Assembly: GCA_023251625.1 (NCBI GenBank) | Contig: JAHEYK010000006.1 | Location: 26,229 to 50,228, forward strand | Length of the DNA: 24,000 nucleotides | Reading direction: 5' to 3' | DNA from: Bacteroidota bacterium | GTDB taxonomy: Bacteria > Bacteroidota > Bacteroidia > Palsa-948 | Part shown: positions 1 through 24,000 of the stretch, piece by piece | Numbering within the stretch: position 1 is the first letter of the stretch | Layout of the letters: every line of letters begins with the position of its first letter | Notes under the pieces: model-generated | The model's input: only the letters and a program-made list of their open reading frames with translations | What the model was told of the DNA's origin: nothing | The model's database searches: none | Position numbers and translations under genes: made by a program

Positions 1-1512
1 TTCACTGTTAAAAACGAAGCTATATATAATGCATTTTCTACAGCGGAGATCACCGACCCGGTTAAAGTACGCCCCTGGAACAACAAGGCAAAGGCGGTGA
101 GGAAGCGTGCTCAGGAGATGTTTGATTATATAGAAAAGATCAAGAATGAGTTGATAGAACACGTAGAAGAAAAGGACATGACTACTGTAAAAGGCAAGAA
201 TGGCAGTGACAGTACAGTGAAGATCGCTTCTAATATTTTTTATATGGAAGGGAAGGACAATAACGTTGTGCCTACACACTATTTCATGGGAGAAGAGGAT
301 AAAGCCACTTCGGGTAATATTGCCGGTCAATTTAAAGAGAAGATTGCCAATTTCAAAAAAGACCTGATAACATATATCCCCGAGAAAGAAAAGAGAAATA
401 TTCACTTAGGATTGGAGATCGATGATGTTTGGTCACCCGGCGAAGGAATGATGATCACTTGGGAATCCAACAATTTCTACCACAACCCGGCGGTAGCCGT
501 AATTGCACTTCTTACAAAAATGCAGAACGATGTAAAAAATGCTGAAACAGATATTATCAGCGCTCTCTATAATCGTATCGATATCAACTCATTCAAGTTT
601 GATACACTTTCTGCACGCGTAAACGCAAATTCAAACTACGTACTGATCGGAGATGAATATAGAGCCGAAGTATTCGTTGCGGGTTTCAGTACCACTTCCA
701 ATCCTCAGATCTGGTTGGGGGACTTTGACAGTATAACCGGAAAACCAATTGGTGCTATTGACTCTACTTCTATTAAAGTTACTAATGGAGTTGGTATTTA
801 TTCTGTTTCTCCTTCAGCGGAAGGAACATCAGATTGGGGCGGAATTATCCGTATGAAAAACCCGGCAGATCCTAAGGCTCCGCCTCGCGTTTTCCCGTTC
901 AAATCACAGTTTAAATCTGCTCGCCCTGCAATTGTTGTATCAGCAGAGAAAATGAACGTACTTTATATAGGACTGGATAACCCTGTATCTGTTTCGGTTC
1001 CTGGTATTGCTGCTGAAGATTTACAGCCCTCTTGTTCAGGAGGAAGCATGTCAGGTTCCAGAGGAAAATACATGGTAAAAGTAGCTCAGTCAATGGCGGG
1101 TAAAGAATGTACGATAAATGTATCTGCAAAAACAAAAACAGGTACTAAATCTATGGGACAGGGAGTTAAATTCCGTGTTAAACCGGTTCCCAATCCTGTT
1201 CCTACCATCTATGGTAAGCGCGGTACTGACGTTATTAAGCAAGGTGAATTACAATTCGTAAAAAGTGTAGTCCCTATGATGGATAACTTCGAGTTTGAGC
1301 TTAAAATACCTGTTGCTTCTTTTGACGTATCCATGAACGTAAACGGTTTGGAGGTTACTGAATCTACAACCGGCGGATCATTAAGTGAAAAACAATCAGC
1401 ACTCATTAAGAAAGCTAAAAAAGGAAATAAGATATATATTGAAAAAGTTAAAGTAATCAAGCCGGGCGGACTAAATACAGAGATCGGCAGTGTTAACTTG
1501 AAGGTAATGTGA
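1..1512 (+). CDS. gldM: Gliding motility / type IX secretion protein GldM (PorM family), 5'-truncated by the window edge
   Basis: Frame 1 is open from nt 1 (FTVKNEAIYNAF... precedes the first listed start at 97); stop TGA at 1510-1512. NPAVAVIALLTKMQNDVKNAETDII and ARPAIVVSAEKMNVLYIGLDNPVSVSVPG match my recollection of Flavobacterium johnsoniae GldM (…LSAWQNDVKKTETDV…, …ATISADKMNVVYRGVVNPISVSFAG…). gldN follows directly, as in gldKLMN operons. Confidence 0.9.
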   Translation, partial: FTVKNEAIYNAFSTAEITDPVKVRPWNNKAKAVRKRAQEMFDYIEKIKNELIEHVEEKDMTTVKGKNGSDSTVKIASNIFYMEGKDNNVVPTHYFMGEEDKATSGNIAGQFKEKIANFKKDLITYIPEKEKRNIHLGLEIDDVWSPGEGMMITWESNNFYHNPAVAVIALLTKMQNDVKNAETDIISALYNRIDINSFKFDTLSARVNANSNYVLIGDEYRAEVFVAGFSTTSNPQIWLGDFDSITGKPIGAIDSTSIKVTNGVGIYSVSPSAEGTSDWGGIIRMKNPADPKAPPRVFPFKSQFKSARPAIVVSAEKMNVLYIGLDNPVSVSVPGIAAEDLQPSCSGGSMSGSRGKYMVKVAQSMAGKECTINVSAKTKTGTKSMGQGVKFRVKPVPNPVPTIYGKRGTDVIKQGELQFVKSVVPMMDNFEFELKIPVASFDVSMNVNGLEVTESTTGGSLSEKQSALIKKAKKGNKIYIEKVKVIKPGGLNTEIGSVNLKVM

Positions 1513-1532
1513 TCATTAAAACCTTTTATACT

Positions 1533-2537
1533 ATGAAAAGAGTATTAACAGCATCGGTTTTGTTCATGGGGTTATTATTTATAATAGCCTCAATGACAAA
1601 TGTTGCAACAGCCAAAGGAGCTATCGGTCCTGTTGGTCCTACCGGAGAGACAGGCCCTCCTGTAGTGCCTACTGCCGGAGGTAATACCACTCCAACTACA
1701 CCTGCTATGGGCGGAGGGGCCGGAGGGATTCTTGAACCCCCGGGAGGAGGAGTATTGGACGGTGTTTATACACCTGAGCACTTACCCTTCAGAAAACCCA
1801 TCCCGTATGTTTACGAAAGGGAAGCAGACATCATGTGGCAAAAAAGGATATGGAGAACCATTGACCTCCGTGAAAAAATAAACCATCCTCTTTATTATCC
1901 GGAGGAAGATCTTGCTAAAAGACCATCATTATGGAGTGTTTTAAGAGCTGGTGTTTATACGGGAAAGATCACCTCGGTATTTGATTTCGATATCTTCACC
2001 ATGGAGTTTGGTGCCTCACTAACTAAGGACGAGATCAGTAAAAAAATGACTCAACCGCTTGTAATGAAAGACTCAATAGGACAACCTCTATTGGATTCTA
2101 CAGGCAACCCGATCATGAGGCCCGACACCATAAAACCAACAGATATAGTGCAGTATTTTTTAAAGGAAGATTGGTTCTTTGAAAAGCAAAGGTCTGTAAT
2201 GGATGTCCGGATAATCGCCATTGCTCCTGTAATTGAAAGCTCTGATATAGCAAGTGGTAAATTTACCTATAAAGCTCTTTTTTGGGTATACTATCCAGCT
2301 ATCAGAAACTATCTATCACAGTTCTACTGTTATAACCCGTATAATGATTCGGAATGGCGAACCTATGATGAGATATTTCATAAACGCTTGTTTGGCAGCT
2401 TTACTTTTATGGAATCCAACGTATATAACCGCTCTATTGCAGCGTACCTTTCAGGACAGGGAATGGAACAACTTTTGGAATCTGAAAGGATCAAAGACGA
2501 TATCTTCAAGTTTGAACACGATATGTGGAACTTCTAA
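1533..2537 (+). CDS. gldN: Gliding motility / T9SS protein GldN (PorN family)
   Basis: ORF 1509-2537. I prefer ATG 1533 (MKRVLTASVLFMGLLFIIASMTNVATA looks like a Sec signal peptide) over the GTG at 1509 that overlaps the gldM stop. The C-terminus MEQLLESERIKDDIFKFEHDMWNF matches the remembered GldN C-terminus (MQLLESERVKEKIRNFEQDMWNY). Position is immediately after gldM. Confidence 0.9.
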   Translation: MKRVLTASVLFMGLLFIIASMTNVATAKGAIGPVGPTGETGPPVVPTAGGNTTPTTPAMGGGAGGILEPPGGGVLDGVYTPEHLPFRKPIPYVYEREADIMWQKRIWRTIDLREKINHPLYYPEEDLAKRPSLWSVLRAGVYTGKITSVFDFDIFTMEFGASLTKDEISKKMTQPLVMKDSIGQPLLDSTGNPIMRPDTIKPTDIVQYFLKEDWFFEKQRSVMDVRIIAIAPVIESSDIASGKFTYKALFWVYYPAIRNYLSQFYCYNPYNDSEWRTYDEIFHKRLFGSFTFMESNVYNRSIAAYLSGQGMEQLLESERIKDDIFKFEHDMWNF

Positions 2538-2554
2538 AGAAAGTTTTTCCAAAG

Positions 2555-2590
2555 AAAGTCCTGGTATTAATTTATCAGGACTTTTTTGTT
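2555..2590 (+). terminator. Rho-independent terminator of the gld operon, overlapping the uvrC stop codon
   Basis: 9-bp stem AAAGTCCTG (2555-2563) / CAGGACTTT (2576-2584) with a 12-nt loop, running into TTTTTTGTTTT. It lies 18 nt after the gldN stop. Confidence 0.6.
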
Positions 2591-4404
2591 TTAACCTCTT
2601 GGCGGAAAAAACGAACGAGCTCTTTTGCTTTTGATTTCCCTATCACAGCAGCAATTTTTTCTTCAGCGGTTTCCTTTATCTGCGCTACGGATTTGAAGGA
2701 ATTCAAAAGCTTCTTTACTGTTTTATCACTAATTCCTTTTATCTGTTCGAGTTCTGAAACGATTGTTTCGCGCGATCTTCTGCCTCTGTGATGATGTACA
2801 CCAAAACGATGCGCCTCATCCCGCATCTGCTGAATAATCTTTAAGGTCTCCGATTTTTTGTTTAAGTAGAGAGGTATCGAATCTCCGGGATAATAGATCT
2901 CCTCTAGTTTTTTTGCAATTCCAATCATTGCAATTTTACCATCGAGGCCAAGCTTTTCGAGGCTTTTCATAGCGGAACTTAACTGCCCCTTTCCTCCGTC
3001 AATTACGATCAGCTGGGGTAGGGGTTGTTTTTCGTCCAGCATTCGTTTATATCTGCGGTAGATCACCTCTTCCATAGAAGCAAAATCATCAGGGCCTTCA
3101 ACAGTTTTAATATTGAATATGCGATAATCCTTTTTGCTAGGAGTGGAATTTCTAAAAACTACACAGGCGGAAACGGGATGGGACCCCTGAATATTGGAGT
3201 TATCAAAACATTCGACGTGAACAGGCAGCTCTTTCAGCCGCAGGTCATTCATTATCGTATTCATAATCCTATCAGAAGATTTTTCTTTGGTGGAAAAGGC
3301 TTCTCTGCTTTCTTTTTCTTTCCGGTAATAGTCGGCATTACGCTCTGAGAGCTCCAATAGTTTTTTCTTGTCCCCCTTTTGAGGGATCGTAAATTCAACA
3401 TCCGGAAAGAGTACTTCGGGCTGAAATGGGGCTATAATTTCTTTGGTCTCGCTATGGAAGCGCTGACGCAATTCAGTCATAGCAAGCAAGAGCAACTCTT
3501 CATTTGATTCATCCAGCTTTTTTTTCATCTCTATGGTATGCGCTTGTACGATTCCTCCGTTCACCACTTTGAGATAATTTACATAGCCAAATGATCTATC
3601 GGAAATAATGGAGAACACATCCACATCCTCAATGGTAGGACTTACGATCACCGAACGGCTTTGATACTTTTCAAGAGATGTAATTTTTTCTTTTAGCAGC
3701 TGGGCATTTTCGAAATCGTATTTTTCCGAATACTGCCACATCAGTTCTTTCAGCTGTTTTATGACGGATGAAATATGGCCTTTGAGGATCTGTTTTATTT
3801 CAGAAATGCTTTTGTCGTAATCCTCTCCCGATTGAAAGGAGTCGCAGGGGCCTTTGCAGTTCTTCAAATGATACTCCAGGCATACTTTGAATTTCTTCTT
3901 TTCAATATTTTCTTTGGTCAGGTTCAGCGTACAGTTTCTGAGAGGATATAATTTTTTAATAAGATCCAGTATCGTATACATGGTTCTTAGTGAAGTATAA
4001 GGGCCAAAATACTGAGACCCGTCACGAATGAAATTACGGGTTTGGAACACTCGCGGGAAAGGCTCATTCTTCACACAGATCCAGGGGTATGTCTTATCAT
4101 CTTTCAGCGCTACATTGTACCGTGGCTGGTATTTTTTGATGAGATTATTTTCGAGCAGAAGCGCGTCAAGTTCTGTGCTTACAACAATGTATTTTATATC
4201 TGCAATAGAGTGAACGAGGTATAAAAGTTTGCCGTATGAATGGTTCTTGCTGAAATAGGAGGAAACTCTCTTCTTCAGGTTCTTAGCCTTGCCGATGTAT
4301 ATTATTTTGCCGTTCTTGTCAAAGTACTGGTAAACACCGGGATTGTCGGGCAGAGTGTGAACGATATTTAATAGGGCAGGACTGAACTTTTTCTTGTCAC
4401 TCAT
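2575..4404 (-). CDS. uvrC: Excinuclease ABC subunit C (UvrC)
   Basis: 609 aa. N-terminal GIY-YIG module (GVYQYFDKNGKIIYIGKAKNLKKRVSSYF), central UvrC regions, and a C-terminal helix-hairpin-helix region (SELEQIKGISDKTVKKLLNSFKSV). Length and domain order are typical of UvrC. The start ATG overlaps the upstream stop (ATGA at 4401-4404). Confidence 0.97.
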   Translation of the reverse strand: MSDKKKFSPALLNIVHTLPDNPGVYQYFDKNGKIIYIGKAKNLKKRVSSYFSKNHSYGKLLYLVHSIADIKYIVVSTELDALLLENNLIKKYQPRYNVALKDDKTYPWICVKNEPFPRVFQTRNFIRDGSQYFGPYTSLRTMYTILDLIKKLYPLRNCTLNLTKENIEKKKFKVCLEYHLKNCKGPCDSFQSGEDYDKSISEIKQILKGHISSVIKQLKELMWQYSEKYDFENAQLLKEKITSLEKYQSRSVIVSPTIEDVDVFSIISDRSFGYVNYLKVVNGGIVQAHTIEMKKKLDESNEELLLLAMTELRQRFHSETKEIIAPFQPEVLFPDVEFTIPQKGDKKKLLELSERNADYYRKEKESREAFSTKEKSSDRIMNTIMNDLRLKELPVHVECFDNSNIQGSHPVSACVVFRNSTPSKKDYRIFNIKTVEGPDDFASMEEVIYRRYKRMLDEKQPLPQLIVIDGGKGQLSSAMKSLEKLGLDGKIAMIGIAKKLEEIYYPGDSIPLYLNKKSETLKIIQQMRDEAHRFGVHHHRGRRSRETIVSELEQIKGISDKTVKKLLNSFKSVAQIKETAEEKIAAVIGKSKAKELVRFFRQEVKTKKS

Positions 4405-5111
4405 TGCTGTTTTAGAGAATCGGATTTTATTACAGCAGTGCTATCTGTTTTTGGGGACTTATTTTTTTTCCTTTTACTGTTCTTTTTGGGTGCAGGTGCA
4501 GTTTTATTTGCTGTGTCAGGTACTACCACCGGAGGCGGTACTTCTTTAGTCACTTCATGAATAGGCGGTATCGTAGCAGTATCTGCAGGAAGAGGTTTTG
4601 TAAGGTCAGCTTTCAGAGAATCGCGCAGTGCATTACGTTTTTTTCGTTTATCCTGCTTTTGTACATCAGTTAATTTTTTTATGAAACTTGTATCAGAAAC
4701 CGGAACAGCCACGGAGTCAATTTTTTTTATTGTCTTGGGAAGAAGAGAGGAATCAATGGCTGCAACTGTAGTTTTCGGGGGAGTGATGGAATCTTTCACT
4801 TCAACTTTATGCGTATCAATTACGTTGAAGGAGTTTTGGGCAGGAGCAACGGTTTCTTCCGCGGGGTCAGGGGGTAATGATGAATAGTAGCTTGCAATTT
4901 TATAAATTCCAAAAACAAGGAGTAAAATACCTGCCACGGCAGCTCCGATAAATATGGTTTTTCTGTCTACTCCTACGGAGATAGATTTTTGCTCATGTCG
5001 GAGCAATACCTCTACTTCGCTCCACTCCACGGCAGGCAAATTTGTATCAGGAGCTTTTAACGCATCAACGATGAACCCATCCAGGGGAGAATTTGCAGGC
5101 GATGTTTTCAT
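4401..5111 (-). CDS. Single-pass membrane protein, putative anti-sigma partner of the upstream ECF sigma factor
   Basis: 236 aa. ~52-aa hydrophilic N-terminus, one TM helix (IFIGAAVAGILLLVFGIYKIASYY), then a Pro/Lys-rich low-complexity tail. ATGA overlaps at both ends (5108-5111 with the sigma gene, 4401-4404 with uvrC). Function is inferred from position and topology only; I see no recognisable anti-sigma (zf-HC2) motif. Confidence 0.5.
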   Translation of the reverse strand: MKTSPANSPLDGFIVDALKAPDTNLPAVEWSEVEVLLRHEQKSISVGVDRKTIFIGAAVAGILLLVFGIYKIASYYSSLPPDPAEETVAPAQNSFNVIDTHKVEVKDSITPPKTTVAAIDSSLLPKTIKKIDSVAVPVSDTSFIKKLTDVQKQDKRKKRNALRDSLKADLTKPLPADTATIPPIHEVTKEVPPPVVVPDTANKTAPAPKKNSKRKKNKSPKTDSTAVIKSDSLKQQ

Positions 5112-5698
5112 GCCGGTTGTTTGGGGATTGCCTTCGACAGGGATTTTCGCAGATTGAATTTGGCTTTTGATAAACTATCCTTGGAAGTATATTCGCTGAT
5201 ATCAAGCAGTTTAGATATTTCCGCATGAGTGTAGCCATCCAGTTCATGAAGATTATAGATCACCCGGTAAGAGGGAGTTAGCTGATGCAAGGCATCAACG
5301 ATCATCTTCTTATCGGCATGTTTCATGATCTGTTCATCAGATATTTCAGCACCGGTTTGTTTTTCCAGATCACGTATGCTTACCGTGCTGCTCACAAAAT
5401 ATTCTTTTTTATTGGCGTGCATGTGCCGTACAGCGGAGGATATGATCTCTTTTTTTATCCACTCTTCCAGGGGAATAGGAGGGGAATCTTTAGTTCTTTT
5501 GGCATTAGCATCTGCATAATTCCGGAAGCCATTAAAAACACTTTTGAAACCGTCTAAAAGAATTGCTTTTGCTTCTTGCTGGCTTTTTGCATAGCGAATG
5601 CAGATATGCATCATCTTTCGAAAATGAATATCGTACAATTCACGTTGGCTGGCATGTTCATACCTCAGGCAACCGCGTATGATCTCTTCTTCGCTCAT
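5108..5698 (-). CDS. ECF-type RNA polymerase sigma-70 family factor
   Basis: 196 aa. Region-2-like N-terminus (RELYDIHFRKMMHICIRYAKSQQEAKAILLDGF) and a region-4 HTH (YRVIYNLHELDGYTHAEISKLLDISEYTSKDSLSKAKFNLRKSL). Clear paralogue of the sigma gene at 6919-7452. Confidence 0.85.
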   Translation of the reverse strand: MSEEEIIRGCLRYEHASQRELYDIHFRKMMHICIRYAKSQQEAKAILLDGFKSVFNGFRNYADANAKRTKDSPPIPLEEWIKKEIISSAVRHMHANKKEYFVSSTVSIRDLEKQTGAEISDEQIMKHADKKMIVDALHQLTPSYRVIYNLHELDGYTHAEISKLLDISEYTSKDSLSKAKFNLRKSLSKAIPKQPA

Positions 5699-5723
5699 TA
5701 AATCTATGAAGCAAACTTACCTA

Positions 5724-5761
5724 AAAAAATAAACCCCCGCGAATAATATCGAAGGGGTTTC
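5724..5761 (-). terminator. Rho-independent terminator after the 5795-6922 gene
   Basis: On the - strand: AAACCCC (5761-5755) / GGGGTTT (5738-5732) stem, followed by a T7 run (plus-strand A7 at 5724-5730). It lies 34 nt after the stop at 5795. Confidence 0.6.
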
Positions 5762-5794
5762 CCCGGTGCTGAAATTTACCGGTTCAGTTCTATT

Positions 5795-6922
5795 TTATTC
5801 ACTAGCTCTCTTTAGAGTTACAGATCCACGGAGGGGGTGAGCTACGCCATCAATCCCGATCGCCTGGCCCGTGTAGAAGTATACTCCCTGAGGGGCGTCA
5901 TCTCCGTTCATTTTCTTGCCATTCCATACTCCGTCAACAGTAGTTAATCTATTCACCGTATTTCCGTTAACATCGGCTATAGCAACATCGATGGAGGCGA
6001 TACCTTTCATCACGAAGAAAAAGTCATCGTTTTGTCTGTCGCCATTGGGAGAAAAGACATTGGGAGAGTACATGATCTCTGAAAGGGGCCTTACCTGAAT
6101 GGTTATTTTATCGGATGTGCTGCCTGTTGAATTTTTTGCCACCAGTCTTACTACATATTCTCCGGGTTTTTCAAATGTGTGAACAGCTATATTTTCTCTT
6201 GAGGTGGAACCATCTCCAAAATCCCAGTTCAATGTTGAAGCAACTCCCTGATTGCTGAAGTTCACTGTAAGAGGCACATCACCCGATTCAGTACTGGCCA
6301 AAATATTTGCTGTTGGCGCTTGCTCGGGAGCCGGATTATTGGACGATGATCTATCCTTAACAGGGCTTACATTAGGGTTCTGCGTGTGTGCGCCCCGCAG
6401 CATTCCGCTATCATCATGTGATGCGTTTCCGTATTTATGCGCCTCGGGTTGTGCGGAGGTCTCATTATTTTCTATAGGAGAAGCATCCGTCCTGGATTCA
6501 TCCCGTATGGCAACGGAGGAAGCTTGTGTTTGTTGAGGACTTGTATATACAGCATTGTTGGCAGAGGTTGCTTCTTTTTGTTCCGGGGTGTTGTTAGGTG
6601 TTCCGGATGTTTGATTTTCAGCAGTAATATTTTGAGAAGCATTTGTTGCCGGTGCTGAAATTTGCTCCGGTTTATTTTGAGCAGTCAGAACAGCTTCGTT
6701 ATGCGCAGAACTGAAATACCAAAGACTTCCCGCTACAATTGCTACAGAGGCTGCTCCAGCAATAATTTTTCCCATAGTGATTTTAGCGACTGTAGAGGCA
6801 GATCCTCCGGAGAGTGATTTAATTCCGCTTTGAACATTTGCCCATGCATTCGGATTCACATCCGCTTCAAAGTGCTCGAACGTTTCCTTAAATAATTTCT
6901 CTATGTTGTCGCTGTTCTTCAT
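5795..6922 (-). CDS. Anti-sigma-like membrane protein with a PKD domain and a T9SS type-B C-terminal sorting domain
   Basis: 375 aa. Hydrophilic N-terminus (aa 1-47), TM helix (IIAGAASVAIVAGSLWYF, ~nt 6713-6781), and a Q/N/S/T/P-rich spacer. PKD domain (PLTVNFSNQG…LNWDFGDGS…HTFEKPGEYVVRL, ~6092-6310). C-terminal gliding-motility-associated/T9SS type-B domain (NVFSPNGDRQNDDFFF…WNGK…GVYFY…, ~5807-6070). The start overlaps the sigma stop (ATGA at 6919-6922). Confidence 0.8.
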   Translation of the reverse strand: MKNSDNIEKLFKETFEHFEADVNPNAWANVQSGIKSLSGGSASTVAKITMGKIIAGAASVAIVAGSLWYFSSAHNEAVLTAQNKPEQISAPATNASQNITAENQTSGTPNNTPEQKEATSANNAVYTSPQQTQASSVAIRDESRTDASPIENNETSAQPEAHKYGNASHDDSGMLRGAHTQNPNVSPVKDRSSSNNPAPEQAPTANILASTESGDVPLTVNFSNQGVASTLNWDFGDGSTSRENIAVHTFEKPGEYVVRLVAKNSTGSTSDKITIQVRPLSEIMYSPNVFSPNGDRQNDDFFFVMKGIASIDVAIADVNGNTVNRLTTVDGVWNGKKMNGDDAPQGVYFYTGQAIGIDGVAHPLRGSVTLKRASE

Positions 6923-7452
6923 GATACTTTTTCAGCCTGAAGCATATTTTGTAAATGTGCCTTTGCTCTTGAATATTGTGATTTGGATGTTCCTTCAGTG
7001 ATACCCAACTGTTCTGCTATCTCTTTATGTGAATAACCTTCTATGGCATACATATTAAATACGGTGCGGAATCCCATGGGTAACTGTTGTATCATTTTCA
7101 AAAGATCTTTTTCGTTCATGCTCTCGCCCACATGAGAGTTCCCCGGTATCACATATTTAGCATCGTCTATATCTATGTTCATTTTCATTGCTTTGTTCTT
7201 CCGCAGGTAGGTAAGAGATTCATTCACCATTATTTTCCGTATCCATCCTTCCAGCGAACCTGTACCCCTGAAAGTCTCTATTTTATCAAATACCCTAATA
7301 AACCCATTTTGCATCATGTCTTCAGCTTCTTCGGTTCTTTCAGCGTACCTGAGGCAAACCCCCATCATTTTTCTGCAAAATCTATCAAATAACAGCTTTT
7401 GAGCAGCCGGATTGCCTGAAATGCAGCCTTTAACCAATTCTTCATCTGTCAT
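6919..7452 (-). CDS. ECF-type RNA polymerase sigma-70 family factor
   Basis: 177 aa. Region 2 (AQKLLFDRFCRKMMGVCLRYAERTEEAEDMMQNGFIRVF) and region 4 (FRTVFNMYAIEGYSHKEIAEQLGITEGTSKSQYSRAKAHLQ). Size is typical of ECF sigmas. Confidence 0.9.
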   Translation of the reverse strand: MTDEELVKGCISGNPAAQKLLFDRFCRKMMGVCLRYAERTEEAEDMMQNGFIRVFDKIETFRGTGSLEGWIRKIMVNESLTYLRKNKAMKMNIDIDDAKYVIPGNSHVGESMNEKDLLKMIQQLPMGFRTVFNMYAIEGYSHKEIAEQLGITEGTSKSQYSRAKAHLQNMLQAEKVS

Positions 7453-7626
7453 CCTGCTCTTTTATTTAGATGCATTTAACGTCCAAATGGTTGCTTTATA
7501 TAGCTCTATTTTGGGGAATTGGAAGCGACCAAAATTGAGCTTTTTTTTGCATTTTTTAGACCATAAGTGATTAATTGTCAAAGATATAATTTATGTTAAA
7601 AAGATTCAAAAAAAGCAATATAAAAT

Positions 7627-7655
7627 TTGATTTTAGTTAAACAAGTATAACTTTG
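7627..7655 (+). promoter_or_regulatory. Candidate Bacteroidota-type promoter for asd (TTG-N18-TAACTTTG)
   Basis: TAACTTTG (7648-7655) fits the Bacteroidetes -7 consensus TAnnTTTG. A TTG sits at 7627-7629 with an 18-nt spacer, and the box lies 44 nt upstream of the asd ATG. Motif match only. Confidence 0.35.
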
Positions 7656-7698
7656 CATCCCGAATTCAATAAAAACAGCCTTTTTATAACAATTTCAC

Positions 7699-8688
7699 AT
7701 GAAAGTAGCAATTGTAGGAGCCACAGGATTAGTTGGAAGCGTAATGGTAAAGGTTCTTGAAGAAAGGACTTTCCGTGTAACAGAATTTTTTCCGGTAGCA
7801 TCAAAACGCTCCGTTGGAAGAGATGTAAGTTTTCGCGGCAGAACATATAAGGTAATTGGCATGGACGAAGCGATAGCAGCAAAGCCAAACATTGTTTTGT
7901 TCTCGGCAGGTTCTGCAACTTCTATGGAGTGGGCGCACAAGTTTGCCGCTGCGGGTGCTGTGGTGATCGATAATTCTTCGGCATGGAGAATGCATCCCGA
8001 TATTAAATTGATCATTCCGGAGATCAACGCAGGCCAGATACGTAAAAAAGACCGCATCATAGCAAATCCGAACTGTTCAACCATTCAGATGCTGATGCCT
8101 TTGTATCCGCTGTATAAAAAATACGGCATCTCCCGCATTGTTGTTTCTACTTACCAGGCAGTAACCGGAACAGGCATGAGGGCCGTTGAACAACTGATGA
8201 ACGAACGTAAAAATATTAAATCAGAACCGGTTTATCCTTATCCGATCGATCTGAATCTGATCCCTCACATCGCCGATTTCAACGAAGAAGGATATACGAA
8301 AGAAGAAATGAAAATGACAGAGGAGACACAAAAAATATTTGATGATAAGAAAGTAAAGGTCACAGCAACCTGTGTGCGTGTTCCTGTTGTAGGGGGCCAC
8401 AGCGAATCGGTGAACATAGAACTGAAAAAAGATTTTAAGATCGAAGACGTGCGCAGAATACTTTCCGATACAAAGGGCGTTGTATTGCAGGATGATTTCC
8501 GCAACAATAAATATCCTATGCCTATGTTTGTTCAAGGCAAGGACGATGTTTTTGTAGGACGTATCCGCCGGGATAACTCTCAGGCGAAAACCCTCAACAT
8601 GTGGATCGTAGCTGACAATCTGCGCAAAGGTGCTGCCACTAATGCAGTTCAGATCGCAGAGTACATGGTTGCGAAAAAACTCATTTAA
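7699..8688 (+). CDS. asd: Aspartate-semialdehyde dehydrogenase
   Basis: 329 aa. N-terminal Rossmann motif MKVAIVGATGLVGSVM, active-site region IIANPNCSTIQM, and C-terminal VADNLRKGAATNAVQIAE; all are characteristic of Asd. Confidence 0.97.
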   Translation: MKVAIVGATGLVGSVMVKVLEERTFRVTEFFPVASKRSVGRDVSFRGRTYKVIGMDEAIAAKPNIVLFSAGSATSMEWAHKFAAAGAVVIDNSSAWRMHPDIKLIIPEINAGQIRKKDRIIANPNCSTIQMLMPLYPLYKKYGISRIVVSTYQAVTGTGMRAVEQLMNERKNIKSEPVYPYPIDLNLIPHIADFNEEGYTKEEMKMTEETQKIFDDKKVKVTATCVRVPVVGGHSESVNIELKKDFKIEDVRRILSDTKGVVLQDDFRNNKYPMPMFVQGKDDVFVGRIRRDNSQAKTLNMWIVADNLRKGAATNAVQIAEYMVAKKLI

Positions 8689-8707
8689 AAACAGAACCAA
8701 ACAAAAA

Positions 8708-8740
8708 GGCCGGCAATATTATTATTGCCGGCCTTTTTTT
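8708..8740 (+). terminator. Strong rho-independent terminator after asd
   Basis: Perfect 11-bp stem GGCCGGCAATA (8708-8718) / TATTGCCGGCC (8723-8733) with a 4-nt loop, followed by T7 (8734-8740) and preceded by A5. Confidence 0.8.
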
Positions 8741-8756
8741 ATTAATACAAAACCCA

Positions 8757-9134
8757 ATGGGAATAATTTCAGAGTTCAAAAAATTTTCCCTGCAGGGGAA
8801 TGTAATAGATCTTGCAGTGGGTGTTGTTATTGGTGCATCTTTCAGTAAAATAGTGTCATCGCTGGTAGATGATATCATTACTCCGGCTGTTTTAACCCCT
8901 GCCCTTAAAGCAGCAAGGCTTGCTGACCTGGGCCAGCTGGTTATTACGGGAACAGCGATCAAGTATGGAAATTTTCTTTCCGAGATCATTTCATTTACCT
9001 TGGTTGCATTTGCATTATTTCTTGTTATTAAGGGAGTGAATGCAGCTAAAAGAAAAGAAGCAACAGCCCAGGCAGTATCCGGTACCGATAAACTTCTTAC
9101 AGAAATAAGAGATGTTCTGAAAGAGAAAAAATAA
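8757..9134 (+). CDS. mscL: Large-conductance mechanosensitive channel MscL
   Basis: 125 aa. The N-terminus FKKFSLQGNVIDLAVGVVIGASFSKIVSSLVDDIITP is the conserved MscL TM1 signature, and there is a second TM helix (ISFTLVAFALFLVI). Confidence 0.95.
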   Translation: MGIISEFKKFSLQGNVIDLAVGVVIGASFSKIVSSLVDDIITPAVLTPALKAARLADLGQLVITGTAIKYGNFLSEIISFTLVAFALFLVIKGVNAAKRKEATAQAVSGTDKLLTEIRDVLKEKK

Positions 9135-9138
9135 TTTT

Positions 9139-10089
9139 ATGAAAAATATTTTTATTTTCTTTTTCTGTCTTATTACATTCTCCGGATTTTCCAGGGCAAA
9201 AATGGATTCTGCAAAGGCCATCCCTGATTCACTCAAAATCTGGAAGAGTGGAGGGATCGCAAGCCTAACCTTCTCGCAGGTATCTCTTACCAACTGGGCG
9301 CAAGGAGGAGAGAATTCCCTTTCGGCAACGGCCATGCTCCACCTTTTTGCTAATTATAAGAAGGGGCACTCTTCCTGGGATAATTCATTGGATGCTACGT
9401 ATGGATTTTTGCAGACAGGGAGTACCCCCACACGCAAGAGTGATGATAAGATTGATCTTACTTCTAAGTATGGATATAAAACAAGTAAGAACTGGAACAT
9501 TGCTGCACTTGTGAATTTCAAATCACAATTTACACATGGATTTAATTATCCGAATGACTCATCTGTTATATCAGATTTCCTCGCACCGGCCTACATACTT
9601 GTTTCAACAGGAATGGATTATAAGCCGAATGATAATTTTTCTTTTTTTGCCTCTCCGATTACAGGCAAGGTCACCCTTGTAAACAGCCAAACACTGGCTG
9701 ATGCCGGAGCTTACGGAGTTCAAAAAGCATTGTTTGATTCTTCCGGTGTACTGACCTCGAAGGGAAAAAGGGTGCGGTATGAATTCGGAGCCCTTATCTC
9801 CACAAAATTTAAAATGGAAATAGCCAAGAACATCAGCTTATATTCCAAAGCTGACTTTTTCACCAACTACTTTAACGATCCGCAGAACATAGATGTGAAC
9901 TGGGATGTGCTCATCAGTTTCAAAGTAAATAAGTTTATTTCGGCAAGCATAAGCACCACTCTTATCTATGATCACGACATTCCGGTACCCATTTATAAAG
10001 ATATAAGCGGAGTTAAAACACAGGTAGGAACAGGGCCGAGAACTCAGTTTAAGGAAGCCCTTGGAATAGGATTTTCCTATAAATTCTGA
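9139..10089 (+). CDS. Outer-membrane beta-barrel-like protein, DUF3078-like
   Basis: 316 aa. Signal peptide (MKNIFIFFFCLITFSGFS). The motif SLTFSQVSLTNWAQGGENSLS is one I associate with the Bacteroidota DUF3078 family. Alternating beta-strand pattern, with C-terminal …GIGFSYKF ending in Phe as in OMPs. The family name is from memory. Confidence 0.6.
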   Translation: MKNIFIFFFCLITFSGFSRAKMDSAKAIPDSLKIWKSGGIASLTFSQVSLTNWAQGGENSLSATAMLHLFANYKKGHSSWDNSLDATYGFLQTGSTPTRKSDDKIDLTSKYGYKTSKNWNIAALVNFKSQFTHGFNYPNDSSVISDFLAPAYILVSTGMDYKPNDNFSFFASPITGKVTLVNSQTLADAGAYGVQKALFDSSGVLTSKGKRVRYEFGALISTKFKMEIAKNISLYSKADFFTNYFNDPQNIDVNWDVLISFKVNKFISASISTTLIYDHDIPVPIYKDISGVKTQVGTGPRTQFKEALGIGFSYKF

Positions 10090-10130
10090 TAATTTCATGC
10101 ATTTTAGCACTTTTTATATGTGGTGACAGT

Positions 10131-10161
10131 TTGTCACATACCTGCCTTTTGATTATCTTTG
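10131..10161 (+). promoter_or_regulatory. Candidate Bacteroidota-type promoter for miaB (TTG-N20-TATCTTTG)
   Basis: TATCTTTG (10154-10161) fits TAnnTTTG, with a TTG at 10131-10133. The -33 element lies inside a small palindrome GTGACA-gtt-TGTCAC (10124-10138). The ATG is 11 nt downstream of the -7 box. Motif match only. Confidence 0.35.
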
Positions 10162-10171
10162 CCATCCTTTT

Positions 10172-11602
10172 ATGAATATTTACGAAAATAAAGTGATCGA
10201 TGAGTCCCGCCAGGGCGAAGTGCTGGTAATGGACAAACCTGTGGGCGAGGGCAAGAAGATGTTTCTAGAAAGCTACGGCTGCGCCATGAACTTTTCCGAC
10301 AGCGAGATAGTGGCATCGATACTTGCGGACAAAGGATATTCATCAACCACCGATTTTCATGAAGCCGATCTAATTTTACTCAATACCTGTGCAATACGAG
10401 ACAATGCAGAACAACGTGTGCGCGGAAGATTGAAAGAATACAACATCGCCAAACGTAAAAACCCGAAGTTGATGATCGGTGTTCTGGGGTGCATGGCTGA
10501 GCGGTTGAAATCAAAACTTTTAGAAGAAGAAAAAATAGTTGATATTGTTGTTGGGCCTGATGCTTACCGTGATCTGCCGAATTTGATCGAGAGTGTTGAA
10601 GGCGGACAAAAAGCAGTGAACGTTCTGCTTTCGCTGGAAGAGACCTATGCAGATATAAGCCCCGTTCGTTTGGACAGCAACGGAGTCACCGCTTTCATCA
10701 GCATCACGCGTGGGTGTGATAACATGTGTTCATTCTGCGTGGTGCCTTTTACACGCGGAAGAGAAAGAAGCCGTGACCCCGAGAGCATTGTAAATGAAGC
10801 AAAGAATTTATTTGAACAAGGGTACCGGGAAGTCACTCTTCTTGGCCAGAATGTGGATTCCTATTTATGGGCAAACGGCAAGGCGAAAAAAGAACTGAGC
10901 GATGATGAAAGAGGCCAGGCATTCACCTTTGCAAATTTATTAGAATCGGTAGCAAATGTTTCGCCCGATCTGAGAGTGCGTTTTTCCACTTCCAATCCTC
11001 AGGACATGACGGACGATGTGCTGCACATGATCGCGAAGCATGAAAACATCTGCAATTATGTTCACCTGCCGGTACAGAGCGGAAATACTGAAATGCTCAC
11101 ACGCATGAACCGCGGATACTCACGTGAAAAATATTTGGAGAGAATTGCCGCGATCAACAGCATAATTCCGGGGGCAGGAATTTCAACCGATATCATCACC
11201 GGATTTTGCGGAGAGACCGAACAGGAATATGCCGACACGCTTTCCCTGATGAGTGAAGTGAAGTTTGATTTTGCGTATATGTTCGCTTATTCCGAAAGGC
11301 CCGGAACTATGGCTGAGAAAAAATATAAAGATGATGTGCCTGAAGCACTGAAAAAGACCCGCCTGCAAACAGTGATCGCGCTGCAGCAAAAACATTCTGC
11401 AGAAAGAACAAAACAAGGAGTGGGGAAAGTGCATCGTGTATTGGTAGAAGGAGTTTCAAAAAAATCGGATGAAAGGCTGTACGGAAGAAACAGTCAGAAT
11501 ACAGTAGTTGTATTTCCAAGGCAAAACTTTAAGAAAGGAGATTATGTGAATGTGCTGGCGAAAGAGTGTACGCTGGCTACGTTAATAGGAGAAGTTGTAT
11601 AA
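10172..11602 (+). CDS. miaB: tRNA (N6-isopentenyl-adenosine37-C2)-methylthiotransferase MiaB
   Basis: 476 aa. MTTase N-terminal domain ([15 protein letters not shown]…LNTCAIR), radical-SAM CxxxCxxC (CDNMCSFC), and a C-terminal TRAM-like domain. Confidence 0.95.
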
Positions 11603-11603
11603 C

Positions 11604-12839
11604 ATGGATCTGCAGAGTATAAAAAATCGCTTTGGCATCATCGGCAACTCACCATTGCTTGAACGTGCCATCGATATTGCCACGCAGGTAGCTCCAACGG
11701 ATTTAAGCGTTTTGATTACCGGAGAAAGTGGCACAGGCAAAGAGGTTTTTCCGCAGATCATTCATCAACTGAGTGCAAGAAAACACGGCCCTTATATAGC
11801 TGTAAACTGCGGGGCAATCCCGGAAGGAACGATTGATTCAGAATTGTTCGGACATGAGAAGGGATCATTTACAGGTGCACACGAAGCACGCAAAGGATAT
11901 TTTGAAGTGGCCGATGGAGGAACCATTTTTATGGATGAAGTGGCCGAAATGCCCTTGGCCACCCAGGCAAGGTTACTGCGTGTGCTGGAAACAGGAGAGT
12001 TTATAAAAGTGGGATCATCAAAAACCCAAAAGACAAATGTACGGGTGGTGGCTGCAACGAATGTGAATTTATCGGATGCAATTTCAAAAGGTAAATTTCG
12101 TGAAGACCTTTATTACCGTTTGAATACCGTACCGATCATTGTTCCATCACTGCGCGACAGAAAAGACGATATTCCTTTGCTGTTCAGGAAATTTGCTGCT
12201 GACTTTGCATCTAAATACCGGATGCCCTCTGTAAAATTAAATCCTGAAGCGGAAAAATTATTACTGAACTACTACTGGCAGGGCAATGTCAGGCAGTTAA
12301 AAAATACAACCGAGCAGGTTTCCATCATAGAGAAATCACGCGACATTAACGCTGAAGTCTTACAAAAATATCTTCCTGAACATTCCGGTTCAAAACTGCC
12401 CATGATTTTCAAGGGAGAAAATGAGGGGGAACTTTCAGAGCGGGAATTACTTTATAAGGTCTTATTCGATATGCGTAAAGATGTGGGTGACCTGAAGAGG
12501 ATTGTTTTTGGAATATTAAAAGGGACGGGGGACGGGGGGCGGGAGACGGGGGAGTTCGCTCCTTCTTCTTTCCACGAAAAGACGGTTGATACAGAATTGC
12601 AAAAGACAGAAAATTCAGGGTTGCCGCTTGTGATCAGGCCTTCGACTATTTCCCCACATGAAGATATTCAAACACACGAAGAAGTGCAGGAGCCGCTTTC
12701 TATTGAAGACAAAGAAATTGAAATGATCAAGAACGCGCTTCAGAAGTACAAAGGCCGGCGCAACAGGGCTGCTAAAGAACTTGGAATCTCTGAGCGTACG
12801 CTTTACAGGAAGATCACGAGGTACGGGCTGGAAGAGTAG
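11604..12839 (+). CDS. Sigma-54-dependent transcriptional activator (AAA+ plus Fis-type HTH, no N-terminal sensor domain)
   Basis: Walker A GESGTGKE, GAFTGA-like loop GSFTGA, Walker B IFMDEV, an arginine-finger region, and a C-terminal HTH (NRAAKELGISERTLYRKITRYGL). The track start at 11595 is a TTG overlapping miaB; I prefer ATG 11604. A long acidic, low-complexity linker separates the AAA+ domain from the HTH. Confidence 0.9.
   Translation: MDLQSIKNRFGIIGNSPLLERAIDIATQVAPTDLSVLITGESGTGKEVFPQIIHQLSARKHGPYIAVNCGAIPEGTIDSELFGHEKGSFTGAHEARKGYFEVADGGTIFMDEVAEMPLATQARLLRVLETGEFIKVGSSKTQKTNVRVVAATNVNLSDAISKGKFREDLYYRLNTVPIIVPSLRDRKDDIPLLFRKFAADFASKYRMPSVKLNPEAEKLLLNYYWQGNVRQLKNTTEQVSIIEKSRDINAEVLQKYLPEHSGSKLPMIFKGENEGELSERELLYKVLFDMRKDVGDLKRIVFGILKGTGDGGRETGEFAPSSFHEKTVDTELQKTENSGLPLVIRPSTISPHEDIQTHEEVQEPLSIEDKEIEMIKNALQKYKGRRNRAAKELGISERTLYRKITRYGLEE
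12522..12552 (+). repeat. G-rich tract (three ACGGGGG repeats; canonical G-quadruplex motif) inside the sigma-54 activator linker
   Basis: GGGACGGGGGACGGGGGGCGGGAGACGGGGG has five G-runs of 3, 5, 6, 3 and 5 nt, separated by 1-4 nt loops, on the coding strand. It encodes KGTGDGGRETGE. Confidence 0.7.
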
Positions 12840-12856
12840 GCTGAGGCCCCCTCTAA

Positions 12857-12898
12857 ACCTGCCTGTCCGGCAGGCAGGTCTCCCCCTTCAGGGGAGAC
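12857..12898. repeat. Two abutting GC-rich perfect hairpins in the convergent intergenic region (REP-like; probable bidirectional terminator)
   Basis: Hairpin A: ACCTGCCTG (12857-12865) / CAGGCAGGT (12871-12879), loop TCCGG. Hairpin B: GTCTCCCC (12878-12885) / GGGGAGAC (12891-12898), loop CTTCA. A C-rich leader CCCCCTCTAAA precedes them. They lie between the sigma-54 activator stop (12839) and the tsaB stop (12916). Confidence 0.6.
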
Positions 12899-12915
12899 TT
12901 GTAAGACGCCAGCAC

Positions 12916-14055
12916 TCACTTTTTATTCTGGGCCGAAGAATCAACAAAATCCTTTAAGTAGAAAGGCTCGAAGTAAGCCACATCTTCAATTTTTTTCTCG
13001 GTAAAACATCTTTCAGCAAGAGGAACCATGAATTTTGCCGAGGGATGAATATCATCTATGAAAACTGCATTCGGATGAGAAATTATTTGTTTACATTTTG
13101 ATGCACCATCTCCAAAGAAGAGTATTTTGTTTTTCTGCAGCAGATCTGTAAATGAATTTTCGTTAATTATTTCCGCAGAAGTTTTTTTTATTTCATTCAG
13201 CTGTTCATCGTAAATAGCGCAATAGACCTCCATGCGTCTAGCATCTATCATAGGACAAAACAATTTTTTAGTTTCTTTCGCCCCACCCCCTTCCCCTCCC
13301 CTCAAGGGAGGGGGGAATTTTGATTCAAGAATAGTTTTTATTTGAGAGACAACCAAATAAATATCATCGTACACTTCTTCGTTTGTAAACCGCAATACAG
13401 AAAATCTTTTATCTCCTATAATCTCTTCTCTTAGTTTATCCTCTTCCTTCCTAAACTTATGAATCGTTCCATCAAGTTCAATTACTAATTGTTTTTCTAA
13501 ACAGACAAAATCACAAATAAATTTATCAATAGCATGTTGACGCCTTATTTTATATCCGGTTTTTTTATTACGCAATTTTTCCCAAAGCAATTCTTCTGCT
13601 TTTGTAGGAGCTTTTCTCATTTCTCGGCTATATTCTTTCAATCCATCCCATATTTTTCGTTTAGCTGTGTGGTAAATGGGACTGCTCCCCTCTCCTTGAG
13701 GAGAGGGGTTAGGGGAGAGGCGATTCTCCAAAGAATTTCGGATTTGCCCAGCCGCCATCGCCTCCAGGGAGTTGATCGCGATCAAGGGTTTGTCAAGCGC
13801 ATAACACAAACCTTTTGCAGTGGAGACTCCAATCCTCAATCCTGTAAATGAACCGGGACCCTTGCTTACGGCAATTGCATCTATATTCTGCAAATGGATC
13901 TTTGCCTGATTACAAACATCCTCAATGTAAAGGGTAAGGTTTTCGGAGTGGGAATATTGCTCGTCAATTGATTCTTTCAATGCCAGAAGTTTTCCATTCT
14001 TCCCTAACGCAACAGAACAAGCTTTGGTGGAAGTTTCTAAACAGAGAGTAGTCAT
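12916..14055 (-). CDS. tsaB: tRNA threonylcarbamoyladenosine (t6A) biosynthesis protein TsaB (YeaZ) carrying an in-frame ~147-aa DUF559 endonuclease-domain insertion
   Basis: aa 1-111 (LETSTKACSVAL…SKGPGSFTGLRIGVSTAKGL…) and aa 262-379 (…LFCPMIDARRMEVYCAIYDE…) align by eye to E. coli YeaZ (…[20 protein letters not shown]… / …VLAAIDARMGEVYWAEY…). Together they give the normal ~229 aa. The intervening segment is foreign (see the mobile_element feature). The reading frame is uninterrupted. Confidence 0.85.
   Translation of the reverse strand: MTTLCLETSTKACSVALGKNGKLLALKESIDEQYSHSENLTLYIEDVCNQAKIHLQNIDAIAVSKGPGSFTGLRIGVSTAKGLCYALDKPLIAINSLEAMAAGQIRNSLENRLSPNPSPQGEGSSPIYHTAKRKIWDGLKEYSREMRKAPTKAEELLWEKLRNKKTGYKIRRQHAIDKFICDFVCLEKQLVIELDGTIHKFRKEEDKLREEIIGDKRFSVLRFTNEEVYDDIYLVVSQIKTILESKFPPPLRGGEGGGAKETKKLFCPMIDARRMEVYCAIYDEQLNEIKKTSAEIINENSFTDLLQKNKILFFGDGASKCKQIISHPNAVFIDDIHPSAKFMVPLAERCFTEKKIEDVAYFEPFYLKDFVDSSAQNKK
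13281..13720 (-). mobile_element. DUF559 (Vsr-like PD-(D/E)xK endonuclease) cassette with ~35-nt GC-rich hairpin-containing imperfect terminal inverted repeats, inserted in frame in tsaB
   Basis: The core (about 13321-13674) encodes REMRKAPTKAEELLWEKLRNKKTGYKIRRQHAIDKFICDFVCLEKQLVIELDGTIHKF…FSVLRFTNEEV, the DUF559 pattern as I remember it from YcjD-like proteins. Ends: 13281-13315 CCCCACCCCCTTCCCCTCCCCTCAAGGGAGGGGGG, and the reverse complement of 13686-13720, CCTCTCCCCTAACCCCTCTCCTCAAGGAGAGGGGAG. They match at 25/35 positions in my hand alignment. Each end holds a perfect hairpin (13293-13313 and 13687-13708). The core is AT-rich and the ends are GC-rich. Exact boundaries are uncertain by a few nt. 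Confidence 0.6.
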
Positions 14056-14066
14056 GATAGGGTACT

Positions 14067-14139
14067 AATAACGAATGGCTGCAAATGTTACAAATTTGCT
14101 TTTGTATTTATTCGTAAAATTCGTTTTAGATTCGTTATT
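14067..14139. repeat. Nested inverted and direct repeats in the adaptor-tsaB spacer (possible operator or RNA structure)
   Basis: 10-bp inverted repeat AATAACGAAT (14067-14076) / ATTCGTTATT (14130-14139). It encloses a 6-bp palindrome GCAAAT…ATTTGC (14081-14099) and three direct ATTCGT copies (14110, 14119, 14130). Confidence 0.4.
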
Positions 14140-14147
14140 GGTATCCG

Positions 14148-15521
14148 TTATTCTTTCTTCCAGCTCTTTACAATATCCGCTTTGTCGGATTTTTTCACTT
14201 CCATTCCGCTTTTCAGAAGTTTTGAAACTGCGCTGTATGGACCATTCACCACTTCGTCACCTTCTTTTAGGCCTTCGGTTATTTCAATGGCTATGTTATC
14301 CTGAATGCCCGTCTTTACTTTTTGCAGGCGTACTTTTCCGTTGTCATACACAAAAACACATTCCTGAGGTTTAAAATCTTTTGGCTTGTTGTTCATTTCT
14401 ATCTGCTTTTGTTTTTCATCCACCACTTTGGTATCGTAATCATCCCTGTTCTTTTTCTTTTCATCTTTATTGATAGCGGAATCACTGCGTGTTGTCACTG
14501 CCTGAATGGGGAGCGAAAGTGCATTCAACACGCTTTTGGTATGTATATCAACCGTTGCAGACATACCCGGACGGAACGGGGAGAGGTTAGGATTTTTGGG
14601 GTCCATCAGATCTTTGTAAGAATCCTGAAGGATACGAATCTTCACCGAAAAATTTGTCACCTGATCTGCCATGACCCCTACGGTATTTGCAGAATTGGCA
14701 ATTTCGGTCACTATGCCTTTGAATTTACGCTCCATGTACGCATCGGCTTGTATATCGGCAGTATCACCCATATGCACCCTCACAATGTCATTTTCATTCA
14801 CATCCACACTTACTTCCATTTCGTTGAGATTAGCGAGTATCATGATCTCGGTTCCTTCCATCATGTTTGTTCCAACCACGCGTTCGCCTTTTTCTTTGCT
14901 GAGTTTGGCAACGGTGCCGCTCACAGGTGCGAAGATCGTTGTCTTGTGCAGATTTTCGGTTGCTTCTTTCTGTGATGCCTGTGCACTGCTAACGTTGAAA
15001 GTAGATGACTTTACTCCTGCCTCGGCCGATTCCACCTGGGCTTTTATAGATTCGTACGATGCTTTTGAATTGTCAAAATCAGCTTGCGAGATAGCCCCCT
15101 GTTCAAATAATTTTTTGCTGCGCTGAAATGCAGCTTCTGCATTGGCGAACTGTGCCTTCATTTGTGACAGCTGCGCTTTGGCTGTTTCAATGCTTGATTG
15201 AGAAGAGCTTACGGCTGCATTGGCGCGATCAACAGCCGACTGGTAAATATCGGGCTTCACTTTTACGATCATATCTCCCTTGTTGATATGGTCGCCTTCC
15301 TTAACGAGGAGCTCGACAATTTCGCCCGACACATCCGAACTTATTTTCAGCTGTACTTCGGGCTGTATCTTTCCGTTGGCAGAAACAGTTTCAATGATCG
15401 TTCTGCGCTGTACTTTTTCAGTGGTTACTTCTGCAGCTCCGCTGTTGGAACAGCTTTTTATCCCAAGTATGGTTACGATAATAATAATGCCGCTTGCAAT
15501 GAGTATAAGTGGTTTTTTCAT
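14148..15521 (-). CDS. Efflux transporter periplasmic adaptor subunit (HlyD/MacA-like membrane fusion protein)
   Basis: 457 aa. N-terminal lipoprotein-like signal (…ILGIKSCSN), a lipoyl-like motif (ISSDVSGEIVELLVKEGDHINKGDMIVKV), long coiled-coil hairpin heptads, and beta-barrel and membrane-proximal regions. It sits directly downstream of tolC. Confidence 0.9.
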   Translation of the reverse strand: MKKPLILIASGIIIIVTILGIKSCSNSGAAEVTTEKVQRRTIIETVSANGKIQPEVQLKISSDVSGEIVELLVKEGDHINKGDMIVKVKPDIYQSAVDRANAAVSSSQSSIETAKAQLSQMKAQFANAEAAFQRSKKLFEQGAISQADFDNSKASYESIKAQVESAEAGVKSSTFNVSSAQASQKEATENLHKTTIFAPVSGTVAKLSKEKGERVVGTNMMEGTEIMILANLNEMEVSVDVNENDIVRVHMGDTADIQADAYMERKFKGIVTEIANSANTVGVMADQVTNFSVKIRILQDSYKDLMDPKNPNLSPFRPGMSATVDIHTKSVLNALSLPIQAVTTRSDSAINKDEKKKNRDDYDTKVVDEKQKQIEMNNKPKDFKPQECVFVYDNGKVRLQKVKTGIQDNIAIEITEGLKEGDEVVNGPYSAVSKLLKSGMEVKKSDKADIVKSWKKE

Positions 15522-15527
15522 TTTAGG

Positions 15528-16967
15528 TTAAAGAGTTATCGGTTTACCCTGATAAAAATCCAGCACCTTCAATTTAAATACATAATCGTATTTGGACTGA
15601 AGCATATCGGATTTTGCTTTTATGAGTTTGTTTTTTGCATCATTAAAATCAGTGGCAGTTACAGCGCCTACGGTGTATTTTTGCTCGGTGTATTTAAATG
15701 ATTCTTCCATGGCATTCACGGCTTTGTGCGATGCCTGAAATTTTTTCAGGGAGGAGGCAGCATCATTAAATGCCTGCTGAATGGTTTTACGCAAATTATC
15801 TTTTTGAAGCTGGAGTGTAAGCACGGCACTTTCCAGGGAGATCTTTGCCCGTGAAATGCTCGCATATACTTGTAAATTATTGAAGAGTGGAACCGTGAGG
15901 TAGAATCCAACACTGCGATTTAGGTTCTGATCGATCTGATCGGAGAAAGGGGTGGTGCTGTAGCCTGCAGTTGAAAAATAAGGAGCTAAAACGGTATCAC
16001 CCGCTGAAGTTAATTCTCCATTTGGTTTAACGCCCTGAAAAGCAGGGAGGGTAGAAAGATGTTTGCTCACTGAAGAATATCCTGTTCCGTATGATGCACT
16101 CAGGGAAAGATGAGGGTACATGCCTGCCCTGGCTATGGAGATACCTCTTTCAGCTCCCTTCAGTTTGAACTCTGCGCTTTTTATTTCAGGCTGGCGTTTG
16201 AGAGCGGATTCATAGACCTGGGAGGAAGTAGCATTCAGCAGAACTTCGGCCGGAGGAGTCAGGTCAGGTTTTTCAATTGAAAAGTTATCGGCAGTATCTA
16301 AATTAAGCATCTGTGTAAGGTTGAGGGAAGAAAGGGCCAGGCTGTTCTCCGCATTCACCACGTTTACTTCTTCCGTTGCCATCTGAGCTTCTATGTCGTA
16401 CAAGTTCCCTTTGGGAAGATTTCCTACTTCCACTAATTTTCGGGTGCGTTCAGCCTGCAATTTTGTTATTCCCGATTGATTACGCGCCACTTCCAGCAAC
16501 TCCTGGGCAAATAGGATCTGCAAATAGGCAGAAGCAATGTTCAAGGAAATATCATTTTGCATCTTCAGTACATCCTGCTGCGATGCAAGCATGTTGTATT
16601 TACTTTGTTTGATCGTATTGAGATTCTGAAATCCGCCAAAGAGCGTAATGCTGGTGCTAAGCGAAAAATTTTGAGAAAGCGACCAATCACCTGTTGTAAA
16701 AGTATTGGTGAATGGGTCTACTTTTTTCCCGTTGTTATAGGAGTGAGATCCGCTGCCGCTCAGGCTGGGTAAAAGTTGCGCCTTGTTCTGAAGCAGGGTT
16801 GCTTCTGAAAGTCGTTCGTTCAGTATATTCTGCTTGACCTGAATATTATTTTTCAGGGCAAACTCAATGCATTGCTGGAGTGTCCAGGGTTTTCCTTTTT
16901 CCTGTGAGAAAGAGCTTCCCGCAGAGCCTAAAAATATAATTCCTATCAGAAAAATAAAAGTTCTCAT
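15528..16967 (-). CDS. tolC: TolC-family outer membrane efflux protein
   Basis: Two-fold repeated alpha-helical/beta-barrel OEP pattern (LQQCIEFALKNNIQVKQ…, ESALKRQPEIKSAEFKLKGAE…). I prefer ATG 16967 (MRTFIFLIGIIFLGSAGSSFSQ signal peptide) to the track start at 17012, which abuts the upstream terminator. Confidence 0.9.
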   Translation of the reverse strand: MRTFIFLIGIIFLGSAGSSFSQEKGKPWTLQQCIEFALKNNIQVKQNILNERLSEATLLQNKAQLLPSLSGSGSHSYNNGKKVDPFTNTFTTGDWSLSQNFSLSTSITLFGGFQNLNTIKQSKYNMLASQQDVLKMQNDISLNIASAYLQILFAQELLEVARNQSGITKLQAERTRKLVEVGNLPKGNLYDIEAQMATEEVNVVNAENSLALSSLNLTQMLNLDTADNFSIEKPDLTPPAEVLLNATSSQVYESALKRQPEIKSAEFKLKGAERGISIARAGMYPHLSLSASYGTGYSSVSKHLSTLPAFQGVKPNGELTSAGDTVLAPYFSTAGYSTTPFSDQIDQNLNRSVGFYLTVPLFNNLQVYASISRAKISLESAVLTLQLQKDNLRKTIQQAFNDAASSLKKFQASHKAVNAMEESFKYTEQKYTVGAVTATDFNDAKNKLIKAKSDMLQSKYDYVFKLKVLDFYQGKPITL

Positions 16968-17014
16968 AACGAGCGTAAATATACAAAAGTTGGAGGCATC
17001 AGTTTTACGCAAAC

Positions 17015-17047
17015 AAAAAACCCCGCCTCGATCATATCGGGACGGGG
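17015..17047 (-). terminator. Rho-independent terminator after the 657-aa cargo gene
   Basis: On the - strand: CCCCG (17047-17043) / CGGGG (17025-21) outer stem with partial inner pairing, followed by T6 (plus-strand A6 at 17015-17020). It lies 22 nt after the stop at 17069. Confidence 0.65.
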
Positions 17048-17068
17048 TTTCATTGTTGAAACTCAGAA

Positions 17069-19042
17069 TTATTTCTTGGCGTTTCTCAACAATTCAAGAA
17101 AGCCTTTGTATTTACTACCTGCAAATGAGATGATATAATAGTAGGTTCCGTCTTTTGCTTCGGAGCCGCCTTTTGTTTTTCCATCCCAGCAGGCACCGCC
17201 TCCGTTTGATTTATACATCTGGATTCCCCAGCGGTCATATACCTCCAGGCTGAAGCAACTATCCATCACATTACCTATAACGATTTGGCCGTTTACATCC
17301 ACAAAGAAGGGTTTGAAGCAATCATTATGTGTATCATTATTAGGCGTGAACACGTTAGGGGTTTTAAGTGTATTTGTACCGGCAACAAGCACCACCGCTT
17401 TGGTTATAGTGTCAGCACACGGAGTACTGATAGAAATAAGTGTAACGCTGTAAGTGCCGTGATTAATATACAAATGGCTTGGGTTTGTAAGATTAGAAGT
17501 ATCTCCGTTATCTAAAAAGATCCAGTGGTATGCCGATGCAAACTGGCTGGTTTCGGAGAAATCAACTGTAGTGCCGTCACAGGAGTAACGAGGGGTATAC
17601 GTGAAGTCAGAGACCGGTACATGGCCTACCGTAATAGTCTCCACGGTATCTTTTGTACAACCTGCCTGCGAAGTTACCGTGAGGGTTATTGTATGTACAC
17701 CGGGCGGATAAGTGATGGGTGGAGGATTCTGCCCGTTATATGAAGATGGGGTACCTCCGGGAAACTGCCAGTTCCAGGCAACTATACTTCCGCCTGTTAC
17801 CCAGGAGCTATCTTTAACAATTGCACTGCCTGTAGCACAATCAACAGAATAGGTGAATGCAGGGTGCATTACAGTAGGAGACAAATTAAAGATGAGATCA
17901 AAACCGCAGAGACTGATCGCTTGTGTAATGTGTACAGTATCGCTCAACCATTGTGAAGGGTGTGCCACAATGCTGCTGGTGGTTTCTCCGCTCGGAGACC
18001 AAGAGTAGGTAAATGCAGGATCATAAGGTGCAGCAAGCATGATAGAGTCATTACCAACACAAAACTGAGCAGTGCTAACCGCTCCGCAAGAAAAGTCAAG
18101 ATAGGTATAACCAAAATGTCCGCAGCGGGAACAATCGGCCGTAGTACACACCACGGTAACCTGCTGGTTGATGTAAGAAGAAAGATGCACACCCACCATC
18201 GTCCATTGAGAATAATATACAGGCGATGGAAGAGAATTAGAATAAGTGTTGCAATTAACATTGGATAAATTAGAAGTAAGAAATCCTGGGATTCCGGGAC
18301 CCGCCACATAGTGCTGGAAAGAACAAGGGATCGTATCTCCATTCTGATCCAGGATCACGAAATCAAAAAAGGGTTGTTCAGCATTTGTATGCGCAGCAGG
18401 GTTTTCCAGAACGGCCGCATATTGATACACAAAATTTGCATCCCCGGCTTTCACAATAAATTTATAGGTGATGCGCTCGCTTTTAGCCTGAATATTGTTG
18501 TTGCCTAGTTTAATAGAAAAAGGTCCGCCATAAGGAGAGGGCAGGGGAATAGGTTTAACATCTGCACAGGGGTCAGAACCTGAATTTACAATTTGGATTC
18601 TTCCTACGTTGGGTAAAGCCGTAGGCGTAAATGAGTTGGGAGTGCAGTTGCTTGCAACACTTGACCAGCACATCGTATCGCCTTTCCATAATCCAAATAC
18701 ACCTCCGTCCACACCAATACTGTCTCCAACGCAGTTGCTTATATTCACAATTTGGCCTTTGTTGTTTTGGCCAAGAACTATATCGCGGTACCTCATTGCT
18801 TTTTTTCTGCTCTGCTGTCCCTTTTCTTCAAGCCAGTTGTATACTTGATCATCAGTTTTTCCTTCACTTCTCATCTTTGCGATGTCGGGGAGTTCATTTG
18901 CATATTCAGGATTGGCCATAATGAGGGCTAGCCTTTCTTTCGGAGATAATTTCTGTCCGAATGAGTTGAATGCAGAAAATGCAAAAAGGAAAGAAACAAA
19001 GATCAGTTTTTGTGTTTGGGAGAACGAAAGAATTTTTTTCAT
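17069..19042 (-). CDS. Secreted T9SS cargo: unnamed N-terminal domain, two PKD-like domains and a type-B C-terminal sorting domain
   Basis: 657 aa. Signal peptide (LIFVSFLFAFSAFNSFGQ). PKD-like repeats (…WNWQFPGGTPSS…GVHTITLTV…; …YHWIFLDNGDTS…HGTYSVTLI…). C-terminus TPNVFTPNNDTHNDCFKPFF…YDRWG…CWDGKTKGG…DGTYYYII is the gliding-motility-associated (TIGR04131-type) domain. Confidence 0.85.
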   Translation of the reverse strand: MKKILSFSQTQKLIFVSFLFAFSAFNSFGQKLSPKERLALIMANPEYANELPDIAKMRSEGKTDDQVYNWLEEKGQQSRKKAMRYRDIVLGQNNKGQIVNISNCVGDSIGVDGGVFGLWKGDTMCWSSVASNCTPNSFTPTALPNVGRIQIVNSGSDPCADVKPIPLPSPYGGPFSIKLGNNNIQAKSERITYKFIVKAGDANFVYQYAAVLENPAAHTNAEQPFFDFVILDQNGDTIPCSFQHYVAGPGIPGFLTSNLSNVNCNTYSNSLPSPVYYSQWTMVGVHLSSYINQQVTVVCTTADCSRCGHFGYTYLDFSCGAVSTAQFCVGNDSIMLAAPYDPAFTYSWSPSGETTSSIVAHPSQWLSDTVHITQAISLCGFDLIFNLSPTVMHPAFTYSVDCATGSAIVKDSSWVTGGSIVAWNWQFPGGTPSSYNGQNPPPITYPPGVHTITLTVTSQAGCTKDTVETITVGHVPVSDFTYTPRYSCDGTTVDFSETSQFASAYHWIFLDNGDTSNLTNPSHLYINHGTYSVTLISISTPCADTITKAVVLVAGTNTLKTPNVFTPNNDTHNDCFKPFFVDVNGQIVIGNVMDSCFSLEVYDRWGIQMYKSNGGGACWDGKTKGGSEAKDGTYYYIISFAGSKYKGFLELLRNAKK

Positions 19043-19233
19043 ATGCTAAATATTAATGATGTTAATACCTGTTACTTCTTTGAGATGCAAACAGACCATT
19101 TATGGTTGCACGGATGCGCTCAAAAAGAGTGCAACAAAAATAGTATTTATGGTGGAATTTTGTAAAAAAACAACATATTTACTTACCTAACTGAAAAAAT
19201 CAATAAAAATGAGGTAATGGAGAGGTATTCACT

Positions 19234-22200
19234 TTACCGGAGCACGGTAATAAAGCCCTTTAATTGGATGCCTTTAAGATCGAAAATGTAATAATAGGTT
19301 CCTTCTGCAACCATTATTCCTGCCGTTGTATACCCGTCCCAGCAAGCCCCTGAGTAATCCGAATGGAAAACAGGGATGCCCCAGCGATTAAAAATGGTGA
19401 GATCGGCACAACCTTCAAAGCGACCGTTTGTATTTATGCGGAAGCAGTCGTTCACTCCATCGCTGTTTGGCGTGAATACATTGGCGCTTTGAATGGACAG
19501 GTAATCTGAAAGATTGACAATCGCAATTATTTTCTGCACTGTATCCTGACAAGGAGGGTTGATAGCCGTTAGAATGATGGCGGTGTTCGAATTATACGGA
19601 AATGTGTGAACCGGATTTTGCTGAGAGGAGGACGCGCCATCGCCAAAATTCCAGGACCAGGCATTTGCATTCAAGCTGGAATCCTGGAACTGAGCTATCA
19701 TCCCATCGCAGGCAAGAGAAAGTGTGTAACCGAAATTCGCTGTTGGGATTATGCCGATGGAAACATTTACGGAATCAATATTCTTACAACCGTTCACATC
19801 TGTTCCTGTGACAGAATATGTTGTAACTATGGTTGGTGTTGCATTCGGATTTGAAATGTTCGGATTACTTAATCCGGCAGAAGGGGTCCACACGTAGGAG
19901 ATCCCTCCGGTAGCAGTCAGTGCAACCGAATCTCCGGGACAAAGCACAGTATTTACTCCTGCATCAATGACCGGCAATGGATTTACCAAAACTTTTATGG
20001 TGTCAGAATTTAAACAGCCATTTGCTCCGGTCAAATTTACGGTGTAAGTTGTAGAAATGGTTGGTGTTGCAACCGGATTTGAAATAGTAGGATTGTTTAA
20101 AGAAGATGCAGGAGCCCAGGTATATCCAACTCCACCGGAAGCATTTAACGGAACGGAATCCCCAGCGCAAATAGCGGTATCATTCGTACTTGTAACCACC
20201 GGAAGTGCAAGCACCGTTACATTTACCGTATCCATATTTGAACAAGAGTTTGCGTCTGTTGCGGTGAGCGTGTATGTGGTGGAACTTGTTGTTGTAGCAA
20301 CCGGATTTGAAATATTCGGATTGCTCAAAGTGCCTGGCGGGCTCCATGAATAAATTTGTGCCCCGCTACCAGTGAGTGTTGCAGCATTGCCGATGCAAAC
20401 CGATACATCCGCGCCTGCACTCACCACAGGCAACGAATTCACAAACACAATGGCCGAATCAGAATTTGTACAGCCGCTTGCATTTGTTCCGGTCACGGTA
20501 TAGGTTGATTGAGAAGTGGGCGAAACAAAAATAGTTGTTGTTGTTGCGCCTGTACTCCAGTTATAAGTTTGTGCCCCGCTACCAGTGAGTGTTGCCGTAT
20601 TGCCTGTGCAAACCGAAACATCCGGGCCCGCACTCACCACGGGGGATGCATTTATAAATACAATTACCGAGTCAACATTTGTACAACCGCTTGCATTGGT
20701 GCCGGTCACTGTATAACTGGTTTGAGCAGTAAGTGTAACCACAATGGTTGTGGTTGTTGCCCCTGTGTTCCAGCTATAAGTTTGTCCCCCGCTACCAGTG
20801 AGTGTTGCAGTATTACCCGAGCAAATTGAAACATCAGTACCTGCACTCACTACAGGTAAAGCGTTTACAAATACAATAGCAGAGTCAGCCTTGGAACATC
20901 CGTTCGCATCGGTTCCTGTCACAGTATACGTTGACTGAAAAGTTGGCGTAACAGAAATACTTGTGGCGGTCACATTCGTACTCCAAACATAAATAGTTCC
21001 TCCGCTGGCAGTGAGCGTGGTGGTATTTCCCAGGCAAACAGAAAGATCCGGCCCCGCATTAATATTCGGAAGAGGATTTACTTTTACGGTCACGGTATCT
21101 TTTCCGGTGCAAGTATTGCTGGTAGTTGTAATAATGTATGTTGAAGTGCCCGCAGCAGGAGGAGTTGCGATGGGATTTGCAATGGTTGTATTGTTCAAGC
21201 CGAGTGCAGGAGACCAAAGATACCCGGTCACATTGGAGGGAGCTGTGGGGTTGCCTCCAAGTGTAGCGCTTTGACCAATACAGATCGAAATATCATTTCC
21301 TGCATGTGTAGGGACAACAGGAGAACTTGTAATGGTTACGGTATCCCAGTTTGCGCAGCCGTTCGCATCCACAATATTTACGGTATACGTTGTAGACGCT
21401 GCGGGGGTTGAAACAGGATTTGAAATATTGGGGTTGCTTAGTGTTCCCGCAGGAGCCCAGCTGTATGTGGTTCCGTTGGATGAGCTCAGAGTAACGCTGA
21501 AGCCGGGACAAACCCATCCGGGTTTTGGTCCTGCATTGGCAAGAGGAAGAGCATTTACAACCACCTGAATGACATCGGTATTCGTGCAGGAGTTCGCATC
21601 CGTAATAGTGAGCGTATAATTTGTTGTGATCGTTGGATTCGCAACCGGATTTGCACAAGTGGTGCAGCTCAGTCCCGTTGAAGGGCTCCAGGAAAAAGTT
21701 CCGGCACCAACCCCATTAAGAGTGGTTGAACTTCCGATACAAATTGATTTATCTGCACCTGCGCTCACAGCGGGCATGGGCAATGTGGTCATTGTCATCA
21801 TATCGGTGCTCGTGCAATTATTAAGCGTTACCACCAATGTATATGTTGTGCTTGCAGTTGGCGAAGCAACCGGGTTCGAAATGTTCGGGTTGCTTAAACT
21901 AGCTGCAGGCGACCAACTGTACGTTGTTCCACCGCTTCCATTCAGTGTTGTATTTATTCCCGGGCAAACGGTAACATCGGGCCCTGCATTTGCAACAGGA
22001 GCCGGCCCTACAAAGACCTGCACCGTATCTATATTCACGCAGGTTGTTGCAGCGGAGGTGGTAACAGTATATGTTGTTGTTGAAGTTGGCGAAGCAACCG
22101 GATTTGCCACAGTTGTATTATTTAATCCTGCAGCGGGACTCCAACTATACGTAGAACCCGGAGGGCCGGTCGGGCTTCCTCCTATCGTCACAGAACCGCC

Positions 22201-24000
22201 CACACAAATAGTTTGATCATTGCCTGCATTCACCACAGGTTTTGGATTTACAAAGATGAAAACAGAATCTATATTTGTACATCCGGCTGAAGTAGTAACT
22301 GTAATGGTATAATGCGTAGACGTTGTCGGACTCGCAACCGGGTTTGAAATATTCGGATTGCTCAGCCCTGTTGAAGGAGTCCATAAATAAATTCCACTAC
22401 CTCCTGCACCCGTGCTGGTAAGTGTGACAGAGCTTCCGGCACAAATGGTGGAGTTCGGTCCTGCATTAATTACCGGAATGGGTTGAATAGTTACGTTCAA
22501 CGTGATGGGTCCGGCTGTACATCCGTTCTTGTTCGAAGAAACTACTGAGACAGTTCCATTTGGTCCCGCTCCCCAGTTCACGTTGATGGAATTTGTTCCC
22601 TGTCCTGAAGTGATTGCTCCGCCTGTAACAGACCAATTGAAAGAAACTCCGCTGTTGGCGAGCACACTGTACGTTCCTGAAGTATTCGGACAAACGGGAT
22701 TTGGTCCTGAGATACTGCTGGGTCCGGTGTACGGTAAAACCTGTATCGTGTAAACCACATTCGAAACTTTAGGCGGGCACCCGTTATCCGGCACCTGCAC
22801 GATGAAAATATAATTCCCGGTCTGCGAGCAGGACATATCCCAGCAAAAATTACTAGTCACACTGCCAAGCCCTGAGTTTGGATTGGGCGTTAGCGTTGCC
22901 GGAGGATTAGTAGGAGGCCCAAAAATATTTCCGGTGCCGGTAAAGAAAACACTGTCACCATTCGCATCCGTGAATGTGATCGGGAAACACAAGCTGTCCC
23001 CTTCCTGCGCTACGTAATTTGTCTGTGAAGTGGAAACAGAAAGCGTGGGAGATTTATTCGGAGGACAAGTAACCACAATGATCTGCATATCTAAACGTGT
23101 TACGCCAATCAATTGATTGTTGCGGTACTCTTTTAATTCTACCGCCACCACATAATTTCCGGTGTTGGGAGCCAGGTATTGAGATATCCCCGTGAATGCA
23201 TTTACAGAAGCATAGCCGCCTGCACCGAAAGGTTGTGTGGCGCTAAACCCAGCTCCATAGGTAACCAGCGGTATCGGAAATGTATATGGATTGGGCGGAG
23301 GAGGAGCAGGATTAGCTGCTGATGCGTAGCCGGTAAAAGGCTGGACCAATGTATAAATGACCGCATCTCCGTCGGGATCGATGGCGGTGTTAAGAATGCT
23401 GGCAGTATCATTCGCGCAGATGTACGGAACCGGAGGCAGTACAAAAGTAGGAGAGCTGTTGTTGATGTATGTAGGCGGGACAAAAGCATAGAAAGACATT
23501 CCCTCTGCTCCCGGATTTGCGAGGTTGATGATGTTCCCGTTTCGGCAGCAGCGTTCAAAGATGAGGTGGTAGCCACCATTGCTCGGAGGAAGTTCTATCT
23601 GCATGGTATAGATCCCTTCTTCGACACAAACAATGGGAGCCGTGGCGCAGTTGGAAGCCCCCGGCAGCGGCACCCAGCTTTGTGAAGCAAGCGGAACGGT
23701 AAAACTTGCCGCGAGAACTTTGTTCGGATTATTCGGATTTAAAAAATCCTGTGTGTAGGCTCCCAATGCAATGGTGGGATTCAATTGAGCCGTAGTGCAG
23801 GCATTTGACCCGCAGGGACCTATCACATCATCGCAGTACCGGTACATTTTTACCGTAACCTGATATTTATAATTTCCGGTAGCAATATTAAAACCAAGAT
23901 ACTGGTAGCCGGTCCAGCCACCCATGAGGTGTGTGGCCGAAGCGGAATTAAAAAGGAGAAAGGAAAAATTAAAAAGTAAAAATAAACGAACGGCTGTCAT
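19234..24000 (-). CDS. Giant T9SS type-B cargo / cell-surface adhesin-like protein (CHU/SprB-like repeat protein)
   Basis: 1588 aa. The start ATG falls on the last 3 nt of the window, and MTAVRLFLLFNFSFLLFNSASA is a signal peptide, so the gene is probably complete. N-terminal domain THLMGGWTGYQYLG…YKYQVTVKMYRYCD is typical of this family. One PKD-like domain, 12 tandem ~71-80-aa Ig-like repeats and one PKD domain (WSWNFGDGASS…HTF) follow. Type-B CTD: ANVFTPNSDGVNDCFRI…FNRWG…CWDG…EGTYYYIF. Confidence 0.9.
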   Translation of the reverse strand: MTAVRLFLLFNFSFLLFNSASATHLMGGWTGYQYLGFNIATGNYKYQVTVKMYRYCDDVIGPCGSNACTTAQLNPTIALGAYTQDFLNPNNPNKVLAASFTVPLASQSWVPLPGASNCATAPIVCVEEGIYTMQIELPPSNGGYHLIFERCCRNGNIINLANPGAEGMSFYAFVPPTYINNSSPTFVLPPVPYICANDTASILNTAIDPDGDAVIYTLVQPFTGYASAANPAPPPPNPYTFPIPLVTYGAGFSATQPFGAGGYASVNAFTGISQYLAPNTGNYVVAVELKEYRNNQLIGVTRLDMQIIVVTCPPNKSPTLSVSTSQTNYVAQEGDSLCFPITFTDANGDSVFFTGTGNIFGPPTNPPATLTPNPNSGLGSVTSNFCWDMSCSQTGNYIFIVQVPDNGCPPKVSNVVYTIQVLPYTGPSSISGPNPVCPNTSGTYSVLANSGVSFNWSVTGGAITSGQGTNSINVNWGAGPNGTVSVVSSNKNGCTAGPITLNVTIQPIPVINAGPNSTICAGSSVTLTSTGAGGSGIYLWTPSTGLSNPNISNPVASPTTSTHYTITVTTSAGCTNIDSVFIFVNPKPVVNAGNDQTICVGGSVTIGGSPTGPPGSTYSWSPAAGLNNTTVANPVASPTSTTTYTVTTSAATTCVNIDTVQVFVGPAPVANAGPDVTVCPGINTTLNGSGGTTYSWSPAASLSNPNISNPVASPTASTTYTLVVTLNNCTSTDMMTMTTLPMPAVSAGADKSICIGSSTTLNGVGAGTFSWSPSTGLSCTTCANPVANPTITTNYTLTITDANSCTNTDVIQVVVNALPLANAGPKPGWVCPGFSVTLSSSNGTTYSWAPAGTLSNPNISNPVSTPAASTTYTVNIVDANGCANWDTVTITSSPVVPTHAGNDISICIGQSATLGGNPTAPSNVTGYLWSPALGLNNTTIANPIATPPAAGTSTYIITTTSNTCTGKDTVTVKVNPLPNINAGPDLSVCLGNTTTLTASGGTIYVWSTNVTATSISVTPTFQSTYTVTGTDANGCSKADSAIVFVNALPVVSAGTDVSICSGNTATLTGSGGQTYSWNTGATTTTIVVTLTAQTSYTVTGTNASGCTNVDSVIVFINASPVVSAGPDVSVCTGNTATLTGSGAQTYNWSTGATTTTIFVSPTSQSTYTVTGTNASGCTNSDSAIVFVNSLPVVSAGADVSVCIGNAATLTGSGAQIYSWSPPGTLSNPNISNPVATTTSSTTYTLTATDANSCSNMDTVNVTVLALPVVTSTNDTAICAGDSVPLNASGGVGYTWAPASSLNNPTISNPVATPTISTTYTVNLTGANGCLNSDTIKVLVNPLPVIDAGVNTVLCPGDSVALTATGGISYVWTPSAGLSNPNISNPNATPTIVTTYSVTGTDVNGCKNIDSVNVSIGIIPTANFGYTLSLACDGMIAQFQDSSLNANAWSWNFGDGASSSQQNPVHTFPYNSNTAIILTAINPPCQDTVQKIIAIVNLSDYLSIQSANVFTPNSDGVNDCFRINTNGRFEGCADLTIFNRWGIPVFHSDYSGACWDGYTTAGIMVAEGTYYYIFDLKGIQLKGFITVLR
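19753..22482 (-). repeat. Twelve tandem coding repeats (~213-240 nt each) of an Ig-like module
   Basis: Recurrent pattern P-x-(V/A)-NAG/SAG-x-D-x-x-(I/V)-C-x-G-x-x-x-x-L-x-x-SGG-x-x-Y-x-W-(S/T)-P-x-x-x-LSNPNISNPVA-x-PT-x-(S/T)TTYTV-x-x-TDANGC-x-x-x-D-x-V-x-V-x-V-N-x-x-P. I counted it by eye 12 times between aa 507 and 1416. Confidence 0.8.
20341..21075 (-). repeat. Most recently amplified block: exact 213-nt periodicity, units about 75% identical at protein level
   Basis: TTTGTGCCCCGCTACCAGTGAGTGTTGC occurs identically at 20355-20382 and 20568-20595, and with one mismatch at 20781-20808, giving a spacing of exactly 213 nt. Units aa 1048-1118 and 1119-1189 differ at 17 of 71 positions in my hand alignment. 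Confidence 0.75.

Follow-up and report, generated by a model that had tools for sequence, protein, structure and literature searches.

A probable Dma-like ECF sigma/anti-sigma pair with a T9SS-tagged tail and its predicted type-B cargo genes

Directly behind an ECF sigma factor gene in the window (the whole 24,000-nt stretch of Bacteroidota DNA analysed here) lies a gene for a 375-aa protein with a hydrophilic N-terminus and a C-terminus resembling that of T9SS type-B substrates. The locus raises the question of whether this protein restrains the adjoining sigma, whether its tail is a T9SS tag, and which genes the pair would control. To our knowledge, the regulation of the very large adhesin-like type-B T9SS substrates of gliding and environmental Bacteroidota is largely unknown, and the locus offers a concrete regulator candidate: a sigma with a recognisable promoter, a T9SS-tagged inhibitor and cargo genes in the same operons. 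On balance, we lean towards the reading that it encodes a Dma-like ECF sigma/anti-sigma pair with a T9SS-tagged tail, governing its own operon and the genes of type-B surface proteins.

Operon layout and linkage to an ECF sigma factor

The locus was resolved into the following features:

7465..7498, minus strand: predicted autoregulatory ECF-type promoter of the sigma/anti-sigma operon, aaaGCAACC-N16-GCATCTaaa (PWM, motif conservation)
6919..7452, minus strand: ECF sigma factor gene, 177 aa (Pfam, NCBIfam, homologues beside head genes)
5795..6922, minus strand: putative anti-sigma factor gene, 375 aa, comprising head, TM helix, disordered tether, PKD and type-B CTD
6815..6922, minus strand: predicted cytoplasmic head, aa 1–36, NIEKLFKETFEHFEADVNPxxWxNVQSGI, presumed sigma-binding segment (conservation, hhalign)
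6713..6769, minus strand: single hydrophobic helix, aa 52–70, KIIAGAASVAIVAGSLWYF, preceded by the invariant K52 (alignment, hydropathy scan)
6323..6712, minus strand: low-complexity disordered tether, aa 71–200 (AlphaFold2 pLDDT, composition)
6392–6439, minus strand: conserved linear motif HKYGNASHDDSGMLRG inside the tether (kept in orthologues)
6092..6322, minus strand: PKD (Ig-like) domain, aa 201–277 (PKD_4, pLDDT >90, Foldseek PKD matches)
5798..6067, minus strand: CHU_C / T9SS type-B CTD, aa 286–375 (Pfam, NCBIfam, cargo CTD alignment)
5750..5765, minus strand: terminator-like hairpin 3' of the anti-sigma stop codon (consensus scan only)

The sigma of the window consists of regions 2 and 4 only, with Pfam scores of 55 bits for Sigma70_r2 and 59.6 bits for Sigma70_r4_2, and an NCBIfam score of 93.7 bits for TIGR02937. 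NCBIfam has no model specific to the sigma of either type described below (CHU_C or barrel), only sub-threshold generic matches being returned. The start of the 375-aa ORF falls within the ATGA that holds the sigma stop codon, indicating translational coupling. An earlier note on this DNA had described a gene beginning in this ATGA and encoding a hydrophilic N-terminus, a single TM segment and a C-terminal half of PKD followed by a type-B CTD; the coordinates and features were confirmed, with the hydrophobic segment at aa 52–70 following the hydrophilic head and with scores of 55.3 bits for PKD_4 and 39.9 bits for CHU_C. Given the candidate hairpin behind the anti-sigma gene, the sigma/anti-sigma pair would form a bicistronic unit. 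The gene directly downstream of the anti-sigma gene is a sigma paralogue instead of a PorP/SprF-like shuttle gene; the nearest PorP/SprF gene (PF11751) is ~8.5 kb off, upstream of gldK in the gldK operon. 'Orphan' type-B substrates with a distant shuttle are known (PMC12618676). A downstream 236-aa TM protein was considered as a carrier of the same head and rejected (hhalign probability 0.3%).

A profile of the head, searched exhaustively against protein representatives (clusters at 50% identity), matched 1547 clusters, including both CHU_C-ending and barrel-ending proteins. CHU_C was present in 104/111, and PKD in 63/111, of the best 111 full-length matches. Of 80 loci drawn from different species of Bacteroidota, 76 have a homologous ECF sigma directly upstream of the head gene, with the start of the head protein −11 to +76 nt from the end of the sigma in those 76 loci; compared with the sigma of the window, these upstream sigmas gave phmmer E values of 1e-34 to 1e-103. 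The arrangement seen in the window is far beyond chance. In a genome survey of the kind proposed in the earlier note, 48 of the 78 head proteins retrieved end in CHU_C and 26 in OMP_b-brl. Since neither Pfam nor NCBIfam contains a model for the head, the annotation of family members goes no further than 'PKD domain-containing' or 'gliding motility-associated C-terminal domain' protein. The CHU_C-ending anti-sigma family was found in environmental Bacteroidota MAGs.

Homology of the head to Dma-architecture proteins

The head, ~36 aa with two short helices predicted by AlphaFold2, is the best-conserved part of the protein in an alignment of ~50 full-length orthologues (38–73% identity), in which K12, F18, E19, W27 and K52 are invariant. 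The region aa 1–75 gave no Pfam or NCBIfam match even at E ≤ 1, and the head gave no PDB sequence match. The four-helix domain of ~80–90 aa typical of Class I (ZAS/RsrA-like) anti-sigma factors (zf-HC2, RskA and similar) was not found. Comparison of the CHU_C-type head with the head of barrel-type proteins by hhalign gave a probability of 99% and an E value of 5e-18. These barrel-type proteins are Flavobacteriaceae proteins of ~500 aa with a long linker, an outer-membrane beta-barrel and a terminal aromatic residue, and they fit the definition of the Dma ("dual membrane-spanning anti-sigma") family. In a profile search with them, only Flavobacteriaceae 'outer membrane beta-barrel protein' entries occurred among the 120 matches listed. 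Residues 1–40 of Dma1 pull down its sigma, Das1, and the full-length protein, detected with tags at both ends, spans both membranes (PMC10927553). The link to the named family is suggested by architecture and by the Flavobacteriaceae proteins, rather than by direct comparison with B. thetaiotaomicron Dma1/Das1.

Several features are common to the 375-aa protein and Dma: an N-terminal head of ~35–40 aa, sigma-binding in Dma and presumed to be so here; one TM helix that leads into a long disordered tether in the periplasm; and a gene directly downstream of a Bacteroidota ECF sigma. In the AlphaFold2 model, pLDDT was below 50 across aa 31–196 except for two isolated residues, and the ~130-aa tether is rich in S/A/N/T/P; PKD and CTD exceeded 90. 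The promoter motif GCAACC-N15/16-GCATCT was also found 5' of the sigma gene in both CHU_C-type and barrel-type (Dma-architecture) loci, which argues for one autoregulated sigma clade. Dma ends in an eight-stranded OMP_b-brl_2 barrel in the outer membrane, whereas the protein studied here ends in PKD and a T9SS type-B CTD; OMP models of Pfam and NCBIfam gave no match in the 375-aa protein, and OMP_b-brl_2 was likewise lacking in 104/111 relatives. The predicted targets are type-B secreted proteins here and NigD lipoproteins in Dma. A cognate sigma of group ECF21 also belongs to the definition of the Dma family.

The conservation of the head, its strict coupling to a single sigma clade and its homology with the heads of Dma-architecture proteins make it highly likely that the 375-aa protein serves the adjoining sigma as its cognate anti-sigma factor. 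The sigma/anti-sigma coupling claimed in the earlier note was thereby upheld by head conservation, by adjacency in 76/80 loci and by Dma-type homology. It knew of no described anti-sigma factor of this architecture, but a precedent exists: the Dma family (2024) already combines the first three modules, and only the T9SS-tag ending appears undescribed, no account of an anti-sigma factor with a type-B CTD having been found in the literature searched. Its suggested HMM searches also gave a mixed outcome, with PKD (as PKD_4) and CHU_C detected, TIGR04131 below its cutoff and none of the anti-sigma families matching the head. The protein is best read as a Dma-like anti-sigma in which the barrel is replaced by a T9SS tag and which would control type-B cargo genes. 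If so, the Dma principle of one polypeptide reaching from the cytoplasm to the outer membrane would be extended, for Dma brings its own barrel, whereas here the secretion system would deliver the outer end.

The candidate type-B tail and the predicted regulon

We then considered whether the C-terminus is a true type-B signal. The Pfam match to CHU_C covers aa 287–353 and lies well above the gathering cutoff of 27 bits. TIGR04131 (T9SS type B) was matched end to end over aa 286–372 with 29 bits, against an NCBI cutoff of 35, and this cutoff is passed by some relatives (36.0 in locus L016). The CTD aligns to its last residue with the CTDs of cargo bearing a signal peptide, and the type-B motifs PNxFTPNGDGxND, WDGK, GxYxY and, at the very C-terminus, GxxxLxR are kept across 104/111 clusters. 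The C-terminus is therefore probably a real CHU_C/type-B CTD. PKD and CTD together span 175 aa, inside the 150–235 aa reported for the functional type-B signal (PMC12618676). A Foldseek search of the PDB with the AlphaFold2 model gave generic PKD/Ig matches only and nothing specific to the CTD; according to the literature, the type-B CTD has no solved structure. The DRWG motif of cargo CTDs is absent from most anti-sigma CTDs in the same alignment, an absence that could reflect altered or lost recognition.

The protein resembles T9SS type-B substrates (SprB and Fjoh_3952, with PorP/SprF shuttles; PMC12618676, PMC9143113) in having an Ig-like domain before a CHU_C/TIGR04131-type CTD, in its conserved motifs reaching the last residue, and in a genome with gldKLMN and a PorP/SprF protein. 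It differs from them in the conserved, predicted cytoplasmic head and membrane anchor in place of a cleavable signal peptide, in the lack of a functional passenger domain and of an adjacent shuttle gene, and in the DRWG motif being mostly absent.

Promoter analysis links the sigma to a predicted target gene of this class. The −10 element of the predicted operon promoter ends ~17 nt 5' of the sigma ATG, and a PWM built from other loci scored it at 22.9 bits, compared with a shuffle maximum of 13.3. An exact GCAAC-N15-17-GCATC was present just 5' of the sigma gene in 50 of 83 loci, and the site was detected in nearly all by PWM. Two matches to the exact pattern were found in the window, against 0.11 expected. 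The second of these was the best PWM match of the window (25.8 bits, the third-best reaching 8.0 and the shuffle maximum 13.3) and precedes the following genes:

19080..19113, minus strand: second predicted promoter, cgtGCAACC-N16-GCATCTcaa, 37 nt 5' of the cargo gene (PWM)
17069..19042, minus strand: predicted regulon member, a 657-aa secreted protein with Sec signal peptide, two PKD domains and a CHU_C type-B CTD
15528–17012: TolC-like gene, after a 56-nt gap behind the cargo gene
14148–15521: HlyD-like gene, after a 6-nt gap behind the TolC-like gene

This second site is known from one genome only; a metagenome scan for orthologues of the 657-aa cargo, in which its conservation could be followed, found none. 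Operon structure elsewhere points to the same class of targets. At least 22 related loci have a gene for a large signal-peptide protein immediately behind that of the anti-sigma: the next same-strand gene encodes a CHU_C protein in six (L010, L015, L023, L029, L039 and L044), and in 16 more it is a signal-peptide ORF of >900 aa running off the end of the locus. Four of five sampled ORFs of >900 aa had Pfam matches, three of these to the 'CHU_C-associated' Ig_7 domain. That the predicted regulon and the operon partners of the sigma appear to be type-B cargo genes is new support for the secretion-coupled sigma switch proposed in the earlier note. The possibility that the anti-sigma CTD generally mimics the CTD of its own cargo was rejected; identity with the co-encoded cargo was 50% in L010 and 27–36% elsewhere.

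The strongest alternative accepts the sigma/anti-sigma pairing but takes the CHU_C-like domain for no more than a beta-sandwich in the periplasm, acting as sensor or interaction module, never handled by the T9SS and responding to some periplasmic or envelope cue unrelated to secretion. The sub-threshold TIGR04131 score, the replacement of DRWG in most aligned anti-sigma CTDs and the non-adjacent PorP/SprF gene would all agree with such a module, as would the closer relationship of anti-sigma CTDs to each other (31–43%) than to cargo CTDs (24–36%) and the description of T9SS substrates as soluble periplasmic intermediates (PMC12618676). However, the remaining type-B motifs are kept across the 104/111 clusters, the family retains a long disordered tether like that of the barrel-type relatives, which extend to the outer membrane, and operon and promoter connect the pair specifically to type-B cargo. 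We regard this alternative as unlikely, though deserving of serious weight.

Probable membrane anchor and proposed release of the sigma

The h-region of the helix is ~18 residues long and G/A/S-rich; ahead of the hydrophobic segment lies a hydrophilic stretch of 51 residues that is conserved but has no conserved internal start. Judged from the sequence, the hydrophobic segment behaves as an anchor and not as the start of a signal peptide; an N-terminal cleavable Sec signal peptide, as expected of T9SS type-B substrates, was not found in the alignment. Cleavage by signal peptidase after the helix, at SSA|H, may nevertheless be conceived. If signal peptidase I cleaved at SSA|HNE, everything beyond the cut would be set free as a normal T9SS substrate, the head and helix alone would act on the sigma, and the two halves would be mechanically uncoupled. 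The short, G/A/S-rich h-region and the small residues that follow the helix in most orthologues (FSSA, FASS, FASN) are compatible with cleavage, but an n-region of 51 conserved residues is atypical of a Sec signal peptide and the relative Dma1 was detected full-length with tags at both ends (PMC10927553); we judge this outcome improbable. A further reading, in which the start is mis-called, the product is plain secreted type-B cargo and the sigma neighbour is a coincidence, is suggested by M50-G-K and the following hydrophobic stretch in the window sequence alone. It is effectively refuted, as all orthologues have I, V or L in place of M50, conservation is highest in the 36 aa at the upstream end, the sigma is adjacent in 76/80 loci and the head is common to barrel-type proteins.

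Under the preferred Dma-like reading, the protein would be a single-pass inner-membrane anti-sigma, presumably N-in, with the 36-aa N-terminal head holding the sigma in the cytoplasm, the ~130-aa disordered tether crossing the periplasm, and a minimal T9SS type-B substrate tail (Ig-like PKD plus type-B CTD) standing in place of the Dma outer-membrane beta-barrel. Firstly, the T9SS translocon and/or a PorP/SprF-type shuttle would capture the tail at the outer membrane, and one polypeptide would thereby join the secretion site to the cytoplasm. Secondly, the state of the outer end would change, whether through capture or pulling, through failure of its anchoring or through competing cargo, and this would set off regulated proteolysis within both the tether and the G/A/S-rich helix. 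Thirdly, the sigma would be released, and finally the free sigma would transcribe its own operon and the genes of surface proteins with a type-B CTD. That T9SS engagement releases the sigma, and with it the sign of the response, we purely infer. In this manner, the gene pair probably ties surface adhesin production to the secretion machinery.

In the FlgM/sigma-28 checkpoint, the sigma inhibitor is soluble and is wholly exported via the flagellar type III apparatus. The likeness to the present system is one of logic: a sigma controls the substrates of a secretion system, and its inhibitor bears the export signal used by those substrates. The two systems are unrelated in sequence and structure, and because the inhibitor would be membrane-tethered here, unlike FlgM, its release would need proteolysis. 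We tentatively raise the possibility, judged less likely than not, of a FlgM-like T9SS checkpoint in which the T9SS or type-B shuttle handles the tethered anti-sigma as a substrate, and capture or pulling of the CTD leads to tether cleavage and sigma release. Were this true, free export capacity would set both the timing and the extent of giant type-B adhesin production, and the protein would be the first case of a T9SS substrate remaining fixed in the inner membrane, against the soluble-intermediate rule. As all T9SS effectors are stated to have a cleavable Sec signal peptide (PMC12618676), an inner-membrane-tethered substrate would be unprecedented, and the question arises of whether the secretion system could process a substrate not yet freed from that membrane.

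Two further systems relay outer-membrane or surface events to an ECF sigma. FecA/FecR/FecI passes an outer-membrane event over the periplasm to an inner-membrane anti-sigma and its sigma, but does so with two proteins (a TonB-dependent transducer and FecR) in place of one tethered polypeptide, and the domains are unrelated. In PorA-PorXY-SigP of Porphyromonas gingivalis, a surface T9SS CTD protein informs an ECF sigma; PorA, however, is a protein of its own that has a signal peptide and a type-A CTD and acts via a two-component system, and this pathway controls T9SS component genes and is restricted to Porphyromonas (PMC7712824).

Control of the T9SS machine by the sigma of the window was considered and rejected here. 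The T9SS core genes are present in the genome, with GldM and GldN at 97..2537 on the plus strand of the window and GldK, GldL and PorP_SprF on an overlapping contig (L084). No PWM site on the correct strand was found 5' of porP-gldKLMN, the best match scoring 11.5 bits on the wrong strand and within the shuffle range. The proximity of gldM/gldN, which had been offered as support for a T9SS connection, is incidental, these genes being missing at the orthologous loci L001 and L003. Taken together, the lack of gldM/gldN at these two loci and of a sigma promoter before porP-gldKLMN makes the system look like a regulator of cargo and not of the machine.

Domain layout of the gene pair and conservation of the head of the probable anti-sigma protein

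We analysed the domain content of the ECF sigma gene, of the overlapping anti-sigma gene and of the T9SS genes in the window, which are as follows:

6919..7452 (−), ECF sigma factor ORF of 177 aa, matching Sigma70_r2 (55 bits), Sigma70_r4_2 (59.6 bits) and TIGR02937 (93.7 bits)
5795..6922 (−), very probable anti-sigma ORF of 375 aa, with its start codon inside the ATGA that contains the sigma stop codon
97..2537, GldM and GldN

Pfam searches of the 375-aa protein identified PKD_4 at aa 201–277 (55.3 bits) and, at aa 287–353, CHU_C, which models the T9SS type-B sorting domain (39.9 bits; gathering cutoff 27). A full-length match to TIGR04131, the type-B model of NCBIfam, at aa 286–372 scored 29 bits, below the cutoff of 35, and aa 1–200 matched no model in the libraries searched. 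The hydrophobic segment, KIIAGAASVAIVAGSLWYF (aa 52–70), is followed by 130 S/A/N/T/P-rich residues. An AlphaFold2 model with 33 homologues as input predicted two short helices (aa 7–15 and 24–31) in the N-terminal head, with pLDDT below 50 for nearly all of aa 31–196 and above 90 for the PKD domain and CTD. Domain searches, structural model and the position of GldM and GldN therefore bear out every element of the architecture described in the earlier note: the ORFs, the ATGA overlap, the PKD domain, the type-B CTD, the hydrophobic segment and GldM/GldN. The nearness of gldM/gldN, which that note had flagged, was not conserved in orthologous loci.

Approximately 50 full-length orthologues of the anti-sigma protein (38–73% identity) were found, all in uncultured Bacteroidota, together with shorter relatives (approximately 310–320 aa) in which the PKD domain is missing and the head, helix, linker and CTD are kept. 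In the orthologue alignment, conservation of the 36 N-terminal residues (head consensus NIEKLFKETFEHFEADVNPxVWxNVQSGI) exceeded that of both folded domains, and K12, F18, E19, W27 and also K52, immediately ahead of the helix, were invariant. A mis-called start, with M50 opening a conventional signal peptide, is plausible from the window sequence alone, but was excluded because M50 is replaced by I, V or L in all other aligned sequences. The disordered tether varies among orthologues except at HKYGNASHDDSGMLRG (aa 162–177; window 6392–6439, −), a short linear motif conserved also in the PKD-less orthologues. This motif is a candidate protease cleavage site or docking motif.

An exhaustive HMMER search with a head-plus-helix profile matched 1547 protein clusters, built at 50% identity, with E<=0.001; at E<=1e-10 the number was 276. 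Among the best 111 full-length matches, 104 had CHU_C at the end (best E 7.5e-23) and 63 contained PKD. When one genome of each species was scanned with the head pattern, 80 loci emerged, belonging to Flavobacteriales, Crocinitomicaceae, Vicingaceae, Aequorivita, Ulvibacter, Altibacter, Jejudonia, Flagellimonas and unnamed Bacteroidia. In 76 of these loci, a sigma ORF homologous to that of the window (phmmer E 1e-34 to 1e-103) has its end −11 to +76 nt from the head-gene start, and independent look-ups of three contigs from other genomes (L001, L002 and L003) gave the same pairing. As judged from gene order, the head gene is strictly coupled to one sigma clade.

Alternative C-termini and comparison with Dma proteins

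Among 78 head proteins from the scanned loci, 48 ended in CHU_C (CTD type) and 26 in an outer-membrane beta-barrel, OMP_b-brl or OMP_b-brl_2 (barrel type). Barrel-type proteins, named ‘outer membrane beta-barrel protein’ by NCBI, are approximately 480–550 aa long; after the head and a single helix, a linker exceeding 200 aa leads to a barrel with the end ...GLSFKF. In a profile–profile comparison, the heads of the two types matched over residues 1–35 (99% probability, E 5e-18). In the published ‘dual membrane-spanning anti-sigma’ (Dma) architecture, a GST fusion of residues 1–40 of Bacteroides thetaiotaomicron Dma1 pulls down the sigma Das1, full-length Dma1 tagged at both ends is located in membranes, and its barrel is detected in outer-membrane vesicles (PMC10927553; 10.1101/2025.09.27.678952; PMC13114119). 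The architecture and the CTD/barrel head comparison, rather than direct alignment to Bt Dma1 or Bf Reo, suggest that the head is the same as that of the Dma family. Whereas Dma proteins have a self-inserting barrel as the C-terminus, the anti-sigma protein here has in its place what would be the minimal tail of a type-B substrate.

We aligned the anti-sigma CTDs with CTDs of cargo proteins that have a signal peptide, taken from the window and from other loci. Both share PNxFTPNGDGxND, WDGK, GxYxY and a terminal GxxxLxR, and the alignment reaches the last residue; the DRWG motif of cargo CTDs was absent from most of the aligned anti-sigma CTDs, which have VNGN or KNAN instead. Identity was 31–43% among anti-sigma CTDs versus 24–36% to cargo CTDs, with the exception of locus L010, where the anti-sigma CTD was 50% identical to that of the operon cargo. 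Functional type-B signals are 150–235 aa long and contain five conserved motifs, each needed for secretion (PMC12618676); the PKD domain and CTD of the window protein comprise 175 aa. A less likely alternative is that the CHU_C-like domain is a periplasmic sensor never handled by the T9SS.

Type-B secretion requires a PorP/SprF-type shuttle, usually encoded downstream, while ‘orphan’ substrates rely on a distant shared shuttle (PMC12618676). No PorP/SprF gene adjoins the anti-sigma gene. The only shuttle candidate near it, a PorP/SprF-family gene (PF11751) approximately 8.5 kb away on the overlapping contig L084 (14086–15033, −), lies immediately upstream of gldK-gldL-gldM-gldN, in the same order as P. 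gingivalis porP-porKLMN. No promoter site for the sigma was found upstream of this porP-gldK-gldL-gldM-gldN operon on L084.

Predicted promoters and type-B cargo genes

A conserved ECF-type motif immediately precedes the sigma gene: 50 of 83 loci carry it as an exact match, and PWM scoring detects it in nearly all. It reads tGCAACc-N16-GCATCt, 12–20 nt ahead of the sigma ATG, in CTD-type loci, and acGCAACc-N15-GCATCta, about 80–90 nt ahead of the sigma start, in barrel-type loci. This motif is predicted to be a shared autoregulatory promoter, and the sigmas of both types, having it in common, are thus of the same predicted promoter specificity. In the 24-kb window, a PWM derived only from other loci picked just two sites (next-best 8.0 bits; maximum over 30 shuffles 13.3), and the exact pattern was found twice versus 0.11 expected. 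These sites and the associated genes are:

7465–7498, the pair's own predicted promoter, 22.9 bits
19080–19113, second predicted promoter site, 25.8 bits, 37 nt upstream of the gene at 17069..19042
17069..19042, cargo gene; its 657-aa product starts with a typical Sec signal peptide and contains two PKD domains and CHU_C (65 bits)
14148–17012 (−), TolC-like (OEP) and HlyD-like genes 3′ of the cargo gene

Because of its Sec signal peptide, two PKD domains and CHU_C score, the 657-aa protein is predicted to be an ordinary type-B T9SS substrate. The TolC-like and HlyD-like genes, which no inner-membrane transporter gene adjoins, may belong to the same sigma-dependent transcript, since the gaps are only 56 and 6 nt. 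A giant ORF of >1588 aa with Ig_7, PKD and CHU_C domains (19234–24000, −), exceeding the window end, stops a short distance upstream of the second promoter site; thus two type-B cargo genes lie in tandem.

In six other loci (L010, L015, L023, L029, L039 and L044), the next same-strand gene after the anti-sigma gene encodes a CHU_C protein with SprB repeats, PKD or Ig_7. In 16 more, the next same-strand ORF exceeds 900 aa and extends beyond the fetched DNA; most of these begin with a signal peptide, and four of five sampled had Pfam matches, three being ‘CHU_C-associated’ Ig_7. Therefore, the sigma/anti-sigma operon encodes a large secreted protein in at least 22 of about 46 CTD-type loci; six of these proteins are confirmed as type-B and the remainder are probably type-B as well. 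The window's own clade (L001, L003–L007 and L084) instead has a second sigma-like gene and a TM protein after the anti-sigma gene. The anti-sigma family is large, unannotated and genetically tied to T9SS cargo.

Two further features were observed in these loci. Directly 3′ of the anti-sigma gene of L044 (4968–5378, +), a 136-aa protein is barely more than a CHU_C domain. Its CTD is 47% identical to the anti-sigma CTD of L016, and the protein may thus have arisen as a free duplicate of the tag. In L039, a second strong promoter-motif match (8021–8054, +; 29.4 bits) follows the operon's 950-aa CHU_C cargo gene and precedes a gene cut by the locus end.

Proposed mechanism and the neighbouring genes

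The best-supported reading is a Dma-like anti-sigma factor whose self-inserting barrel has been swapped for a minimal type-B substrate tail. From homology and the Dma1 pulldown, the head would sequester the sigma at the inner membrane. We estimate a contour length of approximately 45 nm for the 130 tether residues, which would be long enough to span to the outer membrane, where the translocon or a shuttle would capture the tail. A change at the tail end would then start regulated proteolysis, and helix-destabilising G/A/S residues in the TM segment would fit a site-2 protease substrate. The freed sigma would activate its own promoter and the type-B cargo genes. The data fit either sign: T9SS engagement may keep the system off or, like a FlgM-type checkpoint, activate it. 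An unlikely alternative is that signal peptidase splits the anti-sigma protein into two separate halves.

Searches across 8 million full texts turned up no account of an anti-sigma factor with a T9SS CTD at its end, and the Dma papers do not mention the T9SS (PMC10927553; 10.1101/2025.09.27.678952). We consider the finding to be a variant of the Dma-type trans-envelope anti-sigma factors. Functionally, the closest precedent is P. gingivalis PorA, which feeds into PorXY-SigP; unlike the protein described here, PorA carries a signal peptide and a type-A CTD and is a separate protein (PMC7712824).

Directly downstream of the pair lies a second one (4401–5698, −). It begins with the gene for a 196-aa paralogue of the first sigma (28% identity), in which Pfam recognizes region 4 only and region 2 has an insertion. 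The other gene, in ATGA overlap with the paralogue stop, encodes a protein of 236 aa that has a single TM segment, a P/K/T-rich tail, no domain and a head with no detectable relation to that of the first pair. L001 and L003 keep the order asd–pair 1–pair 2–uvrC, and pair 2 also comes after pair 1 in L004–L007 and L084. Elsewhere in the window (12916–14055, −), a TsaB/TsaD-like gene matches TsaD at aa 35–103 and a DUF559 endonuclease-like domain at aa 139–243; since the syntenic gene of L003 (251 aa) has the TsaD match only, the DUF559 domain may represent an insertion or fusion.

Follow-up and report, generated by a model that had tools for sequence, protein, structure and literature searches.

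A DUF559 nuclease cassette with hairpin and mirror-box ends resides in frame within tsaB of a Bacteroidota bacterium

The essential tRNA-modification gene tsaB of a Bacteroidota bacterium is interrupted in frame by a 444-bp cassette, which encodes a predicted DUF559 nuclease between structured terminal inverted repeats. Residence in frame is general for such cassettes: of 80 related loci in Bacteroidota genomes, 77 have the cassette in frame within a large ORF, and at least 17 unrelated host genes are affected. These counts support the proposal of the first-pass annotation that the insert is a selfish in-frame cassette, retained as a tolerated domain insertion. On balance we favour a selfish element of the homing type, which escapes splicing and is translated together with its host. 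No description of the cassette was found in the literature covered, i.e. the full text of open-access papers and bioRxiv preprints.

Anatomy of the interrupted tsaB gene

The window, meaning the whole stretch of 24,000 nucleotides that was analysed, has a gene context of the Bacteroidota type, with T9SS, PorP and CHU_C neighbours. The interrupted gene comprises the following parts:

12916..14055, minus strand: tsaB::DUF559 ORF, 379 aa (Pfam and TIGR profile matches; the exact protein, P0001, is present in public assemblies)
13723..14055, minus strand: TsaB N-terminal part, aa 1-111 (TIGR03725 stretch 4-103; alignment A1)
13279..13722, minus strand: whole cassette, 444 bp or 148 codons, aa 112-259 (gap relative to empty TsaB; boundaries from loci L001 and L002)
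13327..13641, minus strand: DUF559/Vsr-like PD-(D/E)xK nuclease core, predicted, aa 139-243 (PF04480, E 8e-29)
12916..13278, minus strand: TsaB C-terminal part, aa 260-379 and stop codon (TIGR03725; alignment)

By profile score the interrupted ORF is a member of the TsaB/YeaZ family, since TIGR03725 matches it with E 1e-48 and 166 bits (cut-off 69.3) in two stretches that cover both halves. In an alignment with 12 uninterrupted TsaB proteins the GPGSFTGLRIG motif and the C-terminal motifs of TsaB are invariant and the cassette appears as a clean gap, as expected from the interruption read in the first pass. The insert is therefore real, but its extent has to be revised from ~147 codons at 13281-13720 to 148 codons at 13279-13722, with termini that read CGCC.../...GGCG. 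Likewise, the N-terminal part of TsaB (aa 1-111) stands as it was given, whereas the C-terminal part spans aa 260-379 and not 262-379, so that the two parts sum to 231 aa instead of ~229.

The insert is classified as a predicted DUF559/Vsr-like PD-(D/E)xK endonuclease on the basis of its HMM score and its conserved residues. The PF04480 profile matches aa 139-243 with 100.1 bits (gathering score 20.6), and the acidic and histidine residues that had been described as intact (D72, E83, D85 and H89 in insert numbering) are invariant across 121 family members. A profile of the cassette matches PDB entries 3hrl (E 5e-29) and 3r3p, which is I-Bth0305I (E 5e-6). The AT-rich core (GC 0.28-0.36) and the GC-rich ends (0.49-0.57) are also found as reported. 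In the family the DUF559 gene spans ~110 aa, and in-frame copies have neither a start nor a stop codon of their own. AlphaFold2 predicts two well-folded modules with disordered linkers for the 379-aa protein, with a pLDDT of ~90 in both TsaB halves, 73-89 in DUF559 and below 50 in the linkers (aa 111-127 and 249-260), consistent with a tolerated insertion. The linker peptides read as had been claimed, the left repeat encoding RLSPNPSPQGEG and the right repeat PPPLRGGEGGGA.

The view that the insert is neither an intein nor an intron also holds. Pfam finds TsaD and DUF559 only, with no Hint/intein domain, and the junctions (SLEN/RLSP and GGGA/KETK) vary among homologues; no Rfam family, introns included, reaches its gathering score, and weak sub-threshold matches to RAGATH-25, whalefall-1 and ylbH were dismissed. 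Most probably, mature TsaB retains the insert.

Structured terminal repeats

Three copies of the end repeat lie in or next to tsaB:

13687..13722, minus strand: left terminal inverted repeat; coding strand, box A CGCCTCTCCCC, TAA, arm CCCCTCTCC, loop TCAA, arm GGAGAGGGG
13279..13314, minus strand: right terminal inverted repeat; coding strand, CCCCCCTCCC, TTGAG, GGGAGGGG, AA, GGGGGTGGGGCG
12846..12898, plus strand: solo end in the intergenic gap after tsaB; box GCCCCCTCT, AAA, nested 21-nt hairpin, arm TCTCCCCC, loop TTCA, arm GGGGAGA

The inverted ends and their perfect hairpins had been recognized in the first pass, and were recovered here as arms at 13278-13314 and 13687-13723 (37 nt, 76% complementary) with stems of 9 bp (CCCCTCTCC/GGAGAGGGG) and 8 bp (CCCCTCCC/GGGAGGGG). 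What that reading did not contain is the second component of the ends, a box that mirrors the hairpin arm and completes the triplex motif of the BoxC/PIT class. In the left repeat box A mirrors the arm at 9/9 positions, and the DNA hairpin has a folding energy of -10 kcal/mol (z -3.1); the mirror match of the right repeat is 7/8. The solo end after tsaB folds at -16 kcal/mol (z -3.7) and has the stem class of the ends at two other cassette loci (L071 and L017). Within the window the hairpin motif has two occurrences, compared with 0 expected from shuffles, and the published TMECO pattern has 0 matches there. The fold energies, calculated with ViennaRNA, cover the hairpin part of the ends, and shuffled versions of one C/G-rich end fold as well as the end itself (z -0.26). 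The z-scores are not decisive, and the evidence for the structure of the ends is comparative.

Across the family the repeats are ~33 nt long and consist of a homopyrimidine/homopurine hairpin and a box mirroring the hairpin arm, separated by a spacer of 3 nt. Most cassette ends have hairpins, the stems of which come in several variants with both arms changing together, and 114 ends show at least 14 such covarying stem classes. In these ends the mirror identity of the box is 0.90, as opposed to a direct identity of 0.73 (permutation p < 0.0005), with mirror exceeding direct identity in 97 of the 114 and falling below it in one. The loops of left and right ends are reverse complements of each other (p < 0.0002), and by sequence the ends are true terminal inverted repeats. 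The architecture of an intrastrand triplex, namely a pyrimidine/purine hairpin with a mirroring third block and short loops, is present in the 114 ends, and since a hairpin joined to a mirror box marks an intrastrand triple helix, a potential for this fold is predicted. Mirror boxes include a T/A variant, and a purine-motif triplex would be expected to accept T as well as A on the G-rich strand. The ends had been noted as stop-free in more than one frame; indeed, family ends are used in all three reading frames, indicating that they are conserved at the level of DNA rather than of peptide.

Distribution in TsaB and other hosts

About 28 TsaB clusters contain a DUF559 insert, all in the same surface loop. 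Close relatives are empty (72-81% identity in the host part) or retain ends only, such as both ends in P0024 and one end in P0112. A 72-nt double-end element lies in the tsaB gene of L001, and the double-end form folds at -28.6 kcal/mol. The same site is thus polymorphic among relatives, which are full, solo-end or empty. Among TsaB carriers the identities of host and insert correlate (r = 0.78), and tsaB itself gives no signal of recent transfer, with dS saturated. The comparison, which goes beyond the first pass, establishes a long co-divergence of most cassettes with tsaB, a pattern compatible with a single ancient insertion, or a small number of them, and later losses. The tsaB cassettes fall into three lineages (A, B and B') that have different end classes and do not group together, in neighbour-joining trees of cassette and host built from short alignments, the deep branches of which are weakly resolved and unreliable.

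Other hosts of the cassette include LeuRS (at least two sites and several cassette lineages), IleRS, IcmF, MetH, RecG, RecJ, a type ISP restriction-modification enzyme and Acs, and the module is also found free-standing. The nuclease cores cluster by host site, not by genome. As in tsaB, the LeuRS sites 300 and 570 are full, solo-end or empty among relatives, with solo ends at sites that are occupied elsewhere by full cassettes. Apart from the intergenic one in the window, copies of the ends occur as solo ends in frame within genes, a form that the first-pass annotation had not described. Solo ends are seen in both orientations and all frames, and 22 of 26 share their host gene with a cassette (p = 6e-10). 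Isolate genomes with the cassette in other hosts belong to Flavobacterium, Tenacibaculum, Aequorivita, Daejeonella and Mucilaginibacter, and among the cultivable carriers are Flavobacterium cucumis, F. difficile, Tenacibaculum gallaicum, Aequorivita todarodis and Daejeonella sp. H1SJ63. Small DUF559 ORFs are misnamed RecG, LeuRS or mutase in annotations. A published study marked DUF559 genes as prone to inversion (PMC9881135).

Motif-flanked DUF559 genes are also found in E. coli (ycjD), Deinococcus, cyanobacteria, Neisseria and Sinorhizobium, and an exact TMECO lies 168 bp after ycjD. A candidate empty ycjD site in the E. coli pangenome was rejected, the variation being an insertion of the eef efflux operon beside TMECO.

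Selection and transfer

The dN/dS of the nuclease core is 0.04-0.14, which demonstrates purifying selection at the codon level. Third-position identity is in excess within the cassette in a pair of LeuRS genes (L037/L039; 144/152 compared with 333/532 in the rest, p = 5e-17) and a pair of RecJ genes (L042/L053; 103/123 compared with 226/365, p = 4e-6), and is not in excess in two of the four informative pairs. In the RecJ pair the cassette boundary is sharp; in the LeuRS pair identity is raised in the flanks too, as in gene conversion. These comparisons indicate recent lateral transfer of the cassette at the two host sites. When LeuRS and tsaB sites in the empty, the solo-end and the full state were compared, no target-site duplication could be recognised, the loops being too variable, and a G-run or GGTGAG beside the empty LeuRS-570 site is only suggestive as a target motif. 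Two further candidates were rejected: a phage vector, as viral contigs hold just distant DUF559 (identity up to 41%), and a defence system, as the PADLOC library gave no match and PHROGs matches were weak and of unknown function.

Relation to known systems

The closest relatives of the ends are the BoxC/PIT/TMECO repeats, in which a C-rich stem, a loop and a G-rich stem are followed by a 3-nt loop and a second G-rich block mirroring the first (Holder et al., 2015; PMC4666352). For TMECO, CD and NMR have established a purine-motif triplex in vitro, and these multi-copy repeats, known since the 1990s, were linked to local genome instability, with no mobility function found (PMC4666352). The cassette ends share this three-block architecture. 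However, TMECO was described as always intergenic and without an associated mobility gene, whereas the cassette motifs bound a nuclease gene in inverted orientation and are located within ORFs, where they are translated; the triplex is in this case predicted from sequence.

The nuclease has a related fold to the Vsr-like (EDxHD) homing endonucleases, such as I-Bth0305I (PMC3239194) and those of fractured genes (PMC2677866). Both are selfish, reside in conserved housekeeping genes, and form site-specific lineages with presence/absence polymorphism. By contrast, the known enzymes are encoded in self-splicing introns or between split-intein halves, while the cassette has no splicing element and is translated with its host; moreover, its structured terminal inverted repeats are not needed by homing elements. 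A homing gene would be housed in a self-splicing intron, in an intein or free-standing between genes, and the cassette lies in frame inside an ORF. Like the cassette, inteins are in frame in essential conserved proteins and co-translated, and they often carry a homing endonuclease, but the cassette is without a Hint domain, conserved junction nucleophiles and His-Asn.

The Rickettsia palindromic elements, reportedly described by Ogata and colleagues in 2000 as short palindromic selfish DNA that lies in frame in many genes and yields tolerated surface peptides, are the best analogue of the solo ends, at 35 nt, and of the double end, at 72 nt. These elements encode no enzyme, are not triplex motifs, and come from another phylum and another sequence family. 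With REP/REPIN and RAYT the cassette has in common dispersed hairpin repeats that flank, inverted, a single-copy enzyme gene, and that occur as singlets and doublets. Here the enclosed gene is DUF559, a PD-(D/E)xK nuclease and not a Y1 HUH transposase, and in addition the repeats contain a mirror box and have copies inside ORFs.

How the cassette may persist and move

The 444-bp segment is best explained as one copy of a widespread selfish-cassette family, whose members in Bacteroidota occupy surface loops of conserved housekeeping proteins without breaking the frame. As the cassette is translated through, its triplex-capable ends would become disordered Pro/Ser/Gly/Glu linkers and its nuclease an extra domain. 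This would make it harmless to an essential host, and its loss would be difficult, in-frame deletions alone being tolerated. The nuclease would promote copying of the cassette into cassette-free or solo-end alleles by break-induced gene conversion (homing), with the structured repeats possibly acting in cis as recombinogenic sites. We infer that mobility involves homing or transposition; homing alone explains neither the strong conservation of the ends nor the spread of single ends.

A rival reading is a repeat-dependent transposon or MITE-like element, the ends of which might be recognised and cut by a structure-specific DUF559 or in trans by an enzyme such as an IS200/RAYT-type Y1 transposase. 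Cassette, double-end and solo-end forms would then move between sites, and the in-frame copies would be the survivors of selection. Terminal inverted repeats that are kept across lineages with nuclease cores just ~45% identical argue for this, as do the double-end element in tsaB, the solo ends in both orientations and all frames, their concentration in cassette-bearing genes, which suggests local hopping, the range of hosts with several lineages in LeuRS, the sharp boundary in the RecJ pair, and a Y1_Tnp gene located three genes away from tsaB in the P0002 contig. That gene is not linked to the cassette, however, and no transposase linked to cassettes was seen, their sole gene being the nuclease. 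The lack of a definable target-site duplication, the clustering by host site, the gene-conversion-like identity in the flanks of the LeuRS pair and the fact that near-identical copies were not seen at different sites likewise speak against transposition, which we consider rather unlikely. PD-(D/E)xK nucleases hydrolyse DNA, and strand transfer by them is not known.

A domesticated fusion, in which the nuclease domain is kept for a host service such as repair, defence or regulation, is improbable. It would account for a purifying selection as strong as that on the host gene, for the long co-divergence with tsaB and for the invariant catalytic-type residues, but an active selfish nuclease is expected to be under purifying selection as well, and the module is present in many unrelated proteins and free-standing, is patchy among close relatives with empty sites and footprints, can be replaced laterally by itself, and has no PADLOC match. 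It is very improbable that excision of the DNA, or splicing of the RNA or the protein, removes the cassette before functional TsaB is produced. Although the two ends can pair, the double-end form folds as given above, and PD-(D/E)xK-like folds include tRNA-splicing endonucleases (PMC3424549), the frame is open through both ends into the C-terminal part of the host in 77 of the 80 loci and in about 28 TsaB clusters despite many indels, splicing signatures (Hint domain, junction nucleophile, Rfam intron) are absent, and the two modules with disordered linkers fit a tolerated insertion. Finally, the source is a metagenome-type contig, but the suspicion of an assembly chimera or annotation artefact is effectively refuted by the same architecture in dozens of independent assemblies (NCBI, ENA, JGI, Logan), isolates included.

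Implications

It is conceivable, though short of an even chance, that the protein partner which the BoxC/PIT/TM repeats have lacked is the DUF559 nuclease, and that both together form a previously unrecognised cross-phylum class of mobile elements with triple-helix-forming ends, of which dispersed repeats would be non-autonomous or remnant copies and which in Bacteroidota would occupy an intein-like niche without splicing. If true, these repeats gain a concrete candidate enzyme and the question becomes directly testable. For protein engineering, the cassettes also offer naturally permissive sites of insertion, linkers included, and they may yield new nucleases with specificity for a structure or a site. 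Furthermore, many over-long LeuRS, IleRS, RecG, MetH, IcmF and TsaB proteins of Bacteroidota would be explained, as would the misnaming of small DUF559 ORFs. Introns and inteins would be joined by a third mode of residence in essential genes, namely mere translation of the selfish nuclease gene along with its host, made possible by ends without stops in most frames that code for flexible linkers.

A DUF559 Domain Interrupts TsaB in Frame

The NCBIfam model TIGR03725 (TsaB) matches the 379-aa ORF as two stretches (E 1e-48), the Pfam model PF04480 (DUF559) matches aa 139-243 (E 8e-29), and alignment with uninterrupted TsaB proteins delimits the insert as a clean block at aa 112-259. This confirms the in-frame interruption described in the first-pass annotation, although the cassette is slightly longer than the approximately 147 codons (13281-13720) proposed there:

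12916-14055, minus strand: tsaB::DUF559 ORF, 379 aa
13279-13722, minus strand: tsaB cassette, 148 codons

The insert is bounded by an inverted repeat of 37 nt (76% complementary), whose two arms form separate, perfectly paired hairpins of 9 and 8 bp, and the AT-rich core of the insert lies between GC-rich ends, as had been noted. In an AlphaFold2 model of the 379-aa protein, built from 34 sequences (mean pLDDT 80.7), the TsaB halves reach a pLDDT of about 90 and the DUF559 domain 73-89, with values below 50 for both linkers (aa 111-127 and 249-260). The model thus predicts two folded modules with disordered tethers between them.

The Cassette Occupies Loops of Many Host Proteins

A nuclease-core profile, run against genomes that represent each GTDB species once, yielded more than 585 relatives. 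Of these, the top 80 lie on contigs labelled Bacteroidota, bar one labelled Nomurabacteria, and in 77 of these 80 loci the match is in frame within a large ORF (436-1409 aa), so that the selfish in-frame cassette first suggested for tsaB extends to many other genes and is general in Bacteroidota.

Host genes of the 77 in-frame cassettes among the best 80 loci
LeuRS (two or more sites): 39 loci; one insertion point, RNWIGKS.../...FTTRPDT
IleRS: 8 loci; insertion point WFDSG.../...EGxDQxRGWF
IcmF: 8 loci
MetH, several sites: 5 loci
Type ISP/Eco57I-like restriction-modification enzyme: 5 loci
RecG: 4 loci; insertion point DEQHRFG.../...TATPIPRT
RecJ: 2 loci
TsaB, CoA-transferase III, SAM methyltransferase, acetyl-CoA synthetase, UDP-GlcNAc 2-epimerase, TPR-SpoIIE protein: 1 locus each

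Cassettes enter variable loops adjoining highly conserved host motifs, as in the examples listed for LeuRS, IleRS and RecG, and there are also free-standing DUF559 copies that have a start and stop of their own. On a tree of 121 cores the cassettes group by host site, with separate clades for IleRS, RecG, IcmF, RecJ, the restriction-modification enzyme, TsaB-A, TsaB-B and TsaB-B', and at least six lineages of LeuRS cassettes.

Several cassettes lie within or beside genes of restriction-modification type (type ISP/Eco57I, PglX, DUF1156; loci L038, L040, L050, L064, L069; L150, L151, L153), and cores with this association group with the free-standing copies. The locus labelled Candidatus Nomurabacteria (L012, MFUQ01000016.1) has a typical-ended cassette fused upstream of a SAM methyltransferase; its presence on a CPR-assigned contig could be due to mis-binning, or the family may truly extend beyond Bacteroidota. 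JGI annotation gives small DUF559 ORFs the names RecG, methylmalonyl-CoA mutase or leucyl-tRNA synthetase, most likely by annotation transfer from cassette-bearing host proteins.

The Ends Combine a Hairpin With a Mirror Box

Almost all of 81 cassettes have GC-rich hairpins of 7-12 bp at one or both ends when one mismatch is allowed, and a perfect-stem search recovers the left hairpin in 55 and the right hairpin in 43 of them. The loops are mostly 3 nt, and the left-end consensus is GCCTCACCCC-NNN-CCCCTCTCC-AAA-GGAGAGGGG, with the right end as its reverse complement. Stem variants include CCCCTCCCC/GGGGAGGGG, CCCCCTCC/GGAGGGGG, CCCTTCCCC/GGGGAAGGG and CTCCCCC/GGGGGAG, in every one of which both arms covary. 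Since left and right loops are reverse-complementary beyond shuffled pairings (mean match 2.0 of 3 vs. 1.25, p < 0.0002; 7 perfect matches vs. 1.9 expected, p = 0.0016), the ends are true terminal inverted repeats.

The outer box is neither a direct nor an inverted copy of the pyrimidine arm of the hairpin, but its mirror image. Across 114 ends, the box matches the mirrored arm at an identity of 0.90 vs. 0.73 for the direct sequence (97 better, 16 tied, 1 worse), while boxes permuted among elements give 0.772 ± 0.008 (p < 0.0005). The spacer of this box-hairpin motif is nearly always 3 nt, and the mirror relation is present in at least 14 stem classes. Such a repeat can be maintained by a third strand in the hairpin groove, but not by Watson-Crick pairing or gene conversion. 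Under established rules of triplex pairing, a frequent T-to-A change in the outer box (CCTCACCCC) corresponds to T in the third block of the G-rich strand (GGGGTGAGG). The antiparallel purine motif permits both T·A-T and A·A-T, so that the G-rich strand would be the more probable place for a triplex, one of the purine-motif type. The ends had been described as stop-free in at least two frames; the hosts use all three (left 28/27/5, right 21/22/6), indicating that the nucleotide sequence is conserved and not the linker peptide.

Maintenance, Loss and Lateral Transfer

Among 5.8 billion protein clusters, a search found the exact window protein and about 28 further TsaB+DUF559 clusters, all with the insert in the same loop; relative to the window protein, identity is 69-76% in group A (11 clusters) and 48-57% in group B (about 16). 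Uninterrupted TsaB proteins with a host part 72-81% identical to that of the window are equally close as filled ones, and the two kinds are interleaved on a host-only tree. Besides these empty sites, footprints occur in the same loop: protein P0024 has both ends alone (72 nt, CGCCTCTCCCCTGGCCCCTCTCCTCGAGGAGAGGG/CCTCCCTCCCCTGAGGGGAGGGAAAGAGGGAGGGGCG), P0112 retains one end (SLSFGEGRGEV), and P0068 and P0061 have degenerate ends. Pairwise identities of host and insert correlate (r = 0.78 overall, 0.48 in group A, 0.63 in group B), so that the tsaB copy is an old family member, mostly inherited vertically with its host and repeatedly lost. For tsaB, dS is saturated in the DNA pair compared.

Tandem extra end units (e.g. 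two or three SLSxGEG or LTPxPSPxERG units) adjoin cassettes in proteins P0007, P0026, P0018 and P0020 and at loci L009, L023, L032, L047, L055, L073 and L077; cassette ends are apparently able to duplicate locally. The contig of protein P0002 has a 153-aa Y1_Tnp (IS200/RAYT-like) gene three genes from tsaB, between a sigma-54 activator and a radical-SAM gene, a position that lacks Y1_Tnp in the window.

The core has a dN/dS of 0.04-0.14 in all informative pairs, similar to that of the hosts (0.02-0.18), and D72, E83, D85 and H89 as well as R61, R62, Q63 and H64 (insert numbering) are conserved across 121 sequences. Two known structures match the profile of the family: 3hrl, a DUF559 structure (E 5e-29), and 3r3p, the catalytic domain of the homing endonuclease I-Bth0305I (E 5e-6).

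In two pairs of loci the cassette is much younger than its host gene. For LeuRS (L037/L039), dS is 0.09 in the core vs. 1.25 in the host, and third-position identity is 144/152 in the cassette vs. 333/532 elsewhere (p = 5e-17), falling to 0.80 over the first 20 flanking codons and then decaying. For RecJ (L042/L053), the corresponding values are 103/123 vs. 226/365 (p = 4e-6), with sharp edges. No difference between cassette and host was seen in two other pairs tested, so that the excess identity is not intrinsic to cassette codons. In the LeuRS and RecJ pairs, the sequence comparison argues directly for lateral movement of the cassette into one and the same site. The L037/L039 LeuRS proteins also differ in a highly divergent segment (aa 760-860, with a 60-aa length difference), which is unrelated to the cassette site and outside of which they are about 97% identical.

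Solo Ends

In-frame single ends, about 35 nt or 12 codons long, are present in both orientations and encode LTPNPSPKERG or SPLERGxGGEA. Outside cassettes, 22 of 26 share a host ORF with a cassette (L005, L007, L031, L032, L035, L043, L047, L051, L058, L060 and others; binomial p = 6e-10), a pattern that points to local spreading or to tolerance peculiar to certain genes. At LeuRS site 570, neither cassette nor end is present in L007, L008, L011, L068 and L037, a solo end is present in L005, L047 and L066, and a full cassette in L009, L061, L067 and L071; site 300 is empty in these last four loci and has two solo ends in tandem in L077. The window contains a third end, located between a convergent sigma-54 activator gene and tsaB, in which another perfect hairpin, 21 nt long (CCTGCCTGTCCGGCAGGCAGG), is nested precisely where the 3-nt spacer lies:

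12846-12898, plus strand: solo end after tsaB; box GCCCCCTCT, AAA, arm TCTCCCCC, loop TTCA, arm GGGGAGA

Triplex Repeats and DUF559 Genes Outside Bacteroidota

The cassette ends share their three-block architecture with the bacterial intrastrand triplex motifs known as BoxC or PIT elements (Holder et al., 2015; PMC4666352). The TMECO pattern, CCCTCNCCC-N3-6-GGGNGAGGG-N3-GGGNGAGGG, forms a triplex in vitro and has 23 copies in E. coli K-12, all intergenic and associated with local instability, and transposase or integrase remnants were “never found” nearby (PMC4666352). No exact TMECO pattern occurs in the window. In E. coli, an exact TMECO lies 168 bp downstream of the DUF559 gene ycjD, and part of the ycjD 3' end is duplicated ahead of this motif:

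L085 5206-5240, minus strand, and 5250-5410 (K-12 NC_000913.3, ~1351200-1351410): region after ycjD with the duplicated 3' fragment and the TMECO/BoxC motif

This arrangement resembles what might remain of a cassette's right end. Some 38% of complete E. coli genomes lose their similarity to K-12 about 40 bp from this TMECO (L149, O157:H7), where an eef efflux operon is inserted, in agreement with the instability reported around such motifs.

In six of eight DUF559 loci on plasmids and chromids, the free-standing gene likewise has hairpin-plus-mirror motifs no more than about 200 bp away (L150, L152, L154, L155, L156, L157; Synechocystis sp. B12, Pseudanabaena, two Deinococcus, N. gonorrhoeae, S. 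meliloti), often on both sides and inverted, with shuffles giving about zero; none was found in L151 and L153. In D. proteolyticus (L155), the cleanest case, the mirror match is 8/8:

616-647, plus strand: motif
665-1006: CDS
1009-1040, minus strand: motif

In a survey of programmed inversions, the entry “DUF559 domain-containing protein” shows a 14-fold enrichment among genes that inverted repeats overlap, a figure left uncommented there (PMC9881135); this hints independently at a link between DUF559 and repeats.

Mechanism and Significance

The evidence shows a nuclease gene bounded by structured, inverted ends and residing, in frame, within loops of essential proteins. Selection preserves the cassette, which is gained, lost and occasionally transferred. 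We slightly favour a homing-type element that relies on translation-through instead of splicing. The fused nuclease would cut alleles without the cassette, or with a solo end, and repair would copy the cassette in, while translation-through would spare the host gene. Residence in an essential ORF would shield the cassette from every deletion except in-frame ones; the triplex or hairpin ends might act in cis as recombinogenic sites and also encode linkers, stop-free in most frames.

End-dependent transposition, possibly with a Y1 enzyme acting in trans, would better account for the conservation of the ends and for solo ends, but lacks both a strand-transfer enzyme and a target-site duplication, and we consider it rather unlikely. 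Domestication of the nuclease domain by the host is improbable, fitting poorly with at least 17 unrelated hosts and a patchy distribution, and removal of the cassette ahead of the mature protein is very improbable, being contradicted by the conservation of frame. The same architecture recurs in dozens of independent assemblies, which leaves a negligible chance of an artefact such as a chimeric assembly; the observation is real, and the reading offered in the first-pass annotation is upheld and broadened.

In the open-access literature and bioRxiv, neither a link between DUF559 and triplex repeats nor a description of an in-frame cassette was found, and the family and its triplex-repeat link appear to be previously undescribed. 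We rate the family as kin to homing endonuclease genes, in-frame palindromic elements and repeat-plus-enzyme pairs, with a considerable chance of being a new class in its own right.
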